DNA of 64,000 nucleotides from Patescibacteria group bacterium (GCA_034520665.1 JAXHNJ010000002.1:352660-416659), one strand, 5' to 3'. Shown: positions 1 through 64,000, counted from the first letter of the stretch. Numbers and translations are program-made. The notes: generated from the letters alone by a model not told the origin.

Positions 1-376
1 GCTATTGACGGTTGAGGTGAATTATTTATTGGTGTAGCTTGGTCCCAATTTTCTTCAGTAATTGACGAGAGAGCGTAACGGATATCATAAGTAGTGGCCT
101 GGCCAATAGCTCCGTCATCACCCGGTGCTGTCCATTTTAGAGTAACCGAGTTCGAACTCTGGCTGACAATATAATTTTGGGTATCGGCCGGTAAAGCCAC
201 AAAACCAGCCACATAAAAAATGACTGACGATATTACTGCTATCACTCCGACTGAATAACAAGTGCCCTGAAATATTTTTTGATAAGTCTTTACCTCTAAA
301 CCCAGATTGATTTTTATTTTGGTCAATAGTTTTAATGATTTTTGGTTGTCTTTTTCAAAATAAATTGGTTTCATAT
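1..376 (-). CDS. Partial CDS (N-terminal 125 aa; continues beyond the window start): membrane-anchored protein with a fibronectin type III-like domain
   Basis: ATG at 376 on the minus strand with an open frame to position 1. Translation MKPIYFEKDNQ... has a TM segment then ...SVTLKWTAPGDDG...YDIRY, an Fn3-like pattern. Not in the ORF track because it is truncated. Confidence 0.45.
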
Positions 377-2767
377 TTAGGTGGCGTTTAAGTCATTAAT
401 ATTATCAGGTGGAGTTTCATCGGCTGGCACTTCAGTATTAATATAAATATTATTCTGATACCGTTCAAAATCAATAGAATTATTTTCATTATCCAAAACT
501 GAAGTTACATATGGACCGTAAATTATGGATTCAGCTAAAGCATCACTAATCGTTACTGTTGAGCCATCACTGGCAACACTAATAGATTCAGCATTGGTTT
601 GTACTAAATCAATATCATTAACCAATAAAGAATTACCCTGATAAAGACCAAATTTAGATAAAGTATTATTATTTTTTCTCACTAAAGTAAATTTTCCATT
701 ACTAACTATATTATCATAGGAAATATTATTATTGGTATAAAACAAATAATCATCAATATTATTGTCCCAGGTTAATTTCACGCCGTAACCATTATTTACT
801 GGCAGATTAGTAAAATCGGGTGAATCAGAATTAGCTAGATAAGGATACATAATTGTAAAAAATTGAGGATTAACTGTATTATTAGTCACTACCAGCCGCT
901 GATTATCACCATCCTTATTGCCGGTATCATAAACACCCTGCGATAAACTAAGGTTAGAAAAATCAGGATTGGCAAAATAAATATCCAGTTTATTGCCCTT
1001 GTATTTACCAGTAATAGTAATTGGGTTTTGGCTGGTATCAATCGTATTATTTAAAGTGGAATGTAATAACCAATCGTATTTATGACTATTAGCATCTTTT
1101 TTAATATCATCGAATACTACAAAATATTCTCCGACTTCTGACTTTTTTACCGCTAAAACATAGCGATTGGCTTTTTCCACTGTATTGGGTTCACAACGCC
1201 AACCGCTCCAATCAGAATATCCTAGATTACAGTCAGGGCATTCAGCTGGGAAGGGATAGCCATCAGCATTAAACTCGCTGTGTCCATTATAAGCTGGAGA
1301 GAGATCAGCTTGGAGATAATCACTAAAAGGGTTAATTAAATGATTGGCGATATTACCATCTGTTCCAAGCGAACTGCCGGCATTATTTTGCCCAACATCG
1401 TCAATAGCTATAGTATTGTGGTCTTGCCAATCGCCGGCCCCATAGCCGGAATCAACCACAAAATCTTCGCCTTTTGACCAAAGAGTAAAATTACCTTGAT
1501 CTTCTTGAGCATGGCCTCCGTAAAACTTACCCGCATAGAGAGAAAAAACTGAATCGTTTGTCTCGGTTTGATTAACTCTCGGCCAGCCAGTACGGTAATA
1601 ATAAAGACCGCGATGTGAAAAAAGTTTTGAATTTGGCAATATTTGATTGGGATCCGCTGGTTCGATGTCTTGACTCCACAAAACCGTAGCTACATTATCA
1701 ATGTACGACAACCATAAATTCCGTCCCTGTGAAGCTTCCTTATCCCAAAGCCATTTGGCAAGACTGCTGTTATATCTATATTGCGGCCAGTCCATAATTC
1801 CGTTATACAAAGACAAAGGATAAGTTGTCCATAAGGCATCATTAAGATTATTTATTTGTGACCAAGAATTAGGACGAATATTATAAGCTAACCAATTTGA
1901 CATTTCACTAAGCTGTGGCAAAGTGCTGTAATCATAGCCATCATATTTTTTTCTAGCCTCTACGTAAGGAGCAAAAAATCTCATAGCAAAGCCGGCATAA
2001 AGAACACCTTCATTAAAAGCGCCATCCGTGCCAAAAATACTGTTAAGATTAATATTAATTACTGCCTCTGACCAAGCAAGTGCTTTATCTAAAAGTGTAT
2101 CATCTATGCCCTCTCCTCGGAAAACAATAGAAGCCAGGCCCACAGCACTACCACTCATCACTCCGCCATTATTAACATAAGGGCGATACTTTTTAGCTTC
2201 CCAGTCCCAAATCGGCCAATCACCACGATCACTAATATAAGTCAAAAGGCTTTGCATTTCGTTAACCATAATATTTTTTTCTTCCTGACTAGCTCCATCA
2301 AAACACATATCAAAACCTAAAGACATGGCAAAAATTCTTTGTGAACAAGCATGGGGGTCCTGACTATTATCATAATTATTAGCTAGATACAAAACTGCTT
2401 GTTTGCATTTATCCCGATATTCATATTTATTAGCATTAGATTGACTAGAAAGTTGATAAGCCGTGCCCAGAAGCGGAATATTAATAAAGCCATATTCTAA
2501 ACCTATCCAGGAATTAGGCGAAGAATAACCAACTATGGTATCCGCCCGGTTAATCAGACGATTATAAGCTGCGTCATCATCGCCTAAACTATCACTAATC
2601 TTTTCTCTTAAAGACAGAATTTCTTCTTCCGTAAAAAGTAAGCGTGGATGAAAAGCACCTTCCTGCGCCTTAACTGAAAAGATCCCAGGCTTAACTATTA
2701 ATCCAGAAATAGTCAAAAAAGCAAGAAATAAGCTTAATATAATTATTTTTTTGTTTCGTTTATTCAT
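377..2767 (-). CDS. Secreted heparinase II/III-like / alginate-lyase-like polysaccharide lyase (796 aa)
   Basis: N-terminal signal/TM segment, then GAFHPRLLFTEEEILSLREKI, which resembles the alginate-lyase/heparinase II/III N-terminal signature. Large aromatic-rich ectodomain. C-terminal ...DNINDLNAT tail shared with the upstream gene. Confidence 0.5.
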   Translation of the reverse strand: MNKRNKKIIILSLFLAFLTISGLIVKPGIFSVKAQEGAFHPRLLFTEEEILSLREKISDSLGDDDAAYNRLINRADTIVGYSSPNSWIGLEYGFINIPLLGTAYQLSSQSNANKYEYRDKCKQAVLYLANNYDNSQDPHACSQRIFAMSLGFDMCFDGASQEEKNIMVNEMQSLLTYISDRGDWPIWDWEAKKYRPYVNNGGVMSGSAVGLASIVFRGEGIDDTLLDKALAWSEAVININLNSIFGTDGAFNEGVLYAGFAMRFFAPYVEARKKYDGYDYSTLPQLSEMSNWLAYNIRPNSWSQINNLNDALWTTYPLSLYNGIMDWPQYRYNSSLAKWLWDKEASQGRNLWLSYIDNVATVLWSQDIEPADPNQILPNSKLFSHRGLYYYRTGWPRVNQTETNDSVFSLYAGKFYGGHAQEDQGNFTLWSKGEDFVVDSGYGAGDWQDHNTIAIDDVGQNNAGSSLGTDGNIANHLINPFSDYLQADLSPAYNGHSEFNADGYPFPAECPDCNLGYSDWSGWRCEPNTVEKANRYVLAVKKSEVGEYFVVFDDIKKDANSHKYDWLLHSTLNNTIDTSQNPITITGKYKGNKLDIYFANPDFSNLSLSQGVYDTGNKDGDNQRLVVTNNTVNPQFFTIMYPYLANSDSPDFTNLPVNNGYGVKLTWDNNIDDYLFYTNNNISYDNIVSNGKFTLVRKNNNTLSKFGLYQGNSLLVNDIDLVQTNAESISVASDGSTVTISDALAESIIYGPYVTSVLDNENNSIDFERYQNNIYINTEVPADETPPDNINDLNAT

Positions 2768-2799
2768 TATTTTTATTATAAACCTAAATCAAAATTACT

Positions 2800-4371
2800 T
2801 TAAGTAGCTTTTAAATCATCAATAGTCCCTGGAACAATAGTATCGACTTCCAATAATATGGCTCCCTCCCAGTTTCTCAAAGAAATTTCGGTTATTTTCG
2901 GCCCCAAATTTGCATCGGCATCAAGTGATTTGAAAGTACCGGGTAATAAATGAGTGGTTCGTGAATTTTCACTAAGGTTATAACCAACATGAGGCGGTTT
3001 AATTAAAACCATCGCTTTTGTAAAATTTCTTGCAAATATTTTATAATTATAATTATTTCCATCTATTCCTTCAGCAAAAACATAATAGTCACCCTCTGGC
3101 TGACCAATATCGTAGCCAATGGCATCATACCAAGCATTATAAGGATCAATGTCGAGACTATTAACTACCGGATAAGAAAAAAAGTAAGTATTTTCATTTT
3201 TTGAAAGATAGTAGGTAGCTAAACCAGCAATTCTTGAGATGTCAGCAATTGAAGCATTTCCGTCTTCTAATCTATGCTGCCTTAAAACAATATGTCCTTC
3301 GTTTGAAGCATCTAAACAAGCTTTGAGTTCATTTTCAAATGAATTAATATTCATGCCTGAATGAATTGATCCTTCGCGGATATAAATATCAACATTATCC
3401 TTAAAAGTAAAGGTTGGTTCTTCATAACTATTATCCAAATGTCTCCAAGTATTAGCAGCTAAATATTTACCCAGATAAGTCTCGTGTAATTTATTTTGAA
3501 TAATTTCTGTTAAATTAGCTAAATAAGTATTATACTCTTCTCTAGAAGAAAATTCTCTTAAATTTTGAAATTCTTCTTCAGTAGAAAAATGAGCATAACC
3601 ATCCCAGGACAACACATCTAGAAAATAGCCGTCAACATTTTCTTCATATTTTATTATTAGCTGCTCGGTATAATAATCCTGCCAAAAATCAATATAAACC
3701 GGTGATTTAATATTAGTATACCAACTAGAAGCATCCCAAGCTCCGGGTACTCTTGAGCGAGTCGGATCAGCCGGATCATAAGGGGTTATGGTAATTTCCG
3801 TGGTGCCATAACGATCTTCCCGGCCACCAAAAGTAAAAGTAATTGGATCAGAAGTCTCTGATAGATGCAACCAACAATCTTCAAAAGCTTCATCAACTGA
3901 ATTAAAACCCCAGCCGTTATAATTATCAAAATTATTTTCTATCCAATTATATAAATCAGTCCACTGACCTTCCCAATAATAAGTATTAGAAGAGTAATCA
4001 TAAAAACCAGCCCCTGTATTGGCATCACCGCCAAGAATTAATCGGTTTGCTTCTTGTTCTTTATAATCCTGTGGCGAATAGCCAGTAACAATAAGATCGT
4101 GCTTACTTAACCAGAAATCTTTAACATCTTCAGCCGAATAATCCGGAAATTTACCTTCCCCATATTCCCCAAATCGAGTATAGGGCATTAAATAATAGCC
4201 ATAACTTTTCACTGATGAAAGGGGAACTTGATAGTTAGTTTCTTGTCCAACCGCTTCTTTTGTTTTATCTGCCCAGAAACTTATTTTTGATAAATAAAAA
4301 ATACCCGATAAAACTAAAATTAGTGTAAAAAATCCGTAAGTTAAGTATTTTAAATATTTATTTATCATCAT
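2800..4371 (-). CDS. Membrane-anchored hypothetical protein, possibly glycoside-hydrolase-like ectodomain (523 aa)
   Basis: Single N-terminal TM. W/Y/D-rich extracellular domain. C-terminal ...TIDDLKAT motif shared with ORF 377..2767. Same strand and 32-nt spacing suggest an operon with the lyase-like gene. Confidence 0.4.
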   Translation of the reverse strand: MMINKYLKYLTYGFFTLILVLSGIFYLSKISFWADKTKEAVGQETNYQVPLSSVKSYGYYLMPYTRFGEYGEGKFPDYSAEDVKDFWLSKHDLIVTGYSPQDYKEQEANRLILGGDANTGAGFYDYSSNTYYWEGQWTDLYNWIENNFDNYNGWGFNSVDEAFEDCWLHLSETSDPITFTFGGREDRYGTTEITITPYDPADPTRSRVPGAWDASSWYTNIKSPVYIDFWQDYYTEQLIIKYEENVDGYFLDVLSWDGYAHFSTEEEFQNLREFSSREEYNTYLANLTEIIQNKLHETYLGKYLAANTWRHLDNSYEEPTFTFKDNVDIYIREGSIHSGMNINSFENELKACLDASNEGHIVLRQHRLEDGNASIADISRIAGLATYYLSKNENTYFFSYPVVNSLDIDPYNAWYDAIGYDIGQPEGDYYVFAEGIDGNNYNYKIFARNFTKAMVLIKPPHVGYNLSENSRTTHLLPGTFKSLDADANLGPKITEISLRNWEGAILLEVDTIVPGTIDDLKAT

Positions 4372-4427
4372 CTTTATTATACCAAGCTGTAAACAATTTG
4401 ATAAATCCTGTATAATACATCAGCTTT

Positions 4428-6398
4428 ATGAAATTTAAACTACGAACAAAATTTAAACCAACTGGCGATCAGCCGCAGGCTATAAAAAAAATTACCAGGG
4501 GTCTTAATAATAGTTTAAAAAACCAAACCTTGCTTGGCGTCACCGGCTCTGGCAAAACTTTTACTATGGCTAACATTATTGAAAAAGTACAAAGGCCAAC
4601 TTTAATTATTTCACATAATAAAACTTTGGCCGCTCAACTAGCCAGTGAATTTAAACAGTTTTTTCCTAAAAACGCGGTTAATTATTTTGTCTCTTATTAT
4701 GATTATTACCAACCAGAGGTTTATATTCCCCGCTCAGATACTTATATTGCTAAAGAAACCCAAATTAATCAAGAAATAGACCGCCTGCGTCATGCTTCCA
4801 CGGCTGATCTTTTAACTAGAAAAGATGTTATTATTGTGGCTTCAGTTTCCTGTATTTATTCGCTAGGCTCGCCAAGTACTTATCAAAAACAAAAAGTAAA
4901 TATAAAAAAATCTGAAAAAAAATCAAGAACTAAATTATTTAAAGAATTAACCCGTATTCAGTATAAAAGAAATGATATTGATTTCCATCGGGGAGTTTTT
5001 CGAGCTAAAGGTGATACGGTTGACATTTATCCCGCTTCGGCCCGGGAGGAAGGTTTTAAAATAGAATTTTTTGGTGATGAAATTGAAAACATAAGCCGTT
5101 TTGATCCTTTGACCGGAGAAAGACTGGAAGACTTAAAAAAAATTGATATTTACCCGGCCAGCCATTATTTAACTACTCAAGAAAATCTCGATCATATTTT
5201 CCAACAAATTAGAAAAGATTTGCGCCAAAGATTAAAAAATTTGAAAAAACAAAATAAACTTTTGGAAGCCCAAAGACTAGAACAAAGAACTAATTATGAC
5301 CTGGAAATGATAAAAACCACCGGCTTTTGTTCGGGTATTGAAAATTATTCCCGTTATTTTGACGGCCGTTCGCCAGGAGATCCTGCTTTTACTCTCTTTG
5401 ATTATTATCCAAATAACTTTCTGGTTTTTATTGATGAATCACACATGACTATTCCGCAAATTGGCGCTATGTATAAAGGCGACCGTTCCCGTAAAAAAAC
5501 TCTAATTAAGCATGGTTTTCGCCTGCCTTCAGCTCTGGATAACCGACCGCTTAAGTTTAAGGAATACGAAAAAAGGGTTAATCAAGCCGTTTATGTCTCG
5601 GCTACTCCCTCTTCTTATGAAAAAAGGGTTTCAGATCAAGTGGTTGAGCAACTGCTTAGACCAACCGGTTTGCTAGACCCGACTATTAAAGTCAAGCCGA
5701 CCAAAAACCAGATTGATGATCTTATTCACCAAATTAAAGAAAGAATAAAGAAAAAACAAAGAGTTCTGGTAACTACTTTAACCAAAAGAATGGCTGAAGA
5801 ACTGGCTGAATATTTAAGTGAAGTTAATATCAAAGTTCATTACCTACATTCAGAAATTGATACCCTGAAACGCCTGGAAATACTCAGGGATTTACGAATA
5901 GGCACCTATGAAGTATTAGTAGGCATAAATCTTCTTCGCGAGGGTCTAGATTTACCAGAAGTTTCATTAATCATCATACTAGACGCTGATAAAGAGGGTT
6001 ACTTAAGAACCTCCACCGCTTTAATCCAAACTATGGGCCGGGCCGCTCGGCACCAGGAAGGCCATATTATTATGTACGCGGACAAAATCACTAAATCTAT
6101 GAAGCAAGCGATTGATGAAACTAAACGCCGCCGCCAATACCAAAAAAAATACAATAAAAAATATAAAATTACTCCGACTTCTATCAAAAAAGCGATACAA
6201 AAAGATCGTTTGGCCGGAGTTAAAATAGCTGAAACTGAAATTGAGCATCCTGATATTAAAAAAATACCCAAAGGTGAAATTAACCATCTAATTAAAGACT
6301 TAAAAGACCAGATGGAGCTAGCGGCTCAAAATCTTGAATTTGAAAAAGCGGCCGCTTTGCGCGATGAGATTAAAAGTATCAGAAAACAAAGCCAATAA
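4428..6398 (+). CDS. uvrB: Excinuclease ABC subunit B
   Basis: GVTGSGKTF Walker A, helicase motifs, and a C-terminal UVR domain (EFEKAAALRDEIKSIRK). 656 aa is typical length. Confidence 0.95.
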   Translation: MKFKLRTKFKPTGDQPQAIKKITRGLNNSLKNQTLLGVTGSGKTFTMANIIEKVQRPTLIISHNKTLAAQLASEFKQFFPKNAVNYFVSYYDYYQPEVYIPRSDTYIAKETQINQEIDRLRHASTADLLTRKDVIIVASVSCIYSLGSPSTYQKQKVNIKKSEKKSRTKLFKELTRIQYKRNDIDFHRGVFRAKGDTVDIYPASAREEGFKIEFFGDEIENISRFDPLTGERLEDLKKIDIYPASHYLTTQENLDHIFQQIRKDLRQRLKNLKKQNKLLEAQRLEQRTNYDLEMIKTTGFCSGIENYSRYFDGRSPGDPAFTLFDYYPNNFLVFIDESHMTIPQIGAMYKGDRSRKKTLIKHGFRLPSALDNRPLKFKEYEKRVNQAVYVSATPSSYEKRVSDQVVEQLLRPTGLLDPTIKVKPTKNQIDDLIHQIKERIKKKQRVLVTTLTKRMAEELAEYLSEVNIKVHYLHSEIDTLKRLEILRDLRIGTYEVLVGINLLREGLDLPEVSLIIILDADKEGYLRTSTALIQTMGRAARHQEGHIIMYADKITKSMKQAIDETKRRRQYQKKYNKKYKITPTSIKKAIQKDRLAGVKIAETEIEHPDIKKIPKGEINHLIKDLKDQMELAAQNLEFEKAAALRDEIKSIRKQSQ

Positions 6399-6401
6399 AA
6401 A

Positions 6402-6434
6402 AAGGCTGCCATTTTTTTAAAAATTAGCAGCCTT
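6402..6434. terminator. Hairpin AAGGCUGC...GCAGCCUU between convergent uvrB and rpoD (bidirectional terminator candidate)
   Basis: 8-bp inverted repeat with an A/T-rich loop and flanking T/A runs, immediately after the uvrB stop and the rpoD stop. Confidence 0.45.
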
Positions 6435-6436
6435 AG

Positions 6437-7936
6437 TTAATAATCAGGATGAATGCCTTCTAGAAAACAAGCTCGACTGGGATGTCTTAATTTTTTTAAA
6501 GCTTTTTCTTCAATCTGCCGCACTCTTTCACGGGTAACCCCTAAGATTTTACCTACTTCTTCTAAGGTTCTGTCTTGGCCGTCTCCCAGACCAAATCTTA
6601 AACGGATCACTTTTTCCTCACGGCGACTGAGAGTAGCCAAAACTTTTTCGGCCTTGTCACTAAGCAGTGAATGCCTGGCTACCTCGGCCGGTGAGACAGC
6701 CTTTTTATCTTCAATAAAATTACCAAAAAAAGAATCTTCCTCATCACTGACCTTTTTATCCAGAGATTGGGGATTTTTAGCAAACTCTAAGGCCTTTTCT
6801 ATTTTTGCTACTGGTAAATTTAATTTATTGGCTATATCTTCTGGCTTTGGTGACCGTTTTATTTCCTGATATAACTCTTGCCTAGCCCGTACTACTTTAT
6901 TAATAATCTCAACCATATGTACCGGCACTCTGATGGTTCGAGATTGGTCAGCTAAAGCGTGGGTAATAGCATGGCGAATCCACCAGACCGCATAAGTAGA
7001 AAACTTATAGCCTTTACAATAATCAAATTTTTCCACGGCTCGTATTAAGCCGGCATTGCCTTCTTGAATAAGATCTAAAAAATCCATTCCTCGGTAAGTG
7101 TAACGCTTGGCCACAGCCACCACTAAACGCACATTGGCTTCAGTCATTTCATGCTTGGCTTTTTCTATAATTATTAAGCCTTTTTCTAATTGTTGTCTGA
7201 CTTCTCCTAAAAAGCGACTATTTAACTCCTCTTCGTCATCACTTTTTATATTCCTAGCTTTTTCAATCAATTTTTTCAAGTATTTAGGCTGAAATCTAAA
7301 CTTAAGACAAAGATCACTGTATCTCTTTTTCTTCTGATCATACTCTTTTTGCCAGGAATCTACTTTACTCTGATTTTTTTTCAGATAAAATAATTTTCTT
7401 CTAAGCAGCAGGATTTCTTCCAGAAGACGAATACATTTTTTGCTATTGGCGGCCCAAGGATTATTGTGATGAAGTTCTCCACGAATTTCAAAAAACTTAA
7501 TAGGCTTATATTTCTTTTCTTGCAAAACTCTGATAACTTTATGCATTTCTAATGAAATAGGCTCAAGTCTAAACAAAGCTTGATGTGTTTTTTGATAACC
7601 CCTTTCTATCTTCCGAAATATTTCAATCTCTTCTTGCCATGTAAGCAGCTGGCTTTTTGATATTTCATGAAGATAGAAGCCCAATGAATTATGTTTTCTT
7701 TTTCTTCTCCCTAATGTCTTTTTCTTAGTTTTGACAGAACTGGGAGAAGAAAGTTGAAGACCAAGATTTTTATAAGCCTTTTTGAGAATAGATTTTTTTA
7801 AGCCGTTAACTTTAAGCTGTGCAAATATTTTATCCAGATCTCCCTGGTAATTCTGATGAGCTTGACGCAAAGCCTGATCAATGTCCAAGCCAGTCTTTTT
7901 TTCAATCCTTCGGCCCAGTTCTGTCTGTGCTGCCAT
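6437..7936 (-). CDS. rpoD: RNA polymerase sigma-70 factor RpoD
   Basis: Region 2 [19 protein letters not shown]. Region 4 [30 protein letters not shown]. Confidence 0.95.
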
Positions 7937-7972
7937 TTATGAATTCACCTCCTTCTTCTAAACAAGTCTACT

Positions 7973-8611
7973 TTATAACCCAGACTCTGATTTTGAAATC
8001 ATTGCTTTTATACTTTTATGTTTTTTATATTGATAAAAATCCGCATCGTTTATTTGAAAGCCCGGCTTTGCAGATTTTTCCAGAGCCTTTTTCATTTTTC
8101 TTTTCCAGTCTCCTAAGCCTTCTGCTTGGTTAAATGAACGAACTAGAGCTTCCTTTAAGCTCTCACCTTCTTTGTCAGAAAAAGCACGGCGGTACATTTC
8201 CGCGTACTCTTTCATCTTACCGGTCATTTCCTTACCTAGGCTGGCAGACTTCTTTTCAGAACTGCTCTTTACTTTAGAATCTTTTTGATCCTCTTCTTCC
8301 GCAGGTTCTTCTTCCTGGGAGCTTTCCTCTTCTCCATCCCATTCAATCTCATTACTATAAATCTTAAGAGCCGCGATTACTGCGTGCCTGGCTTTTGTTA
8401 TCTTTTCAATATTATCTTCTGGAATATCAAAGTCTAAGAGCTTTTCTAGCTCAAGGGGTTTAAGCTCTTTTTCTTTAAAGTCAGTAGCCAAACACATAAG
8501 ATCAAATTCAGGCGGCAGATGTTCTATCCAGTTTTCATTGATTTCATCCGGGTGTTTGAGTAAAAATTGCAGCCGTCTGAAAAGTACTTCTGAAAATAAA
8601 GTTGAATTCAT
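7973..8611 (-). CDS. Hypothetical acidic protein (212 aa)
   Basis: Long ORF with a glutamate-rich central stretch. No recognisable motif. Sits upstream of rpoD on the same strand. Confidence 0.45.
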   Translation of the reverse strand: MNSTLFSEVLFRRLQFLLKHPDEINENWIEHLPPEFDLMCLATDFKEKELKPLELEKLLDFDIPEDNIEKITKARHAVIAALKIYSNEIEWDGEEESSQEEEPAEEEDQKDSKVKSSSEKKSASLGKEMTGKMKEYAEMYRRAFSDKEGESLKEALVRSFNQAEGLGDWKRKMKKALEKSAKPGFQINDADFYQYKKHKSIKAMISKSESGL

Positions 8612-8832
8612 TATTATCCTCCTTTTTTAAGTTTAAAAACTTTAAAACTCCGGCTAATTTAGATCCTGTCCATAAATAATCTCCTTTACTACATAATCCT
8701 GATTTAAATAAAAAATAAATGTCAAAGATCAAATACCCTCCACATTTTGATTTATTGTTATACCTTAGCCATATTTGTATAAATTGTCAATTAACAATTT
8801 TGTTGATAATTTTTTATTAAAAAAAATAACCC

Positions 8833-8860
8833 GTAGATGCTAGTCGCGACTAACGCCTAC
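8833..8860. repeat. Imperfect palindrome GTAGATGCTAGTCGCGACTAACGCCTAC, copy 2 of a palindromic element
   Basis: Related to the perfect 28-nt palindrome at 11733..11760 (shared core TAGTCGCGACTA). Lies in the divergent intergenic region upstream of ORF 8916. Confidence 0.4.
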
Positions 8861-8915
8861 TAGACAATAAAAACCAGTAAATATGCTATTATAAAAAGAG
8901 ATAAAACTAGAATTT

Positions 8916-9341
8916 ATGAAAAAAGAAAAAAAAGTCCTGGTTTTCGGCACTTTTGACCATCTTCACCCCGGTCACCAGTATTTTTTAAAAAAAGCCAAAA
9001 GTTTAGGAAATAGGTTAATGGTAGTATTGGCTCGAGATAAAAATGTCAAGAAAATCAAAGGGCAAAAGCCGAGCCAAAATGAAAAGCAAAGACTAATAAA
9101 AATTAAAAATCTTGATTTTGTTGATCAGGTCTTTTTAGGTCAAGATAATTTAAATCATAAATATGATATTATCAAAAAAATTAAGCCGGATATTATTGCT
9201 TTAGGTTATGATCAGAAAAATTTTACTCAGGATTTACCAAAATATATAAACAATAAAACAAAAATAATTAGACTTAAGGCATTTGAGCCTGGTAAATATA
9301 AATCATCAATTATTAAACAAAGAAAAAACGGCGACTTATAA
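8916..9341 (+). CDS. Cytidylyltransferase-like nucleotidyltransferase (HxGH family; FAD synthetase RibL-like or glycerol-3-P cytidylyltransferase-like)
   Basis: FGTFDHLHPGHQYFL carries the (T/H)xGH nucleotidyltransferase signature. 141 aa. Confidence 0.6.
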   Translation: MKKEKKVLVFGTFDHLHPGHQYFLKKAKSLGNRLMVVLARDKNVKKIKGQKPSQNEKQRLIKIKNLDFVDQVFLGQDNLNHKYDIIKKIKPDIIALGYDQKNFTQDLPKYINNKTKIIRLKAFEPGKYKSSIIKQRKNGDL

Positions 9342-9374
9342 AATCGCCGTTTGGTTAAAGTTCAAAATTAATAA

Positions 9375-10877
9375 CTAGACCCGAGGCTCAACCTCAGTGG
9401 GATATCTATCTGTAAAACAAGCATTACAGAAATTCCTCTCCTGATTAAAAGGTCTGGCAAAATTATCCAAGGTTTCATTTAAACCTTTAATAGAAAGGTA
9501 ACGAACACTGGCTGCTCCCAGTATCTGGGCTATTTCTTTTTCACTATGATTGGCCGCAATAAGCTCATCATAAGTCGGAGTGTCAATACCGTAATAGCAG
9601 GGAGCCTTGATCATGGGAGAGGGAATACGAGTGTGTATTTCTAGGTCCTTTTTTTGACCGCCCAAATTAGACCATTCTTCTATAACCATACTGACCAGAA
9701 CTTTTAATGTCGTCAACCGCACGATAGAATCATCAACAATAATGATTTTCACTGGGGTTTTAATCTGTCTTGTCTGGATTTTGCCAATCAAAGAAGAGAG
9801 GAGAGAGGGCATCAGGCTGTATTTGAGCCGGGATTTACGTTCGCGGTGACCTTCTTTTTCAATAAAAGTTCGGGTTATATAAGGTGTATGTACGAACAAA
9901 ACTTTATCATTGAGGTTTCCTCCTCGAGCAAAACCTTTAGCGGCCGGGATGCCTGAGTTTGGCACTCCAACTACAATTCCCTCTTCAAGGGGTTGCTCTT
10001 GATAAAGTTTTCTTCCCAACTCATAGCGAAAAGCGAAAAACTCTTTTTCGCCTATACCAAAAAGGCGGCTGTCTGGACGAGAAAAATAAATCCATTCAAA
10101 GGGACATCTTTGCCCTGGTCGTTTAGGCTCTACTAATTGATGTTTTTTTATTTTACCGTCCAAGGTAAAAATAATCAGCTCTCCCGGCTTTACTTCACCT
10201 TCTACTTTAGCTTCTGATTCATGAAAAGCACAACTCTCGGAAGCAAAAACCCAGCTATTTTTCCAATACCCATAGACTAAGGGGCGAAAACCATAAGGAT
10301 CGCGAAAAAGATAAAGTTTATCATGAAAGGTTAAGGCTGTTGAATAAGCTCCTTTAGTAGTCAGCATAAAATCTCTTATCGCTTTAGTAAAATTCCTTCC
10401 ATTTTCTTCTGCTAAAAGACTTATTTTTTTGAGAATAATTTCTGCATCATTAGGCATTACTATTTCACCTTGTCGATTGCGGCTACTTAAAAGAAAAACT
10501 TCTTTATCTTCTAAACATTTTCTCTCCTGATCAAGCAAAGGTAAATCTCCGTTTGAACAAACAACTCTTCTTCCTTCTAAAAAATCCATCCATTGAGGCT
10601 GAGCACAACGCATACTTTTGCTGCCGGCTGTAGCGTAGCGTGTATGTCCAGTGGCAATTAAAGGCTGAAAATCTCTGAAAGATTTCAAAAATTTATCATT
10701 AAAAACAGTGCTTACTAAGCCATATCCTTTAATAATATCTTCAATATAATCTCCATTCGAAAAAGCAGCGCCACAGTTTTCCTGTCCCCGGTGCTGCAGG
10801 AAAAAACCCATCAAAGCAAAAAAGGACGCCAGTTCTTCATTCCATTTTTTAGCCACATAGCCAAATACTCCACACAT
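9375..10877 (-). CDS. purF: Amidophosphoribosyltransferase (glutamine PRPP amidotransferase), PurF-like
   Basis: N-terminal MCGVFG (Ntn Cys1) and LQHRGQ class-II glutamine amidotransferase motif. RDPYGFRPL. PRTase motif IIVDDSIVRLTT. C-terminal Cys cluster. Confidence 0.75.
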   Translation of the reverse strand: MCGVFGYVAKKWNEELASFFALMGFFLQHRGQENCGAAFSNGDYIEDIIKGYGLVSTVFNDKFLKSFRDFQPLIATGHTRYATAGSKSMRCAQPQWMDFLEGRRVVCSNGDLPLLDQERKCLEDKEVFLLSSRNRQGEIVMPNDAEIILKKISLLAEENGRNFTKAIRDFMLTTKGAYSTALTFHDKLYLFRDPYGFRPLVYGYWKNSWVFASESCAFHESEAKVEGEVKPGELIIFTLDGKIKKHQLVEPKRPGQRCPFEWIYFSRPDSRLFGIGEKEFFAFRYELGRKLYQEQPLEEGIVVGVPNSGIPAAKGFARGGNLNDKVLFVHTPYITRTFIEKEGHRERKSRLKYSLMPSLLSSLIGKIQTRQIKTPVKIIIVDDSIVRLTTLKVLVSMVIEEWSNLGGQKKDLEIHTRIPSPMIKAPCYYGIDTPTYDELIAANHSEKEIAQILGAASVRYLSIKGLNETLDNFARPFNQERNFCNACFTDRYPTEVEPRV

Positions 10878-10959
10878 CTTACTTCCTCCTTTTCAAAAAA
10901 TAAAAAATTCAACTTTCAAAGTTCAAAAGAGCTTTTTATTTTATAATCCCTACCCATCC

Positions 10960-10988
10960 TTGTCAAATACAAAAAGCCATGTTATAAT
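10960..10988 (+). promoter_or_regulatory. Sigma-70-type promoter for rpsT (TTGTCA - 17 nt - TATAAT)
   Basis: -35 TTGTCA at 10960-10965 and -10 TATAAT at 10983-10988, about 35 nt upstream of the rpsT ATG. Confidence 0.5.
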
Positions 10989-11022
10989 GCTTTTACTTTA
11001 TCAATCACTAATAAAAATAATT

Positions 11023-11289
11023 ATGCCGATTAAAAAAGCAGCCATTAAAGCCATTAAACAAGACAAGAAAAGAAAAAAAAGAAACCAGAAAGTAAAAAAT
11101 AATATAAAAGAATTGCGCACAGCTTTTCGCAAAGCCATAGAATCAAAAAATAAAAAAGAATCTGAAAAGATTTCCAAAAAACTCATTAAAGCTTATGATA
11201 AAGCCAGTCAGCATAAAAGTATCAAAAAAAATACAGCTGCTCGGAAAAAATCACGGCTAATGAAGAAGTTGAACAAACTTAAATCTTAA
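11023..11289 (+). CDS. rpsT: 30S ribosomal protein S20
   Basis: MPIKKAAIKAIKQDKKRKKRN...KNTAARKKSRLMKKLNKL matches the S20 family. The ORF-track start at 10960 is an upstream extension that runs through the promoter; true start is the internal ATG at 11023. Confidence 0.9.
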   Translation: MPIKKAAIKAIKQDKKRKKRNQKVKNNIKELRTAFRKAIESKNKKESEKISKKLIKAYDKASQHKSIKKNTAARKKSRLMKKLNKLKS

Positions 11290-11310
11290 ATAATAAATAT
11301 TTATTTAAAT

Positions 11311-11345
11311 AAAAAGTGGGTTATTTAATTATAAGCCACTTTTTA
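11311..11345 (+). terminator. rpsT rho-independent terminator candidate (AAAAAGUGG...CCACUUUUU)
   Basis: Inverted repeat followed by a T run directly after the rpsT stop. Confidence 0.4.
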
Positions 11346-11935
11346 GTTATTGGGCCAAGCGACGAGTAAGAGCGTGATTTTTTGAGCCTAGAATATAAAC
11401 TAAAACACTGCCCAATGACCATACCAACCGCTCCGCCCGACATCTTTTTAAGGCTAATAGTGCGGCGATTCAAAAACTTTATTCCATTTCGACCCCCTCG
11501 ACTCTCTCACTTTATTCGTTCGCTCGGGGCAGGCTGAGTGGAGAAATCTCACTAAAATATTCATAAGGATCTCTCCTTTGTATAGTGGCGTAAAGAAAAT
11601 AAACCGGACTAAAGTCCGTATGAAAATAATATTTTCTTTTTTCTTAGCCACTTCAGATGTGTACTAATAAAATAGAAAATAAGGTTATGCTGACGCTTTC
11701 CTCCTTTTACCACTTCGTCCGATCATTAAAGAGTAGATGTCAGTCGCGACTGACATCTACGGATAGCAGGCCGCATGGAGAAATCCTGTTAAATTAACCA
11801 TAAGGTTCTCTCCACTGCATCGCGCTCAGCGCGACTGCGGTCGAGATGGTTTGAGTGATTATAATAGCGTAGGCTCGCGTCCCTTGCGCCTTGCAAAACT
11901 AGACAGCCAAGTCTGCCCTTTTCTTTTTAAATACA
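11346..11935. other. ~590-bp GC-richer non-coding block with structured repeats; candidate ncRNA gene(s) or element remnant
   Basis: Lies between the stops of convergent rpsT and holA, so it is neither a promoter nor a 5'UTR. Contains two 37-nt hairpins, GGAGAAATC...CATAAGG(A/T)TCTCTCC, at 11540-11576 and 11777-11813. Contains a perfect 28-nt palindrome at 11733-11760. Has short segments resembling RNase P RNA motifs (GAGTAAGAGCG; CATAAGG), but no complete rnpB or ssrA architecture could be reconstructed by eye. Confidence 0.3.
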
Positions 11936-11953
11936 AGAACAAACCCTATTAAC

Positions 11954-12946
11954 CTAAGAATTACACACCTTAAAAATAAACAAGTCAAAAAGCACTCTCG
12001 GTTCAGCCTGGCTTGTTTTTATTTTCAGGTCAATATCTAGAAGCTGCTGGTAAATATTTTTTAATTCTTTAAATTTAAAATTTCTGGTTTGAACTAAAGA
12101 TTTTTTAGCTACGAAAGGGTGTAAATTTAAACGATTGGCAATGGTATAATAATTGCTTTCTTCTTGGGAAACTTCTTTAACCTGAACTAAAATTCTAAAA
12201 AGACGGCTAAGCATAGCCAGTAGATAAAGCTCATTTTCACCGCTCATAATCTGATCCCTGATTAGTTTTAAAGCTAATTTTTTCTTTTTTTCAGCCAAGG
12301 CATCAGTCAATTTAAAAATATCCGTGTCATACTTAGTTTTTACAAATAAACTAACATCATCTTTATTAATAACTTTTCCTTTTTTATAATTAATTAATTT
12401 TTCAATTTCATTATTCATCTGCCATAAATCCTGGCCAACTAAAGCCAGTAATAAATCCAGAGCTACTGGTTCAATTCGTCCGCCCCTTTTTCTAATTTCT
12501 TTTTCAGTCCAGTTTTTTAGCCTGTACCCTTTGAGTAAACCAAAATCTTCAACTTTAGCTTCTTTAGCCAGATATTTTTGTAGAGGCGAAACTTTCTTAC
12601 GGCCTCTTTTTTTCTTACCGCGGCCCTGATTTTCGATATCACCTTCCCAAAAAATTAAAACTTCATCCTGGCTTAATTTATTTTCTTTTAAATATTTAAC
12701 TACTTCTTTTTGTATTTTCTCTTTTTTATTTTTGCCCATCAAATCTTCTATAACCACTAACTTCTTTTTTGAAAGCAGTCCTTTATTGCCTAATTTATTT
12801 CTTAAATCTTCCAACTTTAATTTTTCACCGGCTAAAACTTCAATATTAAAACCTTGAGGGTCGTATTTTTTCTTAAACCCTTCTCTGTAAAATTTTAGTT
12901 TTTGCCGGGAGCGAAAAGTATCGGCTCCGTAAAGAAAAATTATCAT
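11954..12946 (-). CDS. holA: DNA polymerase III delta subunit
   Basis: N-terminus MIIFLYGADTFRSRQKL... is a typical HolA start. 330 aa. The holA-rpsT neighbourhood is conserved in many bacteria. Confidence 0.7.
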   Translation of the reverse strand: MIIFLYGADTFRSRQKLKFYREGFKKKYDPQGFNIEVLAGEKLKLEDLRNKLGNKGLLSKKKLVVIEDLMGKNKKEKIQKEVVKYLKENKLSQDEVLIFWEGDIENQGRGKKKRGRKKVSPLQKYLAKEAKVEDFGLLKGYRLKNWTEKEIRKRGGRIEPVALDLLLALVGQDLWQMNNEIEKLINYKKGKVINKDDVSLFVKTKYDTDIFKLTDALAEKKKKLALKLIRDQIMSGENELYLLAMLSRLFRILVQVKEVSQEESNYYTIANRLNLHPFVAKKSLVQTRNFKFKELKNIYQQLLDIDLKIKTSQAEPRVLFDLFIFKVCNS

Positions 12947-13223
12947 AGGTACTTATTATCTTGACACAATTAATATAATTTGTTAAGTTTCACAGTCTGT
13001 ATTAGAATGAAAATTAGTTCTTTTAACTAAAAACAAGGAAAGTGAAAAATGAAAAAAAAGTAGAATATTTTTGTACATTTTTTAAATTTAAATTATCGAA
13101 AAGTAAATTCTGTAATTTTGCCCAAGTCCTTAAAGCCAAGGAGTTCTTATAAAAGATCTTACCTTAAACTTCTACTAGATTTTAAAAGACTTTCATTTAC
13201 CACCTAAAAGAAAGGAAAGAAAA

Positions 13224-13445
13224 ATGAATGATAATCTCTTTGATCTAAGGAAAAATCCTAATAAAACCAGTTCTGATGGTAAAACAAACAAGCCTGGAGA
13301 TTTGTTCGGTTTATCTGCTATTGATCCAAGCTATGATCCCACCAAAGACATTAATCTTCAAGAATATAATGGTGATTTCCAAGAAGAAGATCCAGACGAA
13401 CCTCAGGATGGTTTTCCTGATAATAAAATTTTCCACGTTTTCTAA
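13224..13445 (+). CDS. Small acidic hypothetical protein (73 aa)
   Basis: Good SD (AGAAAGGAAAG) 8 nt upstream of the ATG. Followed by a CCCCC...GGGGG hairpin and a T run. D/E/P-rich. Confidence 0.45.
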   Translation: MNDNLFDLRKNPNKTSSDGKTNKPGDLFGLSAIDPSYDPTKDINLQEYNGDFQEEDPDEPQDGFPDNKIFHVF

Positions 13446-13597
13446 TTATCCCTACCCCCAGTCTTTTAAGGCTCGGGGGTTTTTTATATTATAAAAGAAC
13501 GCCTAAAAAAAGACGCCCTATTATATTAATTTTACTATTTTGATAACTGAGCCGTTATTTTATTAGAATAAAAACCGCACTAACATCATTGCTATAA

Positions 13598-15337
13598 TTA
13601 AAGCACTTCTCCTTCTTTTATTTCTACCGTATTACTACAGGTAACCTGATAAGCTGTGTCCACCACACAAATAGAATAATAATGTGTACCCTGGGTTAAG
13701 TTTACTTCAGTTTTTCTGGCACTGCCGGCCTTTTTGCCTGTATCAACATAACTGACAGTACTGGCATTGGAGATCGCTTGCAAATAATCATCGGCTGGAT
13801 AGGTAGGAGTAGCCTCGGTTTGTGACCAAACAAGCTTATAGTATTTAAAATCTGATTCAATCGATTTATTCCAAGAGAGAGTGACTCTATCGGCACTAAT
13901 AGACCCCGAAAGTGTAACCGCGCTAGGAGCATCATTTTCATTGATAGCCGTGATCTGGACCACATTACTACAAATAGTTTCGTCGCCAACGGCGCAAATT
14001 CGATAGTAATAGCTAGTACCATTTACAGCTAATTTATCTCGATAACTAGTATTACTTTTGCCTAGGGCCGTTATATATCCGTCATCGGGGTATCTGAGAT
14101 CAGCATTTGTTTTTGAGCGAACCACTTTGTAATACTTAAATCCGGCCATAGATGAAAGATCAGTCCACCAGAGGCCCACTCCGGTACTTTCCGCTTTAGC
14201 CGACATAGTGAGAGAGATTTCGCTGGTTGAAGATGTTTCTGGTGCGGTTACGATAATATCATTAGAATAAACCCCGCATTCAGAACCTAAATACTGGCAA
14301 ACCCGAAAATGCCAAGTTTTACCATCTTTTAATTCCCATTGGTAGCTTTTATTTTCTCCCTTATTTAAGTAGACATAATACGAGCCCGGGTAAACTGGAT
14401 TTTCTTCCAGACTTCTCACAACTTTAAATCCGTGACTAACATCTAGCCCCGTAGCTGTCCAAGAAAGACTGACACCATTATCGCTGGCTGAACCGGTTAA
14501 AACAATACTACCTGTTTCTTCGGTAGAAGTATTGGTATTTGAATTTGTGTTAGTATCGTCACCCGTATCATCTTCCTCCGCTTTATTATTTTCTTCTTCT
14601 TTTTTAAAATCTAAAAATCCCAGTTCTTTTTTTTCTGACTGGTCTTTTTCCTTGTTCCACATGACAAAAGCGTCATTTTTTACTTCCTCTTGATCAATTT
14701 CTTTAACTACTTTAACTTCTTCCGGTTTATCTTTTTTTTCAATATAATATTTCTCACCCTCAGCCACCACCGTTTCATTGCCTTCGCCAATAACTTTAAC
14801 ACTGCTCTCAAAAACCTCAACTCCTTTTTCACCTTCATTATTAACCGTGCTAAAAGCCGTGCCTAATGATTGATAGACTACATCCATAGCTTTAATCTGA
14901 TAGGTTCTCTCAAGCTTGGCTACCCGAGAGTAAATTTCTCCTTTATCATTAGTAATAATAATATTATTCGGATCCATACTAGTCAGAGTAATACCAGCAT
15001 TACTGTTTAAACGCACAGCACTGCCGTCATCAAGATTAATAATGGCTTTTCCTTCACCGACAATTTCTACTGAATAACTCTCAAATAAGTTATCATTTAA
15101 ACTAGCTCGAGCCCACTGGCCATTAGGTTCTTTATATTCCACCACTCCTTCTAAATAGGAAAAGGTAGCCCCAATCTCAGTTTTTTCTTCCACTTCTTCG
15201 GCCACAGTATTAGTATTAGTCACTTCTTCTTCAGTAAAATAAAGCTGGTAAGCCATGTATCCGCCAATAATTACCAAAATGAAAACTAAAGTTAGAACAT
15301 AAGGTAAATAACTCGATTTTTTATTTTCTTCACTCAT
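13598..15337 (-). CDS. Membrane-anchored FecR-like domain protein with three C-terminal Fn3-like repeats
   Basis: N-terminal TM. FecR-like pattern (GxVEYKEPNGQWARASLNDNLFESYSVEIVGEGKAIINLDDGSAVRLNSNAGITL). Acidic linker. Three ~90-aa repeats with (W/G)xxxxxxx(F/Y)KYYK(L/V)V(R/W)S motifs, read as Fn3-like. Confidence 0.55.
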   Translation of the reverse strand: MSEENKKSSYLPYVLTLVFILVIIGGYMAYQLYFTEEEVTNTNTVAEEVEEKTEIGATFSYLEGVVEYKEPNGQWARASLNDNLFESYSVEIVGEGKAIINLDDGSAVRLNSNAGITLTSMDPNNIIITNDKGEIYSRVAKLERTYQIKAMDVVYQSLGTAFSTVNNEGEKGVEVFESSVKVIGEGNETVVAEGEKYYIEKKDKPEEVKVVKEIDQEEVKNDAFVMWNKEKDQSEKKELGFLDFKKEEENNKAEEDDTGDDTNTNSNTNTSTEETGSIVLTGSASDNGVSLSWTATGLDVSHGFKVVRSLEENPVYPGSYYVYLNKGENKSYQWELKDGKTWHFRVCQYLGSECGVYSNDIIVTAPETSSTSEISLTMSAKAESTGVGLWWTDLSSMAGFKYYKVVRSKTNADLRYPDDGYITALGKSNTSYRDKLAVNGTSYYYRICAVGDETICSNVVQITAINENDAPSAVTLSGSISADRVTLSWNKSIESDFKYYKLVWSQTEATPTYPADDYLQAISNASTVSYVDTGKKAGSARKTEVNLTQGTHYYSICVVDTAYQVTCSNTVEIKEGEVL

Positions 15338-15420
15338 AATTTTTTATTTAATTGATAAAAGGAGATTAATAAATAAACCTCCTTAATTTAATTTTATAAC
15401 AAATTTATTGATTAAACAAG

Positions 15421-18162
15421 CTAATCACACTCTCCCCAGCTTTGACCTGATTCAATATCGACCACTATCGGCACCTTTAATTTATGAATATTCTCCATGG
15501 TTTCTTTAACAAACTTTGATACTTTTGAAAGCTCTTTTTCCGGCACCTCAAAGACCAGCTCGTCATGAACTTGCATAATCATTTTTGACTTAGAGCTAAT
15601 CCGGGGTAACTCTTTGTCTATTTTGATCATGGCTAATTTTATAATATCAGCGGCTGTGCCCTGAACCGGATGATTAATAGCCGCTCTTTCGGCCGCTGCT
15701 TTTAAACCCTTATTACCGGACTGAATTTCCGGGTAATAACGGCGCCGGCCAAACAGGGTTTCATTATAACCCTCTTCAAAAGCCTGATCCCGACTGGTTT
15801 CCAAAAAGTCAGCTACTCCTTCATACAAAGAAAAATATCTTTCAATAAAATCGCGGGCTTTATCTAAAGAAATACCCGCATTGCTTGAAAGCCCATACAC
15901 TCCCAGACCGTAAATAATACCAAAGTTAGTCGCTTTAGCGGCGTAACGCATTTTTTTCGTCACTTTGTCTAAAGGCACTTCATTAATAATAGCCGCTGTG
16001 CGGGTATGAATATCCTCTCCTTTTTTAAACGAATTAATCATTTTCTCGTCCCCAGACAGAGAAGCCACTACTCTTAGCTCTATTTGAGAATAATCAGCCT
16101 TTAAAATCTTATATCCTTTTTCCGGTATAAAAGCATTTCTAATCTTGGCTCCAAGCTTGGTGCGAACGGGAATATTCTGTAAATTAGGTTTAGAAGAGGA
16201 AAGCCGTCCAGTGGCTACTATAGTCTGATTATAACTAGTGTGTACCCGTCCAGTTTTTTTATTTACTAATTTAGGCAAAGCCTCTAGATAAGTTGATTTT
16301 AACTTGCTTAATTCGCGGTGTTCTGAAATAAGATTAATAATCGGGTGACGATCTTTCATTTTTTCCAGTTCAGAAGCAGCTGTGGAAATACCAGTCTTGG
16401 TCCGGCTAATACCCTCGGCTGAAATTTTTAATTCTTCAAACAAAATTTTTCTTAATTGAAGCGGTGAATTTATATTAAACTCACACCCTGCTAGTTTATA
16501 AATCTCTTTTCTTATTTTAGATAAACGTGCCCTAACTTCCTGGCTCATTTCAGCTAAATAATCACTGTCAATTTTTACTCCCACTTCTTCCATTTCCGCC
16601 AAAACTCTGACTAGGGGCATTTCCATTTCATGAAAAAGTTTATCTAAATTCTTTTTATCCAGTTCTGGGTCCAGCTTTTTAGACAATTTAAAAGTAAAGT
16701 CAGCGTCTTCGCAGGAATACCAGCTTAATTTTTCCAGGGGAATTTTCTCTATCAGCAATTGGTTTTTCCCTTTCTTTCCGATTAGGGCCGTCATCGGCTG
16801 CATTTCATAACCGAGCTCAGAAAAAACCAAACTATCCAAATTATACTGCCTTACTCCCGGGTTAATTAAATAAGCAGCAATCATTGAGTCAAACCAAAGC
16901 GGTTTAACCTCCACCCCGGCTTGCTTCATAACAGAATAATCATATTTAATATTATGGGCGTATTTTAATATTTTTTCGTTTTCTAAGATTGGTTTTAACT
17001 TTTCTATAGCTTTCGGCAATTTTACAACAGAGACAAAATAAGCCTCATTCCCTTTAAAACTAAAACTAATACCCAAAAGACGGGCCTTTAAGGGCTCAAA
17101 GCTGGTGGTCTCAGTATCAAAACAAACTTCTTTTTGTCTTTTTAAAGCCTCAATTAACTTAATTAAATCCTTTTCTTTATCAATTAACTTATATTCCAGC
17201 CCCAAATCCTTGGCTTTTTCTTTTCTTTTTTCTTGATTATTTTCGCTACCTAATGGCATTTTACCCTGAAATCCCTTTCCCTTTTCTACTTCCGGCAATC
17301 TGTTTAACATACTTTTAAACTCTAGCTTTTGAAAAAGCTCCACCACTTCTCTCCGGTCATAATCATGGATTTTAGCTTTTTTCAAATTAAATTTAAGTGG
17401 TACATTACAATTTATAGTAGCCAGCTTTTTGGAAAGCTCGGCTTCTTTTTTATTTTCTTTTAAAAGCTTTTGCCAACGCTCTTTGATTTTGTCGATATTT
17501 TTATAAATTTTTTCCAAGCAGCCGTATTCTTTAATCAGCTTAGTGGCTGTTTTCTGGCCCACTCCTTTTACTCCTGGAATATTATCTGAGGGGTCGCCTC
17601 GCAGGGCTTTGTAGTCAACCACTTTTTTAGGCCCAAAACCAAATCTTTGTTTAACCGCTTTTTCATCATAAATTACCTCATCACTCACTCCTTTTTTTAA
17701 GGTAAAAACCTTGGTACTTTTATTAACTAATTGCAAAGTATCTAAATCACCAGTAACAACAATACTCTCAATTTGTGATTTGTGATTTGTGATTTGTGAT
17801 ACGATTGTGCCGATTAGGTCATCGGCTTCAAAACCTTTTTTTTCAAAAATGGGAATATTAAAAGCCTTAACCACTTCTTTAACCCGCGGAATCTGATCAT
17901 AAAGCGACTGGTCCGCTTTAACCCGCGTGGCCTTGTATTCTTTATACATCTTGTCGCGAAAAGTCGGGCCGGCTAAATCAAAAGTAGCCGCTACATAGTC
18001 AGGCTTTAAGTCATTCAAAACTTTAAGTAAAACCGAGGTAAAACCATAAACAGCGTTAACTAGTTCACCTTTTTTGGTGGTCAAAGTCGGAGGCAAGGCG
18101 TGAAAAGCCCGGTGAATCAAAGCATTGCCGTCTATAATTACTAGTTTTTCTTTTTTTGTCAT
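15421..18162 (-). CDS. polA: DNA polymerase I (5'-3' exonuclease + polymerase domains)
   Basis: 913 aa. N-terminal 5'-3' exo/FEN fold motifs and C-terminal family A polymerase motifs (DYSQIELR, QVHDELVFE). Confidence 0.95.
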   Translation of the reverse strand: MTKKEKLVIIDGNALIHRAFHALPPTLTTKKGELVNAVYGFTSVLLKVLNDLKPDYVAATFDLAGPTFRDKMYKEYKATRVKADQSLYDQIPRVKEVVKAFNIPIFEKKGFEADDLIGTIVSQITNHKSQIESIVVTGDLDTLQLVNKSTKVFTLKKGVSDEVIYDEKAVKQRFGFGPKKVVDYKALRGDPSDNIPGVKGVGQKTATKLIKEYGCLEKIYKNIDKIKERWQKLLKENKKEAELSKKLATINCNVPLKFNLKKAKIHDYDRREVVELFQKLEFKSMLNRLPEVEKGKGFQGKMPLGSENNQEKRKEKAKDLGLEYKLIDKEKDLIKLIEALKRQKEVCFDTETTSFEPLKARLLGISFSFKGNEAYFVSVVKLPKAIEKLKPILENEKILKYAHNIKYDYSVMKQAGVEVKPLWFDSMIAAYLINPGVRQYNLDSLVFSELGYEMQPMTALIGKKGKNQLLIEKIPLEKLSWYSCEDADFTFKLSKKLDPELDKKNLDKLFHEMEMPLVRVLAEMEEVGVKIDSDYLAEMSQEVRARLSKIRKEIYKLAGCEFNINSPLQLRKILFEELKISAEGISRTKTGISTAASELEKMKDRHPIINLISEHRELSKLKSTYLEALPKLVNKKTGRVHTSYNQTIVATGRLSSSKPNLQNIPVRTKLGAKIRNAFIPEKGYKILKADYSQIELRVVASLSGDEKMINSFKKGEDIHTRTAAIINEVPLDKVTKKMRYAAKATNFGIIYGLGVYGLSSNAGISLDKARDFIERYFSLYEGVADFLETSRDQAFEEGYNETLFGRRRYYPEIQSGNKGLKAAAERAAINHPVQGTAADIIKLAMIKIDKELPRISSKSKMIMQVHDELVFEVPEKELSKVSKFVKETMENIHKLKVPIVVDIESGQSWGECD
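17771..17798. repeat. Heptanucleotide tandem repeat (ATTTGTG)x4 inside polA coding sequence
   Basis: Direct reading of the sequence. Encodes QITNHKSQI in polA. Confidence 0.8.
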
Positions 18163-18332
18163 ATTCTTATTTTAACAAAAAATAAGCTTTTCGTCTTGCT
18201 AAAATTTATACTACTAATTTAAATCTACTAACCTTAATAAAAATATTGACATAATAAAAAACCTATGTTTAAATACCCTGTTATAGTACTTTAAATTTAA
18301 GATTTGTTTTTTTTACAAGAAGGGAGTATCAA

Positions 18333-18626
18333 ATGAGTGGTAAAAAGAGAAACAGTATAGAAGATTTAGGTCTAATTAAATGCAAAAATGTGAAAGGATT
18401 TTGTTCTATTTGTAAAACTAAATGGAGAGAAGGAAAAGACTGTCCAAATGGTCACAAAAAAGGTGTTACATATTTTGTACAAGAAAGAAAAAGTAATAAT
18501 CTAAAAAGAAGAAGATTAATTAAATGTAAACTTTTTGGAAATCGATGTAATATTTGTGGCTCATCTGTTGATGAATGCGGGATATGCAATAATCAACATG
18601 TCCTGGGTCAATTTTATCCTGTTTAA
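18333..18626 (+). CDS. Small Cys-rich zinc-ribbon-like hypothetical protein (97 aa)
   Basis: Strong SD (AAGAAGGGAG) upstream. Four CxxC/CxxxH pairs. Confidence 0.4.
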   Translation: MSGKKRNSIEDLGLIKCKNVKGFCSICKTKWREGKDCPNGHKKGVTYFVQERKSNNLKRRRLIKCKLFGNRCNICGSSVDECGICNNQHVLGQFYPV

Positions 18627-18708
18627 TTTTCTTTTTTCATTTAGAATATATGGGGGAGTAAAAAAATCTTTATCTATTACTTGGCGAATCAATTATGATT
18701 CGCCTTTT

Positions 18709-19386
18709 TTATATCACTTGATTTTTACTTATCTTTTTATATTTACCTAGGTCAAGATCATCAATTTCTAACTTACCAATTCTTACTCTACTTAATTCAT
18801 CAGTCTTATAACCAATTTCCTCAAACATACGCCGGATTTGTCTTTTCCAGCCCTGATGGATAATAATTTTGTATTTTTTATCATCAATTTTTTTAATTTT
18901 ATCAAACCTAGCCAAACCTTCCTCTAATTTAACACCTTTTTTCAATTTTAATAAATTTTCTGAAGATAATTTATCACTTAATTCAACTTGATACTCTTTT
19001 TCGTGTTTAAACTTGGGATGAGTCAGCCTGTAAATAAAGTCTCCGTCATTGGATAAAATTAAAAGACCTTCGGAATTTTTATCCAGCCGTCCGGCTATTT
19101 TTAAATGATGATATTTTTCGGGCAAAAGTTTATAAACTGATTTTTCTCCTTTAAAATCAGCTCGGGTGCAAACATAAGCCCGGGGCTTATTCAAAGCCAG
19201 ATAAGCATACTCTTTTACCTGGCAAGGTTTATTATTGACTAAAACCTCATCTTTTTCCGGATTAATTTTTATTCCCAACTCTTTAACCACTTGGCTATTT
19301 ATTTTAACCCGGCCTTGTTTTATTATTTGGTCAGCTTTTCGCCTGGAAGCCACTCCACATAATGATAAATATTTATTCAGTCTCAT
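18709..19386 (-). CDS. rRNA pseudouridine synthase, RsuA/RluB family
   Basis: N-terminal S4 domain (MRLNKYLSLCGVASRRKADQII) and catalytic motif AGRLDKNSEGLLILSNDG. Confidence 0.85.
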   Translation of the reverse strand: MRLNKYLSLCGVASRRKADQIIKQGRVKINSQVVKELGIKINPEKDEVLVNNKPCQVKEYAYLALNKPRAYVCTRADFKGEKSVYKLLPEKYHHLKIAGRLDKNSEGLLILSNDGDFIYRLTHPKFKHEKEYQVELSDKLSSENLLKLKKGVKLEEGLARFDKIKKIDDKKYKIIIHQGWKRQIRRMFEEIGYKTDELSRVRIGKLEIDDLDLGKYKKISKNQVI

Positions 19387-19404
19387 ATTTTTAGTATAAC
19401 ATAC

Positions 19405-21675
19405 TCAAGAATCTAATTTTCTAGCTTTAAACCATTTAATCAATAAGGTGCCCCCGGTAATAATTACGCCAGCTAAACAAACCCACAAATATTTATAAAT
19501 ATTACTTTTATTATCCTCTCCTTCAATCATAATTTCTTTTTCGCTAGTAGCCCCTAAAACTTCACCTTCTTCATCTTCAGCTGCTTCTGATATTTTTTCT
19601 TCCCCTAGAACCCGGGCTTCATCTAACACTCTTATATCACTGTTTACTCTTGGCAATAATCTAAACCCCAAATCATTATCATAAGAAATTAAAATACCTA
19701 AAACTTCTACTTGGCTGCCTTCTTTATAATCATGGCCATTTATATTAGTGCCTCTTTTATAATAAATTTCAATTTCTTCTGTTTCTTCACTTAAAAGCAT
19801 TTTTGTTTTTGAGTTTTCTAAAACACTGCCATTAACTATAACCAAACTGCCGAAATAAGTTTCATCAATTTCTCCTAAACTTAACCTGATCGCTTCCGGA
19901 AAAATATCTTGATCGCTCAATATCTTAACATCCTCCTCACTGCCAATATTAATTTTCTTTTCCCCGCTACTCTCTGAAATCTTGCCGGTTATTTTTACAT
20001 AATCACCAATTTTCAAGTCCGGAAAATCTTTTTTATATGAATATATTTTAATACCGTTTTGCCCATCAAAAAGATAAAAGTACTGAACCCCAAAAACAGC
20101 CGGTTCCACCGCTACAAAACCTTTGACTATTACTTCCTGGCCTTTTTCTAATTCTTTAGCCCGATTGATTGATACTTCGGATATTTTTGCTGCTTCTGAT
20201 ACTTCTAACTCCTTTACCTCTGCTTCATCCTTTATCCCTAAGACTTTCTCTGAATTTTCCACCTCCTCTAAATCCTCTGTTTCTCTTTTCTTTTTTACAT
20301 CTCCTAAAATCTCATTTTCACTGCCCGGGCTGACCAAAGAAGTCCAAGCCCAACTATTAGTGCCGGCTTTTCTGGCAAAAGAAGAGCCTTTTATTGCTTC
20401 GGGATATTCTACTCCATTAACCACTTTTTGCTTGGGGTCTAAAAGTTGTAAGGTCATACCTGAATTTTTTAGATATATCTTTGTTTGCTGATAACCAAGA
20501 ACTAGAAAGCTTTCTGTTTCTATTAAAGTATCTTTTTCAAAAGTAAAGTATTTTTTACCATTATAAATCTGCCAGCCTCTTAGATTAACCGGTTGATTGT
20601 CTTTATTGATTAATTCAATAAATTCGTTTTCCAGATCACTGCCTTCAGGATTAGGAAAAACTTCATTAATTAAAATTTTATCAGAAAAATCATACTCGAT
20701 ATTTTTGGCTTTATCTTCAGTATTTTCATCTTCTAAATCTAAATTTTCATTTTCTTCCTCCTGATTATCTTCCTCTTCATTTACTTCATCAAAAACAAAC
20801 TCTTCCTCCTCTTCTTCTTTTTCTTTAACTACTACACTTAAGCTGGCAGTGACTTTATTATAACCGTCACTAATGGTTAAAGTAACACCATAATCACCAA
20901 CTGTCTGAAAAACATGATGCGGAGTAATGCCTTCTCCCTGCTGGCCATCTCCAAAATCCCAGGAAAAGCTTAATTCATCCTCTTCCGGGTCAAAAGAGTC
21001 AGAAGCGTCGAAATAAACTTTTTCACCGACTAATACTTCCCTATCTTCTCCGGCCTCAATCACCGGCGGCTGGTTTGAATTTTCCTGACCCGGGGTACCA
21101 AATTCTTGGTCAGTTTTAAAGCCTGTTTTCTGGCTGGCAATATGCCAGGAACTTTCTAAACTTCCCTCTTCAATTTTTGTGTTTCTTTCCATTGACTGCC
21201 AGACCTCACCGGAAGAATATTCGCCTGATAAAGGCTGCCCTGAACCATCATCAGCTGTGTCAATTAAATTTCCCTTATCATCATAAAGTTTTATCTCAAG
21301 CTGGCTGTTGGACAAAGAGACTGACGTATCCACCAAATTGCTTTCTACATTTAGAGCTGACTTTTCTGATTCTGATGAATAATTAGAAATAATATAAAAA
21401 TTATCTAACACTTCACCTTCTGGAATCTCTAGCATTAATTTTTCTTCCCCGGAAGATTTCTTGCTTAAATACCAGTTTGATAAATCAACCCGGGAATCAG
21501 ATAAATTTTTCAGCTCCAACCATTCATCATAAGAAGAAATACTTGACCCCATCCACATCAATTCGTTAATAACTACCATGGGCCTTTCATAAGACTGGAC
21601 TTTTTTAGCTTTAATAAAAAGACCATTACTCACTAATAAAATAATGAGTAAACTAATAATAATTTTTTTAGTCAT
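19405..21675 (-). CDS. Cell-surface protein with LTD - PKD - LTD - OB-fold architecture and C-terminal TM anchor
   Basis: Signal peptide. LTD-like VVINELMWMGSS...DEWLELKN. PKD-like SFSWDFGDGQQG...GDYGVTLTISDG. Second LTD ILINEVFPNPEGSDLENEFIELIN. OB-fold-like KGFVAVEPAVFGVQYFYLFDGQNGIKIY. C-terminal TM plus basic tail. Confidence 0.6.
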   Translation of the reverse strand: MTKKIIISLLIILLVSNGLFIKAKKVQSYERPMVVINELMWMGSSISSYDEWLELKNLSDSRVDLSNWYLSKKSSGEEKLMLEIPEGEVLDNFYIISNYSSESEKSALNVESNLVDTSVSLSNSQLEIKLYDDKGNLIDTADDGSGQPLSGEYSSGEVWQSMERNTKIEEGSLESSWHIASQKTGFKTDQEFGTPGQENSNQPPVIEAGEDREVLVGEKVYFDASDSFDPEEDELSFSWDFGDGQQGEGITPHHVFQTVGDYGVTLTISDGYNKVTASLSVVVKEKEEEEEEFVFDEVNEEEDNQEEENENLDLEDENTEDKAKNIEYDFSDKILINEVFPNPEGSDLENEFIELINKDNQPVNLRGWQIYNGKKYFTFEKDTLIETESFLVLGYQQTKIYLKNSGMTLQLLDPKQKVVNGVEYPEAIKGSSFARKAGTNSWAWTSLVSPGSENEILGDVKKKRETEDLEEVENSEKVLGIKDEAEVKELEVSEAAKISEVSINRAKELEKGQEVIVKGFVAVEPAVFGVQYFYLFDGQNGIKIYSYKKDFPDLKIGDYVKITGKISESSGEKKINIGSEEDVKILSDQDIFPEAIRLSLGEIDETYFGSLVIVNGSVLENSKTKMLLSEETEEIEIYYKRGTNINGHDYKEGSQVEVLGILISYDNDLGFRLLPRVNSDIRVLDEARVLGEEKISEAAEDEEGEVLGATSEKEIMIEGEDNKSNIYKYLWVCLAGVIITGGTLLIKWFKARKLDS

Positions 21676-21740
21676 TAGTTTAATCCTCGTTAAGCCACCG
21701 TATTTATTTTTTAGTTGTGGTTATTGCAGCTAGTAAGGTT

Positions 21741-22148
21741 TTAGGTTTTAGTTTTTGTAATTCTTTTATTATTAAAATTATCCCAAGCCTTGGCCAAGGT
21801 AAATGTTTGCCGAGCAATTTTATCATATTCTTCGATTAAATTATTACATAAATTTTTATCAAAATTATAAAAATCTTTAAGCTGTGATAAGCCAACAATA
21901 GTCTCATTAATTTCAGCTAAGGCATCATCAAGATATTTCTGAAAACCGGCCTTTTGGTGTTTTTTAGCATAACCTTCGGCAATAAGACGTGGTATAGCTT
22001 TACAAGATCTTCTTAACTGAGATGACAAATCATTTCTCTCTATCGAAGGAATTAATGGCAATATTTTATCAAATACAATAACACAAGTTTTATAACTTGA
22101 TCTATAAATTTCTAAATCATTGAAACTTTTTATTTTTCTATAAACCAT
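21741..22148 (-). CDS. Four-helix-bundle protein (23S rRNA intervening-sequence protein family)
   Basis: ...DLEIYRSSYKTCVIVFD...LSSQLRRSCKAIPRLIAEGYAKKHQKAGFQKYLDDALAEINET matches the family pattern. The ORF-track start at 22190 is probably an N-terminal extension; the internal ATG is at 22148. Confidence 0.65.
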   Translation of the reverse strand: MVYRKIKSFNDLEIYRSSYKTCVIVFDKILPLIPSIERNDLSSQLRRSCKAIPRLIAEGYAKKHQKAGFQKYLDDALAEINETIVGLSQLKDFYNFDKNLCNNLIEEYDKIARQTFTLAKAWDNFNNKRITKTKT

Positions 22149-22348
22149 AACTACAACCTTACTAGCCGCCATAACTAAAACTAAATTCAATAAAAAAATT
22201 TGGTGACTCCTTTAGCGGAGCCACCAAAATCTGTCTACAAGTATAGAATATATTTTTCGGCTAAATATGTCAAGTTGTAAATCCACAAATTATCAACTTC
22301 TATTATAGTATGACCTTAAGCTCCGTCAAAGGACACAAGTTTTGCCCT

Positions 22349-22378
22349 TATAAAAAAGGGGCTCGTTTGAGCCCCATG
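22349..22378 (-). terminator. Rho-independent terminator of prs (minus strand: GGGGCUC-AAAC-GAGCCCC + U run)
   Basis: GC-rich 7-bp stem followed by TTTTTT on the minus strand, immediately after the prs stop. Confidence 0.55.
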
Positions 22379-22382
22379 GGAA

Positions 22383-23417
22383 TTACCATTTTAAATTGGC
22401 CTTCATGGCCTTCAGGCTATCAAGATAACCTTCAAGCTCAAAAAGCTTAGTAATGCTTTTATCATGGTGGAGGTGCCAGATAGCTAAAGCTAAAAGCCTA
22501 GAGATAGAAATAACTTCCAGTTTTTCTCCCAGTATTTCCCTGGCTTCCTCAAAAATTGGCAGAGAATCGGTGGTAATAATCTTTTCTATAGGACTATCAG
22601 CTAAGCTTCGGCAGACATCCAGATTAGCTAGCACTGGATGGATAAGAATAGCATTAATGCTCTTAGCATTTTTACTCTTGGCTGCCTCAGCCGCTCTGAT
22701 TATAGTAGCCCCACTTGAAGTCATATCATCAATAAAATAAATGGGCCGATCCTTAAAATCACCAATTAGACTTATCTTGTCTATTCCTTCATCGCTTGAT
22801 CCAGTTTTATGACCAATACCAAATCTAATATCATCCATTACTTCATTCAATCTTTTGTAAAAAGATTCTACTAGTTTGGCTCCGCCGGCATCAGTAGAAG
22901 AAAGAGTGATTTTATTCAGCTTATTTTCAATTATCCAGTCCAAAATAACTGGGCGGGCGTTAAGGTGGTCTACCTTAATTTTATTATCAGCCATTTCTGT
23001 CACAGTAGTAATAACCGGATTGTGAAGATTAAGAAAAACTATACGGTCACAACCTGTACCCACTAAATTTCTAATCTTCACTTTCATAGAAATCGGCACT
23101 CTTGATTCTCCACGCCTGTCCTGACGAGCATAGCCGAAATAAGGAATTACGGCCGTTACTCTTTCCGCTGATCTTTCCACCGCGTCAATAAGAAGTTCTA
23201 CTTCCGTTTGATTCCGATCGGGCTGATTAGTTGGTTGGATAATAAAAACATCCATGCCCCGGGTATTACCCAAATCAACAATTTTGGCTTCGCCATCAAG
23301 AAACCTACCAACTTCTCCTGATAATAAGTCCTTATGAAGACAAGCGGCGATTTCATGAGCCAAATCACGATGAGCATTACCGGTTAAAAGAGCTAGATTG
23401 TTTGTATTTTTATCCAT
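22383..23417 (-). CDS. prs: Ribose-phosphate pyrophosphokinase (PRPP synthetase)
   Basis: N-terminal and C-terminal PRTase-type domains. PRPP-binding loop FIDDMTSSGATI. Confidence 0.8.
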   Translation of the reverse strand: MDKNTNNLALLTGNAHRDLAHEIAACLHKDLLSGEVGRFLDGEAKIVDLGNTRGMDVFIIQPTNQPDRNQTEVELLIDAVERSAERVTAVIPYFGYARQDRRGESRVPISMKVKIRNLVGTGCDRIVFLNLHNPVITTVTEMADNKIKVDHLNARPVILDWIIENKLNKITLSSTDAGGAKLVESFYKRLNEVMDDIRFGIGHKTGSSDEGIDKISLIGDFKDRPIYFIDDMTSSGATIIRAAEAAKSKNAKSINAILIHPVLANLDVCRSLADSPIEKIITTDSLPIFEEAREILGEKLEVISISRLLALAIWHLHHDKSITKLFELEGYLDSLKAMKANLKW

Positions 23418-23517
23418 CTCCTTCTCCTCTCGCCAAAAATTTAAAAGAAATTAAAGGTACGTTCATAATTAGCTTTTTATCTTATCAAGACTAATAAATC
23501 TGTCAAATTAATAATAA

Positions 23518-24315
23518 CTATTTTTTTCTTTCTTTGTCTGATTTTTTAATATATTTATCCAAGCCTTTGGAAATTTTAGCTAGATTAAACCCGATAACTT
23601 GAAAAAGTTTTCTGTTAGTTGGTTCTTTTTTTGGCTCTGGGTGATTCAATTTTTGCCAAATTTTTTCGTTAAATTCATTAAGACTATTTAATTTAAATTC
23701 TGCCAGAGAAAAAACCTTATCATCTCTATCTTCAGAAGCCGGTACGGCTACTACCTTAATCCTGGCCGCCCGAGCTGCGATTAGACCGTTTTCTGAATCT
23801 TCAAAACAAAAACAATTAACCGAATCAACTTCTAATTCTTTTAAAGTTTTTAAATAAATTTCCGGATGAGGTTTGCCATAATTATCTTCTTCTGATGAAT
23901 GAATAACCTGGAAATATTTTTTAAGACCAAACTTTTCTAACACAGCCATGACTACTTTTTTATAGGAAGAAGAAGCCAAAGCTATTTTTAGTTCTTTTTT
24001 TTCCAAAAAATCCAATATCTTTCTTGCTCCTTTTTTTAATTCTCCTTTTTGTCTTATTCTTTCTACCACTTTATTAACTATTTCTTCTTCAGCTTTTTTT
24101 AGAGAAATATTTTTCAAGGGTATAACCTTATGCCAGGAACTAATTACTTCGTCAACCCGTCCGCCTTTAAGTTCCTGCCATAGTTTTTCTTTAAACTGCG
24201 ATCCATTTTTTTTAACTACCTCTTTTAAGCCTTCCTTCCAAAAAGGCATTGAATTAATTAAGACCCCGTCCATGTCAAATATCACGGCTTTAATTAAATT
24301 TTTTTCTTCAGTCAT
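23518..24315 (-). CDS. HAD-superfamily hydrolase (beta-phosphoglucomutase-like)
   Basis: Motif I VIFDMDGVLINS. HAD motifs II-IV present. Confidence 0.75.
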   Translation of the reverse strand: MTEEKNLIKAVIFDMDGVLINSMPFWKEGLKEVVKKNGSQFKEKLWQELKGGRVDEVISSWHKVIPLKNISLKKAEEEIVNKVVERIRQKGELKKGARKILDFLEKKELKIALASSSYKKVVMAVLEKFGLKKYFQVIHSSEEDNYGKPHPEIYLKTLKELEVDSVNCFCFEDSENGLIAARAARIKVVAVPASEDRDDKVFSLAEFKLNSLNEFNEKIWQKLNHPEPKKEPTNRKLFQVIGFNLAKISKGLDKYIKKSDKERKK

Positions 24316-24405
24316 AATATATTTTAAATTAATTATTTTTGGTGTTTAGAACAATAGTAAGTGCCTCGCCCGTTAACTTTTTTAATTCTCAAGATATGAT
24401 TTTCC

Positions 24406-25161
24406 TCATCTAACTTTATTCGAATATTTAATCATCTGTTTGGCATTTTTAGGAGCGTATCCTTTTTCGTCATTATCAAAATAACAATAGATTTCTTTTA
24501 CCCTTTTTTCTTTTTTAATCTTTTTAAAATAACTTGCCCAAGCCCTTAAACTATTTCCATGATAATTACCCTGATAAGGCTTATCACTGGGACCGTGTAA
24601 ACGAATGTAAGCAAAATCAGCTGTTATTTTTCGCGGCGTTTTAATACCGGCCAGCTGATAAAGGCAGAAGGCAATATTATTTTTCTTAAGCAAATTATAG
24701 ACATCATCACGCCACCAGGACTGATCCCGAAATTCTATGGCAATTTGTTTTTTCTTCGGCAGTAAATTAACAAAGTTATTTAATCTTTCAATATTCTTAT
24801 ACCAATTAGGCGGCAGCTGAAAAAGGATTGGCCCGAGATTATTATTCAAAAGATTTACTCGTGAAAAAAAGCGTTTTAGACTTTCTTTGGGATTTTTTAG
24901 CTTTTTCATGTGGGTGATATACCGGCTGGCTTTGACTGAAAAGATAAATTCTTTTGGCACTTTTTTTCTCCAGCTTTTTATTACTTTTTTTGAAGGCAGG
25001 TTATAAAAGGTATTATTTACTTCTACTGTCTGGAAATGATCAGCATAATAATTCAAAAAATTATTAGTCTTAATTTTTTCTGGATACCAAGCTTTTTGCC
25101 AGTGTTTATAATTCCAACCAGAGGTACCAATATGAATTGTGTCTTTGCTATTCTTAGCCAT
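24406..25161 (-). CDS. DUF72 (YecE/UPF0759) family protein
   Basis: HIGTSGWNYKHWQKAWYPEKIK...NNTFYNLP is the characteristic DUF72 N-terminus. Confidence 0.85.
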   Translation of the reverse strand: MAKNSKDTIHIGTSGWNYKHWQKAWYPEKIKTNNFLNYYADHFQTVEVNNTFYNLPSKKVIKSWRKKVPKEFIFSVKASRYITHMKKLKNPKESLKRFFSRVNLLNNNLGPILFQLPPNWYKNIERLNNFVNLLPKKKQIAIEFRDQSWWRDDVYNLLKKNNIAFCLYQLAGIKTPRKITADFAYIRLHGPSDKPYQGNYHGNSLRAWASYFKKIKKEKRVKEIYCYFDNDEKGYAPKNAKQMIKYSNKVR

Positions 25162-25332
25162 TAAAAAATTTGTGGTTTATTTAATACACTTTCAGTATAA
25201 CATTTATAATTACTTAAACAATTTGATTATTTATAATTTATTTTATTCCCCTTATTATCCCAGCTGTTTTTAACCACCTTTCCGCCGTCTTAACTTTCTG
25301 CTAAAATAAATGAGTAAACTATTATCAATTAG

Positions 25333-26067
25333 ATGATTATTTTATATAGTATTCTTTGTTTTTTAGCTATAACTATTTTTCTTTTAGTTATTCTTTTATT
25401 TAAGCCGAGGAAAAATAAATTTATTTATGAAAAACAAATAGATAAAATACTTCTTAATAATAGCTTTAGTTCATTTAAGCCCGATGAAATGCATCTTCTT
25501 GAAAAAATAGAAAATAACACCGCTTTTTTCCGAATAACTAAACCGGGGCTCTATTCGGCTTATGAAAATAATGTCTACTCTCAATATTATATAGTTCCAA
25601 AATTATATAAAAACAATAAAAAAAATATTGGAATTAATGCTTTTTTTATCCGGAAAAAACCAAAAACCTGGTTCGAACAAAGATTCCCCCAAAGATCAAC
25701 CTTATTCTTTGAATTTTTATTAAATATTCAAATAAATGAAGAAATTATTATATTTAGAGAGTCTTTTAATACTAAGCTCATGAGAAAATTTTTTCCTGAT
25801 AGCCTTTTAGTTGAGGATGTAGACATTGAAAGTATGCTTTTTAACCATAAATATCAGGTATTCACCAATAATAAAAAAATTGCTTTTAAACTGCTTGATC
25901 CTCTAATTGTTGATTTTCTTAATAAAGAAAAATATGTTTCTTTAATTATAAAAGAGAATTCAATAATTTTTAAAATTTGGCCAAAAATTTCTGAAAAAAA
26001 ATTAAAGCAGTACTTGAATATTGGCGTAAAATTTGTTAAACATATAAAGAGTATCTATAAAAAATAA
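25333..26067 (+). CDS. Membrane-anchored hypothetical protein (244 aa)
   Basis: N-terminal TM. No recognised motif. Its last ~30 codons lie inside direct-repeat copy A. Confidence 0.45.
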   Translation: MIILYSILCFLAITIFLLVILLFKPRKNKFIYEKQIDKILLNNSFSSFKPDEMHLLEKIENNTAFFRITKPGLYSAYENNVYSQYYIVPKLYKNNKKNIGINAFFIRKKPKTWFEQRFPQRSTLFFEFLLNIQINEEIIIFRESFNTKLMRKFFPDSLLVEDVDIESMLFNHKYQVFTNNKKIAFKLLDPLIVDFLNKEKYVSLIIKENSIIFKIWPKISEKKLKQYLNIGVKFVKHIKSIYKK

Positions 26068-26093
26068 TAAATTTAGCCCAGGTGGCGGAACTG
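25965..26093. repeat. Direct repeat copy A (~129 bp): 3' end of ORF 25333..26067 plus the first 18 nt of tRNA-Leu
   Basis: About 95% identical to 28009..28137. Confidence 0.85.
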
Positions 26094-26162
26094 GTAGACG
26101 CGCTAGGTTTAGGACCTAGTGGGAGTAATCCCGTGGAGGTTCAAGTCCTCTCCTGGGCACCA
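26076..26162 (+). tRNA. tRNA-Leu (anticodon TAG), class II with long variable arm, CCA encoded
   Basis: Cloverleaf: acceptor GCCCAGG/CCTGGGC; anticodon stem CTAGG/CCTAG with loop TTTAGGA; T-arm GGTTCAAGTCC; 3' ACCA. Confidence 0.9.
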
Positions 26163-26186
26163 GTGCTAACATTTTTATCAAACTAT

Positions 26187-27512
26187 ATGACTAATATGAA
26201 ATATTTATTTACAAGTACTATTATTTGCCTTTTTTTATTAATCCCTTTGGCAGCTCATAGCACTGACGATTGTGAAAACGGTTATGAATATCAGCGTATG
26301 AGTGGAGTTGGTTGTGTTCAAATAAATTGTAACGACATCCCTAATGCTCATTATAGTTACACAAAAGATTGTATTTGTGGTTCCTCTGGCAGTATCCATG
26401 AAGACCCTTCCGACCCAAATACTGAGTGTTATAGAAAGCCCACTTATAAAGCTTGTCCAAGTTGCTTATACGCCTGTGTTCATGCTGGTGAAGAGTGCCC
26501 CGGAGAAGAAAGAGATAATTATGTTGAAGATAGTCAAACAAATACAAACACTAACATAAACAGCAACACTAGTAATCAAAATTCTAACACCAATCAAAGC
26601 GTAAATAATAATACTAATTCCAGCAATACAAATATTTCTGTCGCCGGCACTAATATATCTCTTTCCACTTCAGGAAATATTGATTACAACAGTTGTGAAT
26701 ATATCTGCAGTAAATTTACTCGAGGAAATAAATACGCTGTCGTAAATTTAGCTGAAGGAACTCCTCCAAACTGTAAATGTCAGATAGATATAAACGACAA
26801 ATTAAATCGTCTTAACCAAACCATAAGTGTCAACGGGGACAATGAGACCACATTAACATTTGACCCTAACACTGGTCGGTTAATTAAAAAAACAAAAATC
26901 AATAGAAAAGATGAAGTGGAAAAAATTAGAAAAAGATTAGGCTATAAGTACACGCAAGAACAAATAGATAAATTACTAGCCTCTAATAAAATTGATGAAT
27001 GGTTTAATCAACAGATAAAAAATATTAAAACTTCTACCAGCTTAAAAGATCCGCAGTTTTGGTGGCAACATATGGTCGCCATTTGGGATCATGGATTTGG
27101 TGGTAACAGCGCTGACTTTGTTGACACCTATGAATTCGGGCGTTGTGGTGATTCAATGCTTTGGTTGAACCGTAATCTTACTGCTCATTTGGATATAAAT
27201 GACAACAAAAATACTGCTGGACAAAAACACGAAGCCATCCTTTCAATTACTGGAGAAAAATACGGCAACCTATTAAATCATACCTCCACTCTTATTCGCC
27301 CACAGGGTATATCAAACGTCGCTTGGGAGGATTTAGTAAAAACCCTCCAAGATAAATCAGGAGGTGGAGACAAAAATCCCGGTATTAAAAGAAATGATCT
27401 AAAAAATATCGCCCCAGAAATAATGGATGCAAAAGTATTAGATCCATACAAAAAAGAAATAACCACCGTTAGAGAATTTATTAAGGGATGGTCTTATATA
27501 AGAATTGGTTAA
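26187..27512 (+). CDS. Secreted Cys-rich protein with Asn/Thr-rich low-complexity linker (441 aa)
   Basis: The ORF-track start at 26082 overlaps the tRNA. The internal ATG at 26187 precedes a signal peptide (MTNMKYLFTSTIICLFLLIPLAAHS). Eleven or more Cys in the first 120 mature residues, then NTNTNINSNTSNQNSNTNQ... low complexity, then a C-terminal domain of unknown function containing HGFGG...GRCGDS. Confidence 0.55.
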   Translation: MTNMKYLFTSTIICLFLLIPLAAHSTDDCENGYEYQRMSGVGCVQINCNDIPNAHYSYTKDCICGSSGSIHEDPSDPNTECYRKPTYKACPSCLYACVHAGEECPGEERDNYVEDSQTNTNTNINSNTSNQNSNTNQSVNNNTNSSNTNISVAGTNISLSTSGNIDYNSCEYICSKFTRGNKYAVVNLAEGTPPNCKCQIDINDKLNRLNQTISVNGDNETTLTFDPNTGRLIKKTKINRKDEVEKIRKRLGYKYTQEQIDKLLASNKIDEWFNQQIKNIKTSTSLKDPQFWWQHMVAIWDHGFGGNSADFVDTYEFGRCGDSMLWLNRNLTAHLDINDNKNTAGQKHEAILSITGEKYGNLLNHTSTLIRPQGISNVAWEDLVKTLQDKSGGGDKNPGIKRNDLKNIAPEIMDAKVLDPYKKEITTVREFIKGWSYIRIG

Positions 27513-28017
27513 TTATAAATATATGAAAAAAAGAAAAATAATTTTTTTGTCTATAATAGCAATAATTTTTTTGATCTTACTTTTTGGTTATTTTATTTTG
27601 CGTTGGATACCAAAAGATATTACAGAAGTAACCGAGATAAATTCCGAAGAACATTGGGGAACAATTACCGGCTCGCTGGGTTATCCAAGCGATATTATTC
27701 CTGACATGGGAGTTTGTGCCGAAAGCACTGACCAGAATGACTTATTTTGCACCTATGAAATAATTGAGAATGAAGATTTCACTTATGGATTAGGCTATGA
27801 AATAAAAGTGCCACCAGATTCATATTACGTTTTTGCTCATCTTATTGATGAAACTAACAAAAATATTGGGTATACAGATGAAGATAAAGCCTACTATTCA
27901 AAATTTGTAACCTGTGGCATGGGCCTAGAGTGTACTTCGCACAAACCAATTAAAGTAACTGTGGAAAGATATGAAACCGTTACCAGAATTGATCCAATAG
28001 ATTGGTATAATTTTTAA
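27505..28017 (+). CDS. Membrane-anchored hypothetical protein (170 aa)
   Basis: N-terminal TM. Overlaps the upstream stop by 8 nt, which suggests coupling. Confidence 0.45.
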   Translation: MVNYKYMKKRKIIFLSIIAIIFLILLFGYFILRWIPKDITEVTEINSEEHWGTITGSLGYPSDIIPDMGVCAESTDQNDLFCTYEIIENEDFTYGLGYEIKVPPDSYYVFAHLIDETNKNIGYTDEDKAYYSKFVTCGMGLECTSHKPIKVTVERYETVTRIDPIDWYNF

Positions 28018-28137
28018 AATTTGGCCAAAAATTTCTGAAAAATAATTAAAACAGTACTTGAATATTGGCGTAAAATTTGTTAAACATATACAGAGTATCT
28101 ATAAAAAATAATAAATTTAGCCCAGGTAGTGGAACTG
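28009..28137. repeat. Direct repeat copy B (~129 bp)
   Basis: Matches 25965..26093 with about 6 mismatches, including a frame-disrupting change in the copied ORF tail. Confidence 0.85.
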
Positions 28138-28430
28138 TCCCGAAGTTGTCAAAATCTTTAATTTTGTGACAACTTCGAGGATCCTCGTTCTCCTTTTGCC
28201 AGACGAAAAATTTACTTGCCCGCCTATGCCTGCGCCAGGGTGGTGAAACTGGTAGACACGCAAGGTTTAGAACCTAGTGAGCGCAAGCTCGTGAGAGTTC
28301 AAATCTCTCCTCCGGCATAGGCATTGGCGGGCGGGCCTGCCAGGGCTTGGGAGTTCAATTCTCTCTCTCCTAGCACTAACATCGACCTGTGCCAGACGTA
28401 GCCTTTGGCGAAGTCATCTCCTGGGCCCCA
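28120..28430 (+). pseudogene. Array of tRNA-Leu-derived fragments: split tRNA-Leu-like 5' (28120-28137) and 3' (28409-28430) pieces flanking a 14-bp hairpin, a pseudo-tRNA-Leu(TAG)-like body (28222-28322) and a further T-arm/3'-trailer fragment
   Basis: The 5' piece GCCCAGGTAGTGGAACTG breaks in the D-loop. The 3' piece AAGTCATCTCCTGGGCCCCA resembles the 3' end of the intact tRNA-Leu. The internal body (GGTGGTGAAACTGGTAGACACGCAAGGTTTAGAACCTAGTGAGCGCAAGCTCGTGAGAGTTCAAATCTCTCC) has D, anticodon (TAG), variable and T arms, but its acceptor strands do not pair (TGCGCCA vs CTCCGGC) and it is enclosed by a 9-bp stem GCCTATGCC/GGCATAGGC. A third fragment repeats the T-arm plus the CACTAACAT trailer. 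Confidence 0.45.
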
Positions 28431-28528
28431 TAAATCAAGCTTTTAGTCTATTTTTCTGGAATTAAAAATATATTTATTAAATTATAAATTTTTGCTAATA
28501 TGAAAGCATAAAATAACTATAAAAAATC

Positions 28529-29527
28529 ATGCTTTTATTTTGGATTTTAGTCTTTATTGTTTCCTTAGCAGTATTAGTAAAATGCGCTGACTGGTTTTTA
28601 ATCAGTGCGGAAAAAATAGGCCTATCCCTGGGCTTATCCCCTTTTATTGTCGGCGTGACTATTGTTGCTTTAGGTACTTCTTTTCCTGAACTTATTACTG
28701 CTTTAACCGCCTCGTTCAAAGGAGTAACTGAAATTGTGCCAGCTAATGCTATTGGCTCCAACATCGCCAATATACTTTTAGTGGTTGGTTTTGCCGCCAT
28801 TTTCGCTAAAAAATTAACTGTTACCAAAAGCTTAATTAATCTTGACCTGCCTCTTTTAGCTATTGGCACCGTCCTTCTTTTGGGTATTCTTTGGGATGGG
28901 GAAGTTAATATATTGGAAGCAGTACTTTTGCTTTTAACTTATACCACCTATATTTTTTATACTCTAAAACATGAGGAAGAACCTAACTCTTCTGAAGAAA
29001 GAGAAATTCTGCCATCGCGCCCCAGCCGCCGTCACCACATTACCCACAAAAAAAAGAAAGGGGGAATTAAACAACAAAAATTAATAAAAAAGGATTTTGT
29101 TTTATTAGTTATCGGAGTTTTAGGCTTAATTTTTGGTTCTCGTTATTTAATAAATTCGGTTACTGAGATTTCCGCTATATTAGAAATTGGCGCCGGAGTT
29201 ATTGCTATCTCGGCCGTGGCTATTGGTACCTCTTTGCCCGAATTAATGGTTACTATTAAGGCCGCTCTAGCTCATAAATCAGAAGTGGCCTTAGGTAATA
29301 TATTCGGCTCCAATATCTTTAACATGCTAGTGGTAGTTGGTTTACCCGGTATTTTTTCCAACTTAAAAGCTGATGAAAAAACCATTACCCTTGGTCTGCC
29401 CGCTTTGGCTCTAACTACTTTAATATTTGTTATCTCCGGTATCTCCAGAAAGATTCATATCTGGGAAGGTTTTTTCTATCTTTCTTTGTATGTTTTATTT
29501 ATTGGTAAGTTATTTGATTTGTTTTAA
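28529..29527 (+). CDS. CaCA-family Na+/Ca2+ (cation/Ca2+) exchanger, YrbG-like
   Basis: Two alpha-repeats GTSFPEL and GTSLPEL. About 10 TM segments. Central hydrophilic loop. Confidence 0.85.
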   Translation: MLLFWILVFIVSLAVLVKCADWFLISAEKIGLSLGLSPFIVGVTIVALGTSFPELITALTASFKGVTEIVPANAIGSNIANILLVVGFAAIFAKKLTVTKSLINLDLPLLAIGTVLLLGILWDGEVNILEAVLLLLTYTTYIFYTLKHEEEPNSSEEREILPSRPSRRHHITHKKKKGGIKQQKLIKKDFVLLVIGVLGLIFGSRYLINSVTEISAILEIGAGVIAISAVAIGTSLPELMVTIKAALAHKSEVALGNIFGSNIFNMLVVVGLPGIFSNLKADEKTITLGLPALALTTLIFVISGISRKIHIWEGFFYLSLYVLFIGKLFDLF

Positions 29528-29578
29528 AGAAAATAAAAGTTTAATTTTTTAAATTAAAAATAAAATAGGAATAAAACC

Positions 29579-30505
29579 CTATTTTTTATTTTCTTTAATT
29601 AATTTATATGAAAATATAGGCCCAAGAATAAATAAAAAAATTACTTTAACGGCTCTTCCCAGTAAAGCACTAGCCAGTGATACTGTCGGGGATATACCAA
29701 AAGCATTTGCAGAAAAAACAATAATTACTTCTTCTATACCTAGATTAGCTGGTGTAATTGATATGAGTAAAGAAAGATTAGTTAAGGAAGAAAGAATTAA
29801 AGCTCCTGCAAAATTAATTTCCACTCCAAAAACTTTAAATTGAAGGATCAGCATCAAAGCAATTAATGTAAGCTGAAAAATAGCAAAAAGAGCTACCAAA
29901 AAGATAATTTTTTGATTATTTTTAATTAAATTCCAGCCATGGAAAACTTTTGAAATTTTTCCTAACCACCTCCCTTTTAATTTCGGAATGTATCCCGAGA
30001 AAAAAATTAATAATAACATTAATAAAATAATAATAAAAAAAATACCTATTATTAACCAATTATAATTTTCTATTATATTAAAAATATATAAAGAAGAAAA
30101 TAAACCAATAATTCCTGAAACAATAAATATTATTATATACATCCCAGCCAGAGTAGATAAAAAAGTAGTATAACTTAATTTATATTTTTTTTTCAGATAA
30201 GCAGCTCTAATCATCATTCCCCCTCTAAAAGGAGTTATTAAATTATAAAAACCCGTAGCCACAGCTAGCATAAAAGATTCACTAACTTTAATAATTATCC
30301 CAAAAGGTTTAAGCAATGAGCGAATATAAACCGCTACACAAATATAAGAAACCCCAAATAATATAATAAGGTAAATAATTAAAGCTGGAGAAACTAGAGA
30401 AAGTTTTTGAAAACTCGAAATATTATTGAAAATATAATATAAAGCAAAAATTAAAAGTAATAATAGAATTATTAACTTTATTATATTTTTTTTAATTTTA
30501 TTCAT
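29579..30505 (-). CDS. Flippase-like / UPF0104 (LPG-synthase TM-domain-like) membrane protein
   Basis: Polytopic membrane protein with C-terminal ...ITPANLGIEEVIIVFSANAFG motif typical of the family. Confidence 0.55.
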   Translation of the reverse strand: MNKIKKNIIKLIILLLLLIFALYYIFNNISSFQKLSLVSPALIIYLIILFGVSYICVAVYIRSLLKPFGIIIKVSESFMLAVATGFYNLITPFRGGMMIRAAYLKKKYKLSYTTFLSTLAGMYIIIFIVSGIIGLFSSLYIFNIIENYNWLIIGIFFIIILLMLLLIFFSGYIPKLKGRWLGKISKVFHGWNLIKNNQKIIFLVALFAIFQLTLIALMLILQFKVFGVEINFAGALILSSLTNLSLLISITPANLGIEEVIIVFSANAFGISPTVSLASALLGRAVKVIFLFILGPIFSYKLIKENKK

Positions 30506-30514
30506 ATTATAAAA

Positions 30515-31276
30515 TTATAATTTTTTGGCTATACATAAATACCCTTCAGATAAATCAAACCTATTAAATAATTTGCTAAATTGTATAAAGGAATAAAGCA
30601 CATACTTGTTGGAAATTAAACTTATTAGAGGTAATTTAACAAAATTAAGTCCACTTTTCTGGCTAAGTTCATATTTGCTTCTAGTTAATATTTTATTTTT
30701 CTCTCGTCTTGCAAATATAATTCTAATTAATTTTAATAAATTTAAAAAAGGAAATCCATAAGAATAAAATTTAATTATCTGAAAATTATTCTTTCCTAAA
30801 AAATTAATTAATTCTGCTTTTTCATAACGCCTAAAATGACCGACCAATTTATCATCAATACCCCAATATTTTCTACGAGCAGGAACAGAGAAAACAATAT
30901 AACCGTTGGAATTTAATAAAAAATTTATTTTATCTAAAAAATCTTGGTCATTTTCTATATGTTCAAGAACTTCAAAAAAAGTGATTAATCCAAATTTTTT
31001 ATTTGTCTTAAATTTTAAAAAATCAATTTGACTAAATTTTAATTCTTTGGATTTTTCCTCTTTAATCCTATTTTTAATTATTTTTGCCGCTTTTTTAGAA
31101 AAATCGATAAGATGCCCCATATAATTACTTTTAATTAAACTAAAGGCAAAATCTCCAGAACCACAACCTATATCAAGAAAATATGTTTTTTTAGGTACAT
31201 AATTTTTAATTAAATCTAAAGCTAATTTTTTTCTAAATAAATAGCGTGGGTATTTTATAAATTTATTTTCTGACAT
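30515..31276 (-). CDS. Class I SAM-dependent methyltransferase
   Basis: Motif I FLDIGCGSGDF. Rossmann-fold spacing of motifs II/III. Confidence 0.75.
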   Translation of the reverse strand: MSENKFIKYPRYLFRKKLALDLIKNYVPKKTYFLDIGCGSGDFAFSLIKSNYMGHLIDFSKKAAKIIKNRIKEEKSKELKFSQIDFLKFKTNKKFGLITFFEVLEHIENDQDFLDKINFLLNSNGYIVFSVPARRKYWGIDDKLVGHFRRYEKAELINFLGKNNFQIIKFYSYGFPFLNLLKLIRIIFARREKNKILTRSKYELSQKSGLNFVKLPLISLISNKYVLYSFIQFSKLFNRFDLSEGYLCIAKKL

Positions 31277-32327
31277 TTTTTTTAATTATCTCTTCCAATG
31301 AATTTTTAATTCTCTCCTGCACTGATAAAAATGTATTAAATCCCTTTTCTGAAATTTTCTCTATTAATATTTTATTATTTTCTAATTGGGTTATTGCTTT
31401 AACTAAATCTTTTGGATCAGAATTTTTTACCATTAAACAATTATTTTGACTAATAAAAACTTCCTTATTAGCTTCATTCTGACTAACAATGACTGGCTTC
31501 TTCATTGCTAAGAACTGATAAACTTTTCCTGGAATCACTCTTTTAGCTTTAGAAATTTTTGAGAAATGACCGCCTAAACAAACATCAGCTTTAGCAATTT
31601 CCTCCGGCAATTTTTCATATTTAATCCAATCAATAAATTCTATATTATTTATATTTTTTTCTGCAACAATCTTATTAATCTTATTTTTTTTCGGCCCTCG
31701 TCCAATAATTTTAAAAATGATATTTTTTTTATTCTCTAATAACTTGGCAGATTCAACAATATATTCTAAACCATGCAAGGGGCGAAAAGTTGAATAATAT
31801 AAAACAATAAATTTATTAATTTTTTTTATTTCTTGACGCGGATAAAAAATATTCTTGTCAGCGCCAACATAGACTGAAGAAATTTTATTTTTAGGTATTT
31901 TATAAAGTTCCTTAAAGAATTTAACATGAGTCTTTGTATCCAATAAAATATGATCAACAATACCAAGTAGATATTTTTCAAAGTAAAACATCAACTTACC
32001 AATTAATGAATAAGGTGAGATAACTTTTCTCTCAAAACAAAGCGTATCATAAAGTGATATAAAAGCGTCAAAAATTATCGGCTTTTTAGTTAATAAGCGC
32101 AAAAAAGGTAAAACCTCGTGACCACGAAAACCGACAATAATTACATCTATATCTTTTTTAGAAATAAATAGATATTTCCAGAAAACCTGTAAATATCTAA
32201 ATAAAGATTTTTTATTTACAACACATTCTATGACATCAATACTTTTAATTTCTTTTAGGCAATTAATGATTACATTTTGTCTGACATAATTATCTAAATA
32301 ATAAGTGGCAAAGTAAAGAATTTTCAT
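31263..32327 (-). CDS. Glycosyltransferase family 4 (GT-B, group 1)
   Basis: C-terminal GT1/GT4 domain pattern (...GGHFSKISKAKRVIPGKVYQFLAMKKPVIVS...). 354 aa. Confidence 0.65.
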   Translation of the reverse strand: MKILYFATYYLDNYVRQNVIINCLKEIKSIDVIECVVNKKSLFRYLQVFWKYLFISKKDIDVIIVGFRGHEVLPFLRLLTKKPIIFDAFISLYDTLCFERKVISPYSLIGKLMFYFEKYLLGIVDHILLDTKTHVKFFKELYKIPKNKISSVYVGADKNIFYPRQEIKKINKFIVLYYSTFRPLHGLEYIVESAKLLENKKNIIFKIIGRGPKKNKINKIVAEKNINNIEFIDWIKYEKLPEEIAKADVCLGGHFSKISKAKRVIPGKVYQFLAMKKPVIVSQNEANKEVFISQNNCLMVKNSDPKDLVKAITQLENNKILIEKISEKGFNTFLSVQERIKNSLEEIIKKNVRK

Positions 32328-32329
32328 AA

Positions 32330-33310
32330 TTATGATTGATCTTTCTTTACTGTATTATTTCTTTGATAATGTTTTATTTTTTCAAAATATATTATTTTTT
32401 CTTGAGTTCTTCTTACCTTATTAATCATATCAGCTACTAAACCAACAATAATTAGTAATAAACCGAAAATATTTAAGGCTAAGCCCATAAAGCCTAAAGT
32501 TTTATAGGGAAAAACTGCTCCTAAAATTAGTAATCTTATAAATATAAAAATATCAAAAATAAGACCAAGAATAAAAAAAATAATTCCGGTCCAGCCAAAA
32601 TATCTTAAAGGCTTATAATCAATAAGAGTTCTAAAAAAAGTATTTAATATTTGATAGCCATAACGCCAAAGATTATGGGCAATTTTTGATTGACCAAAAT
32701 CTCTTTCGCCCTTTACTTTAATAGGAACTTCTTTAATTAATAAATTTTTAAAAGCTAAATTAAGAATCGTTTCATGGGTGTAAGTATAACGCCCAAAAAG
32801 ATTAAGGTTCAGTAAGGCCTCTCTAGAATAAGCCCGAAAACCGCAGGAAACATCATAGAATTTTTTCTTTGTTGATAAACTGATTAATCGGCTAATTATA
32901 AAATTACCCCCTTTTTTTAGCCGCGGCATTCTAGGAATAATTTTTTTATTTATAAATCTTGAAGCAGTGACTAAAGCCTTTTTTTCCTCTATTATTGGTT
33001 TCACTAAATAAGGAATATCTCCGGCATTAAACTGACCATCAGCGTCAATATTAACCATTATATCTGCTTTTCTTTTTAAAGCTTCCTCTACTCCTCTTTG
33101 AAAAACTAAACTTAAGCCCTGATTTTCTAAAAAAGAAATAACTTCGGCTCCGGCTCTTAAAGCTTCCCTTTTTGTGGCGTCATCAGAGCCATCATCAATA
33201 ACTAAAACTTCTATATTATCAATTCCTTTAATTTCTTGGGGGATATCTTTTATAACCGACTTTATTGTCTTTTCTTCGTTATAGGCCGGCAGTAAAACTA
33301 ATAACTTCAT
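32330..33310 (-). CDS. Glycosyltransferase family 2, polyprenyl-phosphate sugar transferase-like (DPM1/ArnC/GtrB-like) with C-terminal TM helices
   Basis: LLPAYNEEKTI...VIDDGSDDAT...DADGQ (DXD region). Two C-terminal TM segments. Confidence 0.8.
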   Translation of the reverse strand: MKLLVLLPAYNEEKTIKSVIKDIPQEIKGIDNIEVLVIDDGSDDATKREALRAGAEVISFLENQGLSLVFQRGVEEALKRKADIMVNIDADGQFNAGDIPYLVKPIIEEKKALVTASRFINKKIIPRMPRLKKGGNFIISRLISLSTKKKFYDVSCGFRAYSREALLNLNLFGRYTYTHETILNLAFKNLLIKEVPIKVKGERDFGQSKIAHNLWRYGYQILNTFFRTLIDYKPLRYFGWTGIIFFILGLIFDIFIFIRLLILGAVFPYKTLGFMGLALNIFGLLLIIVGLVADMINKVRRTQEKIIYFEKIKHYQRNNTVKKDQS

Positions 33311-33350
33311 ATCTTTTATTTAATCATATAATTAATAATTATTAAAGAAA

Positions 33351-34892
33351 TTAATTTATTTTTATTTTATAAAAATAAAATCCATTTTTTTCAAATAGTA
33401 ATTTTAAATCTTTATTTTCTTTTATTTTATATAGATTTTTCAAATTTGGTCTAAGATATGGTATTTTTTCATTGTTAAAAATAAGATATTTTATTTCTCT
33501 GTTTCTAGCAAATTCAATTATATCTTCATACTCATTGCTTGGCAAAATATAATTTATTCCTTGAGCCCAATAAGCTATTATTCTTGCATTCGTTAATATT
33601 TTATGGCCAGAGCCATACTTTTCCTTAAAAAATTGACTCATTTCTTTTATTTCTGTATCTCTGAACAAGGAAAAAAATCTGAATTGATAACCATCTTCTA
33701 TAGCAATAACAAACTGAAAAGACAAAAAAACTAATAAAATACTCAATATAACTATCCTCTTCTTTTTAAAGGATAAACTTTGATATAATCTCACTATACC
33801 TACGGCCACAATCATTAATATAATTGGAGTTAGCGGAAAGTAATAGCGGTAATAGACTTTTCCTGAATAATATATAAAAAGGAAAAAGGGTATCCAGCTA
33901 CCTAAAAAATAAAGTTTGTGCAAAATATATTTTTTCTTTTTTGAAAAATAAAAAGCAAAAACTATAAAAATTATCTGAAAAATAAAGTAACAGATAACAT
34001 AGGCTATATTATGAGGTAAATTTCTGAAAAAATTATTAATATAAATAATTATATACGATTTTTTTGGTTTTTCCATTTCTAGCTGGTTACTATTATAATC
34101 TGTATTTTCTTCATTCAACCCAAAGAAAATGATATTTTTTTCAAAATAAGAACTTTTGCTAGAAGAAACCGCGTAATCCTGCTGACCGGTAATTACAAAC
34201 TGGCCTTTTTCTTTATATAAATAAATCAAATAAGGAGAAACAACCATAACCACACCAATTATTAATAAGGTTAAACTAATAAATAATTTCTTTAATCTAA
34301 TTCTTTTATAATAAATATAATTAATAAAAAGCCATAAGATTATAACCGGCAAAAAACTTAAACCAACAATTCTTACATAATAAGAAAAACCAATTAAAAT
34401 ACCTAAGATCAGATACCAAAAAGTATTTTTCTCTTTATTTAAAAGAAGCCAACTTAAAAGAACAATACTAATAAAGAGAAAAGTAAATAAAGCTTCGGTC
34501 CAGGCCGCACCAGAATACCAAATAACATAAGGGTTTAAAATAAATAAAATAATAGATAGAATAGCTATTTTAAAATTAAAAAGTTTTTTAGCCAGAAAAT
34601 AAATAATAATAATTGATAAAAAAGTACTAATTAAGGAAACAATCTGGCTGGCCAGTTCAATATTATTTAAATAAAAATTATAAACATAAATCATAAAAGG
34701 AAAACCAGGCTGTATCAAACTATTTAACCGGGTAGTAGTATTAATCTTTAAACTTTTATCTAGGTTTTCTGCTAATTTGAAATATAAGGCTGAGTCACTA
34801 CTAGAAACCACTGAAGAAGAAAAAGTAAAAAATAAAACAAGAGCTAATAACAATATACCTCCCACAAAATATATTTCTTTTTTTCTAGACAT
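33351..34892 (-). CDS. GT-C-fold membrane glycosyltransferase (ArnT/PMT-like; GT39/GT83-like), tandem paralog 1
   Basis: 513 aa with 11 or more TMs. N-terminal ...SDSALYFKLAENL... periplasmic-loop motif typical of polyprenyl-P-sugar-dependent GT-C enzymes. Confidence 0.55.
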   Translation of the reverse strand: MSRKKEIYFVGGILLLALVLFFTFSSSVVSSSDSALYFKLAENLDKSLKINTTTRLNSLIQPGFPFMIYVYNFYLNNIELASQIVSLISTFLSIIIIYFLAKKLFNFKIAILSIILFILNPYVIWYSGAAWTEALFTFLFISIVLLSWLLLNKEKNTFWYLILGILIGFSYYVRIVGLSFLPVIILWLFINYIYYKRIRLKKLFISLTLLIIGVVMVVSPYLIYLYKEKGQFVITGQQDYAVSSSKSSYFEKNIIFFGLNEENTDYNSNQLEMEKPKKSYIIIYINNFFRNLPHNIAYVICYFIFQIIFIVFAFYFSKKKKYILHKLYFLGSWIPFFLFIYYSGKVYYRYYFPLTPIILMIVAVGIVRLYQSLSFKKKRIVILSILLVFLSFQFVIAIEDGYQFRFFSLFRDTEIKEMSQFFKEKYGSGHKILTNARIIAYWAQGINYILPSNEYEDIIEFARNREIKYLIFNNEKIPYLRPNLKNLYKIKENKDLKLLFEKNGFYFYKIKIN

Positions 34893-35020
34893 TATTAAAG
34901 CTTTTTTAATTATTTTAAAATTTACCCCGCCCCATTGTTTTTTCTTCGTTATAGGCCGGCAGTAAAACTAATAACTTCATATCTTTTATTTAATCATATA
35001 ATTAATAATTATTAAAGAAA

Positions 35021-36565
35021 TTAATTTATTTTTATTTTATAAAAATAAAATCCATTTTTTTCAAATAGTAATTTTAAATCTTTATTTTCTTTTATTTTAT
35101 ATAGATTTTCTAATCTAGGCCTTATCCAAGAAATACGATTTTTATCAAAAATAAGATATTTTATTTCTCTGTTTCTAGCAAATTCAATTATATCTTCATA
35201 CTCATTGCTTGGCAAAATATAATTTATTCCTTGAGCCCAATAAGCTATTATTCTTGCATTCGTTAATATTTTATGGCCAGAGCCATACTTTTCCTTAAAA
35301 AATTGACTCATTTCTTTTATTTCTGTATCTCTGAACAAGGAAAAAAATCTGAATTGATAACCATCTTCTATAGCAATAACAAACTGAAAAGACAAAAAAA
35401 CTAATAAAATACTCAATATAACTATCCTCTTCTTTTTAAAGGATAAACTTTGATATAATCTCACTATACCTACGGCCACAATCATTAATATAATTGGAGT
35501 TAGCGGAAAGTAATAGCGGTAATAGACTTTTCCTGAATAATATATAAAAAGGAAAAAGGGTATCCAGCTACCTAAAAAATAAAGTTTGTGCAAAATATAT
35601 TTTTTCTTTTTTGAAAAATAAAAAGCAAAAACTATAAAAATTATCTGAAAAATAAAGTAACAGATAACATAGGCTATATTATGAGGTAAATTTCTGAAAA
35701 AATTATTAATATAAATAATTATATACGATTTTTTTGGTTTTTCCATTTCTAGCTGGTTACTATTATAATCTGTATTTTCTTCATTCAACCCAAAGAAAAT
35801 GATATTTTTTTCAAAATAAGAACTTTTGCTAGAAGAAACCGCGTAATCCTGCTGACCGGTAATTACAAACTGGCCTTTTTCTTTATATAAATAAATCAAA
35901 TAAGGAGAAACAACCATAACCACACCAATTATTAATAAGGTTAAACTAATAAATAATTTCTTTAATCTAATTCTTTTATAATAAATATAATTAATAAAAA
36001 GCCATAAGATTATAACCGGCAAAAAACTTAAACCAACAATTCTTACATAATAAGAAAAACCAATTAAAATACCTAAAATTAGATACCAAAAAGTATTTTT
36101 TTCTTTATTTAAAAGAAGCCAACTTAAAAAAACAATACTAATAAAGAGAAAAGTAAATAAAGCTTCGGTCCAGGCGGCACCAGAACACCAAATAACATAA
36201 GGGTTTAAAATAAATAAAATAATAGATAGAATAGCTATTTTAAAATTAAAAAGTTTTTTAGCCAGAAAATAAATAATTATTATTGATAAAAAAGTGCTAA
36301 TCAAGGAAACAAGCTGGCTGGCCAGTTCAATATTATTTAAATAAAAATTATAAACATAAATCATAAAGGAATAACCAGGTTGTACCAGGCTATGCAAACT
36401 AGTAGTAGTATTAATCTTTAAACTTTTATCTAGGTTTTCTGCTAATTTGAAATATAAGGCTGAGTCACTGGTAGAAACTACTGAGGAAGAAAAAGTAAAA
36501 AATAAAACAAGAGCTAATAACAATATACCTCCAAGAAAATATATTTCCTTTTTCTTTCCCATCAT
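35021..36565 (-). CDS. GT-C-fold membrane glycosyltransferase (ArnT/PMT-like), tandem paralog 2
   Basis: 514 aa. More than 95% identical to paralog 1, except for the N-terminal residues and a ~15-aa C-terminal patch (DKNRISWIRPRLENL vs NNEKIPYLRPNLKNL). Confidence 0.55.
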   Translation of the reverse strand: MMGKKKEIYFLGGILLLALVLFFTFSSSVVSTSDSALYFKLAENLDKSLKINTTTSLHSLVQPGYSFMIYVYNFYLNNIELASQLVSLISTFLSIIIIYFLAKKLFNFKIAILSIILFILNPYVIWCSGAAWTEALFTFLFISIVFLSWLLLNKEKNTFWYLILGILIGFSYYVRIVGLSFLPVIILWLFINYIYYKRIRLKKLFISLTLLIIGVVMVVSPYLIYLYKEKGQFVITGQQDYAVSSSKSSYFEKNIIFFGLNEENTDYNSNQLEMEKPKKSYIIIYINNFFRNLPHNIAYVICYFIFQIIFIVFAFYFSKKKKYILHKLYFLGSWIPFFLFIYYSGKVYYRYYFPLTPIILMIVAVGIVRLYQSLSFKKKRIVILSILLVFLSFQFVIAIEDGYQFRFFSLFRDTEIKEMSQFFKEKYGSGHKILTNARIIAYWAQGINYILPSNEYEDIIEFARNREIKYLIFDKNRISWIRPRLENLYKIKENKDLKLLFEKNGFYFYKIKIN

Positions 36566-36684
36566 TAAAACTTTTTTAATTATTTTTAAAATCTGTTCCT
36601 CTCTTTATAATAAATAATAATTGAAAAAAAGCAGTTAAGCAAGCCGTTTATCTCTTAAAATAAAAGATGATGGCTCTTTAAATT

Positions 36685-36987
36685 TTGGAGGAAATAATGT
36701 CAGAAGAAAAGATTAAAAAATTAGCCGCTCATGAAATTGGCTGGTGGAGGGCGCATCATAGAAAAGATAAAAAGGAATTCTTAGATCATATGGTTAAACT
36801 ATATATAATTCAATTTGGAATTAAAGAACAAAAAGCCTGTGAAGCTGTTAAATGGAAAATTGAAGCAGCTGACTGACATGATAAAGCTGAATATTATGAA
36901 GATAAAGGAGAACAAGAAAGAGGCAACGATTTTTGGAAAAAAGCTGAGGAATGCTTGCGAGAGCATTTCAAGATTCTGACGAGTTAA
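36685..36987 (+). pseudogene. Small ORF (63 aa) interrupted by an in-frame TGA at 36874-36876, followed by 36 more in-frame sense codons
   Basis: ...KWKIEAAD*HDKAEYYEDKGEQERGNDFWKKAEECLREHFKILTS*. The downstream part still looks protein-like. Confidence 0.3.
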
Positions 36988-37098
36988 TATTTTCAGGGCC
37001 TCAAATAAGAAGCTCTTTTTCTTTTCTATATATCTTGATCACTCCCCGCCAAAGGCGGGTCCGCCTCTGGCGGAAATATCTTGTTATCTCTCTTATAT

Positions 37099-37126
37099 TT
37101 GACAAATCTCAAAAATAGGTTATAAT
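37099..37126 (+). promoter_or_regulatory. Consensus sigma-70 promoter (TTGACA - 16 nt - TATAAT) upstream of the 23S-5S rRNA unit
   Basis: Exact -35 and -10 hexamers about 255 nt upstream of the 23S 5' end. Confidence 0.55.
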
Positions 37127-39513
37127 AACCAATACAAGAGAAATAAGGAGTTATCCACAAAAATATGGAACAAAAAAACCTTAATCTTAAACAAAAAAGC
37201 GGCTAATTTGCGCCTAATTATTTTTTAAGCGTAAAAGTCGCTTGAAAGCGGCTTTTTTGTTTCTTACATTAACTTCTTTAATAAGAACTTTGACAATTAA
37301 ATAATGGTAACAATAAAGAGCATCTACTTAAAATCAACTAAAAAATTAACTTAAATTCATATTTTTAAGCGAGTAAATCAGGATCTAAAAAAGAGCATAT
37401 GGTGGATGCCTCGACATTAAAAGGCGAAGAAGGACGTAGCAGCCTGCGATAAGCCTCGGTCAGGTGGCAAGCAACCTTTGATCCGGGGATTTCCGAATGG
37501 GGAAACCCGTCTGTCTTTTTAAGGACAGTCATCTATGTCTGAATCTATAGGACATAAGAAGTGCACCTGGGGAATTGAAACATCTTAGTACCCAGTGGAA
37601 AAGAAAAAAAAGGGTTAGCTCATAGCTAATGACGGTTTTTGCCGTCATCTGCTATTTGCTAATATATTCCCAGAGTAGTGGCGAGCGAAATGGGAAAAGT
37701 CCAAACTTGTGAAGTTTTTCCGCTTTTGGCGGGAAAGGGGTCATAAGCCCTTATACTTTACGGGGGTAGTGAGATAATTACTTTTAAATCAGCTTATGAC
37801 TGATTGGGGATAGCGTATGTAGTAGACTTTCCTAAAGTTTATTAGGAAATACTATTACTATTTCCTAGCTAAATCACCTGGAAAGGTGAACCAAAGAAGG
37901 TGATAGTCCTGTAAGCAAAAGGAAATAAACTTCCTCGTGATTATTCTCGAGTACCACGAGACTCGTGAAATCCCGTGGGAATCTGGCATGACTATTTTGC
38001 CAAGACTAAATACTTTTAATGATCGATAGCGAACTAGTACCGTGAGGGAAAGGTGAAAAGCACCCCGGTGAGGGGAATGAAATAGTATCTGAAACCATAT
38101 GCTTACAAGCAGTCGGAGTCCCGCCTTTGGTGTGGATGACGGCGTGCCTATTGAAGAATGAGCCAACGACTTAGTTTTATACAGTTTTCGATTAAGCCCT
38201 TCAAGGGCGAAATCAAAGTGAAAGCAAGCGTGAAAACGCGACCATTAGTTAATTAGTGGTTAGTTATTTTATATAATTAATTCACTAATTTTCTAAAAGA
38301 TTGTATGAACTAGACCCGAAGCCAAGTGAGCTATCCATGGCCAGGATGAACTCTTGAGAAATCAAGGGGGAGGTCCGAACCCACTAGCCGTGCAACGCTA
38401 GGGGATGAGCTGTGGATAGAGGTGAAATGCTAATCGAACTTGGCAATAGCTGGTTCTCCTCGAAATAGCTTTAGGGCTAGCCTTATAAATACTTATATGG
38501 AGGTAGAGCACTGAATGGGTGCGGATGGCGTAAGCCTACCACATCCAACCAAACTCCGAATTCCATGTATTTAATTATAGGAGTCAGACCATGGGGGCTA
38601 AGCTCCATCGGTCAAAAGGGAAACAGCCCAGACCACCATCTAAGGTCCCTAAATTTAGGCTAAGTGTAAAGGCAGTATCGCAACTGAAACAACTAGGAGG
38701 TTGGCTTAGAAGCAGCCATCCTTTAAAGAAAGCGTAACAGCTCACTAGTCAAGTTACTTTGCGCCAAAAATTTATAGGGGCTCAAGCCTAATACCGAAGA
38801 TGTGGTCCCCCACTTATTTATAGGTGGGGGAGGTAGAGGAGCATTCCACGTTTACTGAAGTCAATTTGTTAAAATTGATGGAAAACGTGGAAGTGAGAAT
38901 GTTGGCATAAGTAGCAAAAATCAGGGTGAGAATCCCTGACACCGCAAGCTTAAGGTTTCCTGGGCAACGTGAATCGACCCAGGGTTAGTCGGTCCTAAGG
39001 CGAGGCCGAAAGGCGTAGTCGATGGACAGCTGGTTAATATTCCAGCACCGTCTATTTTGCTTGCAACTAATTGACGCATCCTCAAAGTCTGAGCGCATTT
39101 TGGCTATATGCGTTCCTTCACTTAATTTAAGTGGGGGAGAAGAAAAAACCTCCGGGTGGATTCGATTCAGGTGGAGCGGGTGCCAAGAAAAGATTAGCCG
39201 TGTCTAACTTAATAGATGACCGTACCAAAACCAACACAGGTGAGCGGGCAGTTAATCTGCTAAGGTGTACGAGAGAACCCTCGTTTAGGAACTCGGCAAA
39301 ACAGTGGCCGTAACTTCGGGATAAGGCCTTCCCCCACTTGCTTGCAAGTGTGGGGACGCAGTTAATGATCTCAAGCGACTGTTTATCAAAAACACAGGTC
39401 CCTGCTAAACCGTAAGGTGATGTATAGGGGCTGATGCCTGGCCAGTGTCAGAACGTTAAGGGGATAGGTGCAAGCCTTGAACTGAAGCGCTGATGAACGC
39501 CGGCGATAACTAT

Positions 39514-40250
39514 AAGTGACGATTGTAGTTATAAAATTTGGCTATATGCGGGAAACCCTCCTTCATTTGAAGTACTCGCCTTTTACTAAAAGGCAGTAAC
39601 AATCTTCAAAGGACATAATTGTCAGGAGGCAATCCGCAGGAAAGACTCTTGGTAAGAAAGGATTAAACTATGGTAAAAAATAAATGGTTAAAAAATGTAC
39701 CAATAAATATTGGTAATTATATTGCTGGATTTGTAGACGGTGAAGGAAGCTTCAATGTTTCATTAAGAAAAAGAAAAGATCATAAAATGAAATGGCAAGT
39801 TGTATTAACCTTTAATGTATCTCAAAAAGAAAGAGCTATATTGTCTTTACTTAAACGTTATTTAAGTTGTGGCAGACTACAAACTAGAAAAGATGGAGTA
39901 TCTTATTATGTAGTTTCAAATCCATTATCTATTAAAGAAAAAATTATTCCTTTTTTTAGTAGATTTCCCTTCTTATCACAAAGAAAAAGAAGAAACTTCT
40001 CAATTTTTAAAAGAATTACTAATTTAGTCATTAAAAAGGAGCACTTAAATAGCTCGGGACTAGAAAAAATAATTCAACTCAGAGAAAAATTAAATCCCGG
40101 ACGTGGAAGAAAAAGAAAATATTCATTAAAAGACTATAAACAAAACCAAGAGAATCCTCAGAGACTATACGCCAAACCGCGATCTTTTCGTAAAGAAAAA
40201 AGCGGATGAGATAGTCCGATCTCATAGGTAACTATGAGCTAACAATAAAG
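39514..40250 (+). mobile_element. Group I intron in 23S rRNA at E. coli-equivalent position ~L1917 (helix 69), carrying a LAGLIDADG ORF
   Basis: Exon junction reconstructs ...GGCGAUAACUAU|AAUCGUCCUAAGGUAGCG with a compensatory H69 stem. The 5' exon ends in U and the intron ends in G. A P1-like pairing exists between exon ATAACTAT and intron GTAGTTAT. Confidence 0.7.
39670..40209 (+). CDS. LAGLIDADG homing endonuclease (single-motif, homodimer type), intron-encoded
   Basis: NYIAGFVDGEGSF motif. 179 aa. Embedded in the 23S intron. Confidence 0.85.
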   Translation: MVKNKWLKNVPINIGNYIAGFVDGEGSFNVSLRKRKDHKMKWQVVLTFNVSQKERAILSLLKRYLSCGRLQTRKDGVSYYVVSNPLSIKEKIIPFFSRFPFLSQRKRRNFSIFKRITNLVIKKEHLNSSGLEKIIQLREKLNPGRGRKRKYSLKDYKQNQENPQRLYAKPRSFRKEKSG

Positions 40251-40254
40251 AATC

Positions 40255-40317
<63 letters not shown>

Positions 40318-40826
40318 GAGAACTCTCTCAACGAGGGACTCGGTGAAATTGCATTACGAGTAAAGATGCTCGTTACCCACGGCCGGACGAAAAGACCCCG
40401 TGAAGCTTTACTACAACTTGGCATTGAGTTAAGTTTGTGTTTGCTCAGTATAGGTGGGAGACTTTGAAGTCCCAATTTCGGTTGGGACTGAGTCGCCATG
40501 TGAAATACCACCCTAACGTAAATTTAGTTCTAATTTTTGACCATGAAACTGGTCAGGAAAACAGTGTCTGGTGGGTAGTTTGACTGGGGCGGTCGCCTCC
40601 CAAATTGTAACGGAGGCGCTTACAAAGGTTGGCTAGGCTGGGATGGAAATCCAGCCGATAGTGTAAAGGCATAAGCCAGCTTTACTGCAAGACCTACAAG
40701 TCGCGCAGTTACGAAAGTAGAACTTAGTGATCCGACTCTCGATTATAGGATCGGAGAAGCTCATCGGATAAAAGTTACTCCGGGGATAACAGGCTTATCG
40801 GTTCCAAGAGTTCATATCGACGAACC

Positions 40827-40867
<41 letters not shown>

Positions 40868-40898
40868 AAGAAGCTCCCAAGGGTTTGGCTGTTCGCCA

Positions 40899-40942
<44 letters not shown>

Positions 40943-41765
40943 AAAATATAAATAACGTTCTGTCTCTTTTCGTCCATAAAATTAAAATGATCGTGCTGTC
41001 TATAAATCTGGCTATATGCTGGAAACTCTGGCATCCTCAAATAAGGAGAATAGAGGATTGAAGAATCTCACACTACGTGTTATAATATACGTGAAAATGT
41101 GTTGAGTGCAGACAACCAGCAGGGAAGATTTATAGGGAAAAATATGTTAAATCCAAATTACATTTCTGGCTTTGTAGATGGAGAAGGCAGTTTTCATGTC
41201 GCCATTTACAAAGATAATCGTATGAAACATAATATAAAAATAATACCGGAATTTCATATTAGTCAACGAAAAGATAGTAAAATGATTCTGGAAAAAATAA
41301 AAGATTATCTTCAATGTGGTTATATCAAGAAAAATCATGCTAAAAATAAAAATGATTTGACATATGTTTATGTAGTTAGAAATCGAAAAGACCTTCTAGA
41401 AAAAATAATTCCTTTCTTTGAAAAATACACACTAAAAACAGTGAAGAAAAAAGACTATAACATATTCGCTAAAATAGTAGAACTTATGAATAATAATAGA
41501 CACAGTAAAAAAAGTGGACTTAGAAAAATTATTAAACTTTCTTACTCTATGAATAGAAAAGGTAAATACAGAAGATCAAAAATCTCCCTATAAAAACCCT
41601 CAGAGACTATACGCCGGACTCCAACTATAAAATGGAGAAGATATAGTCCGAACTCTATGGCGACATAGAGAGATAAGTAGAAATAACTTATCCCGTAACC
41701 ATAAACCCATTTTTGAAATTTGAATTTTGGAATTTGGAGTTTGTTGTTACGTAGTAACAATTCTG
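40943..41765 (+). mobile_element. Group I intron in 23S rRNA at E. coli-equivalent position ~L2593, carrying a LAGLIDADG ORF
   Basis: Exon junction reconstructs ...CGUCGUGAGACAGU|UCGGUCUCCUAUCCGCCGUGGGCG. The 5' exon ends in U and the intron ends in G. Shares a ~25-nt core (ATYTGGCTATATGCKGGAAACYCT) with intron 1. Confidence 0.7.
41099..41593 (+). CDS. LAGLIDADG homing endonuclease (single-motif), intron-encoded
   Basis: NYISGFVDGEGSF motif. 164 aa. Inside the second 23S intron. Confidence 0.85.
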   Translation: MLSADNQQGRFIGKNMLNPNYISGFVDGEGSFHVAIYKDNRMKHNIKIIPEFHISQRKDSKMILEKIKDYLQCGYIKKNHAKNKNDLTYVYVVRNRKDLLEKIIPFFEKYTLKTVKKKDYNIFAKIVELMNNNRHSKKSGLRKIIKLSYSMNRKGKYRRSKISL

Positions 41766-42211
41766 TCGGTCTCCTATCCGCCGTGGGCGTTTAGAAACTT
41801 GAGAAGATTCTTCCCTAGTACGAGAGGACCGGGAAGAACGAACCTCTAGTCTATGAGCTGTTCCGCCAGGAGCATAGTTCAGTAGCTACGTTCGGAAAGG
41901 ATAAACGCTGAAAGCATATAAGCGTGAAGCCTCCTTCAAGATTAGGTTTCCTTATTTAGTCTCCTTCAAGATAAGAAGGTTAATAGGTGGCCGGTGTAAG
42001 ATCCGTAAGGATTTGAGCCAAGCCATACTAACAGACAATTATTCCTGATTTACTCACTTAAAAATTATGAATTCATTAAAAAATAAATGAAAAAATACAA
42101 AGCCACTTTGAAATTACTCTTAATCTTTATTGTTTTAACCATTTTTTTAGAAATACTACTTTATTTTTCTCCAGCCACTATAGCGGCTAATTAAAATTAA
42201 GAGAGGTAGTA

Positions 42212-42329
42212 TCCTGGTGATACTAGCGACTGTGTTACACCCCTTTCCATTCCGAACAGGGCCGTTAAGACAGTCAGCGCCGATGATACTTGGGGTTTAT
42301 CCCTGAGGGAAAGTAGGTCATCGCCAGGA
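42212..42329 (+). rRNA. rrf: 5S ribosomal RNA
   Basis: Helix I CCUGGUGA/UCAUCGCCAGG. Conserved CCGAACAGGGCCGTTAAG and AGTAGGTCATCGCCAGG. An extended precursor stem GAGAGGTAGTA/ATTGCCTCTC flanks it. T-run terminator at 42341. Confidence 0.85.
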
Positions 42330-42551
42330 TATTGCCTCTCTTTTTTTATTGGTAAAAATTTAGAATAACTAATACATCAAATAATTAAATAGAAATAGCC
42401 TGTCCTGAGCGAGTCCGAGCTTGCCGAGGACGAGTCGAAGGACCAGGATATTGTCTCTCTTTTTTTATACTGAAAAATGGCTAAATCTTAAATTATTGCA
42501 AGAAATAATAAAACTCGGATTTTTATCCAAGTTTAATTTTTATCAGTAATT

Positions 42552-42935
42552 TTATTTCCTCTTAAACTCTTTTTTTAAATAATCAGTAATAATATAAATG
42601 ACTACTACCGCTCCAGTTATAGTTGGTAATTCTTTTGGTATTAAATAATCATTGGCCTGGCCAAAAAATAAATAATGGCCAACAATTAAAACTAAAGTTA
42701 ATATCCAAAGGAATACAAAAATCTCTCCCCGGCGAACACCAGTAAGCCCGCCCTTCCATCTCCTAATTTCTTTATCGGAGGCATAAAAAGTAAGTACTAT
42801 TATATAAATAGTACTTAAAATTGTCGGCAAACAATATCTTCCGCGGCTAACAAATTCAGTCATCAGCCAAAGCCAAATAAATATAGTAAAAACATCCAAT
42901 AATACTAAAAATATTTTTTGTTTTTGGTTTTTCAT
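42552..42935 (-). CDS. Small polytopic membrane protein, hypothetical (127 aa)
   Basis: Four predicted TM segments. No motif recognised. Confidence 0.4.
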   Translation of the reverse strand: MKNQKQKIFLVLLDVFTIFIWLWLMTEFVSRGRYCLPTILSTIYIIVLTFYASDKEIRRWKGGLTGVRRGEIFVFLWILTLVLIVGHYLFFGQANDYLIPKELPTITGAVVVIYIITDYLKKEFKRK

Positions 42936-43083
42936 ATTAAATTTATTATACTATATTTTTTATTAATAAACTATATAAAAGTATTTAGGCTAATATTAGC
43001 CTTTTTTTTATCCACAATTAGCTGTTGACTAAATGTTAATAATTTCATACAATGTATGATAAAGTATGATAATATAAATTATT

Positions 43084-43920
43084 ATGGATCGAAAAAGACT
43101 GACCATTACTCTTAAAAAAGATCTCTTGCCTAAAGTTGATAAGGTAATTGACGGCGCCAGAATCAGAAATCGTTCACATGCTATTGAATATCTTTTGTCT
43201 CAAACCCTCTCCCCTAAAATAAAAAAAGCGGTTATCTTAGCTGGCGGACGCGGTATTAAAATGCGCCCTTTTACTTATGAAATGCCAAAAACCTTAATTC
43301 CAGTTAAAGATAAACCGATTTTGGAATATACCATAGAACTTTTAAAAGAAAATCATATTAGGGAAATACAAATTGTTATTGGTTATCTAGGAGATAAAAT
43401 CAAATCTCATTTTGGCGATGGCTCCAGGTTCGGGGTAAAGATTAGCTACGCTGAAGAAAAAAAAGAAAACGGGACGGCCGCCGCTCTCTTAAAAGCCAAA
43501 GATTTTATCAGCCAAAAACCTTTTGTCCTTATTTACGGTGATACCTTAATTGATATTGACTTAACCGATATAATTGATTTTCATTTGACTCATGACGGAT
43601 TAGCCACTATGGCTTTGACTTCTTATGATAAACCCTATGAATTCGGCGTGGTCCGGCTTCATGGGAACCGCATTGTAAAATTTACGGAAAAACCAGAAAA
43701 AGGTAAAAGAATTTCTCATTTAATTAACGCCGGACTTTTTGTTTGTCAGCCGGAGATATTAAATTACATTCCCAAAAAAGGCAAAAGTATGCTGGAAAAA
43801 GATGTTTTTCCCAAATTGGTGGAAGAAAATAAACTTTATGGCTACCCCTTTGAAGGCCAGTGGTTTGATGTCTCTACGCCAGAGGTTTATGAAGAAGTTT
43901 TGAAGGAGTGGCAACAATAA
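43084..43920 (+). CDS. Sugar-1-phosphate nucleotidyltransferase (NDP-sugar pyrophosphorylase, RmlA/ManC-like) with an N-terminal ribbon-helix-helix (CopG-like) extension
   Basis: Residues 1-45 (KRLTITLKKDLLPKVDKVIDGARIRNRSHAIEYLL) fit an RHH beta-alpha-alpha pattern. The enzyme core starts KAVILAGGRGIKMRPFTYEMPKTLIPVKDKPIL. There is no in-frame ATG between the two parts. Confidence 0.65.
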   Translation: MDRKRLTITLKKDLLPKVDKVIDGARIRNRSHAIEYLLSQTLSPKIKKAVILAGGRGIKMRPFTYEMPKTLIPVKDKPILEYTIELLKENHIREIQIVIGYLGDKIKSHFGDGSRFGVKISYAEEKKENGTAAALLKAKDFISQKPFVLIYGDTLIDIDLTDIIDFHLTHDGLATMALTSYDKPYEFGVVRLHGNRIVKFTEKPEKGKRISHLINAGLFVCQPEILNYIPKKGKSMLEKDVFPKLVEENKLYGYPFEGQWFDVSTPEVYEEVLKEWQQ

Positions 43921-44023
43921 TAAGGAAAAATATGTTTTCAATTGAATTTATTGAAAATGTATAAGTTCCTTTTACTATTTTGCATCAAAACACAAATTAC
44001 CAAAAAAAACCGGAGGTCAAAAA

Positions 44024-45019
44024 ATGACTAAGAAAAAGGAAAACAGTTTTTTCGGAGAAATTCGTGAAAACATGGAGCTTAAAATTCTGGGAATCCCCTA
44101 CATTGTGCAGCGCACTTTTCTTGATTCTCACAACAGCTACGTGCTTCAGGCTAAGCATCCCGACGGTACTTCTGAAGTGCTCAAGATTTATTTCGAGAAA
44201 AGAAAGCTGACCAAAAGACAAGCGACTATTTTTGTCGGTCATGTTCTTACTTACTGCGACAAACTTCGGGATCTGAAAGTATGCCTCCCTCCTGACAAAG
44301 GTATTGTTCTTCTCCCGATTAACGGTCGCCTGGCTGTTATCCATATCAGCCCATTTATGGGAGAAAGCCTGGAAAGAAACATCCGTTTTGCTAAATCCGA
44401 AGAGGATATTATCCGTAATATGGATATTACCTTTACTTGCTTAGGCAATCTCATGAAAAACGGCCGCAGCGACCGGATGTCTGTCGGTATTGACCTCATT
44501 CCCAGAAATTTCGTCAGTCATGACGGAGAAAAAGCCATTTACGTTGATCTGGTTCCGCCTAAGATAAAGGTGGGGTCTAAATACTTACTGGAAATTCCAG
44601 AACCGAAAGATCCTTTGACTCATAAAATAGGCATTTTCCGCCATTATTCAAAACTGGGCGTTATGATCGTCTTTCTGGTTCAGCTTTGCCGACTTAAACC
44701 GCAGTATTACGAAGTCTACGAAGACGAAATTATCAAGTATTTGGAAAAAATGAAACTTTCCAAAACTGCTGATAAATTCAGAAAACGTCTGGTTAAAACT
44801 TCAATTACAGGTACTACAGCTGATGTTCCTGTTATCAAAAATCTCGAATTTGCCGATATTTATGACCTCAGGGAAATTGCCTGTTATTACTGCTACAAAG
44901 ATCTGATGACTAGAGAAGAGCTCAGATATTTCTTCTCTGATTCCCACTTTCAGGACAAACCCCTGACAAAAAAAGTGGTGAATGAATTAAAAAACCGGCT
45001 GATCAAAGCCGTTTCCTAG
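44024..45019 (+). CDS. Protein-kinase-like / aminoglycoside-phosphotransferase-like fold protein, compositionally atypical
   Basis: Putative catalytic loop GIDLIPRNFVSHDG and downstream IYVDLVPPK, compared with the HxDLxPxN...D motifs of ePK/APH folds. Locally higher G+C (~45% by eye) and a different codon style from its neighbours. Confidence 0.4.
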   Translation: MTKKKENSFFGEIRENMELKILGIPYIVQRTFLDSHNSYVLQAKHPDGTSEVLKIYFEKRKLTKRQATIFVGHVLTYCDKLRDLKVCLPPDKGIVLLPINGRLAVIHISPFMGESLERNIRFAKSEEDIIRNMDITFTCLGNLMKNGRSDRMSVGIDLIPRNFVSHDGEKAIYVDLVPPKIKVGSKYLLEIPEPKDPLTHKIGIFRHYSKLGVMIVFLVQLCRLKPQYYEVYEDEIIKYLEKMKLSKTADKFRKRLVKTSITGTTADVPVIKNLEFADIYDLREIACYYCYKDLMTREELRYFFSDSHFQDKPLTKKVVNELKNRLIKAVS

Positions 45020-45036
45020 TTCTTTTACTTTATCCC

Positions 45037-45066
45037 GGCGCTTCGCTTGCGAAGCGCCTTTTTTAT
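45037..45066. terminator. Bidirectional rho-independent terminator (GGCGCUUCGC-UU-GCGAAGCGCC + U run) between convergent genes
   Basis: Perfect 10-bp GC-rich stem followed by TTTTTTATTT. Confidence 0.6.
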
Positions 45067-45079
45067 TTAAATAAAAATT

Positions 45080-46237
45080 CTAATATTTAACTACTCTTTG
45101 CATCAGTTTATAATAAGACTGGTGTTTTTCTTTAAATCGACCCAGAATTGGCTCCATATAATCAAGATATTTCTTTTTAACCTGGCATTTCTCAAAATCA
45201 AAATATGTTTTATCTAAAACTTTTTCCTCATCAACAGCTTTATTCAATGGAATGTCAGATATTTGTATAGCGTCAGGCTTTTTGGTCCTTTCAATCCGGG
45301 CCATCCGCCCAAATTTATCCTCTTTTAACATATGAACCGAGTAATGACCTAAAGAACAAGCGGTGGTGGCATCAATTTTAATGGGCGAGCCAGTTTGCAT
45401 AAAATTACCCGGAAAAAGAGCTTTGCAGCTGATATTTAATTCTTCTTTTACTTTTTGCATTAGTCCTAAGGCGATAAAATTTTTTCTTTTTACTTTAAAA
45501 GTGTCACATTGATTTTGATCAAAGGCTTTTAATTTATCAAACTTGGCTTCTTCAGAGAGTACTACTGTGGCAAAATTACCATTCTCTTTATATTTTTTTT
45601 CTATTAAAAACAGAACTTTCTTTAGTTTTACCTTTTTTTCCGGCGGGATTATCACGTCAGCAGATCCATAAGCGCCGGAAGCAGCCAACCAGCCTGACTG
45701 ACAGCCTAAAACTTCAATAATAAAAACCCGGGAAAGAGTATAAGCGGCGTCAATTTTTATTTCTTCGCAAAAATTAGCTGTATGGTAAGCCGCACTAGGA
45801 AATCCGGGTGACCAATAAGTGCCTTGTAAATCATTATCTATAGTTTTGGGAATACCAACAATCTTAACCTTGCTTTTTTTAAATAATTGATTAGCCGCAC
45901 CCAGGGTATCATCTCCTCCGATAGCAATGACATAGTCAGCCTTATATTGTTTTAATTTATCCAAGACTACTTCCAGTCCCCCGCTTTCACACATGGGATT
46001 GGTCCGGCTGGAGCGCAAAAAAGTGCCGCCAATATCTTTAAGGGGTTTAGGATTAAAGGCCGTTAAATTTATGGACTTACCCTTCTCGGTTAAACAAGCC
46101 CAGCCATAAAGTCCGCCCAGAATTTTCATTTTTTGCCTTTGAGCTTCCCGGATTACTCCATAAAGAGTAGGATTAAGAGCTGGAGCCAACCCCCCGCCTG
46201 TGAAAACCAATAGTTTTTTACCTTTTAAATTATTCAT
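45080..46237 (-). CDS. pfp: 6-phosphofructokinase, likely pyrophosphate-dependent type
   Basis: LLVFTGGGLAPALN. IGGDDTLGAA (Asp in place of the second Gly of the ATP-PFK GGDGS motif, as in PPi-PFKs). PKTIDNDL. Confidence 0.75.
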   Translation of the reverse strand: MNNLKGKKLLVFTGGGLAPALNPTLYGVIREAQRQKMKILGGLYGWACLTEKGKSINLTAFNPKPLKDIGGTFLRSSRTNPMCESGGLEVVLDKLKQYKADYVIAIGGDDTLGAANQLFKKSKVKIVGIPKTIDNDLQGTYWSPGFPSAAYHTANFCEEIKIDAAYTLSRVFIIEVLGCQSGWLAASGAYGSADVIIPPEKKVKLKKVLFLIEKKYKENGNFATVVLSEEAKFDKLKAFDQNQCDTFKVKRKNFIALGLMQKVKEELNISCKALFPGNFMQTGSPIKIDATTACSLGHYSVHMLKEDKFGRMARIERTKKPDAIQISDIPLNKAVDEEKVLDKTYFDFEKCQVKKKYLDYMEPILGRFKEKHQSYYKLMQRVVKY

Positions 46238-46370
46238 AGATAATTGTCATTATTTTATCATTTCTGCCTGACCTTGGCAATATTTATTTCCTACTTTAAT
46301 AATCATTTTGACATAAATATAATAGTATTATAACCTATTCAATAAATAAAGCTCTTTTCACTTTAAAATA

Positions 46371-47360
46371 ATGGAGGTAAAAATGAAGACGGCACGTGAA
46401 TTTCTGGGTATTCCAGATAACCAAAGTTACGAAGTTCTATTGGCTCCCTCAGTTTGTATCGAAGAAACCAAGCAAGGTCCGATCAGTGGCAAATTTTCCA
46501 AAATCCCGGTCACTCTTAAAAGAAGGGTTTCCGGCACTTCCCTTAACATTGCCCTGGCTTTAACCCGGGTCTTTGAAAAAAGTGTTAAGCTTTTAGGCTG
46601 TGTCTCAGACAATGCCTATGAGCCACATAATGCTTATCTGCAAACACATGTTTCAAATCTGGGCCTTGACTTTCATCCTTTACCGGTTTACAACGACACA
46701 TCTGTGGCTACTCTAATTATTGATACCGGTCCGGAAAAAAGTGAAGATAATCTAATGCTCTCCACTAAAGGGAAATTAATTAAACCAGAAATAGCTGCTA
46801 AAGAAATTAGAAAGCAGATTCAACTTTGCCGGCCTGATATTATTATGGCTACCGGAGTCACGGATAATGACTATCCGATGGTCAAGGTTCTTTTTGAAAA
46901 AGAAGAATCATTCCGTATTCTCAATCCCCGTCCTGAGCTGCTTAGACAAATCTCTCTTGATAAAATTAAAGGCATTGACCTTTTAATTATCAATCACGAG
47001 GAGCTTTCCGGCTGTTTAGGCCAGGAAATAAAAGCCAATGAAATTAAGCCAAAAGATGTCCTACCCTGTCATAACTTAGGCATTCCCTTCATTATTGTTA
47101 CTTTAAACCACCACGGCATGATTTTTTCCGGTTCTGAATTAAACTTTTTCAGACCAGCTATTAATCTGGGTCAAGCTATCAGCTCTACCGGTACTGGTGA
47201 CGCTTTTACCAGCGCGTTTATCGCTGCTGTGCTTGAAGGACTGGACCTGGAAACATGTCTTTTATGGGCCCGAGTTTTTGCCGGCCTAAAAGTGATTCGT
47301 ACTGGCGGCTCTAATATTCCAACCGCTAAAGAATTCCGAGTCGCTCTTGAAAAAATTTAA
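46371..47360 (+). CDS. PfkB-family carbohydrate kinase (ribokinase-like)
   Basis: C-terminal signature ISSTGTGDAFTSAFIAAVLEG (DTxGAGDxF-type). Confidence 0.8.
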   Translation: MEVKMKTAREFLGIPDNQSYEVLLAPSVCIEETKQGPISGKFSKIPVTLKRRVSGTSLNIALALTRVFEKSVKLLGCVSDNAYEPHNAYLQTHVSNLGLDFHPLPVYNDTSVATLIIDTGPEKSEDNLMLSTKGKLIKPEIAAKEIRKQIQLCRPDIIMATGVTDNDYPMVKVLFEKEESFRILNPRPELLRQISLDKIKGIDLLIINHEELSGCLGQEIKANEIKPKDVLPCHNLGIPFIIVTLNHHGMIFSGSELNFFRPAINLGQAISSTGTGDAFTSAFIAAVLEGLDLETCLLWARVFAGLKVIRTGGSNIPTAKEFRVALEKI

Positions 47361-47376
47361 AGTTGTAAATTTAATC

Positions 47377-47408
47377 GCCGCACAAATCTTTCTGTGCGGC
47401 TTTTTTTA
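47377..47408 (+). terminator. Rho-independent terminator GCCGCACAAAUCUUUCUGUGCGGC + U8 (copy 1 of a repeated terminator element)
   Basis: 8-bp GC stem plus TTTTTTTT directly after the PfkB stop. Near-identical copy at 49103-49133. Confidence 0.6.
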
Positions 47409-47471
47409 TTAATTGACAAAAAAACAAATTTAACCTATATTACCATAAATGAATTTAAATATTTTTTTATA

Positions 47472-48215
47472 ATGAAAACTTTCCAAATTGTTCTTCTAGC
47501 CGCTGGAAAAGGTAAAAGAATGAAAAGCAAAAATACACCAAAAGTCCTTTTCCCCTTAAAAGATAAGCCCCTTATAAAATATATACTTAGAGAAATAAAA
47601 AAATCAGGAATATGTCAAAAACCGGTTATTATTGTTGGTTATAAAAGTCAAATGGTAAAAAAAGTCCTGGGCAAAAATTACACTTACGTTTTACAAAAAA
47701 AACAACTGGGCACTGGGCACGCTGTCAACTGTGCTAGAAATTTTTTAGAAAATAAAGCAAAGAACATTCTTATACTCTACGGCGATAAACCTTGCATAAA
47801 AGCTGATAGTATATTAAAAATTATAAATCGCCATATAAAAAATAATAATATTCTGACCATGGCTACGATTAAAATCCCCGATTATAAAAATTGGCGTGTT
47901 GATTTTAAAAGTTTTGGGCGTGTAATTCGTAATAATAAGGGAGAAATTGAGAAAATTGTCGAAAAAAAAGAAGCCACTCCGCAAGAACTTAAAATAAAAG
48001 AGGTGTCACCTAGTATTTTCTGTTTTAAGGCTAACTGGCTTTGGGATAATATCCCAAAAATTAAGTTAAGCCCTCAAAATGAATATTATCTGACTGATTT
48101 AATTCAGATTATTAAAAAACAAAAAAATAAAATAGATTATGTTAATATTGATCCGATAGAAGGTCTGGGTATTAACAGTCAAAAACAACTAAAAATAGTT
48201 TCTCAATTTATTTAA
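47472..48215 (+). CDS. Sugar-phosphate nucleotidyltransferase (GlmU N-terminal-domain-like; no acetyltransferase domain)
   Basis: MKTFQIVLLAAGKGKRMKS...ILYGDKP. The ORF-track start at 47394 is likely an extension; the internal ATG at 47472 precedes the G-rich loop. Confidence 0.6.
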   Translation: MKTFQIVLLAAGKGKRMKSKNTPKVLFPLKDKPLIKYILREIKKSGICQKPVIIVGYKSQMVKKVLGKNYTYVLQKKQLGTGHAVNCARNFLENKAKNILILYGDKPCIKADSILKIINRHIKNNNILTMATIKIPDYKNWRVDFKSFGRVIRNNKGEIEKIVEKKEATPQELKIKEVSPSIFCFKANWLWDNIPKIKLSPQNEYYLTDLIQIIKKQKNKIDYVNIDPIEGLGINSQKQLKIVSQFI

Positions 48216-48257
48216 ATAATTCGATCTTTAAAAAATTATTTTGTTTCTGAGGAGGTA

Positions 48258-49094
48258 ATGATGTTTTCAAAAACAGCAGTAATGTTTACGGCCTTTAACG
48301 ATGGCGAAACTATTGGTGATTTGATTAAAAAAGTGATAGAAATTACCAAAGAGAAATCTGACATTTGGGTGATTAATGACGGGTCGAAAGATAACACTTC
48401 AAAAATAGCTAAAAAACTAGACTGCTGTTTAGTGGATCTTCCTGAAAATCAGGGAGTCGGGTCAGCTTATAAGGCTGGTTTTTCTGAAATTATTAAGAAA
48501 GGAGAAAAGTATAAATACGTTATTAAAATTGATGCTGATGGTCAGCATCAACCGAAATTTATACCAAAAATCATTAGAAATCTAGAAAATGGATTTCAGC
48601 TGGTGGTTTGCTCCCGCTTTCATGAGCGTTCCTGCCAAAACAGCACTCCTAAAGACAGAAGTTTTTTAAACTGGCTTTACGCCCGTGAATTAAGCCAGAT
48701 AATAGGAAGCCGTGTAACAGACGCCCGTTCCGGATTTTTCGGTATTACTCTACCGGTTCTTAAAAAAATTACTCCTAAACTGATCACACCCGGATACGGT
48801 ATTCCTATGGAAGTTTTACTTCGCACCTGGCAGTTTATAAAGGAGGTAAAAAAGTGGCCAAATTCTTGGCGAGAAGAGATAATTCACCCGGCTATCTATG
48901 ATTATGCTATTCATAAGAATACCCGTCGCCATAAGATGTACCAAAGCGAAGAATGGCATCATAAAATTGAAAGATTTTTAACCGCTTATACCGCCCTGGT
49001 AACAGTACTTTATGATATGGGTTTTAACACCCATGAAATTACCCAAAGGATCTCAAAACAACTGGCTGAACACACCGAATACCTTATTGGGTAA
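48258..49094 (+). CDS. Glycosyltransferase family 2 (DPM1-like, soluble)
   Basis: VMFTAFNDGETIGDLI...VINDGSKDNT...IDADGQH. Confidence 0.75.
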   Translation: MMFSKTAVMFTAFNDGETIGDLIKKVIEITKEKSDIWVINDGSKDNTSKIAKKLDCCLVDLPENQGVGSAYKAGFSEIIKKGEKYKYVIKIDADGQHQPKFIPKIIRNLENGFQLVVCSRFHERSCQNSTPKDRSFLNWLYARELSQIIGSRVTDARSGFFGITLPVLKKITPKLITPGYGIPMEVLLRTWQFIKEVKKWPNSWREEIIHPAIYDYAIHKNTRRHKMYQSEEWHHKIERFLTAYTALVTVLYDMGFNTHEITQRISKQLAEHTEYLIG

Positions 49095-49102
49095 ATTTAA
49101 TC

Positions 49103-49133
49103 GCCGCACAAATCTCTCTGTGCGGCTTTTTTT
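49103..49133 (+). terminator. Rho-independent terminator, copy 2 (GCCGCACAAAUCUCUCUGUGCGGC + U run)
   Basis: Same ~45-nt element as at 47366-47408, including the upstream AATTTAATC, with one substitution in the loop. Confidence 0.6.
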
Positions 49134-49162
49134 ATAATTTATAAAATGATAAAATATAGAAT

Positions 49163-50404
49163 ATGAAAGAATTTATTACTGACCTTCATTTTCACTCTAA
49201 ATATTCCCGGGCTGTCTCGCCTAAGATGGACCTGGAGCATTTTTATCAGTGGGGTCTAAAAAAGGGCCTTAATCTATTAGGTACCAGTGATTTTACTCAT
49301 CCACAATGGTTTTCTGAACTTAAGAAAAAATTAGTGAGGCAAAAAAACGGTTTTTATAGATTAAAAAATACTGACCAAGAAATATATTTTGTACCAAGCG
49401 CCGAAATCAGCTGTATTTATAAGAAGAACGGGCAGGGTCGGCGCATTCATATTCTTATCATCGCTCCGGATTTAGAAACAGTTAAAAAAATTAATGTTCA
49501 GTTGGGCTGGATTGGTAATTTAAAATCAGACGGCCGGCCAATCCTGGGCTGTGAAGCCAAAGAAATGGCTAAAATTGCCCTAAAAGCTTCAAAAAAATGC
49601 CTAGTCATCCCAGCCCATATTTGGACCCCCTGGTTCTCTTTATTCGGTTCTAGGTCCGGTTTTGACCGCTTAGAAGAATGCTTTGAAGAATATTCAAATA
49701 AAATCTATGCTATTGAAACCGGGCTTTCCTCGGACCCGCCCATGAATTGGCGGCTTAAACAACTGGATAAAAAGGCCATTGTTTCTTTTTCAGATGCTCA
49801 CTCACCCAATAACTTGGGCCGGGAAGCTACTGTTTTTGCATTAAAAAATCCTTCTTACGAAAAATTATTTAAAGCCATTAAAAATAACCAAATTGCTTAC
49901 ACTATTGAATTTTTTCCTCAAGAAGGAAAATATCACTGGGACGGACACAGAAAATGTCAGGTTAGGCTTTCACCCCAAGAAACTAAAAAAAATAAAGGCC
50001 TCTGTCCAAAATGTGGCCGTAAAGTTACTGTCGGGGTTATGAACCGAGTAGATGAACTAGCTGATCGAAAGGAAAATTATCAGGCCTTAAGCCGTCCCCC
50101 TTTTAAATCTTTAGTGCCTTTAAAACAGATTATTAGTCAAGTTTTAGGTATTGGTCCAAAAACCAAGGGTGTGGCTGACGAATATGAAAATTTAATTAAG
50201 CAAGGAAAAAATGAATTTAATGTTTTATTGAATCTTAAAATTGAAAAAATAGAAAAAATCTCCACAAGTAAAATTGCTCAAGGCATAAAAAGAATAAGAG
50301 AAAAAAAATTAAATATTAAACCCGGCTTTGATGGCCAGTACGGCAAGGTTAAAGTTTTTGCCGATAAAAAAGAAGCCTCAATCGGCCAGGAAAGCTTATT
50401 TTAA
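49163..50404 (+). CDS. PHP-domain protein with C-terminal zinc ribbon (endonuclease Q-like candidate)
   Basis: N-terminal DLHFHSKYSRAVS PHP metal-binding motif. HxxC...CPKCG zinc-ribbon. 413 aa. Confidence 0.45.
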   Translation: MKEFITDLHFHSKYSRAVSPKMDLEHFYQWGLKKGLNLLGTSDFTHPQWFSELKKKLVRQKNGFYRLKNTDQEIYFVPSAEISCIYKKNGQGRRIHILIIAPDLETVKKINVQLGWIGNLKSDGRPILGCEAKEMAKIALKASKKCLVIPAHIWTPWFSLFGSRSGFDRLEECFEEYSNKIYAIETGLSSDPPMNWRLKQLDKKAIVSFSDAHSPNNLGREATVFALKNPSYEKLFKAIKNNQIAYTIEFFPQEGKYHWDGHRKCQVRLSPQETKKNKGLCPKCGRKVTVGVMNRVDELADRKENYQALSRPPFKSLVPLKQIISQVLGIGPKTKGVADEYENLIKQGKNEFNVLLNLKIEKIEKISTSKIAQGIKRIREKKLNIKPGFDGQYGKVKVFADKKEASIGQESLF

Positions 50405-50405
50405 A

Positions 50406-50963
50406 ATGATAATAGTTTTTGAATACATTTTTTTATTTTCTGCTTTATTACTAATAGCCGCCGTTCTGATTTTTGTTTCCAATCTTTTTTACAATACTAT
50501 CAGAGTTAAAGTACCTTATATTAAAACATCCCGCTGGGCTATAAAAACAACTCTAAAAGAAATTAATCCTAAAAAAGAAGACAAGGTGGTTGAGTTGGGT
50601 TGTGGTAACGCCCGGGTGATCAGAGCCATTAAGAAAAAATATCCTGAAATTAAAGCCAGGGGTTATGAAGTAGCCTGGTGGCCCTATCTTAAAGCTAAAC
50701 AAAAAATAAAAAAGGATAATTTAAATATTGACTTAATAAGAAAAAATTTTTATAATGTAGACCTTTCAGACTCTGACATAATATTTTGTTTTTTGATTAG
50801 TTCGGTAATGCCACGCTTGGAAAAAAAGCTAAAAAAAGAATTGAAGCCAGGAGCCATTGTTATTTCTTATATTTTCACTTTCCCTCACTGGCCAGCTAAA
50901 AAAGTGATTAAAAATCCCAAAAGATCCGGAGCCAGTAGAATAAATATTTATCAGAAAACATAA
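50406..50963 (+). CDS. Membrane-anchored class I SAM-dependent methyltransferase
   Basis: Start reassigned to the ATG at 50406 (MIIVFEYIFLF... TM segment). Motif I VVELGCGNARVI. Confidence 0.65.
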   Translation: MIIVFEYIFLFSALLLIAAVLIFVSNLFYNTIRVKVPYIKTSRWAIKTTLKEINPKKEDKVVELGCGNARVIRAIKKKYPEIKARGYEVAWWPYLKAKQKIKKDNLNIDLIRKNFYNVDLSDSDIIFCFLISSVMPRLEKKLKKELKPGAIVISYIFTFPHWPAKKVIKNPKRSGASRINIYQKT

Positions 50964-50965
50964 GG

Positions 50966-51095
50966 TGAGTTGTGCCGAATTGGCCCCACTTCACAGTGGT
51001 TTCGCAGGATAAATAAGGCACCGCTCTCCCTACATCACTTGCAAGGCCAGGTGACATCGTGTAGTCGAATAACAAGGCGAAAAATTATCATAAAT
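50966..51095. other. ~130-nt GC-rich (~50%) island in AT-rich surroundings; candidate small structured RNA
   Basis: GGTGAGTTGTGCCGAATTGGCCCCACTTCACAGTGGTTTCGCAGG...GGCACCGCTCTCCCTACATC.... Local composition contrasts strongly with flanking sequence. No ORF. Confidence 0.25.
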
Positions 51096-51370
51096 TTATG
51101 AGTTATATTGTCTATATTCTACTTTTATCCAATAAACAATTATAGACCGGTTTTACTAAAAATTTGAATCAAAGAATTAAACAACATAAAAATGGTGCGG
51201 TTAAATCAACGGCAAAAGACAACCAATAAAATTAATTCATTACGAAGTGTATGCCAAAGAATCAGGGGCCAGACAAAGAGAAAAATATTTAAAGACAACA
51301 GAAGGTAAAAGACTTTTAAAAATGCGGATTAGAAATTTATCAAAGGAATTACAATAGTAATCCGCAGTGC

Positions 51371-51457
51371 GGAGGGGTGCCGGAGTGGTTGAACGGGCCG
51401 CTCTCGAAAAGCGGTAAGCCCTTACGGGTTTCGTGAGTTCGAATCTCACCCCCTCCG
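51371..51457 (+). tRNA. tRNA-Ser (anticodon CGA), class II; CCA not encoded
   Basis: Acceptor GGAGGGG/CCCCTCC. Anticodon stem-loop CCGCT-CTCGAAA-AGCGG. Long variable arm. T-arm GTGAGTTCGAATCTCAC. Flanked by the 10-nt inverted repeat TCCGCAGTGC / GCACTGCGGA. Confidence 0.9.
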
Positions 51458-51500
51458 CACTGCGGAAGATATTTTTTGCCTCTGCCAATAAATAAAAAAT

Positions 51501-52001
51501 ATGCCTGAATATAATCTAGAAGTTAATAAAAATGACCAAATTATTGGCAAAAGACCAAGAAAAGATTTTTATACTGGTCAATATATTCACCGAGCTTCAC
51601 ATTTGATTCTTTTTAATTCTAAAAATCAAATTCTTCTGCAAAAAAGAGTCAAAACAAAAAAATGGTTTCCCAATCTTTATACTTTCTCGGTAGCCGCCAC
51701 TGTTTCTGAGGAAAGCTATAAGGATTGTTTAAAAAGAGAAATTCCTGAAGAAATCGGGATTTCTATACCCATAAAATTTTTATTCAAATATCCTTTTTTT
51801 GATAAAACAGACAAGGCTTTTCACGCCGTTTTTATTAGCAAAAGTGATAAAAAAATTAAACCAGATAAAAGAGAAATTAGTGAAATTATTTGGCTTACGC
51901 CACAAAAGCTTAAACAAGACTTAAAAGCAAATCCTAAAAAGTACACGCCCCCTTTTAGAAAAGGTATGGAAATATTTTTTACTCAGTATTATAAAAAATA
52001 A
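51501..52001 (+). CDS. NUDIX hydrolase
   Basis: Nudix box ...CLKREIPEEIGIS... (Gx5Ex7REUxEExGU pattern). Confidence 0.8.
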   Translation: MPEYNLEVNKNDQIIGKRPRKDFYTGQYIHRASHLILFNSKNQILLQKRVKTKKWFPNLYTFSVAATVSEESYKDCLKREIPEEIGISIPIKFLFKYPFFDKTDKAFHAVFISKSDKKIKPDKREISEIIWLTPQKLKQDLKANPKKYTPPFRKGMEIFFTQYYKK

Positions 52002-52002
52002 T

Positions 52003-52560
52003 TCTCCTACTCCAGAAGAAAAAAGTTAAATATTTCAGTGCTGAAAAGCCGGAAAGAATAATAAACTACACAAAGAGTAAAATAATTAAATTAGAAAAAG
52101 CCTTACCTCAACTAAGAGTTCTTTATGGAAAAGCTCGAAACAGACCGACGGTTAGATTCTATCAAGGCAAACAAGAAATGAAATTAATCCTCCATGAATT
52201 ATTAAAAGAAGCCAAAAAACTTATTGCTTTTAGTTCGGCAAATGACCTTTTTTCCACCTTACCTAATTTTCCAAAATTCGTGAAAAATGAATAAAGAAAA
52301 AAATTCCAGTTAGTGTTATTTTACGGGAGTCACCCAAAGCCAGAGAAAGACAAAAATTAGGCCCCAAACAACTACGCCAAGTAAAAATAATTCATGAATT
52401 TTGATTATCATGGTAGTATTTTTACATGGAGGAGAAAAATAGCTATATTTTCATTTAAAAAAGATATGGTTGCCATTGTTATTAAAAGTAAAGAACTGGC
52501 CAAAATGCAACAAACACTATTTGAGACATTTTGGAATTCTATAAATAAACAAATTTATTA
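52003..52560 (+). pseudogene. Frameshifted remnant of a TrmB-like regulator (C-terminal domain only; HTH missing)
   Basis: Three consecutive frame pieces translate to ...KIIKLEKALPQLRVLYGKARNRPTVRFYQGKQEMKLILHELLKEAKK... / ...IPVSVILRESPKARERQKLG... / ...DMVAIVIKSKELAKMQQTLFETFWNS. These are collinear with TrmB C-terminal domains. No start codon or HTH is present. Confidence 0.35.
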
Positions 52561-52757
52561 TATTCTGTTATAATTATAATATGCTCACCTTCGAACAAAT
52601 TGAAAAAGAAATTAATAAAATCAAAGAAAGAAACGCCAAATTAGAAAAAGACAAGGCCTGGGAAACTAGCTGGACTAGAAGAATAATTATTTTTTTATAC
52701 TATAAGTATTAAAAATTAGAATAATATTTAAAGTTTTATAATTTTGCTTGTAAATTA

Positions 52758-53915
52758 ATGAAAAAAATACATACATCCAAAATTTATATTAGTAAAAAAA
52801 AGTTTATAAATAATTATAAATTTATAAAAAGGGTAGTTGGTAAAAATGTTCGTATTTCTTCAGTGGTTAAAGGCGATGCTTACGGACATGGCATGAAACA
52901 AATAGTACCTTTAGCTGAAGAACAAGGCATTAATCATTTTGCTGTTTTTGCTGCTTTTGAAGCTAAAAAATTATTAAAAATATGTCGCCAAAGTAGTCAG
53001 ATAATGATTATGGGTATGATTAGTAATAAACAGTTGCCCTGGGCTATTAAAAATGGTATTGAATTTTTTATTTTTGAATTCAATCGTTTGCAAGCTGCTT
53101 GTAAAATGGCAAAAAAAATGAAAAAACCAGCTAAGATTCATATTGAAGTTGAAACTGGCTTAAATCGTACTGGCTTTGATTTTAAAGATTTAGATAAATT
53201 ATTAAAATTTTTAAAGAAAAATAAAAAACACTTTAATATCATAGGACTTTGTACGCATTATGCTGGTGCTGAAAGCATTATTAATTATTATCGTATAAAG
53301 AAACAAATAGCTAAATATAATGTTATTTATAAAAAATTTATTAAAGCCGATATAGATATAAAGTATAGACATACCGCTTGTTCAGCTGCGGCTATTAATT
53401 ATAAACAAACTAGAATGGATATGGTTAGAGTGGGTATTATTCAATTTGGTTTATGGCCTAGTGATGAAACTTTAATAAATTATTTAAGTAAGCGAAAAAG
53501 AAAAATAAATCCCTTGCAACCTATATTAAGTTGGAAAACTAAAATATTAAATACTAAAGTGGTTAAGGCGGGTGATTTTATTGGTTATGGCGATACTTTT
53601 ATGGCTAATAAAAATATGAAAATAGCCACTATGCCAGTAGGTTATGCTTGTGGTTATAGTTGTTCTTTAAGTAATCGTGGTAATATATTAATCAATGGAA
53701 AACGAGCTAATATTATTGGTAAAGTAAATATGAATTTATCAATTGTTAATATTACTCATATTCCTGAGGTTAAAAAAGGCGATGAAGTGGTGTTAATTGG
53801 CCAACAGGACAATGATGAAATCCATTTAACTTCTTTTAGAGATATTTATAATAGTTTAAATTACGAATTATTAACTCGACTTCCTTTTGCTATTCCTAGA
53901 ATAATTATAGATTAA
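52758..53915 (+). CDS. alr: Alanine racemase
   Basis: PLP-lysine motif SVVKGDAYGHG. C-terminal beta-domain. Confidence 0.9.
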   Translation: MKKIHTSKIYISKKKFINNYKFIKRVVGKNVRISSVVKGDAYGHGMKQIVPLAEEQGINHFAVFAAFEAKKLLKICRQSSQIMIMGMISNKQLPWAIKNGIEFFIFEFNRLQAACKMAKKMKKPAKIHIEVETGLNRTGFDFKDLDKLLKFLKKNKKHFNIIGLCTHYAGAESIINYYRIKKQIAKYNVIYKKFIKADIDIKYRHTACSAAAINYKQTRMDMVRVGIIQFGLWPSDETLINYLSKRKRKINPLQPILSWKTKILNTKVVKAGDFIGYGDTFMANKNMKIATMPVGYACGYSCSLSNRGNILINGKRANIIGKVNMNLSIVNITHIPEVKKGDEVVLIGQQDNDEIHLTSFRDIYNSLNYELLTRLPFAIPRIIID

Positions 53916-53996
53916 CCATATTATATGAAAAAACTATTAAAAGAACATTTACATGGATTAGAAATACCTGCTTAATTAATAATCCAATTTACTTAA

Positions 53997-54884
53997 ATGA
54001 GATATTCCCTTATAGATCTATTTCGAACAATCGCTATTGTCTTAGTTTTTTTCTTTCATATCTCTATAGAAATAAATCCAATCTGGGGTCGAGTATTTAT
54101 TAATTTTGGTAATATCTATCGCTTTAATACAGGTGATCTAGGCATAGCTATATTTATTATTATCTCGGGTCTTTGCCTGACTTTAAGATATAAAAATAAA
54201 AAAATAGAATATGTAAAATTTATTACCCAGCGTTTTTTAAAAATATACCCTCCTTTCTTTATAGCCTTAATTATGGGCGTTATTTTTTATTATATTCTAC
54301 CAGACACCCTACTTCAAGAAGGCTATTATTATTTTCCTCAAATAAATACAGCTGATATTTTTTGTAGTTTAACTGGTTTTTGTAATTTCTTAGGTAGAAT
54401 CGGTGGTCCATTTTTGGGACCAAGCTGGTTTATTGGTCTAATTATTGTTTTATATCTCCTCTTCCCTTTACTTTTAAAAAAATTTAAAACTAATCCTTAC
54501 GCTTCACTTTTTATTTTATTTTTAATTTCTTTAATTTTTCGTTATTTATATAATAACTTTCCCCCATTAATCTACAAACTTCAACCCTTTTTTCCTTTAG
54601 ATTATTTATTTGAATTTGGTTTGGGTATTTATCTTGGTCTGGTAGTAAAAAATAATTTTTGGACCTATTTAAATAAATACAAAAAGCTATCCAGAATATT
54701 AATTAGATTAGGACTTTTGTCTTTTCCTTTATTTTTAGTTCACCATCCACTTTTATTTATTGTAAATTCTTTGGAAAAATTGAATGTCAGCTTATTTGTC
54801 TCTATTCCCTTATATTTATTAGTCTCAGGTGTTTTTAGTTTCTTGCTCTTTAAAATGATTAAAAAAATTCCAAGGAAAATTTAA
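53997..54884 (+). CDS. Acyltransferase family 3 (OafA-like) membrane protein
   Basis: N-terminal IDLFRTIAIVLVFFFH and about 9 TM segments. Confidence 0.6.
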   Translation: MRYSLIDLFRTIAIVLVFFFHISIEINPIWGRVFINFGNIYRFNTGDLGIAIFIIISGLCLTLRYKNKKIEYVKFITQRFLKIYPPFFIALIMGVIFYYILPDTLLQEGYYYFPQINTADIFCSLTGFCNFLGRIGGPFLGPSWFIGLIIVLYLLFPLLLKKFKTNPYASLFILFLISLIFRYLYNNFPPLIYKLQPFFPLDYLFEFGLGIYLGLVVKNNFWTYLNKYKKLSRILIRLGLLSFPLFLVHHPLLFIVNSLEKLNVSLFVSIPLYLLVSGVFSFLLFKMIKKIPRKI

Positions 54885-54943
54885 GTTTTACAAATCAGCC
54901 TAAATTTATTATAATATTAGAGAAGCTTAACCAAAAAAAACAA

Positions 54944-55819
54944 ATGCCAAAGATAACAAAAGCAGTCATACCAGCCGCTGGTTTAGGCAGTCGCTTTCTA
55001 CCAGTAACTAAAGCCATACCCAAAGAAATGCTGCCTATTGTTGATAAACCTACTATTCAATACGTAGTTGAAGAATTAGCCTCTTCTGGTATTAAAGATA
55101 TAATAATCGTCACTGACTCTTCTAAAACAGCTATTGAAGATCATTTTGATCATTTAGATTATTTAGAAGAAAAGTTAGCTAAACAGGGCAAAAAAGATAA
55201 GGCTAAACAAATCAAAAAAATTGCTGATTTAGGCAATTTTATTTTTATCCGTCAAAAAGGGCCTTATGGCAACGGTACGCCGGCTTTGTGTGCTGAACCA
55301 CTGGTCAAAAATGAGCCTTTTATTTATATCTGGGGTGATGAATTTATTCACGCTAACCCACCCCGAGTCAAACAAATGCTTGAAGTTTATAAAAAATATA
55401 AATGCTCGGTTATTTCTGCCATTAAGGTGGCTAAAAAAGAGGTTTCCCGCTACGGCGTTGCCAAAGTCAAACATATAGAAAAAAATATTCATCAAATAAA
55501 TGAAATCGTGGAAAAACCGCCTCTTGATAAAGCTCCCTCAAGATTAGCTACTCACGGAGCCTATTTATTGACTCCAACTATATTTAAATTTTTAAAAAAA
55601 CAAAAAATAGGTCAAGGAGGAGAACTTTGGCTAGTAGACGCTATTAATAAGCTAGCTCAACAAGAAAAAGTTCTGGCTTGTCTTATCAAAAAAGGCCGGT
55701 ACTACGACATTGGCAATAAACTCGGTTATATTAAAGCTAATATTGAATTTGGTTTGAAACATCCGGAAATTAAAAAAGATTTAAAAAAATACTTAAAAAA
55801 TATAAAAAGCAATGATTAG
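54944..55819 (+). CDS. galU: UTP--glucose-1-phosphate uridylyltransferase
   Basis: KAVIPAAGLGSRFLPVTKAIPKEMLPIVDKPTIQYVVEE is a near-consensus GalU N-terminus. Confidence 0.9.
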   Translation: MPKITKAVIPAAGLGSRFLPVTKAIPKEMLPIVDKPTIQYVVEELASSGIKDIIIVTDSSKTAIEDHFDHLDYLEEKLAKQGKKDKAKQIKKIADLGNFIFIRQKGPYGNGTPALCAEPLVKNEPFIYIWGDEFIHANPPRVKQMLEVYKKYKCSVISAIKVAKKEVSRYGVAKVKHIEKNIHQINEIVEKPPLDKAPSRLATHGAYLLTPTIFKFLKKQKIGQGGELWLVDAINKLAQQEKVLACLIKKGRYYDIGNKLGYIKANIEFGLKHPEIKKDLKKYLKNIKSND

Positions 55820-57215
55820 TAGAAAATATATAATTCTTGGTATAATCGTTTTAGCTATCCTTGTTCCTATCTTTATTGGCATTTTCTTGAAAGAAGAAGT
55901 AAAAATTCCCAAAAGTGTTACTTTAAAATATTGGATTGTTGAAGGCTCAGAAAAAGACTATCAAGATATTGTTAGCGCTTTTAAAAATTATCATCCCTAT
56001 GTCAAAGTAAGTTTTAGAAAAGTAAAACTGGAAGAATACGAAGACACTTTGATTCAAGCTTGGGCTCGTGATCAAGGTCCGGATATATTTGAGTTGCCTT
56101 CAACTTGGTTAAAAAAATATCAGGAATTCATCACTCCCGCACCGGCTGAAATAACTACCGCTTACTATGAAAATAAAAAAGAATTTTTTCGTAATACTGT
56201 AGAAATAAAATACCGCACAAAAAGCTCTCCCACTTTAGATAATATAAAAAATAATTATGTTGATATAATTTATGATGATGTAGTTTTAAGCAACAATCGG
56301 GGAAAAAGACAAATATACGCCCTGCCTTATAGTATTGATACGTTGGCTGTCTATTATAATAAAGATTTATTAAATAATGCTTATATAGCTCAACCGGCTA
56401 AAACTTGGAATGAACTAGTTCAGCAATCTTCAAAGCTAAGTCTCTACGACAATCAAAATAATATTCTCCAGTCCAGTATAGCTTTAGGTCTTTCTTCAAA
56501 TATTGAGTATCATTATGGAATTCTTTCACTACTAATGATACAAAACGGAGTCAGTATGATTTCTCCCAGCGGAGAAGAAGTTAGTTTTAATAGAAGCCGT
56601 GAAACCACCAATTTAGGAGCTTTGGCTTTAGATTTTTACACCAGTTTTACCAATATAAATAAAGAAACTTATTCCTGGAATTCATCACAACCGGAAAGTT
56701 TAGATAACTTTACTAGTGGTAAATCAGCTTACTATATTGGTACCCTAGCTGATAAATCAGTAATTGATAAAACAGCTAATTTAAATTATGGTGTAACTGA
56801 AATGTTTCATATAAATCCATCTGGTACAGACCGAGTTTTAAATAAAGCCGGTAATCCCGTACAAGTTAATTTTGGCAAATACTGGGTCCATACTGTTGCT
56901 AAAAAAACCAAGTCTCTTCAGGAAGCCTGGGATTTAGTCCAGTTTATAGCTCGGGAAAAAAGAAATCGGCAATACCTAGAAAAAACTGGGAAAATTTCCC
57001 CCCTAAGAAGTATTCTTAATATACAAAAAGAAGATCCTGATTTAGGGCTTTGGGCCCGCCAAGCTTTAACCGCCAAAAATTGGTATACTGGTTATGATGC
57101 TTCAGCTACAAAAAATTATTTTGCTGAAATGATTGAGACTGTAGCTTTAAAAAATAAAAGCAGCAGCCAAGCATTAAATGAAGCTGCTGAAAAAATTGAA
57201 AGGACTTTAGAATGA
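55812..57215 (+). CDS. TM-anchored extracellular solute-binding protein (ABC-type sugar-binding family 1-like), orphan
   Basis: N-terminal TM. SBP_bac_1-like central region (ALPYSIDTLAVYYNKDLL). No permease or ATPase genes adjacent. Stop overlaps the next start (ATGA). Confidence 0.55.
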   Translation: MISRKYIILGIIVLAILVPIFIGIFLKEEVKIPKSVTLKYWIVEGSEKDYQDIVSAFKNYHPYVKVSFRKVKLEEYEDTLIQAWARDQGPDIFELPSTWLKKYQEFITPAPAEITTAYYENKKEFFRNTVEIKYRTKSSPTLDNIKNNYVDIIYDDVVLSNNRGKRQIYALPYSIDTLAVYYNKDLLNNAYIAQPAKTWNELVQQSSKLSLYDNQNNILQSSIALGLSSNIEYHYGILSLLMIQNGVSMISPSGEEVSFNRSRETTNLGALALDFYTSFTNINKETYSWNSSQPESLDNFTSGKSAYYIGTLADKSVIDKTANLNYGVTEMFHINPSGTDRVLNKAGNPVQVNFGKYWVHTVAKKTKSLQEAWDLVQFIAREKRNRQYLEKTGKISPLRSILNIQKEDPDLGLWARQALTAKNWYTGYDASATKNYFAEMIETVALKNKSSSQALNEAAEKIERTLE

Positions 57216-58768
57216 AAAATAATTACAAAATTTTATTTTTAATAATAGGTTTAACTTTTTTAATAACACCTCTCAAGTCAATAGCCTCTCCTTTACCGGA
57301 TATAATGCCTGATTGTGACATTACCGTTTATGAGGTTGAAGAACACGGCACTCATAATTTTGATGACGCTGAAGCCTTTAAATATAATAAAGCAGAAGAA
57401 GGAGGAGAAAAAGAAAGTGATTACGAAAGAGTCTGTAATGGCGACTGTATTGACGCTCGTAATTATGTTCAAATAGGTGACAAAGGGGAAAGCGCTCATG
57501 ATAAATACGGGGACGTCACCCATGTTATTGATTATAATCCCTGCGGTTTTGATGATTTTATCACCCTATTAATTAATGCCTTTCAATTCGGCTTAACCAT
57601 GCTGGCTGTGGTGGTTTTATTCTTCTTTATTTGGGGCGGTTTTGGCTTTATTATTGCCGGCGGTCGGACTGAAAAAATCCAGGAAGCAAAAAAGACTATT
57701 AAAGGCGCTTTTGTCGGTATGTTAATAGTATTATGTGCCTGGATTACAGTAAATTTTTATATTTTTGCTTTTACTGATGATCCTCAAAGCAAAATATTCG
57801 GTGAATTTTGGTGGGGTGGCAGTGAAGAATGCCACGAAGATTTTCCTTTAGAATGCGACAAAAATAATCTTCATCTTGGCTGTGGCGGACCCAAAGATTC
57901 AAGTACTGATACTTATATAAAAGACTTACAAAACGCACTTAATAATTTAGAGGGTTGTGAATGTGGCCCAGTAGATGGTTGTTACGGTGATAAAACAGCT
58001 GACTGTGTGATTGAATTTCAGTTAAGTAATCAGGATGAGATTGGTAATTTTGAAGTAGGAGTAGTGGGAGAAAATACCTGGAACGCTATAAAAACAGGCT
58101 CTGGCAGTTGTCAGGTTGATTATGACACCGAGAAAACTGAAGAGGCTGAATATTGTTGTGGACAAATATCTTTAAAACCCGGTCCTATATGTCTACCTAC
58201 TTGGGAAGAAAATGGCTGTGATAAATACGGCGAAAACTATATGTTATTGGAGAAGAAAAAATGTTCAGAACTCGTATTTTGTCAAGAGGGTTGTTGTATA
58301 CCTGATGATTTAAATAAAGATTGTTATAACTGTACAGGTAACGAATGCCTTCCTTATGGTGATACTTTCAATCATGAGGCAAAATGCAAGGAGGAAAGTA
58401 ATTCTGAAGATTGTCTTTGGCATATTTGTCGCGAAAATTCTACTTCAGTTAATAACTGTTATATCCAAAGAGGGGGTTGTCTCCCTGATGTATCTACTAA
58501 TGAAGTAGCTTGGAGTAAAGAAGCGGCTCAAGAAAAAATGTCAACTATGGATGTATGTAATATGGGAACCTGTACTATACCTTTTACTGATGCCAGTGGT
58601 AATACTTACTATGATTGCTATTGGGAATCCCGCTCAAGATGTGAAGAAATAGAAGGTGAATTTTATTATAAAATTCCTACACCTAGCTCAACAGACGATA
58701 CTGATAGTGACGGTTATGCCAATCTAAATGGTGGGTCGCTGCCAGATATTGAGTGCCGAGTAGATTAA
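57212..58768 (+). CDS. Cys-rich surface protein with an embedded VirB2/TrbC-like (T4SS-pilin-like) two-helix module (518 aa)
   Basis: Signal peptide. Residues ~115-185 (LTMLAVVVLFFFIWGGFGFIIAGGRTEKIQEAKKTIKGAFVGMLIVLCAWITV) are homologous to the three downstream small proteins. Flanked by extracellular domains with 40 or more Cys (CxxC, CC, CxC patterns). Confidence 0.55.
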   Translation: MKNNYKILFLIIGLTFLITPLKSIASPLPDIMPDCDITVYEVEEHGTHNFDDAEAFKYNKAEEGGEKESDYERVCNGDCIDARNYVQIGDKGESAHDKYGDVTHVIDYNPCGFDDFITLLINAFQFGLTMLAVVVLFFFIWGGFGFIIAGGRTEKIQEAKKTIKGAFVGMLIVLCAWITVNFYIFAFTDDPQSKIFGEFWWGGSEECHEDFPLECDKNNLHLGCGGPKDSSTDTYIKDLQNALNNLEGCECGPVDGCYGDKTADCVIEFQLSNQDEIGNFEVGVVGENTWNAIKTGSGSCQVDYDTEKTEEAEYCCGQISLKPGPICLPTWEENGCDKYGENYMLLEKKKCSELVFCQEGCCIPDDLNKDCYNCTGNECLPYGDTFNHEAKCKEESNSEDCLWHICRENSTSVNNCYIQRGGCLPDVSTNEVAWSKEAAQEKMSTMDVCNMGTCTIPFTDASGNTYYDCYWESRSRCEEIEGEFYYKIPTPSSTDDTDSDGYANLNGGSLPDIECRVD

Positions 58769-58786
58769 TATTAATTATATAAATAT

Positions 58787-59134
58787 ATGAAAAAAAAGAT
58801 TATAACCTTATTACTCATTATCAATTTTTTCTTTCCCTTAAGTGCTTTAGCCAATGGCACTTCCAATGTATTACCCAACCCTATGGCCTGTACTAACTTG
58901 CTTTGTCTTTTTATTCAGGTAATCAGAATTCTTTTAGGGGCTGTTGGCCTTTTTGCTTTATTTGTTTTTATATGGGGCGGTTTTTTAATGTTGACTTCGG
59001 CCGGCAACGCTGAAAAAGTTAAACAAGCTAAAGATACTTTGCTATGGGCTTCTTTAGGTATTGTTGTTATCTTAGGCAGTTGGGTGATTATTAGATTTTT
59101 AATGGAAACTGTATTGAGTAGTTCTTTTACCTAA
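58787..59134 (+). CDS. VirB2/TrbC-like T4SS pilin-like protein (115 aa), divergent paralog
   Basis: Signal peptide. Helix-1 LLGAVGLFALFVFIWGGFLMLTSAGNAEKVKQAKDTLLWASLGIVVILGSWVII. Confidence 0.55.
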   Translation: MKKKIITLLLIINFFFPLSALANGTSNVLPNPMACTNLLCLFIQVIRILLGAVGLFALFVFIWGGFLMLTSAGNAEKVKQAKDTLLWASLGIVVILGSWVIIRFLMETVLSSSFT

Positions 59135-59210
59135 AATAAAATTTGACAAAAATCTTATTTTAGGATATAATAGAACAAACATAAAAATTATTATTATTAA
59201 AATTAAGAAA

Positions 59211-59570
59211 ATGAAAAAAATATCTCTAATCTTAGCTCTATTTCTACTAATTTTGCCAACGACTGCTTCAGCTGTTGTGACCAGTTATAGTATTGAAGAC
59301 TTTGGTAGTTCTGTTGGATTAGGCACAGCTGATCTTGTAGACACCGCCATTAACGTTATCCAATGGGTCCTTGGTATTTTAGCTTTAGTAGCTGTAGTTA
59401 TGATTATTTATGGTGGCATTCTTTGGATGACGGCTGCTGGTAATGAAGAAAAGATTGGAAAAGCCAAGAAAGTTATTTCGGCCGCTGTTATTGGTTTAAT
59501 TATTGTCTTGATGGCTTGGGCTATTGTCATCTTTGTGGCCGGTACTACTGCTAATGTAGTTTCTGAATAA
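59211..59570 (+). CDS. VirB2/TrbC-like T4SS pilin-like protein (119 aa)
   Basis: Signal peptide (cleavage ~ASA). IQWVLGILALVAVVMIIYGGILWMTAAGNEEKIGKAKKVISAAVIGLIIVLMAWAIVIFVAG resembles the VirB2 loop ...ISWMFG.... Confidence 0.6.
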   Translation: MKKISLILALFLLILPTTASAVVTSYSIEDFGSSVGLGTADLVDTAINVIQWVLGILALVAVVMIIYGGILWMTAAGNEEKIGKAKKVISAAVIGLIIVLMAWAIVIFVAGTTANVVSE

Positions 59571-59617
59571 TATCTGTATAATAATTATTAAAATATTTTT
59601 AGAAAGGAGGTGAAATA

Positions 59618-59974
59618 ATGAAAAAATTAGCTCTAATTACTTCTTCTGTTTTGTTACTAGCTCTTCCAGTTACTGCTTTAGCTCAAACCTCATACTCCAT
59701 TGGAGATATTGGTGGTGAAGTCGGTTTAGGCACAGCTGATCTTAGAGATACAGTAGTTAATATTATTCAATGGGTGCTTGGTATTTTAGCTTTAGTAGCT
59801 GTAGTTATGATTATTATCGGTGGCTTTCAATGGATGACCGCTGCTGGTAATGAAGAAAGGATTGAAAAAGCTAAGAAAGTTATCTCAGCCGCTGTTATTG
59901 GTTTAATTATTGTCTTGCTGGCCTGGGCTATCGTTATCTTTGTGGCTGGTACTACTTCTAACGTTACTCAATAA
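59618..59974 (+). CDS. VirB2/TrbC-like T4SS pilin-like protein (118 aa), close paralog of 59211..59570
   Basis: Same architecture. Mature region is >75% identical to the preceding gene. Strong SD (AGGAGG). Confidence 0.6.
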   Translation: MKKLALITSSVLLLALPVTALAQTSYSIGDIGGEVGLGTADLRDTVVNIIQWVLGILALVAVVMIIIGGFQWMTAAGNEERIEKAKKVISAAVIGLIIVLLAWAIVIFVAGTTSNVTQ

Positions 59975-59996
59975 ATTATTTTTATTTGAAATATAC

Positions 59997-60028
59997 AAAC
60001 ATTCCCGCTTTCAAAAGGCGGGATGTTT
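59997..60028 (+). terminator. Hairpin AAACAUUCCCGC-UUUCAAAAG-GCGGGAUGUUU after the pilin-like cluster
   Basis: 11-12-bp stem with a U/A-rich 3' flank. Confidence 0.4.
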
Positions 60029-60084
60029 GTTATCATTAAAAAATTAGGATAAAATAAAGGAAGAGCTTACTCTTAATAAAAATA

Positions 60085-62106
60085 TTGCTTTATCCAATGA
60101 ATAAAGAAGAAAAAATTAATAATTATTTAAATTATTTAAACGACTATTTACAAAGAAACAGTAAAAAAATTTTAATAGTTATAATTTTAATATACGTTAT
60201 TATATTTTCTGTTTTATGTTTATACAAATATCTTACCTATAACTATATTGGTATAGATTTGGCTATTTTTAACCAGGTTTTTTATAATTCTAGCCTCGGT
60301 GACTTTTTTGAACTAACTATTCATCCCCATCTTTATCTAGGTGATCACTTCGCTTTAATCATCCCCTTGTTAATACCTTTTTATTTTTTACTTAGAAGTC
60401 CAGTCACTTTATTAATTATGCAAACACTTTTTTTGGCTTTAGGAGCTTGGCCACTATATTTAATCGCCCGGCAGAAATTAAGCAAAAATTTATCTCTTTT
60501 TATAAGCTTTTTTTACCTAAGCCATTTGTTTGTTCATAATATAAATACTTATGAATTTCATATTCTTTCTTTGGCTATACCCTTATTATTTTTCTTATTT
60601 TATTTTTATAAAAAAGGAAACTTTGCTCTTTACACACTTTTTCTGGTTCTCTGTCTGAGTATCAGGGAAGATCTGGCTTTAGTTATCTTTATGTTTGGCT
60701 TATTAGCCCTTATCGATAGAAAAAAATGGCACTGGAGTCTCTTACCTATAATTTTAAGTATCGGCTGGTTTATTTTTGCCATGAAAATGACTGGGGAAAT
60801 ATCTGGTTACGGGCAATATAAATTTGTTCGTTATTATGGCTGGTTAGGTGATGACATTAAATCAATTATTTTAGGCGCTATTAATCATCCCTGGGTTGTT
60901 ATAAAACATATTTTTTCCTTTAGTAATATTTCATTTTTAGTCGGACTATTTCTTCCTTTCCTTTTTTTACCGTTATTAAAGCCAAAATATATTTTGCCCA
61001 GCACTTTAATAATTTTACAAATACTCTTTTTAACAGCCGCTGGGCCACTAGCTCTGGAAATTCATTATGTAGCCCTTATTATCCCTTTTTTATTTATTAG
61101 CCTAGTTTATTCTATAAAAAAAATATATAAAAAAGACTCAAAATACAAAATAACAAGGATATTGAATAGAAATAAAGAAATAATTATTGTTATTCTAATC
61201 TTAGCCAGTCTTTATTCTAGTTTAGTTATGGGACCATTATTTTATCTTAGTCAAGATACTCTTAATTACGCCGAGGCAAAAAAAGATATTAATATTAGAA
61301 AATATTTTACCAGTCAAATTCCCGAAAAGTCAGCCGTAGCTACTGGTTTTCATTTCTTACCCCAATTATCTTCCCGTAAAAAAATATATTCTCTTCATTA
61401 TCAATATTTAGGCAAAAAGCAATACTCTAATATTGATTACTCCATTCCATCCGATGTAGAATATCTTCTTTTTGACATGAATGATTTTTTGTATTATCAA
61501 TTCCTTTATCAGGAAAATGATGAAAATAATATTCCCGGAGCTAGCCGTATTCGTAAACTTATAAAAGAAAATGATTTTCATCTTACAAATTATATTGACA
61601 AATACTTCTTATATACAAAAAAGGGTAAAAGCGTGCCTTTACTTTACGAAAAAGAGGTGGATTTACCAAATCAAATTAATTCTATCAATAAAAAATTTGA
61701 AGCTATAGAATTAAAGGGCTATACTACTGAGAAAATAAAAAAATATTCAATAAAAGATTATAACTATGAAATATTGCCCTTAACTTTATACTGGCAATGC
61801 CTTAATGAAATAGAATTTGATTATCAAATTAAGATTCACTTTACCGGTGAAAACTCTTCCTTTGAAGAAAGTTATCCTTTATCGGCTCTTTACCCCACCC
61901 ATGATTGGAAAAAAAATGAAATAATTAAAGTAAATTATCAGATTCTTATGCCTGAAGCATTCAAAAATATTAAATACCAAATAGGTTTATCTGTTTATCA
62001 TGCTCAAGGCAACATGGGTTTAAATAAAAGTAAGATTTTTCGCCCTCAAATCAGCCAAATAGACAAATTTGGGAGGATTAATCTTTTAGGGGTAAATCAA
62101 AATTAG
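60085..62106 (+). CDS. DUF2079-family polytopic membrane protein (GT-C-like) with C-terminal soluble domain
   Basis: Pattern ...DLAIFNQVFYNSSLGDFF...HLYLGDHFALIIPLLIPFYF...LLIMQTLFLALGAWPLY... is typical of DUF2079. Confidence 0.55.
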   Translation: MLYPMNKEEKINNYLNYLNDYLQRNSKKILIVIILIYVIIFSVLCLYKYLTYNYIGIDLAIFNQVFYNSSLGDFFELTIHPHLYLGDHFALIIPLLIPFYFLLRSPVTLLIMQTLFLALGAWPLYLIARQKLSKNLSLFISFFYLSHLFVHNINTYEFHILSLAIPLLFFLFYFYKKGNFALYTLFLVLCLSIREDLALVIFMFGLLALIDRKKWHWSLLPIILSIGWFIFAMKMTGEISGYGQYKFVRYYGWLGDDIKSIILGAINHPWVVIKHIFSFSNISFLVGLFLPFLFLPLLKPKYILPSTLIILQILFLTAAGPLALEIHYVALIIPFLFISLVYSIKKIYKKDSKYKITRILNRNKEIIIVILILASLYSSLVMGPLFYLSQDTLNYAEAKKDINIRKYFTSQIPEKSAVATGFHFLPQLSSRKKIYSLHYQYLGKKQYSNIDYSIPSDVEYLLFDMNDFLYYQFLYQENDENNIPGASRIRKLIKENDFHLTNYIDKYFLYTKKGKSVPLLYEKEVDLPNQINSINKKFEAIELKGYTTEKIKKYSIKDYNYEILPLTLYWQCLNEIEFDYQIKIHFTGENSSFEESYPLSALYPTHDWKKNEIIKVNYQILMPEAFKNIKYQIGLSVYHAQGNMGLNKSKIFRPQISQIDKFGRINLLGVNQN

Positions 62107-63739
62107 GCTTAAATATCTTTACTTCACCTTTTGTAAAAACTAATTTAAATAATTCACTCTGGTCTGGATTATATTTTCCATGCCTTTTTTCAAATGGGCT
62201 AAAAAAGATATAATTTATATTTATCTCTTTAATAAACTCTCGGCGCCAGTCATCACTAGTATTTTCTTGCCAAAACTTTTGCATTTTTTCTCTCTTAGCC
62301 CAAAAATTTATTGTTTCCACCCAATGACTTAAATAAGTTTTTTTCAAAGCAAATCCTGATATAAAGTGAGAAGGAACATGATCTCCGAAAATTACATCCT
62401 GGTCGGACATTTTTTCTTTTAGCCAATTAAAAGTATTTTTATATTCCTTATCTAAATACATATATTCAGGAGGCTCTTTAAATTGAGGATCAGAATAAAA
62501 ATAAAAATCTTCTGCCAAGACATATAAATTAGAAAAACCAAAAAACAATATTGATAGCATTAATACTACCGGAGCGTAAAATATTTTTGAGAGATTAAAT
62601 TTTTTATTTAAATAATGATATAAGCTAACAAGACCCACAAAAGCCATTAGACTCAAGGGTATTTGTAATCCCTGAGTAAGACGTCTTTGAAAACCTAAAG
62701 GAGCAAAAATCAGAGCTGACTGCACGATTAACCAGGTTATTAAAAATACAAACTTTTCATTTTTTATTTTTTTGATAACTCCCCACAAAGCAAAAGGGGT
62801 TAAAAACCCATAACTAATTATTACTACCCAAAAATATGGCGTTAGACAAACATTGCTACTGGCCCGGTCAATAGCCACAGGATTATAAATCAAAATCATA
62901 AAGTGATAAAGAACCGGCGGTATAATTAAAAACAGATAGACCAAATATTTTTTAATATAATCCCATTTAATCTGCCAATCTCTAAATGATTTAACAAAAA
63001 TATAGATTAATAAAACAGCTAAGATAGTTGGCAAATGAAAAGGATGAAAAAACATCAAAGAATTTGCCAGAAATCCAGCCACCAGTAAATAAATCCATTT
63101 ATTTTTAATAAAAGAATAATAAGCCAAAAATAAAGTGCTGATAATAAGAATAGTGGCCATAATAAAATGGGGGCTATGGTAAAGGGTTAAAAAATTATAG
63201 CCTTCGGACACCCATAAATCCATCGGATAATTTTTTAATGTAATTTGATTATTAAATAAATTTCTAATTAAAGGCATGAAATATCCGCCTAATCCCGAAG
63301 CCATTATAGAGAAAATAAAGCCGTATTTTCTTGATTTTACTTTTTTAAAAAAATAACTGATAAAAAAGTACAAAACAAAAACAAATAAAAATATGAGTAA
63401 AATTCTAGAAATCTGATAAGCGGCTATACTGGATAAATTAAATACACGAGCCAAAAAGCCAATAATCAGCCAAAAGGGATTAAAAATAAAAGGTGAGTGG
63501 CTTTCCGAAGTAAAAAGATCCTGAAAAATTAAGTGACCTTCTTTAGCCTGTCCAATATAAGAGTAGTAAACACTAAAATCCCCGGCCGCCATCGAATGTA
63601 TGCCCGGAAAAAATTTATCGGCTGGCTTTATTAAATAGCCGTAGATTAAGGAACTACTAGTTATAATCACTAAAATAAAACCAACCATTAAAACAAATTT
63701 ACATTCTTTTTTTGATATATACTTGAATAAATTTTTCAT
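62078..63739 (-). CDS. Polytopic membrane protein, GT-C-fold glycosyltransferase-like (YfhO/ArnT-like), hypothetical
   Basis: 13 or more TM segments with a C-terminal soluble domain. Convergent with, and overlapping, the end of the DUF2079 gene. Confidence 0.4.
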   Translation of the reverse strand: MKNLFKYISKKECKFVLMVGFILVIITSSSLIYGYLIKPADKFFPGIHSMAAGDFSVYYSYIGQAKEGHLIFQDLFTSESHSPFIFNPFWLIIGFLARVFNLSSIAAYQISRILLIFLFVFVLYFFISYFFKKVKSRKYGFIFSIMASGLGGYFMPLIRNLFNNQITLKNYPMDLWVSEGYNFLTLYHSPHFIMATILIISTLFLAYYSFIKNKWIYLLVAGFLANSLMFFHPFHLPTILAVLLIYIFVKSFRDWQIKWDYIKKYLVYLFLIIPPVLYHFMILIYNPVAIDRASSNVCLTPYFWVVIISYGFLTPFALWGVIKKIKNEKFVFLITWLIVQSALIFAPLGFQRRLTQGLQIPLSLMAFVGLVSLYHYLNKKFNLSKIFYAPVVLMLSILFFGFSNLYVLAEDFYFYSDPQFKEPPEYMYLDKEYKNTFNWLKEKMSDQDVIFGDHVPSHFISGFALKKTYLSHWVETINFWAKREKMQKFWQENTSDDWRREFIKEININYIFFSPFEKRHGKYNPDQSELFKLVFTKGEVKIFKPNFDLPLKD

Positions 63740-64000
63740 AAGTTAAGTATAATAAAATTAACAATAAAAAAGCAATTATAGAAATTCCATTAGACTAAAA
63801 AAGAATTAAATTATTATTTCTTTTTTAATTTACTGTTTTTTTTAAAAAAATATTTGTCTTCAATTAAATAAGCTGATAAAAATATCATTGATAAATAAGA
63901 AATATAATTAGTATTTAAATATCTTGAAAAAAATAAAAAGACAAAAACAAAAACTCCATAATTAAAAACAAGTTGCTTTAAATTATTATTAATTTTTTGT

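Follow-up and report, generated by a model that had tools for sequence, protein, structure and literature searches.

Tandem arrays of genes encoding VirB2-like pilins have been published for Patescibacteria, including arrays that are not linked to virB4 (PMC10633639, PMC12102498, PMC12857230). Quinonero-Coronel et al. 2025 (PMC12102498) defined an array as 2–11 pilin genes, in tandem or with one non-pilin gene between them, and reported 441 arrays of 2–11 genes each in 383 assemblies; members of the PF18895 family were found near virB4 in 1,135 assemblies, and 2,417 of the 3,035 assemblies from Patescibacteria (~80%) encoded VirB4. The pilin array of Southlakia epibionticum ML1 is located in a T4SS cluster and is essential (Wang et al. 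2023, PMC10633639; PMC12102498). For ABY1, Table S3 of PMC12102498 flags VirB2 triplets with 'VirB4 proximity: No', virB4 and trsD being ~230 genes away. Bartonella and Anaplasma (as cited in PMC12102498) likewise carry several tandem VirB2 paralogues, which are divergent and thought to serve antigenic or host-range variation.

Here, we describe four adjacent pilin genes in a 64-kb window (the whole stretch of DNA analysed, 64,000 nucleotides) of a Patescibacteria MAG deposited at NCBI and annotated as 'Patescibacteria group bacterium', whose closest named relatives are Ca. Kerfeldbacteria. The genes lie on the + strand, are all intact and code for proteins of 518, 115, 119 and 118 amino acids (A518, B115, C119 and D118), of which C119 and D118 had already been named "pilin" by PGAP. 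As four consecutive genes with a pilin module in a Patescibacteria genome, they form an array as defined in PMC12102498 and, like the arrays described there, belong to PF18895 and are tandem and chromosomal. Since arrays far from the secretion motor were published in 2023–2025, the locus is a well-kept new example of such a Patescibacterial array and not a new kind of system; the first-pass annotation of this DNA had overrated its novelty. The features of the locus are:

54887..54915, + strand, promoter-like site TTTACA-17-TATAAT (11/12) 5' of the NTP-transferase gene, from a consensus scan only
54944..55819, + strand, NTP_transferase, GalU-like sugar-1-phosphate nucleotidyltransferase, first cassette gene (PF00483, 1.2e-30)
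55812..57215, + strand, membrane-anchored family-1 sugar-type solute-binding protein, 467 aa (PDB 3uor, 1.5e-10)
57212..58768, + strand, A518, 'big pilin', 518 aa (PF18895, 33.7 bits, and PF01471, 24.3 bits, both above cut-off)
57545..57772, + strand, two-helix pilin module inside A518 (profile match, hydropathy)
57917..58090, + strand, PG_binding_1 domain inside A518, predicted on the outer side of the membrane (Pfam match)
58787..59134, + strand, B115, B-type pilin, candidate minor subunit (PF18895, 39.9 bits)
59143..59171, + strand, perfect sigma-70 consensus promoter TTGACA-17-TATAAT 5' of C119 (consensus scan)
59211..59570, + strand, C119, C-type pilin with IIYGG core (PF18895, 49.5 bits)
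59602..59613, + strand, consensus Shine-Dalgarno sequence GAAAGGAGGTGA 5' of D118 (1 match in the window, 0.01 expected)
59618..59974, + strand, D118, D-type pilin, candidate major subunit (PF18895, 54.6 bits; NF045849, 44.1 bits)
60003..60023, + strand, intrinsic-terminator-like hairpin closing the pilin unit, 9-bp stem with 5 G-C pairs (sequence scan)
60085..62106, + strand, DUF2079 polytopic membrane protein (PF09852, 3.2e-66)
62078..63739, − strand, conserved 553-aa polytopic membrane protein, convergent with DUF2079 (orthologues in all cassettes)

Family membership and predicted fold

All four proteins scored above the Pfam gathering threshold of 26.6 bits for PF18895 (T4SS_pilin), a family that was also matched by 44/44 aligned homologues, and a six-frame scan of the whole 64-kb window with a profile built from these homologues returned exactly these four ORFs and no others. 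NF045849 (Mbov_0395 family pilin-like conjugal transfer protein), which has a curated cut-off of 40 bits, was matched above this value by D118, and below it by B115 (38.1 bits), C119 (37.6 bits) and A518 (15.3 bits). Hydropathy analysis revealed at the N terminus of each of the four a hydrophobic segment that resembles a signal peptide and includes an A-x-A site, followed by two long hydrophobic helices, and AlphaFold2 modelled D118 as a helical hairpin of residues 39–73 and 79–117 (mean pLDDT 78; 82–94 in the hairpin). The motif IIYGGILWMTAAGNEEKIGKAKK / IIIGGFQWMTAAGNEERIEKAKK, followed by AWAIVIFVAG, was present in C119 and D118, and a looser form, FIWGGFLMLTSAGNAEKVKQAKD, in B115. As judged from profile matches and predicted topology, the four genes are paralogues encoding T4SS-type (VirB2-superfamily) pilins in a CPR genome. 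The first-pass annotation had predicted a cluster of four T4SS-pilin-like paralogues, small proteins with signal peptide and two helices and a fourth module inside the 518-aa protein, and the profile search and hairpin prediction that it proposed as checks agree with it on all these points; the loop motif that it quoted for the three small proteins holds for C119 and D118 but not in that form for B115.

The resemblance to classical VirB2 and RP4 TrbC, also proposed there, is only indirect. PF04956 (TrbC/VirB2) was not matched at E ≤ 1 by any of the four window proteins, but it was matched at E ≤ 0.01 by 16 of the 44 close homologues (best 9.2e-7) and, with a score of 33.7 versus a cut-off of 27.9, by a pilin of another Patescibacterium (L011). 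Transmembrane bias is evident in the matches of the homologues, because 28/44 of them also matched DUF898, an unrelated membrane family, at E ≤ 0.01. Fold searches did not distinguish the pilin hairpin from other helical hairpins and returned generic hairpins alone; none of the homologues has a solved structure, and a pilus of a PF18895 protein has neither been solved nor, in the available text of the cited literature, been reported as observed. Like VirB2, TrbC and TraA of diderm T4SS, the window pilins are small and have a predicted signal peptide, two hydrophobic helices and a short basic loop; unlike these, they belong to a monoderm organism without an outer membrane, and VirB5, cyclase and acetylase partners are not in view around the array. 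The NF045849 proteins of Mycoplasma ICEs (Mbov_0395, MMCAP2_0565) are likewise pilin-like and come from wall-less or monoderm hosts, but their genes are located on mobile elements with transfer genes, whereas the window genes are chromosomal, arrayed and unlinked to transfer genes.

In A518, which was aligned with 8 homologues, a signal peptide (residues 1–26) is followed by an acidic ectodomain with 4 Cys (27–111), the pilin hairpin (112–187), the PG_binding_1 domain (236–293) and a Cys-rich acidic C-terminal region (301–518, 21 Cys), and the predicted outer domains hold 33/34 Cys. The peptidoglycan-binding domain gave a weak PDB match (E 0.04) to the corresponding part of the phiKZ gp144 endolysin. 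The AlphaFold2 model of A518 was of low confidence (pLDDT 48).

Conservation and expression signals of the C/D pair

C119 and D118 are 76.9% identical as proteins (79% in DNA), in keeping with the value of >75% noted at first, and the other five pairs share 29–42%; the published within-array identities have a mean of 25% and a maximum of 54%, which is a descriptive statistic of PMC12102498 and not a strict criterion. That the duplication is recent, as had been concluded from this identity, was not supported. Both core types, IIIGGFQWM and IIYGG, recur across related genomes, and D118 is nearer to its positional orthologues (93% over the whole protein with L002; 92–95% in the core with L006, L013 and L014) than to C119 (77% whole protein, 84% core). 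Further, the N-terminal parts resemble each other more closely inside one genome than across genomes, a pattern suggestive of gene conversion. On these comparisons, a simple recent duplication does not account for the C/D pair.

The D-type core is 92–95% identical where the solute-binding protein is only 37–42%, GalU 51–57% and the neighbouring genes overall 31–57% identical. dN/dS was 0.05–0.11, with dS high or saturated for all relatives but the closest one. By these sequence measures extreme purifying selection acts on D118, the main paralogue, unlike the divergent VirB2 paralogues of Bartonella and Anaplasma (see PMC12102498), and D118 is almost invariant between genomes and not hypervariable, unlike the Patescibacterial arrays described in the published text. 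Its C-terminal TTxNVT tail is nearly invariant (T112, T113, N115, V116 and T117 are invariant or ≥90% conserved among the 44 homologues); the NVT sequon is missing from C119. B115 has a conserved NPxxC..LC head, and its orthologues (46–75% identity) occupy the same position in all cassettes.

The promoter upstream of C119 is the sole perfect TTGACA-17-TATAAT site in the 64-kb window (0.01 expected), and the same 12/12 promoter is kept in L002, L003 and L004. GAAAGG(A/G)GGTGA precedes a D-type (IIIGGFQWM-core) pilin gene in 8/8 genomes compared, and in L006 a C-type copy is also preceded by a Shine-Dalgarno sequence, GAAAGGTGGTGA; B115 is without a strong ribosome-binding site. A GC-rich hairpin is found at the terminator position in 7/8 genomes compared and was not evident in L014. 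Since promoter, ribosome-binding site and terminator flank the pair, the sequence suggests that C119 and D118 are made at very high copy number. From conservation and expression signals, D118 looks like the major subunit. The weaker promoter-like site at 54887..54915 is likely the start of the first transcription unit.

A conserved cassette without T4SS genes nearby

The order NTP-transferase, anchored sugar-binding protein, pilin-peptidoglycan-binding fusion, B-type pilin, C/D-type pilins and DUF2079 recurs in at least 10 related genomes, and the complete genome CP060223.1 carries this cassette. The NTP-transferase gene is located upstream in L002–L006, L008, L012–L014 and L017. In the window it overlaps the gene of the solute-binding protein by 8 nt, and the stop codon of the latter overlaps the start of A518 by 4 nt (ATGA); across cassettes the spacing of these two genes is −4 to +3 nt. 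Orthologues of the solute-binding protein carry PF01547 (SBP_bac_1), the window copy having no Pfam match at E ≤ 1, and an ABC permease for it was not found in the 64-kb window. DUF2079 always lies directly 3' of the last pilin gene. Type IV pilins are known with adjacent glycosyltransferase genes (TfpW, PilO/PglL); the pilin gene beside a polytopic membrane protein and the Ser/Thr-rich, putatively exposed tail may be analogous, although type IV pilins belong to another pilin superfamily. The genes around the cassette include those for GT2, GT87/MptA-like and PMT_2 proteins, phosphoglucose isomerase and GalU, and in L015 a B-type pilin is fused to a 545-aa beta-helix domain. A tRNA-Ser gene is located ~6 kb upstream of the array. 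The fixed cassette context is a new detail beyond the published arrays; neither it nor the pilin-PG_binding fusion is mentioned in the available text of PMC12102498 and PMC10633639.

VirB4, VirB6, T4CP and PrgI families were not matched by any of the 53 larger ORFs scanned in the 64-kb window, so their absence reaches well beyond 10 kb; T4SS genes were found neither within 57 kb upstream nor within 4 kb downstream of the array, and the 10 kb around the cassette in L002, L003, L004, L006, L012–L015 and L017 contained none either. Proximity to virB4 (within ~20 genes) is thus not seen for the array in the window or, over 10 kb, in those relatives. In this respect it resembles the ABY1 arrays listed in PMC12102498 and differs from the Southlakia array, which lies inside a T4SS cluster (PMC10633639). 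The first-pass annotation had noted the lack of VirB4, VirB6 and VirD4 within 10 kb, which agrees with the scan, and the synteny comparison that it recommended gave the cassette in at least 10 genomes, without T4SS genes within 10 kb in the ~10 relatives examined. Of the neighbours it named, the membrane-anchored solute-binding protein was recovered and the first of the two membrane proteins called GT-C-like proved to be DUF2079, but the second, the 553-aa protein, matched no Pfam family and no PDB structure, so a GT-C-like assignment is unsupported for it.

Possible functions of the array

We consider it probable that this chromosomal VirB2-superfamily array of an ABY1/Kerfeldbacteria-related bacterium provides hairpins which a VirB4-type T4SS encoded elsewhere polymerises into a pilus or conduit. 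Each pilin would be exported by Sec and cut by signal peptidase I, and the mature protein would remain embedded in the membrane, folded as a helical hairpin whose two ends face outward. From this pool, a monoderm-type T4SS (VirB4/TrsD/PrgI), with its genes elsewhere on the chromosome, would extract and polymerise the hairpins into a pilus or a cell-wall-crossing conduit that serves host-cell contact or exchange. That such a T4SS is encoded in this genome is suggested indirectly by the presence of VirB4 in ~80% of Patescibacteria assemblies and in ABY1 genomes whose pilin triplets are unlinked to it. The abundant major subunit would be D118 together with C119, and B115 and A518 would be low-copy minor subunits; the peptidoglycan-binding domain and the disulfide-rich outer domain of A518 may fasten the base to the wall of the cell itself or attach to the host wall at the tip. 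Against a VirB4-driven pilus count the lack of VirB4, VirB6, PrgI and T4CP genes in the 64-kb window and near the cassette in the ~10 relatives (10 kb), and the constant neighbours of the array, which are envelope and glycan genes and not T4SS genes.

These neighbours would fit a self-contained, VirB4-independent envelope module, which we regard as possible but unlikely. The pilin-derived hairpins would then serve as membrane anchors or as scaffolds for the display of outer domains (PG-binding, Cys-rich, beta-helix) and act with the co-transcribed solute-binding protein, the flanking DUF2079 and glycosyltransferases, for instance to build or tether a layer of surface glycoconjugates, and the pilins might be glycosylated on the conserved TTxNVT tail. 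In at least 10 genomes the order from the solute-binding protein to the 553-aa protein is unchanged although the flanking proteins are only 31–43% identical, and the overlapping or abutting solute-binding and big-pilin genes, the surrounding glycan genes, the beta-helix fusion of L015 and the conserved C-terminal residues point the same way. However, synteny within one clade may be inherited order and not functional coupling, C119 is without the NVT sequon, and very strong expression signals with extreme conservation of one small subunit suit a polymer better than an anchor. Furthermore, PF18895 genes are linked to virB4 elsewhere in the phylum, as reported in PMC12102498 and as seen in L011, where a PF18895 pilin is followed by a pilin-TrbL/VirB6-like fusion, PrgI, a TrsD-like protein and VirB4.

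The direct fusion of a pilin module to a VirB6/TrbL-like polytopic protein in L011 would also suit T4SS components that form a short membrane or wall channel or stalk and not an extended pilus, comparable to small membrane proteins of Gram-positive conjugation. Patescibacterial VirB4 is nested in the monoderm MPF-FATA class, whose members are generally without pili (PMC12102498). We nevertheless find a channel doubtful, as a pilus-like structure is the proposal favoured in reviews (PMC12857230) and the signals of C119/D118 suggest a copy number above a channel's needs.

A bolder and equally doubtful variant of the pilus is that VirB2-type pilins were moved from a T4SS locus into the fixed cassette of this ABY1/Kerfeldbacteria-related clade and build a dedicated surface filament there. 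If this were true, the cassette would combine a co-translated anchored sugar-binding protein, polytopic and possibly glycosyl-transferring membrane proteins, a nearly invariant major subunit glycosylated on its TTxNVT tail and minor subunits in which pilin modules carry outer domains (peptidoglycan-binding, Cys-rich, beta-helix) with which the host wall is contacted or digested. Such a modular 'display pilus' would be of a type not described for any T4SS.

A functionless remnant of an integrated conjugative element, as the occurrence of PF18895/NF045849 relatives on mobile elements such as Mycoplasma ICEs (per family description) and the upstream tRNA-Ser gene might suggest, is highly improbable, since the 64 kb yielded neither an integrase nor a relaxase nor any other transfer gene, at least 10 genomes share the chromosomal neighbours, every ORF is intact, dN/dS ranges from 0.05 to 0.2 and the expression signals are conserved. 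Just as improbable is that the Pfam matches are false positives from hydrophobic two-helix composition: the DUF898 matches and the generic fold hits could be read in this way, but the four neighbouring genes exceed the curated threshold by 7–28 bits, there is a conserved polar loop motif, G-N/R-x-E-K-I/V-x-x-A-K, genes of the family are found next to virB4 in L011 and near virB4 in the assemblies counted in PMC12102498, and the CONJScan T_virB2 profile, which is independent of Pfam, detects ABY1 pilins.

A pilin array of the T4SS_pilin family

Patescibacteria account for much of bacterial diversity, and most of them live attached to other cells. The first-pass annotation proposed a cluster of four VirB2/TrbC-like paralogues near the 3' end of the window, and four open reading frames, named here by their length in amino acids, were indeed found on the + strand at the coordinates claimed, with the following scores for PF18895 (T4SS_pilin):

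57212-58768, + strand: A518, 518 aa, 33.7 bits
58787-59134, + strand: B115, 39.9 bits
59211-59570, + strand: C119, 49.5 bits
59618-59974, + strand: D118, 54.6 bits

All four exceed the curated gathering threshold of 26.6 bits, and their assignment to the T4SS-pilin family is correct. As to the likeness to classical TrbC/VirB2, PF04956 matched none of the four window proteins at E<=1. This model was matched by 16 of 44 close D118 homologues (E<=0.01), which is soft evidence, since 28 of the 44 also match an unrelated membrane family. D118 passed the cut-off of NCBIfam NF045849 (Mycoplasma ICE pilin-like conjugal transfer protein). A profile built from the 44 homologues and run against the whole window in six frames detected A518, B115, C119 and D118 only. 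The NCBI entries for these exact proteins, from a "Patescibacteria group bacterium" MAG (698,002-bp contig), name MDZ7798816.1 (U5L76_04365) a "hypothetical protein" and both MDZ7798818.1 and MDZ7798819.1 a "pilin".

The predicted signal peptide and two-helix architecture were recovered in all four proteins: a signal-peptide-like start ending in A-x-A is followed by two long hydrophobic helices. An AlphaFold2 model of D118, calculated from the 44-sequence alignment, consists of a signal helix and a helical hairpin (H39-73 and H79-117) with a mean pLDDT of 78 and values of 82-94 in the hairpin. A sequence-profile search of the PDB found no solved homologue and no PF18895 protein with a solved structure. 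Fold searches with the hairpin gave nothing informative, as this fold has matches among thousands of unrelated structures. At the C-terminus of D118, residues 112-117 (TTxNVT) are invariant or at least 90% conserved among the 44 homologues. This tail, which has NVV in C119, is rich in threonine and also holds an N-x-T sequon, which makes it a possible modification site or packing contact.

C119 and D118 are 76.9% identical, in line with the >75% claimed before, and all remaining pairs share 29-42%. The claim that these two genes arose by a recent duplication did not hold. Their core types, IIYGG (C-type) and IIIGGFQWM (D-type), recur throughout the clade, D118 is nearer to its orthologues than to C119, and dS amounts to 0.44 between C119 and D118 and to a similar 0.51 between D118 and its orthologue in the related locus L002. 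The N-terminal parts, by contrast, show higher identity within than between genomes (97% within L003 versus 64-71% between the window and L003) and, therefore, a whole-protein tree groups most paralogues by genome. By this pattern of core and N-terminal identities across genomes a simple recent duplication was rejected; the sequences would best be read as two types of long standing that have undergone partial gene conversion.

Expression signals, conservation and putative subunit roles

A perfect TTGACA-17-TATAAT promoter, which occurs only once in the 64-kb window (0.01 expected), lies 40 nt upstream of C119, and L002, L003 and L004 keep all 12 of its 12 positions. The Shine-Dalgarno element GAAAGGRGGTGA likewise occurs once in the window, just 5' of D118. 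In each of the eight genomes compared it stands ahead of a D-type gene, and seven of them have a GC-rich hairpin terminator behind the last pilin gene. Comparable promoter or Shine-Dalgarno signals were not found at A518 and B115. Over its 83-residue core, D118 shares 92-95% identity with the orthologues in L002, L003, L006, L013 and L014. In the most distant three of these (L006, L013 and L014), identity to the window copies is 51-57% for GalU and 37-42% for the solute-binding protein. dN/dS of D118 was 0.05-0.11, with dS being at least 1.4 or not computable except for the closest relative. In its near-invariance between genomes D118 is the opposite of the Patescibacteria arrays of the literature, which are stressed to be "highly variable".

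The signals and the conservation of D118 fit an abundant, tightly packed structural subunit. From these sequence features we infer that D118, together with C119, is the major and A518 and B115 are minor subunits.

A conserved cassette around the pilin genes

The pilin genes are part of a cassette, in which genes encoding a GalU-like NTP-transferase, a membrane-anchored family-1 solute-binding protein and a big pilin with a PG_binding_1 domain are followed by one B-type and two to four C/D-type pilin genes, a DUF2079 gene and, on the opposite strand, a gene for a membrane protein of ~550 aa. Genes usually found beyond it encode a GT2, a GT87/MptA-like protein, another membrane protein of ~540 aa and phosphoglucose isomerase. 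This order was kept in every relative inspected, i.e. L002, L003/L005, L004, L006 (Ca. Kerfeldbacteria), L012 (complete genome CP060223.1), L013, L014, L015 and L017, and partly in L007, L008 and L016; assemblies with the cassette include GCA_023898465, GCA_040960375 and GCA_043812155. The order persists even where identity to the window copies falls to 37-43% in the solute-binding protein and 31% in DUF2079. The gene for the solute-binding protein shares a 4-nt overlap (ATGA) with the big-pilin gene in the window, L002, L013 and L014; in the other loci the two abut. No T4SS genes were found within 10 kb of the inspected cassette loci.

The window solute-binding protein matches solved sugar-binding proteins (3uor, 1.5e-10). 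The 553-aa membrane protein convergent with DUF2079, labelled GT-C-like in the first-pass annotation, matched neither GT-C nor any other family in Pfam and the PDB. The fixed context suggests the solute-binding protein and DUF2079 as candidate partners of the pilins.

Relation to type IV secretion systems

Among 53 larger window ORFs scanned, no match to VirB4, VirB6, PrgI/VirB3, TrsD, a coupling protein, a relaxase or an integrase was found; therefore, the absence of T4SS genes, previously noted for 10 kb, reaches 57 kb upstream and 4 kb downstream of the array. The T4SS and its pilin array are essential in the only Patescibacteria species tested (Wang et al. 2023; PMC10633639). In a search of 3,035 Patescibacteria genomes by means of PF18895, PF04956 and CONJScan profiles, Quinonero-Coronel et al. 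(2025; PMC12102498) found VirB4 in 2,417 assemblies. Of the assemblies with VirB4, 1,948 also had VirB2-like pilins, which lay near virB4 in only 1,135, and 441 pilin arrays of 2-11 genes were distributed across 383 assemblies. Entries of their Table S3 give ABY1-class pilin triplets as "VirB4 proximity: No", with virB4 and trsD a couple of hundred genes away; in GCA_000991205.1 the pilins are genes 464-466 and virB4/trsD genes 233-234 (PMC12102498). Pilin arrays were also described in a 2025 review as the notable feature of patescibacterial T4SSs (PMC12857230). Thus, an array of the kind noted in the first-pass annotation, including its separation from the ATPase, is already published, and the locus is no new kind of system but a clean case for experiments. 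What the locus adds is a cassette conserved in the clade and not linked to virB4, along with evidence for a division into major and minor subunits and with fusions of pilins to ectodomains.

A physical link between PF18895 pilins and a T4SS is seen directly in L011, a Microgenomatia locus on a 560-kb contig, with the order pilin, pilin-TrbL/VirB6-like fusion, PrgI, TrsD-like protein and VirB4. The first pilin matches both PF18895 and PF04956 above threshold. In the fusion (10301-11599, + strand), directly upstream of PrgI, the pilin module forms the N-terminus of a TrbL/VirB6-like polytopic protein. All 120 matches listed in a protein-database search with the L011 VirB4 were from Microgenomatia, with at least 79% identity. 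The first L011 pilin gene is preceded, at a distance of ~0.5 kb, by a Shedu (SduA_C) defence gene.

A518 and pilin modules with outer domains

The fourth pilin module, stated earlier to be embedded in the 518-aa protein, was located at residues ~112-187 of A518. It is followed by PG_binding_1 (residues 236-293; 24.3 bits, threshold 23) and a Cys-rich acidic tail. Of 34 cysteines, 33 fall within the two predicted outer domains, a distribution that fits a topology with both ends outside the membrane. The AlphaFold2 model of A518 (pLDDT 48) was too poor for a fold search. A big pilin with PG_binding_1 was found in every cassette. A HMMER scan of 1.84 billion representatives yielded 14 clusters at E<=1e-30; a few dozen clusters cover the pilin and PG-binding parts, and only ~5 have a Cys-rich C-terminal extension like that of A518.

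In L015, a 635-aa protein (7540-9447, + strand) consists of a 545-aa Beta_helix/NosD-like domain and a C-terminal B-type pilin module, making it a candidate pilin-anchored adhesin or glycan-degrading enzyme. Together, the big pilin with PG_binding_1, the L015 beta-helix fusion and the VirB6-like fusion of L011 point to the pilin hairpin as a repeatedly used carrier of extracellular or membrane domains in Patescibacteria. In the case of A518, such use suggests either a wall-tethered base or nucleator or a wall-binding tip adhesin. Several proteins of 500-820 aa (P0333, P0366, P0369, P0373 and others) contain six to eight separate pilin-module matches as tandem repeats in one polypeptide.

Proposed function

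Going beyond the established family assignment, topology, array, synteny, expression signals and selection, the four proteins are probably bona fide VirB2-type pilins whose assembly would fall to a T4SS from another part of the genome, with polymerisation and dependence on VirB4 presumed. D118 and C119 as major and B115 and A518 as minor subunits would then build a structure for interaction with the host, either a pilus or a conduit across the wall. The synteny of the cassette is the basis for the main rival explanation, by which the cassette would work without VirB4 and with its constant envelope neighbours, possibly with a glycosylated TTxNVT tail; we consider this rather unlikely. That the subunits form a short channel instead of a pilus is improbable. 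A mobile-element remnant was rejected as extremely unlikely, given that neither integrase nor relaxase was found among the 53 larger window ORFs scanned, chromosomal synteny is conserved and purifying selection is strong, and we give hardly any credit to the PF18895 matches, all above the gathering threshold, being false positives.

D118, being very highly conserved and apparently very highly expressed, is a candidate for purification or cryo-EM, and the locus offers two kinds of candidate minor pilin, one with a peptidoglycan-binding domain.

Other features of the window

The gene content is that of an ordinary CPR/Patescibacteria chromosome (UvrB, sigma-70, DNA polymerase I, pol III delta subunit, PRPP synthase), with many genes for glycosyltransferases and polytopic membrane proteins. 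The 23S rRNA gene (37379-40997) exceeds the Rfam model in length by ~700 nt, with an intron-like insertion that holds a LAGLIDADG_1 homing-endonuclease ORF (39670-40209, + strand, 76.8 bits); such insertions are typical of CPR rRNA genes. A second LAGLIDADG_1 ORF (41099-41593, + strand, 91.9 bits) lies outside the 23S match, in the spacer between the 23S 3' end (40997) and the 5S rRNA gene (42213-42329). 16S rRNA is absent from the window and, therefore, the rRNA genes are unlinked. A small member of the "23S rRNA-intervening sequence protein" family (PF05635, 58.7 bits) is encoded distant from the rRNA genes (21741-22190, - strand). A 476-aa ORF without a family match (26082-27512, + strand, GTG start) begins within the tRNA-Leu gene (26076-26162), so its true start is further downstream.

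In the region 30000-36600 the GC content drops to 0.23-0.26, compared to ~0.35 elsewhere. Its genes encode GT1, GT2, a methyltransferase and a pair of paralogous PMT_2 (GT-C) membrane proteins, and the region may be an island for envelope glycosylation that is variable or was acquired. Two further proteins, a large one of secreted type in which PKD and Lamin-tail domains were recognised (19405-21675, - strand) and one with a FecR domain (13598-15337, - strand), are possible epibiont surface or adhesion proteins.
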